This document shows positions 1 through 64,000 of a stretch of DNA of 64,000 nucleotides, one piece after another; the stretch's first letter is position 1, and every line of letters begins with the position of its first letter. A program made the position numbers and the translations under genes. The notes beneath the pieces were generated by a model. It had not been told where the DNA came from, did not search any database, and was given only the letters and a program-made list of their open reading frames with translations. This stretch comes from Mustelus asterias (Eukaryota), in the NCBI RefSeq assembly GCF_964213995.1, contig NC_135808.1, forward strand, positions 31,000,001-31,064,000. Direction: 5' to 3'.

Positions 1-939
1 TAATGCCAGGACAATATTCTTACAACATCTATATTTCAATACAGAATTCGAAATTGCATCCAATATGGTGATAATCATCCACATCTTCGTCAGTTTATTG
101 ACCTAAATTGAGAGCAGAGTAATTTTCTATTTTGTCAGATTTTCCTAAAATCATCATTGCATACTTCGATAAAGACCCAGAAAGATTTCAGAACTGTGTG
201 GTAGATTGCACTCAGAATGAATTGAGTTCAATTTTAGATGGGAAATTGCTTTGCTGCCCATTCTTAAATCTATCCTCAGCTGAGATGCCCAGAGCTCCTC
301 TTGTGTCTTTTTATTGATCATCATTATTGCTTGCGTACGTCAGAAGTATTTTGTGAAATGGTAGTGGACAGGTGGTGGAATTTGATCTGGTAACTAACTC
401 ACCAGTTCACTGAGATGTTGCATGAGGATACCTTTAACACAATCCAGCAACTGCAGCTCATCCGTTATCTGGATTAAGTGGATTTTGTACAAAATTTCCG
501 TAATGTTGTCGTCCAAAAGGGTTTGCACATTTTTTTCTACGTTTGGCCAATTCTGTGCTTCGTCAACAAAATGTATTTTGAATCAAGCTATTGGCAAGCA
601 AAATTATATACTTTCAGAATTTGATGAGCATCAGGCTACTTTCTTTTGATTAATTTGGTTTGAATTATCTTTAGAAATGTAGGGAACATGAATGATAGCT
701 CATTGTGTGACTGAATAATTTCCACCACCAAAGTGCCTTGTGGAGGGGTTGCAATAACACAGACATCAATTGCTGAATGATACTTGTGTTTATCAAATTG
801 TTAACTAGCATTTTGGAAAAAAGATCTCCATCTTTGTAGCTGGTCAAATCAATATCAAAATATTCCAAATAATGAATAGCAAAGTTTCCATGTTCTTCAT
901 TTCCCAGTGTATACCCTGCTGCTGGGATCCACTTCAGTT

Positions 940-1620
940 AGAATCACCGAATTGCACAATGATTAAGGAGGTCATTTGGCTTGTTGTGGCCCTGCCATCT
1001 CTCAGCAACAGAACATCACTTGTTCAGCCATTTGCGGCCTTTTCCCCGTAGTCCTCCAGATTATTTATCTTCAACTGATTGTCAAATGTTCTGTTCACAG
1101 ATAGCACTTAATCAAACTCAACAGTACTGTTAAGGGGCAGATATCAGAGCTGAACCAGTCACGGCCTAAAACCCTTCATCCTCATGTCGCCCTTATTTCC
1201 TTTTCCAAACCACTAAACTGTACCTTCTGGTCCCCAAGACTTCGTGTGAGACCTCCACCATTGGGCACAGTTTCTCTCTTTTCTGTCCAGATCCTTCATT
1301 ATTGGCATGACTATTAAATCTCCAGCTCATCTTCACTTTTCCAAAAAAACAGCTCCAATTCCCCCAATCTGCACTTGTAACTAAGGTCGCTCAACCTCAG
1401 GACGATCCTGTGTAATCTTTTCTGGACCCTCTCTCCTGCCTTCATATCTTTCCTAAAGTGTAATGCCTAAAAGTAGCATTATACTTCAGTTGGAGAAAAG
1501 AAGTGGTATAAAAAAAGTACGGAACAATTTACCACAGTTTCCTTCCTTTCATTCTCTATAGAGACCAGGATCCAATAAAATTAAATTCCTGCTTTCTCAA
1601 ACTGCTGTTCCATCTTCAGT
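940..1620 (-). mobile_element. Old, degenerate CR1-type LINE 3' fragment
   Basis: Diverged match to the minus-strand CR1 3' ends elsewhere in the window; no ORF; approximate boundaries. Confidence 0.5.
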
Positions 1621-1899
1621 GAACTGTGTGCACATATTCCTCAGCAAGCTAGCTGTAATTCCGTATCAATGAGCTTGTATTGATCACCTACTTTCAAGCC
1701 CTTTAAGTGCATAATGAATCATTTATTTCAAGATAAATCGACATTACCAATTTACATGGGAAATGATTTTTTAAAATGGTAATGTGATTTTATATTTAAC
1801 TGAGAAGAACTACGAATATAAATATTTGTTGCTCCATGATTACAGAAATGATTTGTGCTTATCATTGGTGCTGACAGTGGTCGTAGTTTATTATTGAAG

Positions 1900-2263
1900 T
1901 TTGATGTTACATCATAATTTGAAGAGCTTCATTAGTAATGTAGACTTGTATGTTCTGGAGCCAACAAGAGAGCAGCCTATATTCTTCAACAAGGTCAAAG
2001 TAATTAATGATTTCATAGTGAAGGTACTCTAGGTAGAAGCAACCATTATAAGACTGAAGTTTGCTTTCAGGTTGAGGGAGAGAAGAGTCGATCCAAGACT
2101 AGGTTTCAAACATGAATAAAGATAATTATGAGGGTATGACAACAGAGCAAGCTAAAGTGAACTGGCAAATTAGATTAAAAGATATGTCAACAAAGATATG
2201 TTGACAAATATTTAAAGTGATATTTCAGGATAAGCAGAATGGACACATCCCAATCGGAAATAA
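1900..2263 (+). mobile_element. Degenerate CR1 ORF2 fragment (post-endonuclease region), host of the Harbinger left end
   Basis: gagccaacaagagagcagcctatatt...gctaaagtgaactggcaaattagattaaaa resembles the other CR1 ORF2 pieces (e.g. near 27020-27130). Confidence 0.55.
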
Positions 2264-2539
2264 AGGGGATGATTCTCCCAAAAGCACTGAATTAGTGGGA
2301 AAACTGTTCTAGATCCCGACTGTTTTTTTCAGTTCAGCTTCTCACTCGATTCTCCACATTCTGTGCACTGCAGAGGTCCCAGTAGTGAATATCATTAAGC
2401 GCTCTGGGGTGGGTCCTATTCACGCAAAAGAGCCTGAAATCGGTAGGATGAGCAGGAACCCACGCATGCGCACATCCCTGGGGGATCGCTGAAAAGATCT
2501 CCCAGCATCCAGATCATTGCCCTCAAACCTCCACAGACA

Positions 2540-2800
2540 TCACTAGCTTCATTGCTGCTACCCAGCTAGCTTCATTGCTGCTACCCACCCCCCCCCCCCC
2601 CACCACACACACATATCGCTGGCCTCATCGCTGGCCCCCACAACGCCCCCTCACGGATATTGTTGGCCTCATCGCTGGCCCCCACAAACCCCCTGACACA
2701 TACATCGCTGGCCTCGTCGCTGGCCCCCACAACCCCCCACACAGACATTGCTGGCTTCATCGCTGCTCCCCCGCACCGCCGCCCCCCCCCCCCCCCGTCT
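2540..2800 (+). repeat. Harbinger subterminal imperfect repeats (CATCGCTGGCC... / CCCCACA)
   Basis: Repeated catcgctggcc(t/c)c units alternating with C-rich spacers. Confidence 0.7.
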
Positions 2801-4906
2801 CCCCCTACACACAGACATGGCTGCCTGCTCACCTCTTGCCCCCATGGATCCGGATAATGCGGGTATCCAATCCCTCCATCCCTCCATCCCTTGAACATAC
2901 TGCCCTCACTGCTGCCCTGCAGAGAACGAGCATTGTGTTGACATGCATAACCCCAGCTTGTGATCATTCCCTCTCTTGAATCGGAGCCTTGAGTATTGCA
3001 CCCCCTAGACACAGCAGTTAACCGATTAGGAGCCCTGAATATTGCACCCACCCTACACACATCAGCCTATTGAATGGCCACCAATCAGCACCCCGAGGAA
3101 TGAATGACACTCAACTGAATGCAGCCTTCAAAATCTTTCACAAGTATTTTTTGCCAACGGGCCCTTGACTGGCCACGCTCACTGCACCTGCACTCCCCTA
3201 ATAAGAGCTTTATATACGCTGCAGGAATGGCCACACAGCCAGTCACGCCACAAAGATGGCTGCATGGAAACCTGCTCCCAGACTTTCAGAGGCCGACCAG
3301 GAGCACCTGCTGGATGCCGTGGAGGAAAGGTGTAATCGTCTGTTCCCTGGCCAGGGCACTAACCCAAGGGGTGCATCTGCTATGGCATTGCGGGAGGCGG
3401 CGGCAGAAGTGATGAATGCCAGGAGTCTGACACCACGCTCTGGCAGGCAGTGCTGCAAAACAATGTACGACCTTCTGCGAGCAGCAAGGGTGAGTGAGCA
3501 TCCCACTTGGAACCGCGCACATGCTTGGCACGGATCTCCAACTCTGCTTAGACACCTGAAGAGCATGCAACAAGTGACCTTACCCCAGAAGCAGAATCTA
3601 ACCCCTTCCCCTCACCCCTCAACGAGCACCCTTCAATGGTGACCGCTTTCCCTGAAACTGTCAGCACAACACCTGAGACACAGGCATGCATTGCGCACCA
3701 TGCACTGCAATATGCTTGCTAACTACCTTATGTTCCCACAGGAAAAGAAGATCCACAACGCATGGGAGACGACACAGACTGGTGGTGGGTGTGCCTGACC
3801 TGTGGCAGCTGACTGGCATGGAGGAGCGTGCCATGGAGCTGGGAGGGAGTGATGGGTCATCATGAATGGTCACTGACAGCCAGGTCAGCATACAGCATGC
3901 AAGTGAGCAGAATCATACCCTCAACCTTGGTCCTCCTGTTAGTAAGTGCGATGCTGCATGGAATGTTTTGTCTCCCCACCCCCTAATGTATGTTATTTTT
4001 TACAGGTCTGGACCCAGAGAAACTGAGCCCTTTGCGTGTTGACGCTGCCCCCGCTGCTCTGGAGCAAAATGCACATGACCCTCTGGATGACACCTTGGAG
4101 GGAGGCACTGAGGAATCCTCCGAGGACAGCACCACTAAAGCGTCACCAGCATGTACCACAGAACCCACTAACACAGATGATCACCACAGTGGGTACCTTT
4201 AATGCTGAGGCTTCTGAATCACAAGCTGGGGAGCACATCACAGCAGCTGATGCACATCAGGTGGAGGCGGTCACGTCCGAGGGCTCAGGGACACAGAGGT
4301 CTGCCGGAGGCCAGGATTCAGCTTTCCCCAAGCCAGCTGCTGGGCCTCTGGGTTTGTTCCTCCCAAGGCTTGTGGAGATTCAGCAGGGGAAGGGCTGTCA
4401 GCAAACATGCTGCTACTGCAAGGCTGCTTAGAGGAGTCAACCAGAATGCTGTTGCGGGAGGTCATGCCAACACAGCGTGAGGCCAAGGCCAACACTGCAA
4501 GGGTGGTGGCTGCAGTGGAATGTCTGGCTCATGGTTTTGTCCTCATGGGTGACAGGGTCCAGGCATCCTGCAGACATGACGGGCCATGGGCGAGTGTGTT
4601 CCAGCATCGAGGAGGCACAGCGTCCTATGGCTATGGGTGTCAGGGGCATGTGGGAGACATTGTTGGCCATGGCTGGGACTCTCACTAGCATTTTGGAGAC
4701 ACAGCAGGCAGTGGCTGTGAGCTTTGACAACTTAGCCCAGGCTCAGCAGCTACTGCTGAGGAGTTCCAGAGCTGGGTTGCTCACAGAATGATGTAGCGGA
4801 GGGGCTCCGGAATTTGGCCGAGTCTCAGAGGGCCAGGGCTGAGGGATCACACATCATGGAGCAGATGCATCTAGGCCTCCAGGACTGGCAGAGCCAGGTG
4901 ATGCTG

Positions 4907-5541
4907 AAGAACAAAGAGCAAAGAACAATACAGCACGGGAACAGGCCCTTCGGCCCTCCAAGCCTGCGCTGCTCCCTGGTCCAAACTAGACTATTCTTTC
5001 GTATCCCTCCTGTCACACTCCGTTCATGTGGCTATCTAGATAAGTCTTAAAAGTTCCCAGTGTGTCCGCCTCCACCACCTTGCCTGGCAGCGCATTCCAG
5101 GCCCCCACCACCCTCTGTGTAAAATGCGTCCTTCTGATATCCGTGTTAAACCTCCCCCCCCCCCCCCCCACCGCTTCACCTTGAACCTATGACCCCTCGT
5201 GAACGTCACCACCGATCTGGGAAAAAGCTTACCACCGTTCACCCTATCTATGCCTTTCATAATTTTATACACCTCTATTAGGTCACCCCTCATCCTCCAT
5301 CTTTCCAGTGAGAACAACCCCAGTTTACCCAATCTCTCCTCATAACTAAGCCCTTCCATACCAGGCAACATCCTGGTAAACCTCCTCTGCACTCATTCTA
5401 AAGCCTCCACGTCCTTCTGGTAGTGTAGCGACCAGAACTGGGCGCAGTATTCCAAATGCGGCCGAACCGACATTCTATACAACTGCAACATCAGACCCCA
5501 AGTTTTATACTCTGTGCCCCGTCCTATGAAGGCAAGCATGC
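4907..5541 (-). mobile_element. CR1 LINE, 3' part of the copy that continues at 6672-8196
   Basis: QRRFTRMLPGMEGLSYEERLGKLGLFSLE; (AGAACAA)n tail at about 4907-4928. Confidence 0.9.
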
Positions 5542-6671
5542 TTATCGGCTTATGATGAAAGTAAGGAGGTGTGGGAGAGAGGGAAAGTTGGCCGATTGAA
5601 TAGGTAACTGGCTAACTGATCGAAGACAGATGGTGGTGGTGGATGGAAAATTTTCGGACTGGAGGCAGGTTGCTAGCGGAGTGCCATAGGGATCAGTGCT
5701 TGGTCCTCTGCTCTTTGTGATTTTTATCAATGACTTAGAGGAGGGGGCTGAAGGGTGGATCAGAAAATTTGCTGATGACACCAAGATTGGTGGAGTAGTG
5801 GATGAGGTGGAGGGCTGTTGTAGGCTGCAAACAGACATAGATAGGATGCAAAGCTGGGCTGAAAAATGGCAAATGGAGTTTAACCCTGATAAATGTGAGG
5901 TGATTCATTTTGGTAGGACTAATTTAAATGTGGATTACAGGGTCAAAAGTAGGGGTCTGAAGACTGCGGAGGAACAGAGAGATCTTGGGGTCCATATCCA
6001 CAGATCTCTAAAGGTTGCCACTCAAGTGGATAGAGCTGTGAAGAAGGCCTATAGTGTGTTAGCTTTTATTAACAGGTGGTTGGAGTTTAAGAGCCGTGGG
6101 ATTATGCTGCAACTGTACAGGACCTTGGTGAGACCACATTTGGAATATTGTGTGCAGTTGTGGTCACCTCACTATAAGAAGGATGTGGAAGCGCTGGAAA
6201 GAGTGCAGAGGAGATTTACCAGGATGCTGCCTGGTTTGGAGGGTAGGTCTTATGAGGAAAGGTTGAGGGAGCTAGGGCTGTTCTCTCTGGAGCGGAGGAG
6301 TCTGAGGGGAGACTTAATGGAGGTTTATAAAATGATGAAGGGGAAAGATAGAGTGAACGTTCAAAGACTATTTCCTCGGGTGGATGGAGCTATTACAAGG
6401 GGGGCATGACTGTAGGGTTCATGGTGGGAGATATAGGAAGGATATCAGAGGTAGGTTCTTTACGCAGAGAGTGGTTGGAGTGTGGAATGGACTGCCTGCA
6501 GTGATAGTGGATCAGACACTTTAGGAACATTTAAGTGGTTATTGGATAGGCACATGGAGCATACCAGGATGATAGGGAGTGGGATAGCTTGATCTTGGTT
6601 TCAGATAAAGCTCGGCACCACATCGTGGGCCGAAGGGCCTGTTCTGTGCTGTACTGTTCTATGTTCTATGC
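5542..6671 (+). mobile_element. Young 5'-truncated CR1 inserted antisense into another CR1
   Basis: RT motifs LGPLLFVIFINDL and FADDTK; (GTTCTAT)n tail; ATGC at both junctions; the host CR1 rejoins as ggcaagcatgccatatgcc. Confidence 0.92.
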
Positions 6672-8196
6672 CATATGCCTTATTCACTACCTTCTCCACC
6701 TGTAATGTCACCTTCAAGGATCTGTGGACTTGCACACCCAGGTCCCTCTGCGTATCTACACCCTTTATGGTTCTGCCATTTATCGTATAGCTCCCCCCTA
6801 CGTTAGTTCTACCAAAATGCATCACTTCGCATTCATCTGGATTGAGCTCCATCTGCCATTTCTTTGCCCAAATTTCCAGCCTATCTATATCCTTCTGTAG
6901 CCTCTGACAATGTTCCTCACTATCTGCAAGTCCAGCCATTTTCGTGTCGTCCGCAAACTTACTGATCACCCCAGTTACACCTTCTTCCAGATCGTTTATA
7001 TAAATCACAAACAGCAGAGGTCCCAATACAGAGCCCTGCGGAACACCACTAGTCACAGGCATCCAGCTGGAAAAAGACCCTTCCACTACCACCCTCTGTC
7101 TTCAGTGACCAAGCCAGTTCTCCACCCATCTAGCCACCTCCCCCTTAATCCCATGAGATCCAAACTTTTGCACCAACCTACCATGAGGGACTTTGTCAAA
7201 CGCTTTACTAAAGTCCATATAGACATCCAAGGCCCTTCCCTCGTCCACCATTCTGGTCACTTCTTCAAAAAACTCCACCAGGTTAGTGAGGCATGACCTC
7301 CCTCTCACAAAACCATGCTGACTATCGTGAATGATTTTATTCCTTTCTAAATGCACATACGTCCTATCTCTAAGAATCCTCTCCAACAACTTCCCTACCA
7401 TGGACGTCAAGCTCACCGGCCTATAATTTCCCGGGTTATCCTTCCTACCCTTCTTAAATAACGGGACCACATTAGCTATCCTCCAATCCTCTGGGACCTC
7501 ACCTGTGTCCAGTGACGAGACAAAGATTTGCGTCAGAGGCCCAGTGATTTCACCTCTCATCTCCCTGAGCATCCTGGGATAGATTCCATCAGGCCCTGGG
7601 GATTTGTCAGTCTTTATATTCCCTAAAAGACCTAACACTTCCTCCCTTGTAATGGAGATTTTCTCGAACGGGTCAACACTCCCCTCCGAGACACTCCCAG
7701 TCAACACATCCCTCTCCTTTGTGAATACTGATGCAAAGTATTCATTTAGGATCTCTCCTATTTCTTTGGGCTCTGAGCATAATTCCCCACTTTTGTCCCT
7801 GAGAGGTCCGACTTTTTCCCTGACAACCCTTTTGTTCCTAACGTATGAATAAAATGCCTTGGGATTCTCCTTAATCCTCTCTGCCAAGGACATTTCGTGA
7901 CCCCTGTTTGCCCTTCTAATTCTTCGTTTGAGTTCTTTCCTACTTTCTTTATATTTCTCCAGATCTCCCTCCATTTTTAGCTGCCTGGGCCGAACGTACG
8001 CCACTCTTTCTTTTTGACCAATCCCTCAATTTCCCTGGTTACCCACGGTTCTCGAATCCTACCCTTCCTATCCTTCTTTTTTACAGGCACATGCCTATCC
8101 GGCAACCCTAACAACTGTCCCTTAAAAGACTCCCACATGCCAAATGTGGATTTACCCTCAAATAGTCTCTCCCAATCAACAGCTGCCAATTTCTGC
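6672..8196 (-). mobile_element. CR1 LINE ORF2 (RT domain), 5' part of the interrupted copy
   Basis: KSPGPDGIYP, NYRPVSLTS, QHGF, DFSKAFDKVPH, GVPQGSVLGP and FADD in ORFs 7102-8004 and 6601-7092. Confidence 0.92.
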
Positions 8197-9235
8197 CTTC
8201 CCCTGCTTTTGGAGATCAGTCCAGCTACCCTAGTGTCCCATGGAGTGCCGCTGGGCAACCCAAGGGAGGACGAAGGGCTTGAGCCCATGCCAGGGTCTTC
8301 CACCCAGAAGACCACAGATGTCCAGAGACCTTACGATTCTCCACTTCCTCACAGCGGGACATCTCAGGGCCAGAGAGATGAACAGGGTAGCACCAAAACA
8401 GTGCCATCCGCAAGTCAGCCGGGGCCATCCAGGTCTTGGTCACCGAGGGCGCGTCCGCCAAGGGCATCGCAGGCAATGGGGCATGCATCACAGCTGGACA
8501 CTTCCACCTCGGATGTGCATCCTGGGGTAGCACCGAGAAGAAGCAGTAACAGCACAAAGTTAGACAATTGTACTTCACTAGAGGACACGGGTGAAGGTCA
8601 GCATTAGTCAGGATTTGGTAATCATTTATGTTAAGAGCACAATAAACTGTTAATTGCACGTCATGCTGTGATTAGTATGTCTCTGAATCTCTCCCCCCAC
8701 CCGCTGACCCACCCACAGCCCTGTGTACCCGACTCCCAAACTTAGAGGTGCTATCTGTTGAGCCTTGCAGACTCAGCCATATGTTCCAGACTGCCTCCCC
8801 TACCTTCTCCAACATCCACCAGACCTTTGGCGCCACCCCCGCCCCCCCACCTCCACCCCAGCCAAAAACATGTGTCCCAACCCTGACAGCTATGTGGGCC
8901 AGGGTGGCAGCGTGCATTCAGAGTACAGGTCGGAGTCAGTCTTGAGTTGCACCAGGGGCAGGGTCCCAGTGTTCACAACAGCGAGTCGTCATCATCCTCC
9001 AGCCTTCAAACAAGACTCACAGCTGTTGCCAGCCCAGGCACATTAATAGGGTCGGATGTTTCTGGGGGAAAGGGCGGTGGGATGACAGGAGCAGGGGAAG
9101 GGTGATGTGGTGGTTTGAGGGCCCTGGTCAGTTTGGAGGGGGAATAGCAGCTGCACTTTCTCCTGGGGTATGGTGGATGTGTATTGGTTGCACCCCCCTT
9201 ACTGCACAGCACCAGCTAGGTGAAGTGGGCTGCAA

Positions 9236-10420
9236 TCAAGGTGACCCTTGCTGCCCTTCCTTGCCGGTCACCTGCCAATGCCACCCGCTGTCTTTCCTCC
9301 AGCTCGTCATATGGCGGGATGCCCAGCTCACTCCCTCATCACTCCTCCTTCTCTTCCTCCTCCTCCTCCTCCTCCTGCTCCAGCTGGTCTCCCCGTTGCT
9401 GGGCGATGTTATGAAAAGTGCAGCAAATGATAATGGTGCGTGAAGCACGCAAAGGGTCATACTGGAGAGCCCTCCCCCCAGAGGGGTCCAAGCAGTGGAA
9501 CCGCATCTTCAGCAGGCTGATGCACCGCTCAATGATGGACCAGGTGGCTGCATGGGCCTCGTTGTAGCGGGTCTCTGCCTCAGAATGCCTCCGCACAGGT
9601 GTTACCTTAGCGGGTAACCCTTGTCACCTAGTAGCCTTCCTGGGAGCCTGGGCTGGTCTTCAAAGAACCCAAGGATGTCCGACTGCTGGATCACAAAGCT
9701 GTCATGGACACTCCCGGGGTGGCATACATCAATCTGCATGATCTTCATTGGATGGTCGCAGACAATTTGGACGTTCAGAGAGTGGAACCATTGGAGTTCA
9801 AAAATTGCTGTGGCCCTGCCTTGGGGGCCCACAAGGCAATGTGCATGCCATCCACTGCATCCTGCACATTCAGGATCCCGGTGATGGAGGCAAAGTCAAG
9901 GCCCAGGCCTTCTGCTGTGCAGGGCCCACATCCAGATTTATGAACTGCCCTGCCTGGGCAGAAAGGGCATCTGTGACCTGCTGCACACATCTGTGCATGG
10001 AGGCCTGGGAGATACCAGCTAGGTTGCCACTGGGAGCCTGGAATGATCCAGAGGTATAGAAATTGACGGCTGCCATCACCTCCACGTCCACAGGGAGCAG
10101 GTGGCTGCTGCTCACCTGAGGTGCAAGGTGTGAGAGTACCTCATGAATGTGTCACACCATGGTCTTGGACAGGAGCAGCTGGCGACGGCTGACAGGGCTC
10201 AAAGGAATTGTGGGGCCTGTAGCTGCTTGCCCTCAGCACCCTCCGCCTTCTGTACACCCTCTCGGGAGCCTGCGCACCCACGTCCTGGCCCTCAGCGGCA
10301 GCCCCCTGTCCTCCTTCCTGAGGATCTGGTGGTGGTTGCTCTTGCAGTGGTCTCTCCACGCCTGCCACCTCCTGAGCCATTGCCTCCTTCTCCTCCTGCA
10401 CTCCTGCTGCCACCAACATG
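9236..10420 (-). pseudogene. Harbinger DDE transposase (HARBI1-like), frameshifted
   Basis: Across frames: FYTSGSFQ..GISQASMHRCVQQVTDAL, AVDGMHIAL, FHSLNVQIVCD, PGSVHDS, LLGDKGYPL, YNEAH..IIERCISLLKMRFHCLD and CCTFHNIA. Confidence 0.9.
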
Positions 10421-11829
10421 GCCAGCTGCAGATCGAGCAAACCGAGATCCCTCTGCACAGTGGAGTTTGGAAAGAGCATGGAATGACGGATTACTCTCAT
10501 TGGCTTCATAAATCCAGCACCAACTTAATCCCTCACTTGGGCTAGAATCCCCACTTGTGGTAGCTGGCAACCCCACACAATGCATGGTGCCATGCATGGC
10601 CCGATTAGGGTTGTGTGAGATTCCCATCATGGCAAATGCTGGCACAGATTATGCAGGTCGGTGCCCAGTGACAGCAGACTCCATGCAGTCCACGTCTGAA
10701 CCGGCCTGGAGCAGCAGCTGCTTCATCTGCTTAGGCCTCAGTCAGCACATGGTGCGCTCCTCCCTTAGCCCGGAACACCAGCACTTAGTCGAGTCCCTGA
10801 CCACACCTCGCAGCAAGACACTGCCACTGCAAAGTGCCGTGGAGGGGGAGGGTGAGCCAGAGGTGGATACATTATTAATAAGCAAAGAAGTGGTAGGTTT
10901 TGGGGGGGAGGGATGACGCAGATTTGAGGTTTTCATCAGTGGAACAAAGAGCCTATTTATTGGTAGAGCAGGTTCGAGTTACGAATGGCCTACTCCTTCC
11001 TCCTTTTTCGTAAGTTTGCATGTTTTTGTGACTGGAAGGTTATTTTTTCATTGAGTTCCTGGGGGCACAGCATTAGATCACACCTTTTTTGGGAAATGTA
11101 ACAACAATTTACTTTTTTGCGTAGGATTCGTGAGCGTAAATAAAAAATAAAATGAAGAAGAAAGCTGCAGATTGAATCAGCTGGACACTTGGTGCAAACG
11201 CACTGAATAATGAAGATTCAATGCGGAATCGTGGGAGGCAATTCACACACGGGAAGCCAAGAAAGAATGGAAATGCACAATAAGTGAAAGGATAAAGCGA
11301 AGTATAGAGGAACCGAGCGACCTTGAAGAACATGCCGACGGATACTTGAATGTGCTGTCGCAAGCAGGTAAGGTTAGGAAGGTGTACATTCGACTTGCCT
11401 TTATTAGCCAACATACAGAATAGAAGATCTCAGGGATCACTCTGGACCTCTATGGAAAATAAACATTTAGGCTAAAAATGAAGCACTGCCATCATTTCCG
11501 GTCCCCTGACCACAGGAAAGATGACTTGCAATTGAAAACATACACAGAGGTTTTACGCAGATGCTGAATTTTAGTTTCGATGAGTGCTTGGATAGGTTAG
11601 GGTCAGTTCATTTAACAGTATGGAGTGTAGAGAATGGATAGGAGGACCTAATCCTCTGGGTAGAGGTGTCCATCACAATAGGGTATCGATGTAGGGTAAG
11701 CTGCAGTCAGTTTGGGTGAGATTGAAGCAGAATTATTTCATGCAGATCAAATCAGCCATGTAGGCTCGAGGGGCCGACTGATCCTTCTCCTAATACTTAT
11801 GTGCATACACAGAGGGTGCGCACCATTTA

Positions 11830-12870
11830 TGTTCTATGTGGGAATTTGGGTACCTGTCCAGCACATGTGCTGGAAATGTTTCCAATTGAATCTGGGTTTC
11901 CGAGCTCGAGCAGTGGCCGGCGGCACTGTGGGGCATCCACAAGGTGGAAGGTATCATGGATAGCATGAAAAGTGAGGTCAACACACTGCAGGCTAGGACT
12001 CCCCAGGCATACAGAGAATGGGTGACCATAGGCGGCACAAGAGTTCTCCGCGACTAAGCAGACAGTGCAGGGATCCCCTGTGGCCAGTCCCCTGCAAAAC
12101 ACACATACCGCGTTGGAGACATTGGAGGGCCAGAGAGTGGGATGGATGGCCCCCTCTGGTGAAAGAAGCAACAATCAACCAAATGCATTGCATAATGATT
12201 GGCTCTGCTGCACACGGGAAGAACAAAAAGTGCGGGAATGCAATAGTTATGGGGTATTTAATTGTAAATACACTAGATAAGGGTTTCTCTTTCGCCAAAC
12301 GAGACTTTTATCTAAGGTGTGGGAAGTAAACAATCAGTTGTTGTGGTAAATATTGCTACAAAAGGCATATGCTTAGAAAATGATGTCCTAAAAGCAGAAT
12401 ATAGCGAATTAGGAAGTTATTTGAAAAACAGGACCTTACAGGTACTGATCTCAATATTACCGCCAATGCCATGTGCTATGGGGCAGCACGGGTGGCACAG
12501 TGGTTAGCACTGCTGCTTCACAGTGCCAGGGACCCGGGTTCAATTCCCGGCTTGGGTCACTGTCTGTGTGGAGTTTGCACAGTCTCCCCGTGTCTGCGTG
12601 GGTTTCCTCCGGGTGCTCTGGTTTCTTCTCAGTCTGAAAGACGTGCTGGTGAGCCGAACCGTCGCCTGAGTGTGACGACTAGGGGAATTTCACAGTAACT
12701 CCATTGCAGTGTTAATGTAAGCCTTACTCGTGACAAATAAATAAACGTCACTTTGCTTTAGTCAGAGCAGAAACAGCAGGATACATCATCTGAAGAGATG
12801 GTGTGAGGGGGATGATTTCAAATTTCTAGGATACTGTGACTGGTTCTGGGGGAGGTGGGAAAAGTATAAT
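11830..12870 (+). mobile_element. Degenerate CR1 ORF1 (SGNH esterase-like), split by a SINE
   Basis: AIVMGYLIVNTLDKGFS resembles the CR1 ORF1 GDS block (AIVIGDSIVRG.DRRF); W-rich continuation at about 12765-12870. Confidence 0.6.
12480..12745 (+). mobile_element. tRNA-derived V-SINE (HE1-like)
   Basis: A box TGGCACAGTGG, B box GGTTCAATTCC, V-domain core (ggagtttgcac...gggtttcctccgggtgc), AATAAA-like tail. Confidence 0.85.
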
Positions 12871-14334
12871 TTGGGGGAGGAGGGGCAGAAGATTTCTATG
12901 AACTAGTAATATGAACTAGTTCCAGAAGCCTACAGATAATAGCTTTGAAATCTAATGAAGAATCCAGATCAAACGTATATAGGTTTTGAAAGAATCAAAG
13001 AAGTAACTTTGACAGATGGAGAAGGGCATTGAAAATATGCAAGATACTTAGGGCGATGTTTATCTTCGAGGAGTTAAAAATTCCCTTCCGAGAGTAGAGA
13101 GTCGTGTGGAAAAGCAGAGGGTTAAAACTACGGGATCGACAGAAATGGCAGGTGATTTTGAGATAATTCTTAAATCAAGGTTTGGATCTCGACATCAATG
13201 AGGGATATAAACTGGGGAAAAGAGAAATTCGCAGGTGGCAAAGGCAAAGGAGATCTCATTAGAGATAGTAAGGAAAGTTTACCACAGGTTAAAAAGGAAA
13301 CCTATGAATATGGAAGAGAATCAAAAGCCTCAGATGTTTTCATTGTAATAAAGTTGGACACAGAAAGTCGCAATTTAGGTGGCTTAGAAAAGCACAGTGA
13401 AGACAGACGTGGTAAATCATAAGAAACCGGTGTGGTTTATTAAAATAGCAAAGGACACCATGGCTGAAGCCGGAGTGTGCAGCCTGGTCAGGGTTGTTTG
13501 ATCTGAAAGTTCCAGTCTCTTTAAATAATTCACTTGTGTGGATAAAGTTAACACATTTGTACCTGAAGGAGTTGGTAAAGAAGTTAAAATTTTAAGAGAT
13601 ATAGGGGCAAGCCAATCTTCAATTGTGAGTGATGAGGGCAAATGTAGTTCAGATCGAGTATTGTCAGAAAAGATGATAGTTTGTGGAATTCATGGTGAAA
13701 AGACATGTGCATACTTTGTCAGGAAAGCTTGGAGTGTCCAGTGAAAAGTGGTGAAGTGGTGGTATGAGGAATAGTGAAATTGCCTTTTTCAGTGGTATAG
13801 CTTAGACTGGGTAACAAAGTAACTGGATCCCAGGTGGAAGTGATGCATACTGTCATTAAGAAGCCAGTGAAGCACCAAATAACTGAGGTGTTGTGGGAAG
13901 CATATCTGGGGATTTTTCCTGACTGTAGTAACAAGATCACAAAGCCACAGGTTGAGACAGGAGAAGAATTCAAAGAGTAAACATAAGGAGGCTGAGGTTC
14001 AGTTATCAGAAACCATTTTTGACTAGATGGCTGAGAAAGAACAAGAACAAGCGGAGGACAAAGCGGAAAACTATAGGTCAGGAAAGTTGGTAGAATAACA
14101 CAGAAAATGCAGAGCTCAAACAGTTGTATTAGAACGCATACACAGAAGAGGATTCTGAATGTACACCAGAGTGTTACTACATTAAAAAGTACGTCTTAAT
14201 GAGGAAGCGTTGACATTTCATACTCACACAGATGAAAAATGTCCAACGGTACATTAAGTTGTACACGCAGAGAGTTGTGAAAGGAGATGTTGTGGGAAGT
14301 GCATCATGGACCAGTGGAAGCTTATTTAGGAGTA

Positions 14335-14633
14335 GGGGAGAAAAAAACTGGAGGACATGGATTAAGGGTGAAGGGGGAAAAGTTGAAAGAGAATATTAGG
14401 GGGGGCTTCTTCACACAGAGAGTGGTGGGAGTGTGGAATGAGCTGCCAGATGAAGTGCTGAATGCGGGCTCACTTTTAACATTTAAGAAAAACTTGGACA
14501 GATACATGGATGAAAGAGGTGTGGAGGGATATGGTCCAGGTGCAGGTCAATGGGACTAGGCAGAAAAATGGTTTGGCACAGCCAAGAAGAGCCAAAAGGC
14601 CTGTTTCTGTGCTGTAGTGTTCTATGGTTCTAT
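14335..14633 (+). mobile_element. CR1 3' fragment inserted in the Gypsy integrase
   Basis: GHGLRVKG..FFTQRVVGVWNELP; (GTTCTATG) tail; the Gypsy sequence resumes at ggaaaactcaagc. Confidence 0.85.
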
Positions 14634-15327
14634 GGAAAACTCAAGCAAAAATACAAAAACATGTTTATTGGCTGGGATTGCATAAAGATGTTGTAGAAAT
14701 TTGCCAGACATATCACACATTTCAGGTAATATGAAAACATAAAGCAGTAATAGAACCAGCACCCTTAATACTCATTTCAGCATTTGAGGAACTTTTTAAG
14801 TTGATCCTAATTGATTGTGTGAAAATGAAAAATAGGAATCAATATTTGTTGGCCATAATGGATGTGTCTACTACATTTCTGAAGACCATTCCATTTTGTA
14901 ATATTACAGCTAAATGGATTATAGAGGAGTTATTTCATTTGTTTCTTGCAGATACAAACTATCCGCAGAAATCCAATCAGATCGGGGATAATATCTTATG
15001 TTGAAGTTAAACAGGGAAGTTATCGATTGCCTAGGAGTAAAATAATATAATTCAACTGTGTACCATCCAGAACTACAGGGAAGTTTGGAACAGTGACAGC
15101 AAACTTTAAAACGATTACGAGGGCCTATAGTCAGGATTATCCAGAGGATTGGGATAAAGGCATTCAATTTGTACTTTTTGCAATTAGGGATGCACCCAAC
15201 GAACCAACTAAATTCAATCCATTTGAATTGATGTTTGTTCACCAGGTAGGAGGACCACTTAAATTGATCAAGGAGGAATTGCCGAAGCAACGTTCTTAGA
15301 CTACATTGTTTGACTATGTGTCAAACT

Positions 15328-16328
15328 TTAGGGCCTCAACTATTTACCATTTATATAGAGGAGGGGACTGAGTGTAGGGTAACAAAGTTTGCAGACAACA
15401 CAAAGATAAGTGGAAAAGCGAATCGTGTGGAGGGCGTAGAAGGTCTGCAGAGAGATTTGGACAGGCTGAGTGAGTGGGCGAGGATTTGGTAGATGGAGTA
15501 TAACGTTGACAAATGCGAGGTTATTCACTTTGGAGGAAATAAGAGCAAATTGGATTATTATCTAAATGGAAAGAAATTACAACATGCTACTCTGCAAACG
15601 GACCTGGGGGTCCTTGTGCATGAGACGCAAAAACCCAGTCTGCAGGTGCAACAGGTGATCAAGAAGGCAAATGGGATATTGGCCTATATCGCAAGGGGGA
15701 TCGAATATAAAAGCAGAGATGTCTTGCTGCATCTGTATAGGGCATTGGTGAGGCCGCAGCTGGAATACTGTGTGCAGTATTGGTCCCCTTATTTGCGGAA
15801 GGATATATTGGCCTTGGAGGGAGTACAAAGAAGGTTCACCAGGTTGATACCAGAGATGAGGGGTGTTGATTATGAGGAGAGACTGAGCAGATTGGGTTTG
15901 TACTCGTTGGAATTTAGAAGGCTGAGGGGGGATCTTACAGAGACCTATAAGATAATGAAGGGGCTGGATAGGGTAGATGTGGAGAGATTATTTCCACTTA
16001 GAAAGGAAGCTAGAACTAGAGGGCACAGCCTCAAAATAAAGGGGGGTAAGTTTAGGACAGAGTTGAGGAGGAACTTCTTCTCTCAGAGGGTGGTGAATCT
16101 CTGGAATTCTCTGCCCACTGAAGTGGTGGAGGCTACCTTATTGAACATGTTTAAATCACGGATGGATGGATTCCTGATCGGTAAGGAAATTAGGGGTTAT
16201 AGGGATCAGGCGGGTAAGTGGAACTGATCCACTTCAGATTAGCCATGATCTTATTGAATGGCGGGGCAGGCTTGAGGGGCTAGATGGCCTACTCCTGCTC
16301 CTATTTCTTATGTTCTTATGTTCTTATG
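15328..16328 (+). mobile_element. CR1 3' fragment inserted in the Gypsy element
   Basis: ORF 15493-16227 (LVRPQLEYCVQYWSP, FFSQRVVNLWNSLP); (TTCTTATG)n tail. Confidence 0.9.
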
Positions 16329-17989
16329 AAAGATTAACCAGGACTCGTAAACTGGCGAGACAGCATTTAAAAGAGACACAACACGTGATGAAAAAAGAAA
16401 CTGATGGAAATTAAGAATTTGTAGTTTTGCTAGTGGGCATAAAGTATTAATACCATGAGCAATGGTAGTTGAACCATCAGAAACAAAATTTAGTGGATCT
16501 TATGAAATCAAAAGAAAACTTAGTGAGATGAATTATTTCATAATAGCGGCAGGTGGAAGGACAACTCACAACCATGTTAACATGGTCAAATGGTATTTTC
16601 ATAGGGAAGCAAAACAAAGGAAGACGTGTTAGTTGCAACAACTCAGAGCGGAGAAGCAAATACTGATGATTTGGTGCGCTGCATTCCTCAAAATAGATTG
16701 GATAATGAGAAAGTAATCAGAAATTGGAATAAATTACTGAGTTACCTTCCAGTGAAGAATCAAAATAATCTGAAAGACTTATTACAATCACATGGAGCTA
16801 TATGTGGGAATAAACTGGCATATTCTAAAGCAATTGTGCATGATGTAGATGTAGGAAATGTTCGTCCAATTCAACTTCCCTTTTGGACTTACTCCAGTCA
16901 ATTTACACATGTTCTGAAAGAGAAGCTGACATTTGGTGAGTCTGAGATTCAGCAGCCAAAAGACTGAATCGAACATTACAAATGGTTGGTGGATATTTGC
17001 AAATCTCAGATCATGAGAACAGGAATGGAGGCAGATGAATCCAGTGTAAAACTGATGAAGGCAGAAGCATTTTCTAGCTGCAGATGAAGGAAAGGGACAA
17101 TGATCTGTAAGAGTGTTTGATGAGTATGTACTATCATTCCAAAAGAACTGCTGGAGTAATGATTTTAGGAATTGGCAATGAATGCTGTCCAGCCAGCGAT
17201 GTCCATGTTCCATGAGTGAATTAAAAAAGTAGTATAGAATCCCTAGAGTGCAGATGACGCCATTTGGCCCATCAAACCTGCACTAACGCAATATGTACCG
17301 AGGCCAACCCTCCCGCCCTTTCCTGATAACCCATGACACAAATGAAAAATAAACAATACAATTCGCCAATTTGGAACTTGAAAGTTAAATTGGATAAAGC
17401 GAGAAGAAGCTGGAAAATAATTTCGAGAGTTGCACAAAGCAGCAATTATTACTCGGACAGAAAACATAACAAACAACGACTTACTATATATGTGGCGAAT
17501 TTCAGCGAGCTAATGTTTCATACATTGTCAGTGTTGATAAAGTGCATGTGCAGAGATCAGTCAACGGAGCTATATGCGTTCAGTGCGGATTAAGGATGAG
17601 TTGATTGGGGAATTAATATCATGTTTAAGTGAGTGGATAACTGCTACCTTATTGCAGAAGCTATCTTTTTTAAACTTGATCTGGATAATGCTGTTGTCGC
17701 CTTGCTGTTCTCAGTCTAAAGGATTGAATGTTGTAATTCCTGAAATTCAGTAAGAATTAACTATCGCAATTACTTCAATTGTGCCACTCCAACTCAGGCC
17801 ACTTGTAAACAGTACAGCACGCAGCCACTTTTCAGAAGTCCACAACCAAATCCATTCCAGCTTTGCAAAGGACTTCTCCAGATATTTGACATCTGACATT
17901 AGAATGATGAGAGTCAGATCAATATTAACATGGAAAGTGACACCTTTCTCATTCAGGTTTCATTTTTAGGGCAGCTCTGGTGGGTGAGG

Positions 17990-18355
17990 GGGGATCACCT
18001 CACTTAATGGTAATGCCACTGGGCTGGTAATTCACGGATCGAGGCTAATGGTTCGAATCCCAACAAAAAAGCTTTTGGAAATCATAGTCAAATACTAAGG
18101 CTGGAATTTGAAGCTTTTTTCTGTGATGGTGATTGTGGCAATTGCTGTAGATTGTCGCAATAAAAACATCTGGCTCATTAATGTACTTTTAGGATGAAAT
18201 CTGCCATCCTTATTGGACGTGATGGACACGTGTCTCCAAATCCACAGCAATGTAACTAACTCGTTAATGGCTGAGCAAGTCAGTCACTACAAGGAGAATT
18301 AGGGATGGGCATCATGTGCTGATGTAACAGTGACACTGACACCCATGAAAGAAGA
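17990..18355 (+). mobile_element. Second SINE family (tRNA-like head, LINE-derived tail), degenerate
   Basis: ggttcgaatccc B box; homologous to 60850-61230; tail ttagggatgggca. Confidence 0.55.
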
Positions 18356-18627
18356 ACAATAATAAAATCTTCTTTGGAACTGCACAGGGATCATTAATAA
18401 TTGCTGATGTGAGTAACACTGGATCCAAGAATTGAGGGTTGCATGTATAGGCATAGAGGTCACCAACTCAGTATGAAGTGTGTATGGCAGATTCGTGGAC
18501 ACAGCCAGTTGATGGGCAGTATTTGAACAGAACAATAAAAAGATCACGGTGCAGAAAGAGGTTATTTGGCCCATTGTGTCGGCGCTGGCCGAACAAGAGA
18601 AAAAATAAACTGCTGAGTATAGCACCA

Positions 18628-20115
18628 GTACCATTTCTCTACTAATGTTGATCTGCCTCAGTTCTTCCCTCTCACTAAATCTTGCATTCCCCGACATTTT
18701 TGGTATCTGATTTGCACCCTCTTCTGTGAAGACAGAACCAAAGTAAGTATTCAGTTCCTCAGCCATTTCTTTGTCGCCTATTATATATTCCCCCACTTCT
18801 GTCTGTAGGGGACCTATATTTGTCTTCACCAACCTCTTTCTCTTCACGTATTGATAGAAACCCTTCATATCAGTCTTAATGTTCCCTGCAAGCTTACTTT
18901 AACGCTGTATTTTCTCCTTCTTAACCAACCCCTTGGTCCTTCTTTGCTGAATTCTAAACTGCTCCCAAACCTCAGACCTATTATTTTTCTTGGCCAATCT
19001 GTATGCTTCTTCCTTGGATTGGATACTATCTCTAATTTCCTTTGTAAGCTATGGATTGGTCCTCTTACCATTTTGTTTTTGTGCCAGACAGGAATAAACA
19101 GTTGCTGCAGTTCCCCCATGCATTCCTTGAATGTTCCCCATTACCTATCCACTGTCATCCCTTTAAGTAACTCTCCCCAATCTATCAAGGCTATCTCATG
19201 CCTCATATTTTCATAGTTTCCTTTATTAAGATTTAGCAACCTAGTCTCTGAATCAACTACTTCACCCTCCATCTTGATAAAAAAAATTATATCATGCTAT
19301 GATTGCTCATCCCCAAGGCGTCTCGCAAACTAGATTGGCAATGATTCCTTTTTCATTACACAGTACTCAGTCTAAGATGGCCTGCTCTCTAGTTGGTTTC
19401 TCCACAAATTGTTCAAGAAAACCATCCCGTATGCACTCCAGGAATTCTTCCTCTCGGCATTGTGACTAACTTGATTTTCCCAACCTATGTGCAGATTAAA
19501 ATCGCCCATGATCACTGATATTCCCTTGTGACATGCATCTCTAATTTCGTGTTTAATGCCATTCCGAACATCACCACTGTAATTTGGGGTCTATATATGA
19601 CAACCAGTGATTTTTTTTTGCCCTTTGTTATTTCTCAAATCTACCCGGACAGACTCCACATTGTCAGAGCTAATATTCTTTCTCACTATTGTGTTAATTT
19701 TCTCTTTAACCTGCAGTGCAACTCCATCATCTTTTCATTTATGCCTGACCTTCCTAAATACTGAATACCCCGAGACATTCAGTTCCCATCCCTGGTCACC
19801 TTGCAGCCATGTCTCCGTAATCACAATGATATTGTACCTGTTTACATCTAGCTGAGCGATTAGTACATCCATTTTATTGCAAATGCTCTACACATGAAGG
19901 CACAGAGCCTTTTAGCTTGTCGTTTTAACATTGTTTGTCTCACTCCCAATATTTTCCTCTATAGCCCTGTTATCCTTGGTTTCTCTGCCAATCACTTTTC
20001 TCATTCCCTTTTCTACCTTTTGTTTCTGTCCTTGTTCCCTCCTTCTCTGACTCCTTACATAGGTTCCCATCCCCCTGGAATATTAGTCCAAACCCTCCCC
20101 AACCGCTCTCGCAAA
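18628..20115 (-). mobile_element. CR1 fragment (ORF1 end plus ORF2 endonuclease region)
   Basis: KGFYQYVKRKRLVKTNIGPL..EMAEELNTYFGSVFT; the ITETWL endonuclease motif is recognisable near 19800-19825. Confidence 0.8.
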
Positions 20116-20289
20116 CATTCCAGGATGGTGCTGCATTATTCAACATAGGGATCCATTGTGCCTAATCAATGATTAATGCGTTCTTTGTTCCAACACATCT
20201 AGATTTTGGATTCACCTCGAATGTTTAGACAAACATTGCAACCGCAACGGGGCCTTAGAATTAAGAAATCGATGGAGATCACTAATCTG

Positions 20290-20900
20290 ACATAAGACCA
20301 TAAGAAATAGAAATCGGGAGAGGCATTCAGCCCTCGAGAATGCTCCACTATTTAATAAGATCATGGCAGATCTAACACTCACTAGGTCCACTTCCCTGCT
20401 TTGACTCCATACAAACTAATTCCCCTATTGATTTAAAAACTCGATTGATCTCAGCCTTGCAAATGTTCAAGGCTTGGCCTTCATTACTTCCTGTGGTAAA
20501 GAATTCCAAAGAGTCACCACTCTTTGAGAGAAGAAATTATTCCTTAAATCCGTGTTAAATGATCAACCCCTTATTTTCCGACTATGTCTTGTGGTCCTAT
20601 ATTCTCCCATGAGTGGAAACATCCTCCCAACATTAACCCTGTCTAAGAATCCTATATGTTTCAATCATATCACCTCTCATTTCTCTGAACTCCAAAGGGC
20701 ACAGATCGAATCTGCTTAATCCTTCCTCTTATGGCATTCATACCCGGGATCATCTCCGTAAACCTCCCTTGTACTGCCTCCAATGATGATATATCTTTCC
20801 TTTATTACGAGGACGAAACTGTACACAACATTCTAAATGTGGCCTCACTTGTACCTTATACATTTACAGCAACGCCTCTTTGATTTTATAGTCCGTCCAC
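20290..20900 (-). mobile_element. Old CR1 3' fragment
   Basis: Diverged copy of the CR1 3' end seen at 27740-28330. Confidence 0.65.
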
Positions 20901-21908
20901 TGCCGCCAACACCCCCCCCCCCCCCCCTTCCCGGCTAATTCCCTTGTACTAATCATAAGATCAGATTCACTGCTTCACTCAGATATCAAGCTGGGGGTGG
21001 CGGAGAGGGGGGGCGGTTGGCTGTTGGCGGGGGCGGGGGATGTTGGAAAATAAATTCGAGAGGTGAACAAAGTAGAACATGGCTGGCAATAAATTTTTTA
21101 AAACTAAATGTTTGAAGATGTTCAGTGTACTCGTGCTCCGGGCATAGTTGTTTGTTGCTTAATTGTTGTACGTGTGCCGGAATTGATGAATACTGCAGTT
21201 AAAAGCCACTTCTCCATCAGTGTGTTATTTCATGCATACTTCGAGAGGCCGTGTCTCTCTCTTTAACTTCCTTCCGGTGTTTCACACTGTGGGAAGGCGT
21301 TGTCCTCAGCCGCTTTCGGGTCTTGCGGTTGGAGCGTTTGAGAAAAAAGATGCAGCATGCAGCAGATATCCTCCATTGAGGATTCCGCAGTCAAATGCTG
21401 TCCCGAATCCCAGGGGACCTCCTCAGGCCTCTGGTCTGTGACCATAGAAACGCAAGATCACATGACACTTAGAGGGTGTTGTTTTCCTGGAAATGCAGAG
21501 ATCATTACCATTTAAAACTGATCACTTGGAAATTTGCAGTACATGTGCCCTTGGCCCTGGAATGTACCAGGCAAGGCAAGTACAACTGCATCAACATGAC
21601 TGAATTATGGCCCGTTTCTGGATATAGCTACTTGATGACTATTGGTTAGGGAAGGCAATGCAGTTGACGGTTTAAATTCCCTTTGGAATGTCATAGCAAG
21701 ACGCTGTGAACAGGCAGGTGTGTAAAGGGACAAAGTGAATCAAACTTGTCACGCAGCAGCCTACTATAGTCAGGCACATCCAATCATATCTTATATCCAA
21801 ATCTCCTTTGGCACGACCCGTGGGTATGTCCACCTTCCTAATTACTTGCCTGTAGGTAAATGCCCCTGTCGAAGTACTTACACACTTGAAGATTGATGCC
21901 CTCAGCAC

Positions 21909-22212
21909 GGGGCGGCACAGTGGTTAACACTGCTGCCTCACAGCGCCAGGGACCTGGGTTCAATTCCATCCTTGGGTCACTGTCTGTGTGAAGTTTGCAC
22001 ATTCTCCCTGTGTCTACGTGGGTTTCCTCAGGGCGCTCCGGTTTCCTCCCACAATCCAAAGATGTGTGGGTTAGGTTGATTGGCCATGCTAAATTTCTTG
22101 TCAGAGTAAATAAGTGGGGTTACGGGGATAGGGCCTAGGTGGGATTGTGGTCGGTGCAGACACGATGGGCCAAATGCCCTCCTTCTGCAATGTGGAGTTT
22201 CTATGATTCTAT
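21909..22212 (+). mobile_element. V-SINE (HE1-like) with CR1-like tail
   Basis: A/B boxes, V core, tail ttctatgattctatg. Confidence 0.88.
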
Positions 22213-23070
22213 GCCCTGCCTCACCAGCAGGACAAACTGACAGCACTATGTTCTTCAGTTGGGATGGAGAAGCCCTGTGAGTCCTCAAGGTTGATTCCAT
22301 AGTCATGAAGTTTCCAGGAGTCAGGTCAAACGTGAGCAAGGAAGATTGCAGCTTGTTGTGGAGCAACCGCTCCTCCGTAGCGAAATGAATTAGTTCTCCT
22401 CCATGTTGTCGAACATTTGAAGGAAACAATGAAGGCAGCATGACACAGAATGTACAACTGCTGAGGCCGTCAATCTTCAACAGCATAGGTATGTCAACAG
22501 GGGCATTTACCTATAGGGAAGTACTTAGCAAGGTGGACAAATCCTGAAGCATATAGCTGATAAACTGGGCCTGCAGCAGCTCATGAAGGAACTGAAATGA
22601 GAAAATTTACCTGACCCTTGTTCTCAACAATCTAATGGTGGCCTTATGTCTGTCTATGCCAATATGTAGTGACTGCCAGACCTTGTGGAAATAAAGTCCC
22701 ACCTTTACAATCGGACCACCTTCCATCGTGTTGCATAGCACTACCACTGTGCAAAATAGGATAGAATCAATCAAGATCTAACGACTCAAAAAGTGGGTGT
22801 CCATTAGGCTCTGTTGGCAATCAGCAGCATCAACATTGTATTCAAAAACAACCTCATGTCTCGGTATATCATGAAGACAGAGGAGGATCCCTGGTTAATG
22901 TGAAGTATGGAGGAGATTAGAATGAACAGCACCAGATGGACCTAACAATGAGTTTCCAACCAGGCGATCCTGCAGCACAAGGTTATGTGTCAGATACCAG
23001 AATCAAATTGCTTTAAATAGAGCCAAAGAAATCCCACAACTAATTGTGAACAAGGTTGATTTTTTTTTCA
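22213..23070 (+). mobile_element. Degenerate non-LTR retrotransposon endonuclease fragment (a family distinct from the dominant CR1s)
   Basis: Recognised by eye as a diverged shark LINE endonuclease region; no intact ORF; clade not assigned. Confidence 0.45.
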
Positions 23071-23094
23071 ATGGGCCTAGCAATGATCCCAGCC

Positions 23095-23315
23095 ATAAAC
23101 AAAATACTGCGGATGCTGGAAATATGAAATAAGAATAGAAAATTCTGGATAAATTCAGTCGTCCGACAGCATCTGTGCAGGTGTTAATATTTTGAGTCGA
23201 TATGAACCTTTGACAGAACTGAAGAGGGATAGAAATTGATGAATTATATACTTGGAGAGGAGAGTGGGGCACCACCCTCTGCTGAAGAGCCAAAAGACTC
23301 GAAACGTTTGTTGGA
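23095..23315. mobile_element. Degenerate Penelope-like terminal repeat with decayed hammerhead motifs
   Basis: aaaatactgcggatgctggaaat...gacagcatctgtg matches 48371-48608; remnant ctgaagagccaaaagactcgaaacgtt at about 23282-23308. Confidence 0.55.
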
Positions 23316-23784
23316 ATTTTACCAAACGGAGAATGCCGTTCTGCGAGGTAAAATTCTGGCCAATACTCTGCTTTGTCTTCTTACATATGCTGCCAAACCT
23401 ACCGACCTTATTTCCAGCATCCTCCCCTATTATTCTGTAAGCTTTTATTGCATTTGTAATTGTCACTATTGGTAATGAATGATAAGGAGATGGCATACAA
23501 TTGCAAAACGTGGACTCTTTTAGTGGTTTAGCCCCCTTGCCTGTTACTTCTAAATTGATGGGATTAAATGGAGTGAAATCAACCGTGTCCAATTTGGTGA
23601 AAGTGTCCTCATGTGCATCTGAAGTGTTCGCGTTCCAGATAAAATGAATCAATTGAGCTCCTCTTGCGAGAAGGAATACACTACAAACCTGTGGCCAATT
23701 CATCAACTATTCTATTCCTGATAATTGGTCTTGGAAAAAGAAACATATCACTGGCACCTTCAGCGTATATTTCTGTTTGACCTG

Positions 23785-23860
23785 AGTATGTGTGTGTTTG
23801 TGTATGTATGTGTGTTTGTGTTCGTGTATGTATGTGTGCATCTGCGTATGTGTGTGTGCA
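23785..23860. repeat. Imperfect (TG)/(TATG) microsatellite
   Basis: Direct reading. Confidence 0.85.
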
Positions 23861-24109
23861 ACACCGTGATTAAATCTGTATAAATCTGACATGGAAGTGC
23901 TGTGGCTGACTATATGTGTGTGAAATGAGAAATTCCGAGCTGACATAACGTTCAACTTGTTGTTGATGAAGAAGAAAGAATGAAAACTATAACATACACT
24001 GTCGGTTTTAACATGTGTTCAATATTAATGGTCAAGAAAATTTCATTAAAAGCAAGAATAGATATACCAGAAAATAAAAGTTGGGGATTTAACGTGTCAA
24101 AAGTACCTA

Positions 24110-24500
24110 ACTGAGAACAAGGAACAGGAATAGGTCACCCCGTCCCTCAAGCCTGCTCTGCTATTCAACAAGGTTATGGCTGATCCGGTAGCAAACTTAA
24201 ATCTTCATCCCATCTAACCCAGATAACCTATCACTCCCTTTACATATCGAGAACCAATCCAACATTGCCTTTAAAGTATTCCAACACTCTGCTTCCACCA
24301 CCCTTTCAGGAACAGTTCCAAAACTCACGGTTCTCAGAGAAAAACAATCGCCTAATTTCTGTTTTAAATGGGTGGCCCTTAAATTTTAACAACGACCCTC
24401 GTCCCAATTTCTCCCATAGGAAGAAACATCCTCTCTACACCCATCCTGTCAAAAGCTTTCAGGATCGTATATAATTTTATCAAATCGCCTCTTAATCTTC
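24110..24500 (-). mobile_element. Old CR1 3' fragment
   Basis: gaacaggaataggtcacc...aagcctgctctgctattcaacaagg, a CR1 3' UTR pattern. Confidence 0.65.
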
Positions 24501-24754
24501 TATGAAGGCCACTTCAGAATTACGCTTGTCCATTAGTGTGTGATGTGACTGTTTTATTGAACGGAAGCAATAGCTGTGATGCCAACTCCCAGAGGAATCC
24601 TACCAATTAATTAGGATATTAAAAGAAAAAGGTTTGAAAATGTACACGTGGCACTTCAGCTGTTTTTGCTGTGAGATTTGCATCTCTCGTGGGATGAAAA
24701 GTATTCCACGTGACAATTGTTTCGAAACTTAACTGTGTCACGAGACTTTTGGAT

Positions 24755-24760
24755 TATAAA
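24755..24760 (+). promoter_or_regulatory. TATA box of the GPR139-like gene
   Basis: TATAAA starting 70 bp upstream of the exon-1 ATG (24825). Confidence 0.55.
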
Positions 24761-24824
24761 CGAGAGCGTGACCTGAACGCATCTCAGCTGTGTCTCCCAA
24801 CAGTTTTGCCACTGTTCCGCGAGT

Positions 24825-24894
24825 ATGGAACGTGCAATACTTACTCAGGTACAAGAAATTTATTACCCTATCCTTGCACTACTTGGTGTTCCTG
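24825..24894 (+). CDS. GPR139-like GPCR, coding exon 1 (N-terminus and first half of TM1)
   Basis: MERAILTQVQEIYYPILALLGVP+G then a consensus gtaagt donor; 70 nt, phase 1, joins exon 2 in frame (VP-A-NLLTIVIL). Confidence 0.88.
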
Positions 24895-25011
24895 GTAAGT
24901 TATATTCTCAGTAAGCATTTAGCTTTACCAGTATTTTACTGTACGAGCATTTTCTGCTTGTGTAATTATGACATAGTATCAAATTGCCTGTTCATTAAAA
25001 TTAATGAAATA

Positions 25012-25258
25012 TTGCTGCCTCACAGTGCCAGAGACCCGGGCTCAATTCCACCTTTGGATGACTGTGTGGAGTTTACACATTCTCCCAGTGTCTGCGTGTG
25101 TTTTCTCTTGATGCTCCTGTTTCCTCCCAAAGTCCAAAGATGTGCAGGTTAGATGGAATTAATGATGTAATTATGTGGGGTTACAGGGATTCAGTCAGAG
25201 AGTCCGTGCAGAATAGATAGGCCGAATAGCCTCCTTCTGCAATGTAGAAGTTCTATGA
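25012..25258 (+). mobile_element. V-SINE, 5'-truncated
   Basis: tgctgcctcacagtgccagagacccggg plus V core. Confidence 0.75.
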
Positions 25259-26204
25259 GTGAGTTGCATTAAACTAATATTCCATAAACTTTCTAAATTA
25301 GCAAACTCGTCAAATTACTTCTCCTGCAAGTTTCTACAGAATTGTGTATTTATTAAGTTGGCGCCGTGGATCCTTGTTGCGAGGTAGCGACCTTATTGTC
25401 ACTGCATCTTGCAATGGTCGTTCAGTGGTCATTCCACCAGTAGCGAGTCAACTTGATATTTCATAATGTAAAATGAGTGGGAGCATACATGGCCTGATTT
25501 TTTTTAAAATTCACTTGTATTTGACCTGCAAGCAATTTAACCTTAACTTGTGACCAGTGTGTAATGGCGCATATAACAGATCTCGTCCATTCCAATTGAT
25601 TCATATTAATCAGAGTTTCCAAATTGGCTGTTCTATTTCATCATTCCTATAACATAAGAGTATTAGATCGAACTGGGAATAGAGTTGACATCAGATGAAA
25701 TGTTGCGACCTGAAACGATGTCGCCAGTCCCGCTCAGCATTTCCTGCATCTTCTGTGTTTTGTTTTATTTCGGAAGGTGAAAATCGATGCAGCCTGTGCA
25801 ATTCGTGCCGAATCACAAGTACGTTTTGGAAATCCCTACATCTTCCTTGATTGGCTGCTGCATTGCACGTGTCGAAAGGTGATTGAAGTAGTCAGACATT
25901 TTTGAATACAAGACTTCTGCAGTAATTGCAATGTGCTCCAATGAAGGGCAAATCGGATACTTAAAGCTGCCGAGGGGTGGCGCGTTTTAAGTCTTTGGGT
26001 ACGTGGAGGTGCCCGACAATTCAGTTTGAATTAATTTAAATTACTCTAACCCAGAACCTTTAGCACTTTTGGACTTGCATTGGGGTCAAACATTAGAATC
26101 TCTACCGGGTTCTCTAACTGCATTTGCTTAAAGGACAGGATCAACTCAAACTAAAGTTGACACTACACGGTAAAGTGAAGATTTGTTTGAGTTAACAAAT
26201 ATTT

Positions 26205-26478
26205 TTTTTTAAAGTATTCGTGTCACAAGTAGGCTTACATTAACACTGCAATGAAGTTTCTGTGAAAATCCCATGGTCGCCTGTCCGGGTCCGCTGAGGG
26301 AGAATTTAACATGGCCAGCGCACCGAACCAGCACGTCTTTTGGAATCTGGGAGGAAACTGGAGCATCCGGAGGAAACCCACGCAAACAAGGAGAATCTGC
26401 AGACTGCACACAGACAGTGATCCAAGCTGGGAAACGAACACGGCTCCCTGGCTTTGTGAGGCAGGGTGTGCCACTGTG
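26205..26478 (-). mobile_element. V-SINE
   Basis: Reverse complement of the 12480-12745 family. Confidence 0.8.
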
Positions 26479-27739
26479 TTGGTGAAAAGACTGTTGTGGA
26501 TGTTGTCAACTTTTTAAAGAAGTTTGACAAAGTGACACATTAAAGGGTGGTTTACAAAATTGAGGCCGATGGAATAGGAGGATTTAAAAAAGAGAGATAA
26601 TTAGACAGAAAACAGTGAGTCGATGGAGATTTTTTTCATCTTTGAATCTCGTCGATCGTAGTGTTTCCAAAGTGCCAGTGCTGGAACCACTGCTGTTGTT
26701 TTGCTATTTATAAATGACTTAGATGGTGGAATATGGAGACAAATTATAAACTTTGCCAATTATACCAAACGTGTAAGAGTAGCATATAATGAGAAAGATG
26801 CCTGAAACATAGCATAGATAGGACGGCAGAGTGGGCAGCCAAATATCTAACTAAATACTGAAAAGTGTGCAATGATGCAATTTGGCAGAATGGATGCTGT
26901 GACGTGATATAGACTTGGTGGTGCAGTTCTTAAGAGTGCCAATTGACATTGATCTTTGAAGGTGGAAAATATACTCAGAGTGAACATCAAGGCACATGGG
27001 ACCTATATTTCAGAACAGGACTGAACTGGCAAATCAGGTGAAGGGCTAAGTCAACAGAGATGCAGTGGTGGACATTTAAGGGGATATTTCAGACTACACG
27101 GAATAGATACAATCCAATGACAAAGAGAAATTCGAAGTGACGGACTGCTAACCAAAAAGAAATAAAGCAAGTATGAAAGTTAGAGAAAAGCATAGAATTA
27201 CACAAAGATCAGGGGCAGGAGGAAGATTGGACTAAATATTAAAAAAGGTAAATTATGACTGAATTTTAATAAGGGATATTAGTAGAAGAGCTTGAAATAT
27301 GAAAAGATAGTAAGATCTTGTCTTTTTATATTTAAATAATAAGAAAAGTGGTCCAATAAATAGTGTGGGAACTGATAATGGAAAATAAAGAGATGGCAGA
27401 TGTATTTGGCATCGGCCTTCACTGTCGAGGATACAAGTAACATCCCAGGGATAGCTGTCAATCCGAAAATGGGAGGGAGGAAGTGAAGAAGATTACAATT
27501 GTGCGCTGAGCAAGCTGTTGGAGCTGCAGCATGATGATTTCCCAGATGCTGGCGGATTTCATCCTAATGTCTTAAAGGAAGTGACGATGAGATAGTTGAT
27601 GCATTGATTTTAGCTTTTCAAATTCCCTAGATTTGTGGAAGGTAGCATTAGATTGGAAAATAGCCAATGTAACACCTTTTCATCTAAAGGGCAGGGTGAC
27701 AAAGAAAAATCTGTAATACAGTTGTCATCACAGAAGTTA

Positions 27740-29530
27740 TAAGAACATAAGAACTAGGAGCAGGAGTGGGCCATCTGGCCCCTCGAGCCTGCTCCGCCAT
27801 TCAATAAGATCATGGCTGATCTTTTCGTGGACTCAGCTCCACTTACCCGCCCGCTCATCATAACCCTTGATTCCTTTACTGTTCAAAAATTTATCTATCC
27901 TTGCCTTAAAAACATTCAATGAGGTAGCCTCAACTGCTTCACTGGGCAGGGAATTCCACAGATTCACAACCCTTTGTGTGAAGTTCCTCCTCAACTCAGT
28001 CCTAAATCTGCTTCCCCTTATTTTGAGGCTATGCCCCCTAGTTTTAGTTTCATCTGCCAGTGGAAACAACTTCCTTGCTTCTATCTTATCTATTCCCTTC
28101 ATAATCTTATATTTCTATAAGACCTCCCCTCATTCTTCTGAATTCCAATGAGTATATCCTCAGTCTACTCAGTCTCTCCTCATAAGCCAACCCTCTCAAC
28201 TCCGGATTCAACCTAATGAATCTCCTCTGCACCCCCTCCAGTGCCAGTATATCCTTTCTCAAGTAAGGAGACCAAATTTGTGCACAGTACTCCAGGTGTG
28301 GCCTCACCAGCACCTTATACAGCTGCAACATAATCTCGCTGTTTTTAAACTCCATCCCTCTAGCAATGAAGGATAAAATTACATTTGCCGCCTTAATTAC
28401 CTGCAAACCGACTCCTTGAGATTCCTGCATAAGGACACCTCTGCACAGCAACATGTTGCAATTTTTTACCATTTAAATAATAGTCCATTTTGCTGCTGTT
28501 CCTACCAAAATGGATGACCTCACATTTACCAACATTGTACTCCATCTGCCAGACCCTCGTCCATTCACTTAGATTATCTATATCCTTTTGCAGACTTTCA
28601 GCGTCCTCTACACACTTTGCTCTTCCACCCATCTTAGTGTCATCTGCGAATTTTGGCACATTAAACTTGGTCCCCAACTCCAAATCATCTATGTAAATCA
28701 TAAACAATTGCGGTCCCAACTGCACATGTAATGTTCTCAAAGAATTCCACCAAATTAGTCAAACATGACCGGCCCTTTATGAATCCATGCTCCGTCTTAC
28801 CAATGGGACAATTTGTATCCAGATGTCTTGGTATTACTTCCTTGATGATAGATTCAAGCATTTTCCCTGCTACAGAAGTTAAGCTAACCGGCCTATAGTT
28901 ACCTGCCTTTTGTCTTCCCCCTTTTTTAAACAGTGGCGTCACATTTGCTGTTTTCCAGTCTGCTGGAACCACCCCAGAGTCCAGCGAATTTTGATAAATT
29001 ACCACTAGTGCATTTGCTATTTCTCCCGCCATCTCTTTCAGTACCCTGGGATGCATTCCATCAGGACCAGGAGACTTGTCTACCTTTAGCCCCATTAACA
29101 CTACCTCTTTCGTGATAATGATAGTTTCTAGGTTCTCACCTGCCATAGCCTTCCTGTCATCAGGTTTTGGCATGTTATTTGTGTCTTCCACTGAAGACTG
29201 ACACAAAATACCTGTTCAATGCCTCAGCCATTTTCTCATTTCCAGTTATTACATCCCCTTCTTGTCCTTTAAAGGACCAATGTTTACTTTCGCCACTCTT
29301 TTTTTTATATAGTTGTAGAAAATTTGCTATCTGTTATATTCTTAGCTAGTTTACACTCATAATCCATCTGACCTTTCTTTATAGCTTTTTTCGTTGCTTT
29401 CTGCTGACCTTTAAAGATTTCCCAATCCTCTAGGTTCCCACTAATCTTTGCCACTTTGTATGCATTTTCCTTCAATTTGACACCCTGCTTTATTTCCTTT
29501 GATATCCATGGCTGATTATCTATTTTTCTA
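27740..29530 (-). mobile_element. CR1 LINE, 5'-truncated with an internal deletion
   Basis: ORFs 28685-29206 (KSPGPDGMHP, NYRPVSLTS), 28393-28740 (FADDTK) and 27833-28102; (AAGAACAT) tail. Confidence 0.9.
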
Positions 29531-29841
29531 CAGTACAGAAGGAAACTGTTAGAACAAATTATTGAAGTCATCTTGCAGAGCACTTAAAGTGCTAGATTAT
29601 CTGAGAGTCAACATGGTTTTGTGAGAAGGAAATCAATTTGACCAATTTATTGGAGTTCTTGGAAAGAATAGCATGTGTTGTGGATCAAGGGGAGCCAGTC
29701 GATGTGCAGTTCTTAAATTTCCAGAAATAATTTGACAAGTTGCCATATCAAAGATTATTATGGAAATAAAAACTCATGGGGTAGGTAGTAACATATGGGC
29801 ATGCATAGAAAATTAGCTAGCTGACAGGAATCAGTGCGTTT

Positions 29842-30175
29842 GGGTGGCATGGTGGCACAGTGGTTAGCACTGCTGCCTCACAGTGCCAGGGACCCAAATT
29901 CAATTCCGGCCTTGGATGACTGTCTGTGTGGTGTTTGCACATTCTCCCTGTGTCTGCATGGGTTTCCTCCTGGTGTGCTGATTTCCTCCCACAGTCCAAA
30001 GATGTGTGGTTTAGATGGATTGGCCATGTTAAATTGCCACTTAGCAACCCAAGATGCATACATTACAGGGATTAGTGGGGTAAATAAATGGGGTACGAGG
30101 GCAGGGCCCAGGTGGGATCCTCTGTCAGAGTTGGTGCAGACTCATAGTCCAAATGACCACCTTCTGTACTGTAGG
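29842..30175 (+). mobile_element. V-SINE
   Basis: A box, V core, CR1-like tail. Confidence 0.85.
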
Positions 30176-31274
30176 CATACTACCAACGTATCATTTTCTG
30201 ATTGACAAGATGGAACGATTGGTGTGCCATAGCGATCAATACTGGGCCTCAAACTTCCACAATTTAAGTAAATTGCTTGGATGAAGGAACCAAAGGTACG
30301 GTTGCTAAACTTGCTGGTAAAACAAAAAGGTAGGAAAGTGAATTGCAAAGGGGACATAGCAGGCTACAAAGGGATGTAAAGTTGTTAACTGGGTTGGCAA
30401 AGAGTAGGCAATTAGAGTATCATGTAGAAAAATGTGAAATTGTCCATTTTGGCAGGAGAAATATAAAAGGAGCAAGTTACTTAAATGAGAGATTGCAGAG
30501 GGATTTGGGTGTGCTAGCATATAAATCATGAAAGCTTAACGTGCAAATATTGCAAATAATTGAGAAAACTAATAGGATGCTGTGCTTTATTGTGAGTAGA
30601 ATTTAATATGAATGTAAGCAGGTTATGCTTCAGTTGTACAGGCTATTGTGAGACAGCATTTGGAGTATTATGTACAATATTGGTCACCTTCTTCAAGGAA
30701 AGGTGTAAACAAAATCAGTTCAGAGGTTTTATGAGACTGACATCGAGAATGGACACTTTTCCTTTGTAGGAAAGTTAGACAGACTAGGCTTAGAACTGAT
30801 CCTTCAAGTCTTTGGGGATTGACTGGATTGTACTTCAGGGAACTAACAGGAACTTGATGGGCTAAAGTATCTCTGTACTGTAAAGATTTCTGGCTCTAGA
30901 AGTGTTGTTTTTGAAATATTGACAAATAGAGCTTGAGAGAATTTGTAAACAAGTTGTTAATTTTATGAAGATACTGCAATAAAATATGAATTCATTGATT
31001 TGTCTAAAGTTGCCTGAAGGGAAAAGATAATAAATGAGAGCTCGATTTCAGTATCAGGACACCTTTTTAGATTTTTTTTCGTGGTAATTCCAGCACTAAA
31101 TGTTTCGCGAATGGTTAAATAGTTATGTTCCCTCAGAATTTCTCCTTTTAACTAGGCAGAGGGTAAATGTTTTGAGTGAAGAAAAACTCCAGACTAATTG
31201 TTGCAATTTATCATGTGCAATTTATTTTTTCAAATCTATATTGCTGATTTATTTCACTGCTTCTGCAATTTCAG

Positions 31275-32173
31275 CCAACCTTTTAACCATTGTGATCCTT
31301 TCCCGGGGGAAATGTGGCCTCTCCAAATGCATCACTGTTTACTTGGTTTCCATGGCAGCGACAGATCTACTTGTCCTGATTGTTGACGTGATCCTGTATG
31401 AGATGAATGAAATCTATTTTCCAGATTCCTTCCTGGACATCACTCCTGTCTGCAGTCTGAATTTCTTCTTAATTTTTGCTTCTATTGAATGTTCCGTCTG
31501 GCTAACTGTAGCTTTCACCTTTGACCGATTTGTTGCCATTTGTTGGCAAAAATTAAGAACACAATATTGCACTGAAAAAACTGCGGGAGTGGTTGTAGCG
31601 ACAATATGTGGGCTGAGCATTCTGGAAAACTTCCCGATTTACTTTACGTTTAAACCTAGCATAATAATCGACAATGTATTATGGTTCTGCAATGTAAAGT
31701 TAAGCCTCTATACTGAACCTATATGGGTTACATTTTTGTGGGTTGACATCGCTTTAATGCCTTTTATTCCCTTCCTCTTGATTCTGATGCTCAATGGCCT
31801 GACCATCAGGCACATTGTGCTGACAAGCAAGATTAGAAGAAGTCTCCGGAACAGTGACAACGACCCAGAAATGGACAACCGGAGGAAATCCATTGTTTTA
31901 CTGTTGGCCATATCTGGCAGCTTTATACTATTATGGTTGGTAACTTTTATTCATTATATCTGTGTACAGATTATGGAAATTCAATACCTGCACACAGACT
32001 ATAGTAATCCTTTCACCATTATGGAGCAAACAGGATATATGCTGCAGCATTTGAGTTCCTGCTCAAATACCATTATTTACGCAGTGTCCCAGACTAAATT
32101 CAGAGAGGAGTTAAAGAACCTGTTTAAATATCCAGTAACTCTAATTATTAAGAGAAATGATGTTATGCTCTGA
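31275..32173 (+). CDS. GPR139-like orphan class A GPCR, coding exon 2 (TM1b-TM7 and C-tail); spliced product 322 aa
   Basis: Acceptor gcaatttcag at 31274; NLLTIVILSRGKCGLSKCITVYLVSMAATDLLV; TM3 Cys and SVWLTVAFTFDRFVAIC; ECL2 Cys (WFC); TM5 PFIPF; TM7 SSCSNTIIY; helix 8 FREEL. 70+899=969 nt open to TGA. The first 58 aa of ORF 31100 are intronic. Confidence 0.93.
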
Positions 32174-32589
32174 GTTTAACAATAGCTGTCTAATTAAAGT
32201 GACACATACTTCCACTTTAATTGTGCAAAATAGACAAGAGCGGATCAGATATGCTACTCCACGTAATTCTCGTTTTCATGACGTGCAAAGTCGGGTGGAA
32301 TGCCTAATAAGCGACCAATCTGTTGACCCCGATCGAGTGGAACATTCCTCTCTGGAAAACGTGGAATCAATGGACCGAAAGTTTGCAGTTATGCCCCACT
32401 CTGATGTTTAACATTTTCACTTCAAGTGTTCCCTGAATCCATTCGCAGCTTGCAACATTTTAACAGTTCCACTTGACTTTCTGGAGATGCCTTTGCTCAC
32501 TTGCCTGGTGTCTCAAACACATTTTGCATAGTGGCCAGAAGTTAAGCCACGCGTATTGTACTAATTCCCATTGTAATCGTAGAGTTAGC

Positions 32590-32897
32590 AGTAGAACCAT
32601 AGAAACCCTACAGTGCAGAAAGAGGCCATTTGGCCCATCGAGTCTACACCGACCACAATCCCACCCGGCCCTACCCCCATGTCCCTACATATTTACCCTC
32701 TAACCTATGCATCTCAGGACACGAAGGGGCAATTTTTAGCATGGCCAATCAACCTAACCGGTGCATCTTTGGACTGTGGGAGGAAACCGGAGCGCCGGGA
32801 GAATGTGCAAACTCCACACAGTGATCCAAGCTGGGAATCGAACTCGGGTCCCTGGAGCTATGAAGCAGTAGTGATAACCACTGCTACCGTGCCGTCC
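32590..32897 (-). mobile_element. V-SINE
   Basis: Reverse complement of the 21909-22212 family. Confidence 0.8.
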
Positions 32898-33145
32898 ATA
32901 GAAGTGTCACATTGGCATTGCCCCCTCTCAGTTATAGGGCTGAATTGATCTTCGGGTATTGTGGACGCAGCTGGTGAACTGAGTCTGTGGAAAGGATGAT
33001 ATCCCCGCTGTACATCCAATGATTTAATAGAATTCCCATATCCAATGTTCCAGCACGCAAGAGAAGACTGTTATATCAGACCAATGTTCAAGCTTCTGCT
33101 AATAAGGAATGTATCAATATTCACAAAACATATTTTAATTGCCAG

Positions 33146-33974
33146 TGTTGTAGGGAAATATCCCTTTACCAGTGCAGAATAGAAGTTGAGTCGCAAATCA
33201 AGGTTCAAAGCGTGTCTTTATTGTACAATTACTGGGATCCCAGGGAGACCCCCGTAGCCAGCTCAGAAACAGTGGCTTGGCCACGTTGATCTCAATTAAA
33301 TCACATCAGCTCTGGATCTTTATAGGGATCCAAAATTCGCGCGGGAACATTTGATTATGCCTTTTTTTACACAATGTATAAAGTGGTCTGTCAGTTTCAA
33401 AAAGTCCCTAGGAAGTTTCATGGATTAGCATTTGTATGGTGTGTGTTCGTGTTAATGGGATTACTTGGTCCTGCCCCGGTGTCTAAATGCGTTTCCCATT
33501 ACCATCTCTATGTGTCCTCTTATTTAAATTGATCCTATTGTTCCGTGTCTGTGTTTCCTGCTTGTGAGATTGAGTGTTAATGTCATCCTGTCCTGTTGGG
33601 TGTCTGGGGTATTTCATTCTTAACCTTTTATCCTTATCTCTTAGTTTATCAGATTTTTATGTCTGCCTTGGCCGAATTGGTAATATTTCAGTGATAGCTT
33701 GGTTTTGATAACCCACTCTCTGTCTCGTTTCATAGGGATCTTGATCGTCCTTGGCCAGTTTAAAATGCAGCTATGCGCTGTTGCTAGGCAGATTAGGGAT
33801 CTTCCGTAGTTTCTGAAATTCGTGAGTCTCTCAGCTGTGCAGGGGGAGACCCGATCGAATATCCATCCGGGGGTGCCCCTCTGCATTGTTGGCCCGTTAT
33901 GAGTGGTGCCAATTAGTCCAATAAAAATATGTTTGATGATACAAATATGGTTTTCTGGAAAATTTCCTCCTTCA
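33146..33974 (-). mobile_element. Solo LTR (829 bp), probably ERV-type
   Basis: TG...CA termini (minus strand TGAAGGAGG...CTACAACA); 4-bp TSD CCAG at 33142-33145 and 33975-33978; minus-strand TATAAA (33324-33319) followed by AATAAA (33222-33217). Confidence 0.78.
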
Positions 33975-34781
33975 CCAGAAATGCATTAATTCCGCATTGT
34001 GCTCATGTAATATGTAGCAGCAGTTTATACAATTGTAGATTTGAATTTGCAATGTTTCCTTCAATATTAAGGGAAGGAATAATCGTTAATAAAATGATGG
34101 AAGCATAAAGCGTGTGCTACGTGTTTATACAAGTGCCCTCGATTATGTCATAAAACGATTGATTTTCTGATTACTTTCAATGTGTCCTTGGTTCCAATTC
34201 AACTCTGCCGTTTAATCCTCTCGCAGGTATTGCTTAGACAGCATTGTACTCTAGAAAATGAAAAATAAGTGTTAGACAGTATCGGGGTGATTGCGCGGAG
34301 CAGTGTAATGAATGAAGTCATGTCTATTTCCAATTTTTGATGGTTCAGCGAGATAGCTCTTTAGTTAACTGCACCAGTGTGATTACCAAAGTGGTCGCTT
34401 CCCAATCTTTCAGTCAATTCGATCAAGCTGTTCAGTTTAGCACATTCTTCTGTGAGAATATGTCTGAGATCGTGCTAAGTGGGGATAACTGAAACGTAGG
34501 CGAACATAATGCCCTGTGAAGACTCTGTCAGCTAACACCCTGAGGTGGCCGCACATTTGCGAACAAGTTGATACTCTACCCCTTTTGGACCCGGCAATGT
34601 TGATCATAATTCTCCCCACCACAACCAGAACATCAGGCCCTTCCCACTTCCATTGTCTATGCCATCAACCCCAATGTCAGTCATCATTTGGAACACTTGT
34701 CCACTCCTCCATCAACCGAGTCCCTAACTATCGCCCACAACCCTGACTCGCCCTTTCCAGTTACATGTCTCCATGCAAAGT

Positions 34782-35178
34782 CATGATGTGGAGATGCCGG
34801 TGTTGGACTGGGGTAAACACAGTAAGAAGTTTAACAACACCAGGTTAAAGTCCAACAGGTTTATTTGGTAGCAAAAGCCACACAAGCTTTCGGAGCTCTT
34901 AGCCCCTTCTTCAGGTGAGTGGGAATTCTGTTCACAAACAGAGCTTATAAAGACACAGACTCAACCGGGATATTGGGTTCATGTCACACTATTTGTAACT
35001 CCCACAGTTGCGTGGACCTGCAGAGTTTCACTGGCTGTCTTGTCTGGAGACAATACACATCTTTTTAGCCTGTCTTGATGCTCTCTCCACTCCCATTGTT
35101 TCGTTTCTTAAAGACTTGATTAGTTGTAAGTATTCGCATTCCAACCATTATTCATGTAAATTGAGTCTATAACTTCTT
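34782..35178. mobile_element. Truncated Penelope-like element with an inverted pseudo-LTR
   Basis: 12-bp TSD TCCATGCAAAGT (34770-34781 and 35179-35190); pLTR on - at 34782-34965; ORF C-terminus RDIGFMSHYL* and 3' UTR on +. Confidence 0.88.
34881..34917 (-). ncRNA. Minimal type I hammerhead ribozyme (Penelope pLTR)
   Basis: Minus strand CAC-CTGAAGA-A-GGGGCT-AAG-AGCTCC-GAAA-GCTT-GTG: core boxes, stems I and II, palindromic AAGCTT stem III. Confidence 0.8.
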
Positions 35179-35199
35179 TCCATGCAAAGTGCCACTTAC

Positions 35200-35548
35200 A
35201 GATAGAAACTAGAAGCAGGACTAGGCCATTTGGCCATTCGAGCCTACTTGGCCATTAGTTTTGATCATGGCTGATCATATTGAATATCCTGATCTTCCCC
35301 TCCCCCCCCTCCCCCCTCCCCCCCCCCTCCCCCCTCCCCCCTCCATATCCCGCGATCCCTTTCGCTCCTAGGGGGAACTATATCGAATTTCTTCTTGAAA
35401 TCAGAATGTTTTGATCTCACCTACATTCGGTGGTAGTGAATTCCACATATTCACCACCCTCTGGGTGAAGAAATATCTCCTCACCTCACTTCTAAAAGGT
35501 TTATCCCTTAACCTCAAGCTATGGCCCCTAGTCCCGGACTCCCCCAAC
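35200..35548 (-). mobile_element. CR1 3' fragment with an expanded C-rich tract
   Basis: TRGHSLRLRDKPFRSEVRRYFFTQRVVNMWNSLP; C-rich run at about 35297-35345. Confidence 0.8.
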
Positions 35549-36364
35549 CCATTTGGCTGCTGCCCCGCACAGATTTCGATACGGAAAACCCTTGGGCTGA
35601 GACACAACTGCACAAATTTGAAGATGAGCCTCGTCACCTTTCTTTCCTCAATAAAGCTTATGTTAACGGAAACAGAGTTGGACAGACTTTTTTATCATTT
35701 CAAGGTGCATGCCGCATTGAAGTGAGCATGAGTCAGATGCCAAGGGATTTTCATCGGCCACTCGCTTTACCTCGCAGGAGTACGTTTTCTTTTTAAAGTT
35801 CAACTTGAATGAATAGTCACGGCATACAAATCTAATACCAGTGCAAACCCGCCACACGGTGGCATAGGGCCCAACACGTCCATTGGGGTAATTTGCAGGG
35901 ATTAAGTCAAAGTCCAGAAATTCAAAGGCTGCATCCCACCTAATTCAGTGGCCCTGCACTGCACTGTTCCCCCTCCTGGGGGCGCCTTGAAATATACCTC
36001 CACCACACTTTCCGCTCGTGCATTCCAATCTTAAAATGATTGAAAATGTTTCCTTGTGTTGCCGTTCGTTTATTTAACCTTACATTGGTGTCCTCTGGTT
36101 TTCAACCCATTCATAATGGGAACAGTTTCTCCCGATCAAACTGTCTGGATACAGCATGTGTTTGAACATTTCTACGAAACGGCCTCTTCATTCTTCATTT
36201 GGAACAAGATAGTTTCTCCAAGCTATCAACATAGCGGCAGTGCATCAATCTTGGAACCATGCTTGCAACTCTCGCTTAAGCTGTGACATCCATCCTAAAG
36301 TGCGGTGCTTAGAACTGGTTAAAGTACTCCAGCTGCAGGCGAACAAGGTTTTTTTATATATATA

Positions 36365-37543
36365 AATCATAGAATCTTGTGCAGAAGGAGGCCATTCCGC
36401 CCATCGAGTCTTCACCGACCACAACCCAACCAAGCCCTATTTCCAGAACCACATGCATTTACCCTCGCTAATCCCCCTGACACTAGGGCCAAATTTATCA
36501 TAGCCAATCCTCCTAACCTGAACAAACAGTACAGCACAGGAAAAAGGCCCTTCGGCCCTCCAAGCCTGTGCCGCTCCTTCGTCCAACTAGACCAATCGTT
36601 TGTATCCCTCAATTCCCAGGCTGCTCATGTGACTATCCAGGTAAGTCTTAAACGATGTCAGCGTGTCCGCCTCCACCACCCTACTTGGCAGCGCATTCCA
36701 GGCCCCCACCACCCTGTGTAAAAAAAAAAAACATCCCTCTAATATCTGAGTTATACATCGCCCCTCTCACCTTGAGCCCGTGACCCTGCGTGACCGTCAC
36801 TTCTGATCTGGGAAAAAGCTTCCCACCATTCACCCTATCTATCCCCTTCATAATCTTGTACACCTCTATTTGATCTCCCCTCATTCTCCGTCTTTCCAGG
36901 GAGAACAAACCCAGTTTACCCAATTTCTCCTCATAGCTAAGACCCAGCATACCAGGCAACATCCTGGTAAACCTTCTCTGCACTCTCTCTAATGCCTCCA
37001 CATCCTTCTGGTAGTGCGGCGACCAGAATTGGACACAGTACTCCAAATGTGGCCTAACCTGCGTTCTATACAGCTGCATCATCAGACTCCAGTTTTTATA
37101 CTCTATACCCGTCCTATAAAGGCAAGCATACCATATGCCTTCTTCACCACCTTCTCCACCTGTGTTGCCACCTTCAAGGATTTGTGGACTTGCACACCTA
37201 AGTCCCTCTGTGTTTCTATACTCTTGATGGCTCTGCCATTTATTGTATAACTCCTCCCTACATTATTTCTTCCAAAATGCATCACTTTGCATTTATCTGG
37301 ATTAAATTCCATCTGCCACCTCTCCGCCCAATTTTCCAGCCTATCTATATCCTGCTTTATTGCCCGACATTACTCATCGCTATCCGCAAGCCCAGCATCT
37401 TTGGACTGTAGGAAGAAACCGGAGCACCCAGAGGAAACCCACACAGGCACAGGGAAACAAACAAACTCCACACAGACTGTGAATCGAAACTGGGTCCCTG
37501 GCACTCTGAGGCAGCAGTGTTAACCACTGTGCCACCCTGCCAC
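36365..37543 (-). mobile_element. V-SINE split by a CR1 insertion (SINE 36365-36520 and 37395-37543; CR1 36521-37394)
   Basis: The SINE tail and head halves flank CR1 ORFs 37103-37312 and 36681-37082. Confidence 0.85.
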
Positions 37544-37933
37544 CCACAATGTTCAATCATAACTCTTTTTCTTATTTTTTTTCAGGGGATATGTTGCCCA
37601 TGCCTAATTGCTCTTGAATTATGTAGCCATTTAAAAGGGCAGTTAAAATTTTACCACATTACCTGGTCTGATCCACAGAGATTTATTTCCCTAAACAGCA
37701 TTGGTGAGCCAAATAGGTTTGCATTACAATCAATAGCATCACGGTCACCATTAGGTTTCTCTTAAATTCAAACTTCACCATCCAGTGGGATTCGAATCTA
37801 GGCCCTTGGAGCATTGCCGTGGGTCTAATACCCAATGATGACACCACTTCGCTGCCACCCTGCACAACTCTGCGTTTATTTTCAATCTGCCATGTCACAT
37901 TCAATATCTTGTGCATATGTGAGGCACATGTTT

Positions 37934-38205
37934 GGCTGGCACAGTGGTTAGCACTACTGTCTCACAATGCCAGGGAGCCAGGTTCGATTCCCGGCTTGGG
38001 TCACTGTCTGTGTGGAGTTTGCACATTCTCCCTGTGTCTGAGTAGGTTTCCTCTGGGTGCTCCAGTTCCCTCCCACATTCTGAAAGACGTGCTGGTTAGG
38101 TTCATTGACCCGAACAGGCACCGGGTTGTTGTGACCAGGGGAATTTCGCAGTCACTTCATTGCAGTGTTAATGTCAGCGTTACTTGTGACTAATAAATAA
38201 ACTTT
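37934..38205 (+). mobile_element. V-SINE
   Basis: A box, B box GGTTCGATTCC, V core, taataaataaa tail. Confidence 0.85.
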
Positions 38206-39384
38206 ATGTACTCCAAAGTTTCTCGATTCCAGCACTCCTTTTAACATTTTACGGCTTATTTAATATTGCCATTCACATTCTTCTGACAAAAATATATTTA
38301 ATTTCCACTTCACTGCATTACAATTCATTTGCCTCTGGTTTGCCTATTCGAGAGGCTTCTTCACAACCTTTTAAAGTTTATCCTAACCACCACTGCACTT
38401 CACATTATGTCTGAGCTTTATGGCATTCGCAAATTCTGTAATAAGGACCTACCAGTCACCTCCAGGGAAACCGAAACCTATTCCTCCAGTCTGAATAACA
38501 CAGGCCTGCACTAATACACTCTGATGCCTGCTGCTCAGCTAACTCTGTACCCATACTGGCAATCCCTCTTGTTTTCAATGGGCTTCAGTGCTTCTCAATG
38601 GTGCATCACCAAAAGTCTTTGGAAAGTCTATGTACACAGCCTGAACCAGATGAACAACTGGGCCTTCTCCCTGGGAACAGAAATCTCTATATCATGAGAA
38701 ACAGCCTGCTTCAGCACGTGCTTACTGGGATGCCTTTTGAGAGATGCACATGCCAGGTGGCTACCTAACTGCCTTCAGACCCATTACTGACCCTGTCCCC
38801 ATAAAAGGGCAATTTTTCCCTTTCATGAGACTGTGCCTCATCCCCAGCATTGGGAATGATGCGATTTGAACCCATGTCCCCGGAACATTACCCTGCAACT
38901 CTGGAATATTATTCTCATGATATTACTGGTACACTGCCATCTCCCCCTAAACAATCACAGCAGCACTCAAGCCTACAATTTTCTGATGGAATCACTTGAT
39001 CACCAAAAATAGGCCCCTTATCCATTAGGCCATACCACCACCAGATAAGTATGTGCCAATGTTTCTGCAAAGGCAGGCAGATGCCAAAATCAACAGTCCA
39101 GCCACCGATATTTGAAAATAAATCCACGAGCAACTATCTTGTTAGCAAACCGAAAGGCAACACAGCCCATTGCAGAGGCAGGCTCGTGAGATTAAGAAAG
39201 TCGTTAGTTCAAATAATTATTGAAAGGTCAGTAAGGAAGGGAAACACATCATTCTGAAGTGCCTTGTGTGTATCGAAGGCACCGTCCAAGATAATACCCT
39301 CCTCTCCAGCCTCCCCACCCCTCACTGTCCCTCCCCCCACCACACACACACACATAGCAGCACCACAATTTGTGCTTTGCCCTA

Positions 39385-40080
39385 GTCACACAGAGATCTG
39401 GGAGTACATGTCCACAGACCCTTAAAAGTGGCAGCATGGGTGGAAAAGGTGGTGAAGAAAGCATATGGCATGCTTGCCTTCATTGGACAGAGTATGGAAT
39501 ACAAACGTTAGCAAATTATGTTACAGTTATATAAAACATTGGTTAGGCCACATTTGCAATACTGTGTCCAATTCTGGTCATCACATTACCAGAAGGACGT
39601 GGAGGCTTTGGAGAGAATACAGAAAATGTTTACCAGGATGGTGCCTGGTATGGAGCGTATTCGCTATGAGGAGAGATTGAATAAACTGGGATTGTTCTCC
39701 CTGGAAAGACGGAGGCTGAGGGGTGGCCTGATAGAATTTTACAAAATTATGAGGGGAATAGATCAGATGAACGTTTGGAAGCTTTTTCCCAGGGCAGAAA
39801 TGACAATTTCAAGGGAGTACGAGTTAAAGATAAGGGGGGAAAGGTTCAGTGGAGATGTGCGGGGGAAGTTTTTTTTACACGGAGGGTGGTGGGGGCCTGG
39901 ATTGCACTGCCAATTGAGGTGGTTGAGGCAAATACGACATTTAAGATTTATCTGGATAGACACATAAACAGACAGGGAATAGAGGAATATAAGCGGTTGG
40001 TCTAGATAGGACAATGTGATTGGCACAGGCTTGGAGGCCCGAAGCTCCTTTTCCTGTGCTGTACTGTTCTTTGTTCTTTA
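39385..40080 (+). mobile_element. CR1 3' fragment
   Basis: ORF 39518-39967 LYKTLVRPHLQYCVQFWS; (TTGTTCT) tail. Confidence 0.88.
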
Positions 40081-40819
40081 TATGCTGCCCCAAATCCCCA
40101 CCCTAGCTCACCTCGCCCCTCTGTTGGTTCCCCTATACCTGCCTGCCCTAATAGTCACAAAAAGGTAGTTGGATGAGATGTATTCGAGACAGCCGGTGAA
40201 AAAAAATCATTCATTCATCTTACACTATCAAATACTGAAATGTCCCCATGCCACTCCCCAACAGCCACTTTTACAGATTTCCCTGCTCCCGTTCGGGTCG
40301 GTTGATAAACTAGTGACAGATCGCTTGGCGAGCATGTTGTGTTATTCACCAAGACCTACTTCACGTCCGTAATCCATTGAAAGAAAATTCTAATCCAGAG
40401 TCACTCTAAAGAGGTCACAAAGATTTCAAAACACCCGCTTAAAACATGGGATACAGGTTCTTCAGTCCATTCAGTTTGCACAGTCATGTCTTCTTCAGAT
40501 GAACAAATATTCCTAATCGACCTGCCCTGATCCAAGGTTCCCTTAACTCCCTTTTCCTTCATCATCTTGACCAATCTAATCTTAAATCACATTCTTACGG
40601 TATAGAAGGAGACCATTCAGCCCATTGTGTCTGCAAAGGCTCTCCAAACGAGCATCATGACTTAGTTCCATTCCCATGCCCCTGATCTTTGGACCTCAGG
40701 TAATCATCTAATGCGATCTTGAATGTTGCAATTGAACCGACCTCCACCGCATTTCCAGGCAGTGCATTCCAGACCCCAACCATTCTGTGTCTGATAAAGA
40801 TGATTTTCTCATGTCACAC

Positions 40820-42557
40820 TTGCTTCTTCCGCAAACCCACAAGAGATGGGTGAGATCCTAAATGAGTATTTCTCATCAGTATTCACTGTTGAGAAAAGCA
40901 TGGATCTTAGGGAACTTTTGGAAGCAAATAGTGATGTCTTGAGGAGCGTACATATAACAGAGAAGGAGGTGCTGGAAGTCTTAAAGCGCATCAAGGTAGA
41001 TAAATCCCCAGGACCTGATGAAGTCTATCCCAGGACACTGTGGGAGGCCAGGGAGGAAATTGCGGGTTCCCTAGCAGAGATATTTGAATCATCAATAGTC
41101 ACAGGTGAGGTGCCTGAAGATTGGAAGGTGGCAAATTTTGTGCCTTTGTTTAAGAGTAGCTGCAGGGAAAAGCCTGGGAACGACAGGGCGGTGAGCCTCA
41201 CAGCTGTAGTGGGTAAGTTGTCAGAAGGTATTTTGAGAGATAGGATCTACAGGCATTTAGAGACGCAGAGACTGATTAGGGACATTAGCATAGCTTTGTG
41301 AGTGGAAAATCATTTCTCACAAATTAGATTGAGTTTTTTGAAGGGTAACCAAGAGGGCAGTGCAGTTGATGTTCTCTACATGGACTTTAGCAAGGCCTTT
41401 GACAAGTACCACATGGTAGGTTGTTGCATAAGGTTAAATCTCACAGGATCCAGGGTGAGGTAGCTAAATGGATACAAAATTGACTTGATGATAGAAGATA
41501 GAGAGTGGTTGTAGAGGGTTGTTTTTCAAACTGAATGCCTACGACCGGTGGTGTGCCTCAGTGTTGGGTCCACTGTTATTTGTCATTTATATTAATGATT
41601 TGGATGACAATTTAGTAGGAATGGCTAGTAAGTTTGCAGATGACACCAAGATTGGTGCCATAGTGAACAGTGAAGAAGGTTATCTAGGATTGCAACGGGA
41701 TCTTGATCAATTGGGCCAGTGGGCTGACGAATGCAGATGGAGTTTAATTTAGATAAATGCAAGGTGATGGATTTTGGTAGATTGAACCAGGGCAGGACTT
41801 ACTTAGTTAATGGTAGGGTGCTGGGGAGAGTTACAGAACAAAGAGATCTGGGGGTGCAGGTTCATAGCTCCTTGAAAGTGGAGTCACAGGTGGACAGGAT
41901 AATGAAGAAGGCTTTTGGCATGCTTGGTTTCATTGGTCAGAACATTGAAGACGGGAGTTGGGACGTCTTGTTGAAATTGTACAAGACATTGGTAAGGCCA
42001 CACTTGGAATACTGTGTACAGTTCTGGTCACCCTATTATAGAAAGGATATTATTAAACTAGAAAGAGTGCAGAAAAGATTTACTAGGATGCTACTGGGAC
42101 TTGATGGTTTGAGTTATAAGGAGAGGCTGGATAGACTGGGTCATTTTTCTCTGGAGCATAGGAGGCTTAGGAGTGATCTTATAGAGGTCTATAAAATTAT
42201 GAGGGGTATAGATCAGCTAGATCATCAATATCTTTTCCCAAAGGGAGGAGAGTCTAAAACTCGAGGTCATAGGTTTGAGGTGAGAGGGGAGAGATACAAA
42301 AGGGTCCAGAGGGGCAATTTTTTCACAGAGGGTGGTAAGTGTCTGGAACAAGCTGCCAGAGGTAGTAGTACAAGCGGGTACAATTTTGTCTTTTAGAAAG
42401 CCTTCAGACAGTTACATGGGTAAGATGGGTACAGAGGGATATGGGCCAAACATGAGCAATTGGGACTAGCTTAGGGGTTAATAAAAAGGGCAGCATGGGC
42501 AAGTTGGGCCAAAGGGCCTGTTTCCATGCTGTCAACCTCTATGACTCTATGACTATC
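40820..42557 (+). mobile_element. CR1 LINE, 5'-truncated and frameshifted
   Basis: ORFs 40846-41301, 41519-41752 (FADDTK) and 41731-42396; (CTATGA)n tail. Confidence 0.9.
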
Positions 42558-43277
42558 ACTCTAAATAACATTAACTCTTGATCCTGATAGGAATTGAATC
42601 AATTTTGCCCTATCTACTCCATCCACTCCCCTCCTGTACGAAGATGGGATTAGAAAGGGCACCTGTCTGGTTGCTATGGACCAGATGGAATGAAAGGCCC
42701 CCTTATGTGCTATATCCTTTCTGTGATTCTCTGATTTGATAGTTTTGAATATCTTTATCAAATCTCCTTTTTGCCTTCTCATCTCCGAGGAAAACATTTC
42801 CATCCTCTCCAACCTATCCTCCTACCTGAAATTTCTCATGGCTGGAACCATTCCTGTAAATATTGGCAGAATGTTTCTCTCAAGTTCTATCACTCCTTAT
42901 CTTAATAGCTTAAACTGTCTGGATAGCTCTCGTTATTGAGACACCCACTACTTGCGACAGTGCACACCTGAGGTAGGCAGCATCTTAGTGAATCTGGTCT
43001 GTAGCTTTCCTAATGCTGAATGAGACCGTATGATGGGAAGCTCAACACTGCACACAGTGCTCTAACTGATGCTGTATTGAGAATAGATTTAACCTTATCA
43101 TTACTACTTCCATTCGAAACTAATTCCTCGATGAAAGTACAGTCTTTAGGCAAGTTAAGCCATGGGACATTTGACCCCGTCATAACTGATATTTTCACTC
43201 TAAATTTAATCACACTTCTGGGTGAGAAACGATGATCTGCAAAATGTCTGCTTTTTTTTTACATGTCCATGCCTTAC

Positions 43278-43382
43278 CTCTTCGCCTTCTCCATTTTATA
43301 TATATGAAAACAATGACTGCCAGTAACACCACCACTACTGCGACAATCAGTCCTATGTGTTTGTCTTTCTTCATCTTTCCTT
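43278..43382 (-). CDS. MHC class I-like gene: connecting peptide/transmembrane exon
   Basis: tatttcag|(E)GKMKKDKHIGLIVAVVVVLLAVIVFIYIKWRRRR+G|gtaagg; 105 nt, phase 1-1; hydrophobic span followed by a basic stop-transfer; in frame with alpha3. Confidence 0.88.
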
Positions 43383-44439
43383 CTGAAATATATTGAAAGG
43401 ATTTATTAAATATAATTTTCTATGCAAATAGGCAATCCTATATTACACTTCTGACACTGTTCATGTTATATGATGATAGAGGTTTTAATGTGAATAGTAT
43501 CCCATTACCATTTAGTTCATCATATATTATTGTATTTAGGAGGTAGGACATGGAGGAAGAGTATGTAGCCTGATGGGTATTCATAAAGGCAAACTGAAGA
43601 CGTCAGCAAAGCCTGCTGGTTAAAAGAGCTAACTCTATATGAAGCTAAGTACTGTGAGAGCAGCAAAGAATAAATACAGGAATCGATTGGACAGTGGCCC
43701 TTGCGTGTCGTATTCCTGAGAGAATTACGATCCGTGACAGAGGCATAACACTTGAGCACTCATGACCAAGACCACAGTAATTGATTAGTGTCTGTCCTGT
43801 GAATATGTTACTGGAAGCATGGTCTGTGGCAGCAACATCTGTATGAGAAGAAGAGATTCAGAGACATTGACAACAGTGACCCGGGATCACCCACTGCAGA
43901 ACAAGCAGCAAGACACCAAGTTTGGGACTCTGGGACATCAGAACAAAGCCCATCAGTAGGGGAATCCAATCAGTTGGCCTCACCTCACATAGGATTTCTA
44001 ATTCCAAGTCGTGAGTTTGGATATTTTGTGAAGCTTTCATACCCTTTGAATACCTTGTGGAGAATGAAGTAGGTCAGCGGTTAGTTACTTTGTAATTAAC
44101 GAAGTCAGAGTTTAGACGTTTTGTGCATAATGAAGTAAAGGCAGAGGTTGAATAATGTGTATCTAATGAAGTTAGATGCCTGGCATGCTAAAGTTTTGTA
44201 GTACAGTTTGATACTTTTGTGGTAACATGGTAAAGTCATAGGAGATTTGTTGTGCAATACTTTGAGAGATTGAGTGTCTTTGTCCACAGCATCAGTTGAC
44301 CCAAATTCGAGAGCAATGAGTAAGAATTGGGATTTGTGAGGAGAGGAAGGAGGGAAAAGAAAGGACTGGCAAAAGAGTAAGCAAGTCAGAGAGAGAAAAT
44401 AGGAATGAGTAAGTGCCACATTATAGGAAGGATGTGATT

Positions 44440-44912
44440 GCACTAGAGAGGGTGCAGAGAAGATTCACCAGGATGCAGTCTGGGCTGGAGGGTCTGACCT
44501 ATGAGGAAAGATTGGATAGGCTGGCGTTGTTTTCCTTAGTACAGTGAAGATTCAGAGGGGACCAGATAGAAGTGTATAACATTATGACAGACACTGATAT
44601 GGTAGGTAGGGAGGTACTTTTTCCATTAGTAGAAGGGTCAATAACAAAGAGGCATAGATTTAAGGTCAGAAGTAGAAGAGTGGAGTTGAGGAGAAACAGA
44701 GGAAGCTGGGAGTCTGGAACTCATTGCCTTAAAGGGTAGTTGGGTCAGAAACTCTCCTAACATTTAACAAATTATTCGATATTCACTTACGCTACCATAA
44801 CCTCCAGGGCCTTGGGCCAAGCGCTAGAAAATGGGTGTAGTGCAGTGAGCTCTTTGTTGACCAGCATGGACACGATGGGCCAAATAGCCTCATTCTGTGC
44901 TGTAAATATCTA
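44440..44912 (+). mobile_element. Old CR1 3' fragment (MHC intron)
   Basis: gagagggtgcagagaagattcaccaggatg...; CR1 3' UTR. Confidence 0.75.
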
Positions 44913-45272
44913 TAAATGTATAGGTGGGGGTAGGAGCTGATGGCTGGAAGGGAGGTAGCTAGGAAAGGTAAGATTCAACTGGCCAGGATGTTTCTCTATT
45001 TAATGTTGGAATATTATCATCCGAAATCCATCCACAACTCTGCGCATTATGTGCAGATCCACAGCTTGAAATGTTCATGGCATTCGAAGGGTGACAAGGT
45101 GAGTTACCCTGCGAGTTACCCAGCAACATAGTGGAAGACAAAGAGAGGGAGGGATATATGCAGGAGGCTGGTCAGTCTTTGTTTTTGTTCAGTACTGAAC
45201 TGACAATCAACACAATGCTAAACATTCCCATGTGCTATGATATAACATTAGGTGCGACCCGCTCACTGCCAA

Positions 45273-45468
45273 TCGGCGGCACGGTGGCACAGTGGTTAGT
45301 ACTGCTGCTTCACAGTGCCAGGGTTGCCCCTTAATGCCAGAGGGTTTAACAGGGTAAATATATGGGATTACAGGGATAAAGATTGGGTGGGATTGTTTCC
45401 GGTGCAGGCTCATTGGACCAAATAGCCGCCTCCTGCACTGTAGGAATTCTATGATTCTATTCTATGAA
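45273..45468 (+). mobile_element. Internally deleted V-SINE
   Basis: Head ggcggcacggtggcacagtggttag joined directly to the tail; (TTCTA/TGA) end. Confidence 0.75.
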
Positions 45469-46275
45469 TCTATCATCAAAGTGACACGTTCACAAATTGG
45501 TGCAGAAACTTTGAAACCTTGACAGCTCTCAGCAGTTTCAAAGTTAGCTGACAGACAGACGGGTAGAAACAAAGATGGAAGTGTGTAAAATGCAGCGAAA
45601 TGAGCAGCTCGTCATGAATGCATTTAAGATGGAGATAGATAGTTTCTTGGTTGGTAAGGGGATCAAAGGTTACGGGGAAAAGGCGGGAGAATGGGATTGA
45701 GAAACATATCAGCCATGATCAAAAGGCGGAGCACACGTGATGTGCCGAACGGCCTAATTCTGTTCTTATATCTTATGGTCTTATGAGCTGGTCAATGTGA
45801 TCGCACGATTCAAAGCATTGTCCCCTGGGAATGGGGGGGGGGGGGGGGGGGGCCTTTCAGCAACTTTCACAGCCAACTGCAGACAGTGGAGAATAATGTT
45901 TCCGAGAACCAAAAGATATCCGAGGCAGACAGTGGGATACCAGTACATGTGGTGAATGTAGTGCTCCACAGGCTAACCATGGGCCTCACTATGGAGGGTG
46001 AAGTCTACGCTGCCTACGAAATCTGCAAAACTACCTTGCCCAAGAAGGAACTCAGCTCTCGAACATACCTAACTCGATGTTTCTTCCAAAGCCTCCCCCC
46101 CCCCCCCCTCCGTCAAACCGTTAAGCGGTAAAATCTCAGGGGACTGGACAGCTCCCTGTTTTTGTCTATTTGGTGATAAAGCTTGTATGACAAAGAAATA
46201 ATGTGAGTTATCGAAAAGAAAATGGTTGGGTCCGCACATGCTGGACTACAACATCATCAGGAAATGTGTCCTCAC

Positions 46276-46542
46276 CCCAAGCAACAGTCTTCCCACCCGG
46301 CAAGCTGCTGTGTTCAATGTGACAGCAATACTGCTTCCCATCATACGGGTCAAACTGGAGGGTTGTAGTCAGTTGGTAGGTTCCGTCTTCATTGGGCAGC
46401 AAGCCGGTAGATTTGGTCTCGGGGACTTGTAATCCATTCTTCAGCCAGGTCACATTGATGGACTGTGGGTGAAATCCACGCACGGCGCAGTGTAGGAACC
46501 AACCAGGCCCTTCCCTGGCAGTGACTGAAACCTGGGGAATAA
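46276..46542 (-). CDS. MHC class I-like gene: alpha3 (Ig C1) exon
   Basis: ctctcatccag|(V)IPQVSVTAREGPGWFLHCAVRGFHPQSINVTWLKNG...LLPNEDGTYQLTTTLQF..YCCHIEHSSLPGGKTVAW+G|gtgagg; 267 nt; C1-set C-x-V-x-GF-x-P, W and YxCxxxH motifs. Confidence 0.95.
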
Positions 46543-46689
46543 CTGGATGAGAGACTGAGAATTACTTTCAAGTAATGTGCAAACCGGACATTGTACTATG
46601 AAATCGAGTGGGAAGCTTAGCTTTTTGCTTCCAATGTGAAACAGGCAACATCGAATCAGCCATCTGTTATAAGACGCAGAGAACGTCTC

Positions 46690-47290
46690 CAATGTCATAG
46701 AATCATAGGGTGCAGAAAAGGCTCTTCGACCCATCAAATGTGCATCGACACGTGTGAAGCACCTGACCTCCCACCTAATCCCATTTACCATAACTTGGCC
46801 CATAGCCTTGAATGTTACGCCGTGTCATGTGCTCATCAGATATTTTCTAAAGGATGTGCGGCAACTCGCTCTCCCACCCTCCCAGGCAGTACATTCCAGA
46901 CCCTCACAATCCCCTGGCTAAAAGGTGTATCCTCACCTTCCCACTAAACCTTCTGCCCCTCACCTTGAACTTGTGTCCTCTTGTGACTTACTCTTCAGCT
47001 AAGGGGAATAGCTGCTCCTTAGCCACTCGTAATCTTGTATACTCAATCAGGTCGCAGCTCAGTCTCTCTGCTCCAACAACCCAAGCCTATCCGGCCTCTC
47101 GTCACAACCTAAATGTTCCATTCTGGGCAACATCCTGGTGAATCTCCTCTGCACGCCTTCCAGTGCAATCACATCCTTCCTGTAATGTAGCATCCAGAAC
47201 TACACACAGTCCTCTAGTGGCATCCTCACCAAAGTTCTATACAACTCTAACATGACTTTGCTGCTTTTGTAATCATTGCCTCATCTATTG
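46690..47290 (-). mobile_element. CR1 3' fragment filling most of the alpha2-alpha3 intron
   Basis: catagaatcatag tail; caacatcctggtgaatctcctctgcac core. Confidence 0.75.
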
Positions 47291-47339
47291 TATTCAAACA
47301 GCCGGCTTATAACTGACCACCATGCTGCCCTCAACTTAC

Positions 47340-47615
47340 CTTTTCTGGTGAGGGATGTGTTTCCAAAAGCATAGTATGTCCACCACAGATTCACACAATC
47401 CTTTTCGAGCAGGCTCTTGAAATAAAGGCTCATGTCTTTCAGTTTATCCCACTTCGCTTTTAATTCCTCAGCGACTGGATCATGTGCAGTCCAAACCAAG
47501 GTGTTTATATCAAAGCTCAAGATGTACCTCCCATCGAAAGCGAACTTCAAAATCCCACTGCTCGCTTTGTTACCATTCAGCTCACAGCCAAACAGTCCTT
47601 GTACGTAATGGATAC
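47340..47615 (-). CDS. MHC class I-like gene: alpha2 exon
   Basis: ccatttcag|(S)IHYVQGLFGCELNGNKASSGILKFAFDGRYILSFDINTLVWTAHDPVAEELKAKWDKLKDMSLYFKSLLEKDCVNLWWTYYAFGNTSLTRK+G|gtaagt; 276 nt; H93, Q96, GC101, D119-G120, W133, K146-W147 and C164 (HLA numbering by eye). Confidence 0.95.
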
Positions 47616-47908
47616 CTGAAATGGCAATTCAGTCGATGGATGCTTAAATCTTTCTCACAGTTATTTACATCAAATGTGAGAATTTCTCCTTCACTCAATG
47701 TGCATTGTCTTTCGATGGTTATTAAAGCTGTAATAGGTACACAAACCCTTATGCAATACAACACTGTCCCCAGGTCCAGTATATCTAGAATTGGATTCAA
47801 ATAAAGATGAGCGCAAATGGAGAGAAGTGTGAAGTGATCCATTTTCGGAGGAAAACTATGGAAAGACATTGTAAGATAAAGGATTCACTCTAATGGGGGT
47901 GCAGAAGT

Positions 47909-48205
47909 GCACGGTGGCACAATGGTTAGCACTGCTGCCTCACAGTGCCAGGGACCTGGGTTCAAATTCCAGCTTGGATCACTTGCTGTATAGAGTCTGC
48001 ACGTTCTCCCCATGTCTGCGTGGGTTTCCTGTGGGTGCTCCGCTTTCCTCCTACAGCCTGACAGACATCCTGGTCAAATGAACTGGCCATGTTGAATTCT
48101 CCCTCAGTGTGCCCAGACAGGTCCCGGAGTGTGACGACTTGGGGACTTTCACAGTAACTTCATTGCAGTGTTAACGTAATCCTACTTGTGAAATTAATAA
48201 ATCAA
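47909..48205 (+). mobile_element. V-SINE (MHC intron)
   Basis: A/B boxes, V core. Confidence 0.82.
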
Positions 48206-48271
48206 CGTAAACTAGAATCAGAAGGACCTGGGTGTTTTGTCCATTAGTTATGAAAGTGGCAGGACAGGTTA

Positions 48272-48826
48272 CATAGATTCATAGTATCCCTACAGTGCAA
48301 ATGGAGTCCATTCAGTCCATCGAGCCTACACCAACAACAACCCAGGCACTATCCCCACAATACCATGTAACTGAAAAATCTCAGTCGGTCTGACAGCATC
48401 TGTGGGAAGAGAATAGAGCCAACGCTTCATGTATAGATGGCCCTTTGTCAGAACTGTTCTGAAGAAAGAAAACCGTTCTGATGAAGGGTCATCCAGACTC
48501 GAAACATTGGCTCTATTCTCTCCTCACAGATGCTGTTAGACCTGCTGAGATTTTGCAGCATTTTCTGTTTTAGTTTCAGATTCCAGCATCCATAGTATTT
48601 TTCTTTTACCTCACGTATTTACCCTGCTAATACCCCTGACACTCAAGGGCCAATTGAACACAGCCAATCAACCTAACCCACCCAACTTTGAAGCGTGGGA
48701 GGAAACCAGAGCACCCACAGGAAATCCACACAGGGAGAACATGCAAACTGTACACAGAAAGTCACTGAAGTCGGGTCCCTAGCACTGTAAGGTAGCAGTA
48801 CTAACTATTATGCCACCGTGCCGTCC
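48272..48826 (-). mobile_element. V-SINE interrupted by a palindromic Penelope-like terminal-repeat insertion (about 48371-48608)
   Basis: SINE tail 48272-48370 and head 48610-48826; between them, inverted arms at about 48371-48454 and 48475-48560. Confidence 0.75.
48475..48511 (+). ncRNA. Minimal hammerhead-like motif (Penelope-derived), partly decayed
   Basis: GTT-CTGATGA-A-GGGTC-ATCCA-GACTC-GAAA-CATT-GGC; core boxes and stem II intact, stem III palindrome imperfect. Confidence 0.6.
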
Positions 48827-48829
48827 ATC

Positions 48830-49436
48830 ATGGGAGCAGTAAATAACGCAGATGGTATCTTGGGTTTTATTGATGGGAGGATAATATACAAGAGGTTACA
48901 CTAAATTTGCTGATGTAACCATTTTGGCCTCAGTTTCCAGCTCTGGCACAATACTTTGAATACATTCGAGATGGTGCAGAAAATATTACAAGAATGATTC
49001 GAGGGATGAAGAGATTCAATTATGAAGATAAATTGGATAAGTTTGAACAGTTTAATCTGGGAAAATGGTTGAGAGGAAATTCCAAATCACAAGAGGTCTG
49101 GACAGAATAGATAGGGAGAAGCTCTTCTCGCTGCTGGAAGGATCCAAAAGGAAAGGGCACAGATTTAATGTAATTAATAAAGAAGCAAGGAGAAACTTTT
49201 TCATGGAATGAGTTGTTAGGCGTTGCAATGCTCTGTCTGAGAGCATGGTGAAGGTGGGTTCAACTGAAGCATTCAAAGAGGAATGAGACTACTTTCTGAA
49301 AAGGAAGCAAGCGCAGGGTTCTGGAGAGAAGTGTTTCAGGGGGATTGGTGCCAGATGAGTTACTTAATCGGAGTGCCGTTGCTGAAACGATAGGCCAAAG
49401 GACCACCTTCTGTGCAATAACCATTCTGTGATTCCA
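48830..49436 (+). mobile_element. Old CR1 3' fragment
   Basis: Decayed LEMVQK..TRMI / FFME.VVR.CN-type coding remnants and 3' UTR. Confidence 0.65.
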
Positions 49437-49574
49437 TGAGAAGCAAACGAGAGTGTGAGAATGTCAACCGCATGGAAATTCAGGCAGGTAGTATAATGGG
49501 TGACTCACTAACCCCCAAAGTTAATAAAAATGCCCCTGTCGGTCACTCCATTGACCTGAAATTAATTAACTCAC

Positions 49575-49835
49575 TTGCTGTTTGGTTTTCCTCCCGCAAC
49601 CAACTGTCAAACTGTCCCTTGATGATTCCGTGGAAACCAGCTTCAGTGATGGTGCAATGTTCCCAGTAGTTCTTGTTAAATGCTTCCGCCATCCATTTTT
49701 GCCTTGGAACAATTGTGCTGATAGTGTTGTCATAATAATCTGTCTCGCAGCCATCCAAAAGCCCTATAACACTGTACTGTGGGAGATCCGCAAGCCCGTG
49801 GCTCAGGATGTACTGATAGAGCAGAGAGTGAGACG
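49575..49835 (-). CDS. MHC class I-like gene: alpha1 exon
   Basis: ttgtcctag|xSHSLLYQYILSHGLADLPQYSVIGLLDGCETDYYDNTISTIVPRQKWMAEAFNKNYWEHCTITEAGFHGIIKGQFDSWLREENQTA+A|gtgagt; 261 nt; H3, Y7, G26, D29, PRxxWM, Y59-W60 and the N86 sequon NQT. Confidence 0.95.
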
Positions 49836-50394
49836 CTAGGACAAATTTTAAAAGAGAGAACATTCTCATTGACAAATCAAACATTAGGAACATCAGCTGG
49901 CGGAACAACTTGGGAAAGAGTTTGAAATGAGAGGACAATCCCAAATATTTTACACAGGAAAATGTAAATCGTGAGCGAAGACATCAATGCGGTGACGGCA
50001 AAATGAGCAAATTCTATCCACTTCCATGTTTATTTCCATTTTCAAGATAAAGATGATTTGAATAAATTACTTCAATCATCTAATTTATCTACTCAACTTT
50101 TAACTTAATCGCTCAGCAATGGGAAGTTTCTGTCAACTTAGTGAGGCACTGCGCCCAGCATTACAAAGCCATAGAGCAGGAGTTCCCAAACTGGGTCTCC
50201 TTGAAGGGTCTCCAAGGGGGTCCACAAAGCTGACGGCCGCCATGTGACCACCAAACGCAGGTTCAAAGGAGCAAAGTTTTAAAGTAATTAGAAAAATCAA
50301 ATCGCCCAATCAGGACAAGGTCTCTGGGAGCACTGGATGCTGACAGGCTGAGGATTTTCCTTGTTGTTAGCCCACAATTCCTGTGTTTTGTGTT

Positions 50395-51192
50395 TGTGAC
50401 GTTAGTGTACCTTTAAGAGTTTTTTTAAAAATCATATTCTCTGTAGCTCTCAGCTGATGTCATTGATGCCAAGTTGGCTGGAGAGGTCCTTTCATTGCTC
50501 CTTAAGTGGCTTAATGGGGGTTGTTAATTTTTACAATGGAATTAGTTTTATTACCCTGCATTGTTAGGGGGAAGTGTGTTTGCAGGTCAGGTGACAGTAG
50601 CTCTTTCTTTTTAAGTCTTGAGCTGCAGCATTTAGTCTGAGAAGCGGCATGAAGCTGAAAAAAAGTCTCTCCCTCTCCCGGTTTTTGAAGTTCTGCTGCA
50701 TAGCTGAAAGCAATGCATCTTCTCTTCCTGAAGGAAAGATTGTGCTGTTGGTGGCTTGACTCCCCTCTCTCCCTGGTGTTTTGGGAAGCTATTCTGACTT
50801 CAAACTGTTCTGAGTCTGTCAAGAGAACTGCAGAATACATCCAAAGGACACAATTCCACTATCACATGAGCATTAGCCTTTGCTGTGTTGAACCTGTTTA
50901 AAGGGATGTTTATGGGATTGGTTTTCATTGGAACATCTTAGATCTATTTGTTGAGGGTTATACATTATTGCGGTTGTTTTGTTTTTGTTTGTAATTGATT
51001 AAAGATATTGCTAATTTTCCTTCCATACATGACAACGATATTCTTAAACAAACTTTGTTTGATAAGTGGGTCATTTGAATCATACCTGAAGTGAAACCGA
51101 TCATGCTTATCCTGGCCAAATTCAAAATGCAAAACTCATGATCAAGGCAGGCTCCATAAAACACTTTTGAGTTTCTGACCTGAACCATAACA
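50395..51192 (+). mobile_element. Solo LTR (798 bp), probably Gypsy-type
   Basis: TGTGAC...ATAACA termini; 4-bp TSD TGTT at 50391-50394 and 51193-51196; ATTAAA at 50998-51003; orientation inferred. Confidence 0.72.
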
Positions 51193-51721
51193 TGTTACAA
51201 TTAGTTATTCTTTCATGCGACATGGCTCTCTTCCCCTTCAATAAGCTGCTGGGCTCATTGTGACAGGAACATGGCTTCCGGTCATATGGGTCAACAAATT
51301 AATAAAGATCTGATGGACAATACGGCAATGGGAGTGGCAACGATAGCATTAATATCACAAAGCATTGGTTCAAAGTCCATGTTAACAGCAGAATAAAGAA
51401 ACAATTGTTGCAGAGGGACATATATCCTGAACATGGTCTCTAAGCAGCCTAATGTCACAACATTGCACCCAATGGGTTGTACCCTTCAGAGGGTGGGCAA
51501 TGGTACCTCCATGAGAACCCCTGGAAAAGGATAGGAATTTTGTCAGCTTCAACTCTGCAATGTTTTGAGGAATGGGTGTTTAATGGGGGAACATAATTTA
51601 GGCATAAAATGGGACTCATGGAGTGAACTGTGACTATCATTCCATTTATCTGAATTGGATATCAATGGAATATGGAGGGTTGACTGTGCCCTGCACACAC
51701 GGATTTCAATTTTCTAGCTGT

Positions 51722-54700
51722 AGAACATAGAACATAGAACAGTACAGCACAGAACAGGACCTTCGGCCCATGATGTTGTGCCGAGCTTTATCTGAAACCA
51801 AGATCAAGCTATCCCACTCCCTATCATCCTGGTGTGCTCCATGTGCTATCCAATAACCGCTTAAATGTTCCTAAAGTGTCTGACTCCACTATCACTGCAG
51901 GCAGTCCATTCCACATCCCAACCACTCTCTGCGTAAAGAACCTACCTCTGATATCCTTCCTATATCTCCCACCATGAACCCTATAGTCATGCCCCCTTGT
52001 AATAGTTCCATCCACCCGAGGAAATAGTCTTTGAACATTCACTCTATCTATCCCCTTCATCATTTTATAAATTCATTCTCCCCTCAGCCTCCTCCACTCC
52101 AGAGAGAATAGCCCTAGCTCCCTCAACCTTTCCTCATAAGACCTACCCTCCAAACCAGGCAGCATCCTGCTAAATCTCCTCTGCATTATCGCCAATGCTT
52201 CCACATCCTTCTTATAGTGAGGTGACCAGAACTGCACACAATATTCCAAATGTGGTCTCACCAAGGTCCTGTACAGTTGCAGCATAACCCCACGGCTCTT
52301 AAACTCCAACCCCCTGTTAATAAAAGCTAACACACTATAGGCCTTCTTCACAGCTCTATCCACTTGAGTGGCAACCTTTAGAGATCTGTGGATATGGACC
52401 CTAAGATCTCTCTGTTCCTCCACAGTCTTCAGAACCCTACCTTTGACCCTGTAATCCACATTTAAATTAGTCCTACCAAAATGAATCACCTCACATTTAT
52501 CAGGGTTAAACTCCATTTGCCATTTTTCAGCCCAGCTTTGCATCTTATCTATGTCTCTTTGCAGCCTACAACAGCCCTCCACCTCTTCCACTACTTCACC
52601 AATCTTGGTGTCATCAGCAAATTTACTGATCCACCCTTCAGCCCCCTCCTCTAAGTCATTAATAAAAATCACAAAGAGCAGAGGACCAAGCACTGATCCC
52701 TGTAGCACTCTGCGAGCAACCTGCCTCCAGTCTGAAAATTTTCCATCCACCACCACCTTCTGTCTTCGATCAGACAGCCAGTTACCTATCCAATCGGCCA
52801 ACTTTCCCTCGATCCCACACCTCCTTACTTTCATCATAAGCCGACCATGGGGGACCTTATCAAACGCCTTACTAAAATACATGTATATGACATCAACTGC
52901 CCTACCTTCATCAACACACTTAGTTACCTCCTCAAAAAATTCAATCAAATTTGTGAGGCATGACTTGCCCTTCACGAATCCGTGCTGACGATCCCGGATT
53001 AATCCGCATCTTTCTAAATGGTCATAAATCCCATCCCTAAGGACTTTTTCCATCAATTTACCAACCACCGAAGTAAGACTAACCGGTCAATAATTACCAG
53101 GGTCATTTCTATTCCCTTTCTTAAACAGAGGAACAACATTCGCCACTCTCCAGTCCTCTGGCACCATCCCCGTGGACAGTGAGGACCCAAAGATCAAAGC
53201 CAAAGGCTCTGCAATCTCATCCCTTGCCTCCCAAAGAATCCTAGGATATATTTCATCAGGCCCAGTGGACTTATCGACCTTCAGTTTATTCAAAACTGCC
53301 AGTACATCCTCCCTCCGAACATCATAAAACATTGATGTCATATACATGGATTTTAGTAAGGCGTTTGATAAGGTCCCCCATGGTCGGCTTATGATGAAAC
53401 TGAGGAGGTGTGGGATAGCGGGAAAGTTGGCCGATTGGATAGGTAACTGGCTGTCTGATCGAAGACAGAGGGTGGTGGTCGATGGAAAATTTTCGGATTG
53501 GAGGCAGGTTGCTAGCGGAGTGCCGCAGGGATCAGTGCTTGGTCCTCTGCTCTTTGTGATTTTTATCAATGACTTAGAGGAGGGGGCTGAAGGGTGGATC
53601 AGTAAATTTGCTGATGACACCAAGATTGGTGGAGTAGTGGATGAGGTGGAGGGGTGTTGTAGGCTGCAAAGAGACATAGATAGGATGCAAAGCTGGGCTG
53701 GAAAATGGCAAATGGAGTTTAACCCTGATAAATGTGAGGTGATTCATTTTGGTAGGACTAATTTAAATGTGGATTACAGGGTCCAAGGTAGGGTTCTAAA
53801 GATTGTGGAGGAACAGAAAGATCTTGGGGTTCATATCCACAGATCTCTAAAGATTGCCACTCAAGTGGATAGAGCTGTGAAGAAGGCCTGTAGTGTGTTA
53901 GCTTTTATTAACAGGGTTTAAGAGCCGTGGGGTTATGCTGCAACTGTACAGGACCTTGGTGAGACCACATTTGGAATATTGTGTGCAGTTCTGGTCACCT
54001 CACTATAAGAAGGATGTGGAAGCGCTGGAAAGAGTGCAGAGGAGGTTTAGCAGGATGCTGCCTGGTTTGGAGGGTAGGTCTTATGAGGAAAGGTTGAGGG
54101 AGCTAGGGCTGTTCTCTCTGGAGCGGAGGAGGCTGAGGTTAATAGAGGTTTATAAAATGATGAAGGGGATAGATAGAGTGAACGTTCAAAGACTATTTCC
54201 TCGGGTGGATGGAGCTATTACAAAGGGGCATAACTATAGGGTTCGTGGTGGGAGATACAGAAAGGATATCAGAGGTAGGTTCTTTATGCAGAGAGTGGTT
54301 GGGGTGTAGAATGGACTGCCTGCAGTGATCGTGGAGTCAGACACTTTAGGAACATTTAAACAGTTATTGGATAGGCACATGGAGCACACCAGGATGATAG
54401 GGAGTGGGATAGCTTGATCTTGGTTTCAGATAAAGCTCGGCACAACATCATGGGCCGAAGAGCCTGTTCTGTGCTGTACTGTTCTATGTTCCATCTATTT
54501 CCTCCAGCCTATTAGCCTGTAACACCTTCTCTTCCTCAAAAACATGGCCCCTCTCCTTGATGAACACTGAAGAAAAGTATTCATTCATCACCTCGCCTAT
54601 CTCTACTGACTCCATACCCAAGTTCCCACTCCTGTCCTTGGCCGGCCCTAACCTCACCCTGGTCATTCTTTTATTCCTCACATAAGAGTAAAAGGCCTTG

Positions 54701-54940
54701 CCGTTTTCCTTGATCCGACCCACCAAGGACTTCTCATGTCCCCTCCTAGCTCTCCTAAGCCCCTTTTTCAGCTCATTCCTTGCTAACTTGTAACCCTCAA
54801 TCGAGCCATCTGAACCTTGTTTCCTCATCCCTACATAAGCTTCCCTCTTCTTTTTCACAAGACATTCCACCTCTTTCGTGAACCATGGTTCCCTCACTCG
54901 GCCATTTCCTCCCTGCCTGACAGGGACATACCTATCAAGG
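51722..54940 (-). mobile_element. Young CR1 (51722-53323 plus 54492-54940), interrupted by an antisense copy of the same subfamily
   Basis: (TAGAACA)n tail at 51722; RT ORF 52073-53068; the ORF2 frame rejoins across the insert as RLEEID-VRREDVLAVL. Confidence 0.92.
53324..54491 (+). mobile_element. 5'-truncated CR1 inserted antisense into its own subfamily
   Basis: CATC duplicated at 53320-53323 and 54492-54495; 8 extra nt (ATAAAACA) at the 5' junction; ORFs 53346-53921 and 53935-54309; GTTCTAT tail. Confidence 0.92.
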
Positions 54941-55858
54941 TTATATCCATTCTGTGCTAAAAAATCATAAAACAGCATATCTTGGAAAAGAACTGTAAAG
55001 TGGCACAGTAAATGCCAATTATGAACAGAACTTTGAACAGTCATGAATCTCGTGAACTACTTTATGATGTAGCGTCGTCAGTCATTAGACTGTTTTGATG
55101 TTGATTGGCCTGTTTTGGTTGTTGAACTTGCACCCAGAGAACTTAGCACCAGTGAAATTTTTCCTTGCAATAGGCTTTTTTTTTTGCGTTTCCTTACACA
55201 GTAAACTATGTCCCCAAGCTAAATGAAATAGATTTTCATAAATGCAGAATTTGAATCAAGATCAGTTCAATTTCAATCGAGGAATAACTTGTTCACACAA
55301 TGTATTGTGAGAATGTGGGATGCTGCCTCTGTGAGTCTTTCATTCCCTTCACATTCCTTGAAGTTCACCCCCACAAAATTCAATGAGGCACTTAAAAACA
55401 TAGAGAGCAACTTCATCAAACCTTGTCAGCATTATCTTCCTAATCCTGCATTCATCATTCACTTATTTAGCTTATCTTGAAAAATCGATGTTTGTGCTCC
55501 AGCTGCTTGACGTGTAATCATGTTTCACATTCTTCCTCAGTAACACCCTGAACCCCAATTTGGTGCCATCTGCAACTGCTGAAATTGCACGAAATGTTTG
55601 TTTCAAAGGTGGTTAGCAAAGATCCCGGTGGATCACTACTTCTCATCTTCCAGAGATTGGGGTAACCACATTGGAATACATAGAATCCCTGCAGTGCATT
55701 ACTTGTCGTGTTTTACCCAGGAATCAATTCCTGGTTTAATGAACCCTGTAAAAGACACAGGATATCTCAGACCAGGCCTTGGAAAGTGTCCCCGATTCCT
55801 TAGTTTATAGAGTATATTGCGTATAGCAACACTGATATCGGGTCTCTTTCCTGTTTTT

Positions 55859-55892
55859 GTGTGCGTGCGTGCCTGTGCGCGTGCGTGTGTCG
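55859..55892. repeat. (GTGC)/(GT) microsatellite
   Basis: Direct reading. Confidence 0.7.
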
Positions 55893-56084
55893 CCTGCATC
55901 CTCTCTGTTCGTCTATCAATGTGTAGATGTGTCTCTGCCTGCACCCAACTCTCGGACAATCTATCTCATTCTCACTCCTTTTACCTCTCTGACACTGTAC
56001 CTTGCTGTGCCTCTGTCACGCTTCTCTCACTCTGTACCTCCATCTCTCTCTCTCTCTCTTTGTGTCTGCATTCTTGCCTCTGCG

Positions 56085-56880
56085 ATTCAGAACAGCCAAT
56101 ATCCATATATAGCAAGACCTACACATTTTTAGGCATGGGCTGATAACTGGTAAGTAAGATTCACGCCATACCCAAGATCCAGGCAATCACCCTCTCCAGC
56201 AAGAAAGAATTAAAAAATCTCTCTTTCATATTCAACACAATTCCCATTACTAAGTTGCTCACGATCAATAATTAGTTGTAACCATTGTCCAGAAACTGAA
56301 CTGGACTAACCAAACAAAATACTGTGGCTGCCAGAGCAGATCAGAGGCTAGGAATCCTGCGATGAGTAACTCACCTCCTGACTCCCCAAAACCTTTCCAC
56401 CATTGGACAAGGCACAAATCAGGAGAGCAACAGAATACTCTCCACTTGGCTGGATGAGTGCAGCTCCAACAACACTCAAGTGCAACACCGTCCAGAAAAA
56501 GCCATGACTGCATGCTTAAACATTCACACCCTTCAACACCGATGCATTGTATACCATATAAAAGATGTACTGCAGCAAATAACCAAGGCTCCTTCAACAC
56601 TACCTTCCAAACCCATGACTCTACCACTTAGACAGCAGAAATGTTGGAACATCACCAACTGGATGTTTGCCTCCAAGTCATTCACCATCTTCACTTGGAA
56701 ATATATCACTGTTCCTACAGTCGCTGGGTCAAAATCCTGGAATCCATCCCAAACAGCACTGGGAGTGTACCTACATGACTGTGGTTCAAGAAGGCAGCTC
56801 ACCACCACTGTCTCAAGGGCAACTAGGGATGGGCAATAAGTGCTGACCTAACCAACAATGCCCACATCCCTAAGAGGGCA
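56085..56880 (+). mobile_element. 3' fragment of a second LINE family, degenerate
   Basis: WADNW.V.F.P-like remnant (gggctgataactggtaagtaagattcacgcca); ends in caagggcaactagggatgggcaataagtgctg, a tail shared with the SINE at 60850. Confidence 0.6.
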
Positions 56881-56949
56881 AAGTAAATTACTCCGCTTAT
56901 CGCTCTGTAGTGTCCTTTCTCCTGATCGAGCCCTTTCTACGTTTCATGA

Positions 56950-58230
56950 AAGAACAAAACAAAGAACAAAGAAAAGTACAGCACATGAAAAAGCCCTTCA
57001 GCCCTCGAAGCCTGTTCCGATCATGATGACCCAACTAAATTTTAAAAACTAAACTAAAAAAAATCCCTTCATCTGCCTCCCGATTCATGTACCCACCCCC
57101 AGATGCCTCTTAAATGTTGTAAATGTGCCTGCTACCGCCACCTTCCCTGGCAGAGCATTACCGGCACCCACCACTCTGTGAGAAAAAATTATCCCACACA
57201 TCGCCCTTACACTTTCCCCCTCTCACCTTGAACCTGTGCCCCCTTGGAACTGACAATTCCACCCTTGGAAAAAGCCTTTAACTATCCATCCTGCCTATGC
57301 TTCTCATAATTTTGTAGACCTCTATCAGATTTCCGCTCAAGCCTCCGTATTTCCAGTGAAAACAATCCTAGTTTATTCAACCTCTCATACAAAGAACAAT
57401 ACAGCACAGGAACAGGCCCTTTGGCCCTCCAAGCCTGCACCGATCATGTGTTCCTAACTAGACCATCCGTTTGTATCTCTCTCTTCCCAGTGTGTTCATG
57501 TGGCTATCTAGATAAGTCTTAAATGATCCTAGTGTGTCTGCCTTGACCACCTTGCTTGGTAGTGCGTTCCAGGCCCCCACCACCCTCTGTGTAAAAAACA
57601 TCCCCCGCATATCTGTAATGAGCCTTGCCCCCTTACCTTGAACTTGTGACCCCTTATGTTTGTCATTTCTGACCTGGGAAAAACCTTCCAAATGTTCACC
57701 CTATCTGTGCCCTTCATAATTTTATAAACTTCTATTAGGTCACCCCTCAACCTCCCCTAGTTTACTCAATCTCACCTCTTAGCTAATACCCTCCATACCA
57801 GGCAACATCCTGGTAAACCTTTTCTGCACTCTCTCCAAAGCCTCCACGTCCTTCTGGTAGTGTGGCGACCAGAACTGGACGCAGTATTCCAAATGTGGCC
57901 TAACCAACGTTCTATATAACTGCAACATCATATGCCAACTTTTATACTCTATGCCCCGTCAAATAAAGGCAAGCATGCCATATGTCTTCTTCACCACCTT
58001 TTCCACCTGTGCTGCCACCTTTTACGGATCTGTGGACTTGCACGCCCAGATCCGTCATCATAGTCAACAATCCATCATCATAGTCAACAACCTCAAGACC
58101 AGGCAACATTCTGGTGAACCTTCTTTGCACTCTCTCCAAATGTTCCACTTCCTTCTGACTGTGGTGACCAGAACTGCACGCAATACCCCAAATGCGGCCG
58201 AAACAAGGCTTCGTATAGCTTCACCTTGTG
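56950..58230 (-). mobile_element. Stack of CR1 3' fragments (about 56950-57388, 57389-58050 and 58090-58225)
   Basis: Two (AAAGAAC)n tails; ORFs 57458-57691, 57529-57750, 57942-58148 and 58093-58302. Confidence 0.85.
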
Positions 58231-58519
58231 TTTCATTCTCTGTGTATGTCTTTCTCTTCTGTTTTCTCTTTCACTATGACTTTCACTGTGCTCCTTGCTC
58301 ATTTCTCTGTCTCTCTAACTTACAGTTTTTATCGTCTCTTTCCATCGATCAAGCCCCACTCTACCTCTCTCCTCAGTGACACTCCTGGGTATTTATTTCG
58401 TTGTCTCTAATTACTTTTCACTGTATGCTAATACATGTGACAATAATAAATCAAATCAAAAATCGTCTCCGTCTGAGAGACAGACTGTCTTTCGTCCCTT
58501 GTCGGTCACTGTATTTGAT

Positions 58520-58660
58520 CCCTATAGACCGCCCCCCGCGCCCCGCCCCCGCTCCCTCCCCCGCTGTGGTGTTCTTTCCTCCGAATTCGCTAATCTGCAG
58601 TTTGGATGTGATTCAGGATTGGGGAAATTCCTCTCATTTTTCACTGAGGAAACGAACAAT
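58520..58660 (-). promoter_or_regulatory. Candidate promoter: NF-kB site, CCAAT box and GC boxes
   Basis: GGGGAAATTCC at 58621-58631; ATTGG at 58618-58622; ccgccccccgcgccccgcccccgc at about 58529-58552; IRF-like half sites (tttttcact, gaaacgaac) at 58637-58657; locally CpG-rich. Confidence 0.45.
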
Positions 58661-59326
58661 AGAGTTGCTTGGAGCGCGCATTCCAACGATTAATCACAAG
58701 CCAGGGTCTATGAAAGGAAGGGGGGGCGTGGGGGTGGGGGGTGGGGGCGGCGGTGGAGGTGGGAATGGGTCTATCTTGTGGTTAGGCTGATGTCCCGTGT
58801 TGGGTTATTGACAGTTCATCTGAACAGGCCGAACACCTGAAGCTGAGCTGGTGTTATGTGAAAATGTAACCATGTTGCAAAGTGCACTGCCTCTTTGAGG
58901 ACTCCAGAATGTGTGTGAGCCGCTATTGCAAAGCTGCATTTATTCGAGTTTTGTGACAACAAAAACCCGAAACTATGGTCAAATTTACTGGGATTTTTTT
59001 CCATGACTCTCTATGCAAGGACATGACTCTTTTTTTCACTCACCGAATGGGGTATGCGTCAGAAAAATGCCCCTGATTCAAATTCAGCCTTTCATAAGTT
59101 TCATGGAAATAACATAGCTTGTGGGACATTTCTTTCTGTGGGTGCTGCTGGCGAGGTCGCCATTTATTGTCCATTTGTGAGCTATTTGGCCACTCTGGAG
59201 TCGGCAGCTAAGAGCCCAGTTGTGGGGCCAGAGTCACAGATCAGCCAGTCTCAATTGCAGCAGTAGATAGTTGAGCCGTTTATTTTTTGAAATCCGCCAG
59301 CACTTCAAACGTTTATGTCAGGATGA

Positions 59327-59350
59327 GTGTGTGTGTGTGTGTGTGTGTGT
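59327..59350. repeat. (GT)12 microsatellite
   Basis: Direct reading. Confidence 0.9.
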
Positions 59351-59750
59351 TTCTACATTCAAATTCTCAAAATGCTATACCATCTCCCGGTGCCTGGATT
59401 ATTAATCCAAAATTTGGGAAAGGGTCACTCGTTCAGTAACACGACGACTGAACTAACACAGCCCATCGAACAAAGAGCCCCCAACAATGTACAGGTGCTC
59501 CCTTAAGCAAGCCGTGTGTTTGCGAACGCTTGTCAGCAACATGGAACAAGATGAGGCCATTCTGTCCGTCGACCCTGCTCCAACACTTAATATGATCATA
59601 GCTCGATCGGACACTTCAATGCCTGAGACATCCAGCATCCCACCAACCCTTTACGTTACTGTTAATCAGAAATCTATCAATCTCTGCTTTAATAGGAGGA
59701 CGAGCTCAGTCCACCTTCTGCCCCAGCAGAAGCACATCTCAACATGTAAT

Positions 59751-60035
59751 CGCACGGTGGTATAGTGGTTAGCATTGTTGCCTCACAGTGCCAAGGACCT
59801 GGGTTTAATTCCTGGTTGGGTCACTCACTGTCTGTGTGGAGTCTGCTTGTTTTCCCTTACCTGTGTGGGTTTCGTCCCATAGTCCGAAAGGTGCCCTGGT
59901 TGGGGGCATTGGCCATGCTAAATTCTCCCTCAGTATACCTGAACAAGTGCCAGAGTATGGTGATTAGGGGATTTTCACAGTAACTTCATTGCAATGTTGA
60001 TATAAGCCCACTTCTGACATGAATAAACAAAGGTA
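59751..60035 (+). mobile_element. V-SINE
   Basis: A box, V core, same tail type as 12480 and 37934. Confidence 0.8.
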
Positions 60036-60849
60036 AAACTTAATCATTCATCATACATGCGATTAGCCTGTCATTGTTCAATGTCTTGGAGCTATTCCAA
60101 AAACATCATAAATAGACACAATCTCCTTCAAAGTGCCCAAGATGTGCCCATAAGAAGGGAACTTATCCTTTGACATGAAGGTAAAATCAATAGATATTTT
60201 TTGTAAATTAAATGGGGGGGGCATTACAGCAGAAGGCAACAAAGCAGAAATCTAAACAGCAAAATGCTGGAAAGGCTCAGAAGGTCTGGCAATATCTGTA
60301 GAGGGGGAAAGTTTTAAAGTTTCAGGTGGGTGAGTTCTCCTCAGTGGTGAGAATGGAGGGAGTGCCAACCAGAGTTAAGATCTCAACTAAAATGCAAAAC
60401 TGTAGATAACAAGGAGAGAAAAGGAAACAGGAGCCCATTTGATTTAAATTTCTCAATATCACCGGTTCTCTGTGTGTACTTTCCACAGTGCATTTATTTA
60501 ATGTAAATTGCCAGTATTGTCCCTTGTTACCTGAAATAAAATATTCCATAAGGGAAAATGGTATATGATTGCACGCTTAATCAGGCCACCTCCTTGTTTA
60601 CAAATATTTTGTGACTGGCTTTGAATATATATGTGTTAGGAGGCACTTGGGGTCTGGTTTAATCCATAATTCTATGTTTCCATTTGTGGAGGATATTGAG
60701 TTGGATGATCATAACAGAAGGCAGAGGAGGCAAGATGGGCCGATTGCCCCACTCCTGCTCATATTTTCTACATTTCTGTGTATGCCAAGACAGAATTTAG
60801 AACTCTCCCAGCTTGATCTCTGATAACTGAACATTGGGCGTCTATTAGG

Positions 60850-61232
60850 GACATGGCCTAGTGATATTATCACTAGACTATTAATCCAGGAACTGAACTA
60901 ATGTTTTTGGGACCCAGGTTTTAATCCTGCCATGGCAGATAGTGGAATTTGAATTCATCAAAAAATTCTGTAATTAAGAATCTACTGATGACCATGAAAC
61001 CATTGTTGATTGTCGAGAAAAAACCCAACTGATTCACTAATGTCCTTTAGGGAAGGAAATCTGCAGTCCTTACTTGGTCAGGTCTACATGTGAATCCAGA
61101 ACCACAGAAATGTGCTGTGATGCCCCTCAACTGTGCCCCCCCTCCCCCCCCCCCCCCCCCCCCCCCCGCCCGGGGCAACTAGGAATGGGCAATAAATGCC
61201 TGCTAGCGATGCCCATGTCCCAAAATGAATTG
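60850..61232 (+). mobile_element. Second SINE family, with an internal poly-C run
   Basis: ggcctagtg head; gggacccaggttttaatcc B-box-like; tail gggcaactaggaatgggcaataaatgc. Confidence 0.65.
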
Positions 61233-61535
61233 AAAAATATACATTGATGTCAGTCATAAAGAGATGTGTCCTGAACTCCCCTGTAGGTGTTATTTATGCC
61301 CGGGTTAGTGAAGAGCTGTTTCTAATTATTCGAATTGCGAAGGTTCCCTTTAACTCAACATGGGCATCACACAACCGACACTGCCTGTCACAATCACATT
61401 GTACAAATCTGAGACTGGTAGCAGTGGTGTATTAGCAGCCACACTGTGCAGTTTGTGTCTGTATGTCCACCTTTTCAATGTAAGAAGTCTCACAACACCA
61501 GGTTAAAGTCCAACAGGTTTATTTGGTAGCAAATA

Positions 61536-61574
61536 CCATAAGCTTTCAGAGCTTGCTGCTCCTTCGTCAGATGG
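61536..61574 (-). ncRNA. Minimal type I hammerhead ribozyme
   Basis: CCAT-CTGACGA-A-GGAGC-AGCAA-GCTCT-GAAA-GCTT-ATGG (G-U at the base of stem II). Confidence 0.75.
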
Positions 61575-61903
61575 AGTGGTCTCTGTTCTCCAACAGTGCA
61601 CAGACTCAGAAATCAAGTTACAGAATACTAATTAGAATGCAAATCTCTACAGCCAGCCAGGTCTTAAAAGGTACAGATAATGTGTTTGGAGGGAACATTA
61701 AACACAGGTTAAAGAGATGTGTATTGTCTCCAGACAGAACAGCTGGTGAGATTATGCAAGACCAGGGCGAGCTGTGGGGGTTGCTGATAATGTGACATAA
61801 ATCCAACATCCCGGTTTAGGCCGTCCTCATGTGTGCGGAACTTGGCTATCAGTTTCTGCTCAGCGACTCTGTGTCTGTGCACTGTTGGAGAACAGAGACC
61901 ACT

Positions 61904-61942
61904 CCATCTGACGAAGGAGCAGCAAGCTCCGAAAGCTTATGG
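61904..61942 (+). ncRNA. Minimal type I hammerhead ribozyme
   Basis: CCAT-CTGACGA-A-GGAGC-AGCAA-GCTCC-GAAA-GCTT-ATGG; stem I CCAT/ATGG, stem II GGAGC/GCTCC, palindromic AAGCTT. Confidence 0.85.
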
Positions 61943-62179
61943 TATTTGCTACCAAATAAACCTGTTGGACTTTAACCTGGTGTTATGAGACTTCTTACTG
62001 TGCTTACCCCAGTCCAACGCCGGCATCTCCACATCATGACCACCTTTTCAATGACCAGAAACTGTACAGCAGAATTTGGCTTTTGCGAAAATTCACAGAT
62101 ACAATTGGTCATTAACGCCATGTACCATAAAACGACAGGTCTCCAGCATAGTGTATCATGGAAGCATAAAAAATATATT

Positions 62180-64000
62180 TGAGAATTTATAAAGAGGCCA
62201 TTCAGCCCATCGTGTCTGCACCGGCCAGAAAAGAGGAAGGAAAAGAACTAGCCACTCATTTTAATCCTACTTTCCAACACCAAATCCATAACGTTGCAGT
62301 TTACAACACTTCAGATACAGATCCAAGTGTATTTTAAATGAGTTGAGAGGGTTTCGGCCTCGACTGCAAACATAGGCACTGAATTTCAAATGTGCACCAC
62401 TTTAGAATCATGGAATCACACAGTGTGTAAAAGGCCCTACTGTCCATTGAGTCTGCACTGACACATGTGAAACACCTTACCTCCGAAGCCCATTTACCAG
62501 CACTTGGCCCATTGCCTTGAATGTTATGACATAGAATCATAGAATCATAGAAACCCTACAGTACAGAAAGAGGCCATTCAGCCCATTGAGTCTGCACCGA
62601 CCACAATCCCACCCAGGCCCTACCCCCATATCCCTACATATTTTACCCACTAATCCCTCTGACCTACCCACATGTCAAGTGATCATCCAGGTACTTTTTA
62701 AAGTACATGAGGCAACCCGCCTCTACCCACTCCCAGGCAGCACATCCCAGACTGTCACCACTCTCAGTGTAAAAATGTTTTTTCTCACATCCTTCCTAAA
62801 GCTCCTGCCCCTCACCTTGAACTTGTGTCCCCTCATGACTGACCCTTCAACTAAGGGATACAGCTACTCCTTATCCATTCATTTTCTGCTTTTACTGCAA
62901 TTATATAGGGCTTTGGTGAGGTGACACCTGGAGTTTTGTGTGCAGTTTTGGTGTCCTTATCTGAGGAAGGATGTCCTTACTGTAGAGGGAGTGCAGAGAA
63001 GGTTTACCAGGCTGTTACCAATGGTAGGGAGTCCAGAACTAGGTGTTGTAGTTTGAGAATGAGAAGTAAACATTTTAAAACTGAGGTGAGGAGAAGTTTC
63101 TTCATCCAGAGGGTGATGAATCTCTGGAAATCACTATCACAGAAAGTAGTTGAGGCCAAAACTTCACCTGACTTCAAGAAGAAATTAGATATAGTTCTAG
63201 AAGACAAAGGGATCAAGGGATATGGTGGGAAGGGAGGATCAGGATATTGAATTTGTTGATCAGGATGAATGGTGGAGCAGGCTCGAAGGGCTGAAAGCCC
63301 TTCTCCTCCTTCTAGTTTTTATGTTTCTGTATTTCTCCTCTGTCCATGCCGCTCATAATCTTGTACACTTCAATCAGGTCAGCCCTCAGTATTCTCTGTT
63401 CCAATGAAAACAATGCAATCCTATCTAACTTCTCTTCATAACTTAAATGTTTCATCCCAAGCAGCATCTCCTCTTCACACCCTCCAAATGCAATCACATC
63501 GTTCTGATAATGTGTCGACCAGAAATGCACACAGCACACTTGCTGTGGCCTCAGCAAAGTCCTATACAACTCCAGCATGACCTCCCTGCTTTTATAATCT
63601 GTGCCTTCTGGGTGAAAAAGTTGCTCCACATGGCGATTCTAATCCTTCTACCAATCACCTTAAATCTATGCCCCCAAGTGACCCCTAAACTAGGGGACTA
63701 GTTTTTCCTGCCTCCCCTATAAAAACCCTTCATAACCTCATCCACCTCAATTAGGTCACCCCTTAGCTCCTATGTTCCAATAAAAACTATGCTAGCCCAG
63801 CCAATCTCTCCTCATAGCTGCACTTGTTATGCCACGACAACATTCTTGTATATCTCCCCTGCACTCTCTCCAGAGCAATTACTACTTTGCTGTGTTCTGG
63901 TGACCAGAACTGTTCACAATACTTTAGCTGTGACCTAACAAGTTTTATAAAGTGCTATCATGGCATTCCTGCTTTTGTATTCAATACCTCGCTCCATGAA
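62180..64000. mobile_element. Mosaic of CR1 3' fragments (both strands) and a V-SINE tail
   Basis: ORFs 62921-63250 and 63312-63629; (CATAGAAT)n tails at about 62405 and 62530. Confidence 0.75.

Follow-up and report, generated by a model that had tools for sequence, protein, structure and literature searches.

The closest described system to the gene studied here is UGA, a nonclassical MHC class I gene of elasmobranchs, which together with UFA (PDB 8GM8) has been described as CD1-like and lies in the same class Ib region. Both genes occur in one or few copies and are linked to the MHC (PMC12562908, section 2.1), and a crystal structure and mass spectrometry, cited as a personal communication in this 2025 review, suggest that they hold CD1d-like lipids (PMC12562908). 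PDB entry 9CH4 from the nurse shark, entitled “Crystal structure of shark nonclassical MHC CLASS I, UGA”, contains three UGA and three beta2-microglobulin (beta2m) chains; our literature search found no primary paper on this entry or on lipid binding by UGA. The orthology of CD1 and UFA is considered hard to assess (PMC10751288). CD1b-d are described as reaching endosomes via AP2 and YxxPhi-type motifs (PMC9499830).

The window analysed here comprises 64,000 nucleotides of Mustelus asterias (contig NC_135808.1, positions 31,000,001 to 31,064,000). Its class I gene, referred to in the following by its database protein P0001, is real and intact but of an already known kind, namely one more UGA ortholog. 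The original prediction described four minus-strand exons with canonical phase-1 junctions forming one open frame. All of this was found again on re-reading the window, with ag acceptors and gt donors at the alpha1, alpha2, alpha3 and transmembrane exons (Table 1). The predicted span of 43278..49835 correctly includes these four exons but is incomplete, since the leader and tail exons lie beyond it. The leader exon is located 4.4 kb past the window end and 18,536 nt upstream of exon 2; the leader candidates within the window were all poor and were rejected. Exon 6, which follows an intron of 9,027 nt, encodes E-Y-N-A-V-stop. Translation of the six spliced exons yields exactly P0001 (330 aa) plus the stop. 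The alpha1 domain alone had no Pfam match at 0.001, but it does match solved class I alpha1 domains in the PDB comparison. In the sequence preceding the ATG, a regex search picked up two boxes of the CCAAT type but nothing matching ISRE, kB or TATA.

Table 1. Exons and candidate poly(A) signals of the P0001 gene (window positions unless a contig is given).
Feature	Length (nt)	Position	Strand	Remarks
Exon 1, leader	67	G000:C8:31068372-31068438	(-)	Exact match to P0001 residues 1-22; phase-1 GTAAGT donor
Exon 2, alpha1 domain	261	49575..49835	(-)	ag/gt junctions; E 1.2e-41 to 9CH4_A (UGA)
Exon 3, alpha2 domain	276	47340..47615	(-)	Pfam MHC_I, E 2.9e-12; E 1.7e-31 to 9CH4_A
Exon 4, alpha3 Ig C1 domain	267	46276..46542	(-)	Pfam C1-set, E 7.5e-19
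Exon 5, connecting peptide, transmembrane helix and basic stop-transfer	105	43278..43382	(-)	
Exon 6, cytoplasmic tail with YxxV motif and stop	17	34234..34250	(-)	
Candidate poly(A) signals		ATTAAA at 34216; AATAAA at 33222		

Judged by sequence comparison, the P0001 gene is almost certainly the ortholog of UGA. The best match of P0001 in the PDB was 9CH4_A (E 7e-128), followed by the next unfused class I chain at E 2.6e-48. P0001 and the nurse-shark protein share 67% identity over 267 ectodomain columns and, compared by eye, the same residue at 30 of the 39 groove positions. The nine differences concern positions 24, 33, 34, 45, 80, 84, 95, 124 and 143, of which E84 and D34 are the most notable, the rest representing species-level divergence. 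Comparison by eye with Supplemental File 10 of PMC10751288 showed that the three domains of 9CH4 correspond to its Gcirratum_UGA rows and that the skate protein P0013 equals Lerinacea_UGA save for four residues. P0013 is 55% identical to P0001 and falls into the same clade in the alpha1, alpha2 and alpha3 trees, where it serves as the UGA anchor, the 9CH4 chain and CD1 not being among the tree rows. In the alpha2 tree the 16 UGA rows form one clade (support 99/98), in which P0001 is nested with catshark and basking-shark proteins; the alpha1 and alpha3 trees again recovered one clade of 16 UGA rows with weaker support (86/61 and 94/66, respectively). Altogether, 17 non-self relatives of P0001 with 51-75% identity were detected in 12 shark and ray genera. 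Segments belonging neither to UGA nor to the sister group reached at most 42%, 41% and 49% identity per domain (128, 157 and 150 segments).

Of the 57, 69 and 74 genome matches obtained, only the P0001 gene represents a UGA copy; the last of these searches scored 150 of 377 candidates. The next-best genome match shares 41% identity in alpha1, 36% in alpha2 and at most 49% in alpha3 (again among the 150 scored of 377 candidates). Synteny with the MHC, which had been suggested as a check, is apparent from the contig, which also carries beta2m (G000:C8:33.79 Mb), class II alpha and a BET gene at distances of 2.7-3.5 Mb from the P0001 gene; UDA-like and UFA-like genes are found at 1.2 Mb. Low copy number and MHC linkage are thus shared with UGA as described in PMC12562908.

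The earlier list of shark lineages (UBA, UCA, UDA, UEA, UFA) did not contain UGA. An assignment of the P0001 gene to UFA was rejected, as its alpha1 domain matches 9CH4 with an E value (1.2e-41) 30 orders of magnitude below that for the far more distant UFA (1.6e-11) and as a separate UFA-like gene is present in the genome, L035 at C8:32.24 Mb, with 8GM8 as best match (E 7.1e-18); 8GM8 itself was assigned to UFA by eye from Supplemental File 10 of PMC10751288. In the alpha1 tree the UFA-like sequence groups with UGA and the sister gene on a long branch (98/86). UDA, UBA and UCA-UEA were likewise rejected, because the respective genome exons form separate clades in the alpha1 and alpha2 trees; the labels UDA-like (P0042, P0043), UBA-like and UCA/UEA-like were given by eye from supplement rows of PMC10751288.

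The original prediction regarded the gene as the best candidate for a new system in the window and proposed domain trees to look for clustering inside a described lineage. Since the P0001 gene does cluster inside such a lineage, UGA, the novelty claim falls. A new, unnamed class I lineage might be suspected from the generic names which automatic annotation gives to the UGA relatives and from the scarce description of UGA in papers, but the identity to a named UGA structure, the supplement rows, the nested position in the alpha2 tree and the single copy refute this reading, which we regard as highly improbable. A recently silenced pseudogene, for which a missing leader exon would have spoken, loses ground because the leader exon exists. 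Six open exons with canonical junctions, the presence of the tail exon, the retention of all groove and structural residues that are invariant in the lineage, and the absence of a second UGA copy among the genome matches (alpha3: 150 of 377 candidates scored) make a silenced gene equally improbable.

Class Ia molecules bind the peptide termini through the anchors Y7, Y59, Y/R84, T143, K146, W147, Y159 and Y171. With HLA-A2 numbers assigned manually from the HLA-A2 sequence in a published alignment, the residues originally called as retained (H3, Y7, D29, Y59, N86, H93, Q96, C101, D119, K146, W147, C164, Y171) and as changed (E84, Y122, I123, L143, M152, F156, L159, L167) in P0001 all proved correct. 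P0001 therefore lacks the complete anchor set of class Ia, E84, L143 and L159 (and additionally L167) taking the place of residues that three classical-like comparison proteins retain as R84, T143, Y159 and W167; together with the six open exons this agrees with the claim of an intact nonclassical gene. Classical class Ia of sharks (6LUP, assigned to UAA by eye from the supplement) shares the domain and exon plan, the structural residues and the N86 glycan site with P0001, but is only 33% identical, and P0001 is without its R84, T143, Y159, W167, D122 and aromatic residue 123.

The “remodelled groove” is a signature of the whole UGA lineage, with G97, F99, Y122, M152, Y155, F156 and L159 invariant in 13 of 13 orthologs. 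The change of R84 to E is present as stated but restricted to this copy, the other 12 of the 13 UGA proteins carrying K, Q or R. Half of the terminus set is kept across UGA (Y59, K146 and W147 in 13/13, Y7 and Y171 in 11/13 each). The predicted hydrophobicity of the groove was also found: mean hydropathy of 39 groove positions is 0.86 in P0001 and 0.29-0.94 in the 13 UGA proteins, whereas five proteins of classical-like or UDA type range from -0.53 to -0.01. The measure is crude, however, as a UBA-like protein scores 0.45 and thus within the UGA range. The charged or polar residues D34, E67, Q77 and D163 persist in the P0001 groove. An AlphaFold model of P0001 built on 14 aligned rows was of low quality (mean pLDDT 64.6, pTM 0.50, alpha1 residues 30-75 below 50), and was therefore used only to retrieve PDB titles, the groove not being measured on it. 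VIA-align on this poor model retrieved 9CH4 (Z 16.3, rmsd 9.0, 206 aligned) and, as near ties, class II, ZAG and chicken CD1-1 (Z ~15), so that this ranking was set aside.

The product of this intact single-copy UGA ortholog likely pairs with beta2m and likely shows lipids, a CD1-like function. Pairing would be expected from the ortholog in 9CH4; H3, D29, Q96 and D119 are retained in P0001. The ligand of the UGA lineage is probably a lipid or lipid-like, presumably held in the hydrophobic groove, and the originally proposed non-peptide ligand is thus probably right, the lipid statement for UGA being second-hand (PMC12562908). At the level of function, P0001 resembles tetrapod CD1 in its hydrophobic groove, the beta2m pairing of its ortholog and its short YxxPhi tail. 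It differs in keeping Y7, Y59, K146, W147 and Y171, the first two of which are absent from CD1 of chicken and human in the PMC10751288 supplement, and in its location in the MHC. CD1 is missing from the 60 best PDB sequence matches of P0001, MR1 and classical chains ranking higher. This ranking, the kept anchors and the charged or polar groove residues speak against CD1-like lipid presentation.

The P0001 tail ends in a membrane-proximal YNAV, a YxxPhi-type motif as in CD1. Such a tail occurs in 9 of 16 UGA models (a match in P0014 located before the membrane helix was left out of this count); the other seven, whose predicted last exons differ, are without the motif. By analogy with CD1, endosomal recycling of the P0001 product seems somewhat favoured: the YxxV tail may mediate AP-2-type internalisation, lipids could be exchanged in endosomes, and the molecule might then return to the surface, where innate-like T cells or another invariant receptor may recognise it.

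The main rival to a lipid ligand is the presentation of lipopeptides or acylated amino acids, with the hydrophobic chain in the groove floor and the short peptide or polar head at Y7/Y59/Y171 or K146/W147. Conservation of half of the terminus anchors beside a hydrophobic floor would fit such a ligand, and a precedent exists, since PDB titles (9EB2-9EB6) name N-myristoylated amino acids and peptides as ligands of the class I-like chicken molecule YF1*7.1. However, YF1 is merely 27-29% identical to P0001, and the lipids of UFA and UGA are reported to be comparable to those of human CD1d (PMC12562908), so that we consider lipopeptides unlikely. The retained K146/W147 and Y7/Y59/Y171 would also be compatible with binding of only a few kinds of hydrophobic peptide or with a non-presenting role as receptor ligand or in transport, like HFE, FcRn or ZAG. 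Conservation is a little higher in groove columns (0.82) than in the remaining ones (0.75; one-sided p 0.03, with non-independent columns and species), which fits any fixed ligand. The replacement of Y159, T143, W167 and Y/R84 as well as the second-hand lipid evidence (PMC12562908) argue against these roles, which appear still less probable than lipopeptides.

The more novel item is apparently the sister lineage of UGA, represented by the conserved class Ib gene P0166, which is located 105 kb upstream of the P0001 gene, outside the window. This lineage is kept in sharks and rays, and we found no name for it. Its groove is still more hydrophobic than that of UGA (F7, H59, M63, M67, C99), and P0166 has neither the N86 glycan site nor the tail tyrosine. 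It is conceivable, though rather doubtful, that both genes form an ancient tandem pair in which UGA presents lipids with recycling through endosomes and P0166 without it, a division of labour similar to that among CD1 isoforms.

For UGA itself, the ortholog set defines the residues fixed in the groove across sharks and rays and thereby a ready list for mutagenesis, and the lineage bears on the question whether the presentation of lipids goes back as far as that of peptides. If the P0166 lineage is undescribed, cartilaginous fish would have one more lipid-type class I family, which would allow CD1-like specialisation to be tested directly. The tandem division of labour, if true, would sit in the oldest jawed vertebrates.

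The four minus-strand exons of the original prediction hold in position, length, ag/gt junctions and phase 1, and splice into a single open frame. Pfam matches were obtained for alpha2 (MHC_I) and alpha3 (C1-set), and a Pfam search of alpha1 gave no match at 0.001. A protein search with alpha1 returned five proteins among 19 candidates, the top one being 100% identical; this protein (P0001) is an NCBI model of 330 aa carrying a generic class I name. Its gene, with an extent of about 34 kb, comprises additional leader and tail exons, and the translation of the six exons equals P0001 plus stop exactly. The UGA gene of the window is real and intact, and the odds that it is a pseudogene are low.

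Among solved structures the sole outstanding match was 9CH4_A (E 1.2e-41 for alpha1, 1.7e-31 for alpha2, 7e-128 for the whole protein), released on 2026-03-18 under the PDB title 'Crystal structure of shark nonclassical MHC CLASS I, UGA', to which P0001 is 67% identical over 267 columns. Compared by eye, this chain corresponds to the Gcirratum_UGA rows of Supplemental File 10 of PMC10751288, and the skate protein used as UGA anchor in the trees (P0013) differs from the Lerinacea_UGA rows of that file at one alpha1 and three alpha2 residues. Out of 2054 candidates, the whole-protein search with P0001 yielded 18 proteins: P0001 itself and 17 relatives (51-75%) from 12 shark and ray genera. By domain, the identity to UGA relatives was 40-74% (alpha1), 51-76% (alpha2) and 57-82% (alpha3), compared to at most 42% (n=128), 41% (n=157) and 49% (n=150) for segments belonging to neither UGA nor its sister group. 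In domain trees of hand-chosen segments (52/185, 53/156 and 45/178; LG+G4, no mixture model; 9CH4 and named CD1, MR1 and W-category chains absent), the 16 UGA rows formed one clade each time (alpha2 99/98, alpha1 86/61, alpha3 94/66), in which P0001 adjoins the proteins of catshark and basking shark and the ray sequences are set apart. The gene had originally been put forward as a candidate for a new system; the trees and the identity to 9CH4 place P0001 in the known UGA lineage instead, of which it is a member as judged by sequence, and a new lineage has low odds. Three UGA database copies each are present in sawfish (P0012, P0014, P0017) and sawshark (P0007-P0009), the sawfish copy P0017 having a strongly diverged alpha1 (40% to P0001).

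Under HLA numbers assigned by hand, with 39 groove positions taken from the HLA-A2 structure, the predicted residue calls are all confirmed, including the loss of R84, T143, Y159 and W167, and the changes are mostly a UGA lineage signature. In the 13 of 18 UGA proteins aligned (partial, fused and extra-copy models excluded), Y9, Y22, Y59, Q77, G97, F99, L114, Y122, K146, W147, M152, Y155, F156, L159, L160 and D163 are invariant, position 143 is F, L or M, and 167 is L in 11; E84 is private to P0001. P0001 retains Y7, Y59, K146, W147 and Y171, whereas the CD1 rows of the supplement lack Y7 and Y59 (PMC10751288). Its groove signature is hydrophobic: mean groove hydropathy is 0.86 (UGA range 0.29-0.94), compared to -0.53 to -0.01 in five classical-like and UDA proteins, a measure that is only suggestive since one UBA-like protein scores 0.45.

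The orthologous structure 9CH4 contains three heavy chains and three beta2m chains, so Y122 is no bar to pairing there, and the P0001 product presumably pairs with beta2m as well. Section 2.1 of the review PMC12562908 describes UFA and UGA as CD1-like, linked to the MHC and of single or low copy number, and states, citing personal communication, that structure and mass spectrometry suggest CD1d-like lipids. The P0001-beta2m complex probably presents lipid. The P0001 tail carries YNAV, and YxxPhi occurs in 9/16 UGA models; in PMC9499830 the CD1d tail has a canonical YxxPhi and the endosome access of CD1b-d uses AP2. A lipid-presenting UGA would recycle via endosomes, and the presented complex might be read by invariant or innate-like receptors. 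Alternatively, the ligand may be a lipopeptide, for which PDB titles provide a precedent in chicken YF1*7.1, or UGA may hold a fixed hydrophobic peptide or have a non-presenting role. A literature search, with most subscription journals outside its scope, found no primary UGA paper, and work published there may bear on the ligand and on the naming of the sister lineage.

The genome search revealed no second UGA copy, the next-best matches reaching 41% in alpha1 (69 matches/77 candidates), 36% in alpha2 (57/81) and at most 49% in alpha3 (74 matches; 150/377 candidates scored). Every match to alpha1 or alpha2 is located on contig C8, and the gene layout there agrees with the class Ib region next to brd2 and beta2m in PMC10751288; the BET-domain gene is presumably BRD2 by position. 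Labels of other genes were set by eye from the supplement rows, for UFA also via the best PDB match. The large UBA-like cluster, in which repeated blocks hold numerous identical copies of exons, reflects either recent segmental or assembly duplication. One of the outlying class I-like genes lies about 27 Mb from UGA.

Features on contig C8 (window positions marked w)
Feature	Position	Strand	Remark
Leader exon, P0001	G000:C8:31068438-31068372	-	4.4 kb outside window
Tail exon, P0001	w 34250-34234	-	17 nt
7TM gene, rhodopsin family	w 31100-32170	+	Pfam 7tm_1, E 1.4e-22
Candidate first 7TM exon	near w 24825-24902	+	
LINE/SINE-like fragments	w 5690-6406	+	
	w 7105-8025	-	
	w 15493-16224	+	
	w 40804-42393	+	
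	w 52448-54306		
P0166 gene	G000:C8:31145954-31163742	-	L051-L052
P0166 alpha1	31154382	-	
P0166 TM	31146160	-	
P0166 leader-like exon	31163742	-	missed by database model
UBA-like cluster	21.6-24.8 Mb		
UFA-like gene	32.24 Mb		
UDA-like gene	32.28 Mb		
UCA/UEA-like genes	32.3-33.6 Mb		
beta2m gene	33.79 Mb		
BET-domain gene	33.87 Mb		
Class II alpha genes	34.27, 34.54 Mb		
Outlying class I-like genes	3661151-3663119		
	40135660-40146110		
	43405470-43411967		

The 7TM gene runs towards the 3' end of UGA and is separated from the UGA stop by about 2 kb. In the skate model P0018, UGA is fused to a 58% identical receptor, which suggests an old neighbourhood; the fusion itself probably arose by read-through or as an artefact of gene prediction. 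Fragments which we take to be LINE reverse-transcriptase- and SINE-like fill introns and flanks at many sites of the window, and positions 3205-4800 and 9240-10650 resemble parts of a Harbinger-type DNA transposon.

Another class I gene that looks intact (protein P0166) lies about 105 kb upstream of UGA in the same orientation. Its leader-like exon has an inverted look-alike at 31167843, and the first exon of the database model resembles LINE-derived sequence. Its alpha1 found 10 proteins among 49 candidates, namely itself and nine relatives (72-88%) from sharks and a sawfish. The group forms a separate clade in each of the three domain trees (100/99-100), sister to UGA in alpha1 (99/91) and alpha2 (98/96) and not sister in alpha3. 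Its groove hydropathy (1.11-1.59, eight proteins) exceeds that of UGA; it keeps D122, in contrast to Y122 of UGA, and lacks N86, and a tail tyrosine is absent from the nine models with a membrane helix. The sawfish gene table, by gene name only, has one P0166-type gene followed by three UGA-like genes in the same order. No row of the PMC10751288 supplement matched P0166, and the chimaera row labelled UGA there seems by eye nearer to P0166 in alpha3. A search that left aside most subscription journals found no name for the lineage, which may already have been counted as a second UGA. Sequence comparison points to a conserved class Ib lineage that is sister to UGA and arranged in tandem with it, and it is this lineage, rather than the UGA gene itself, that is the lead worth following.
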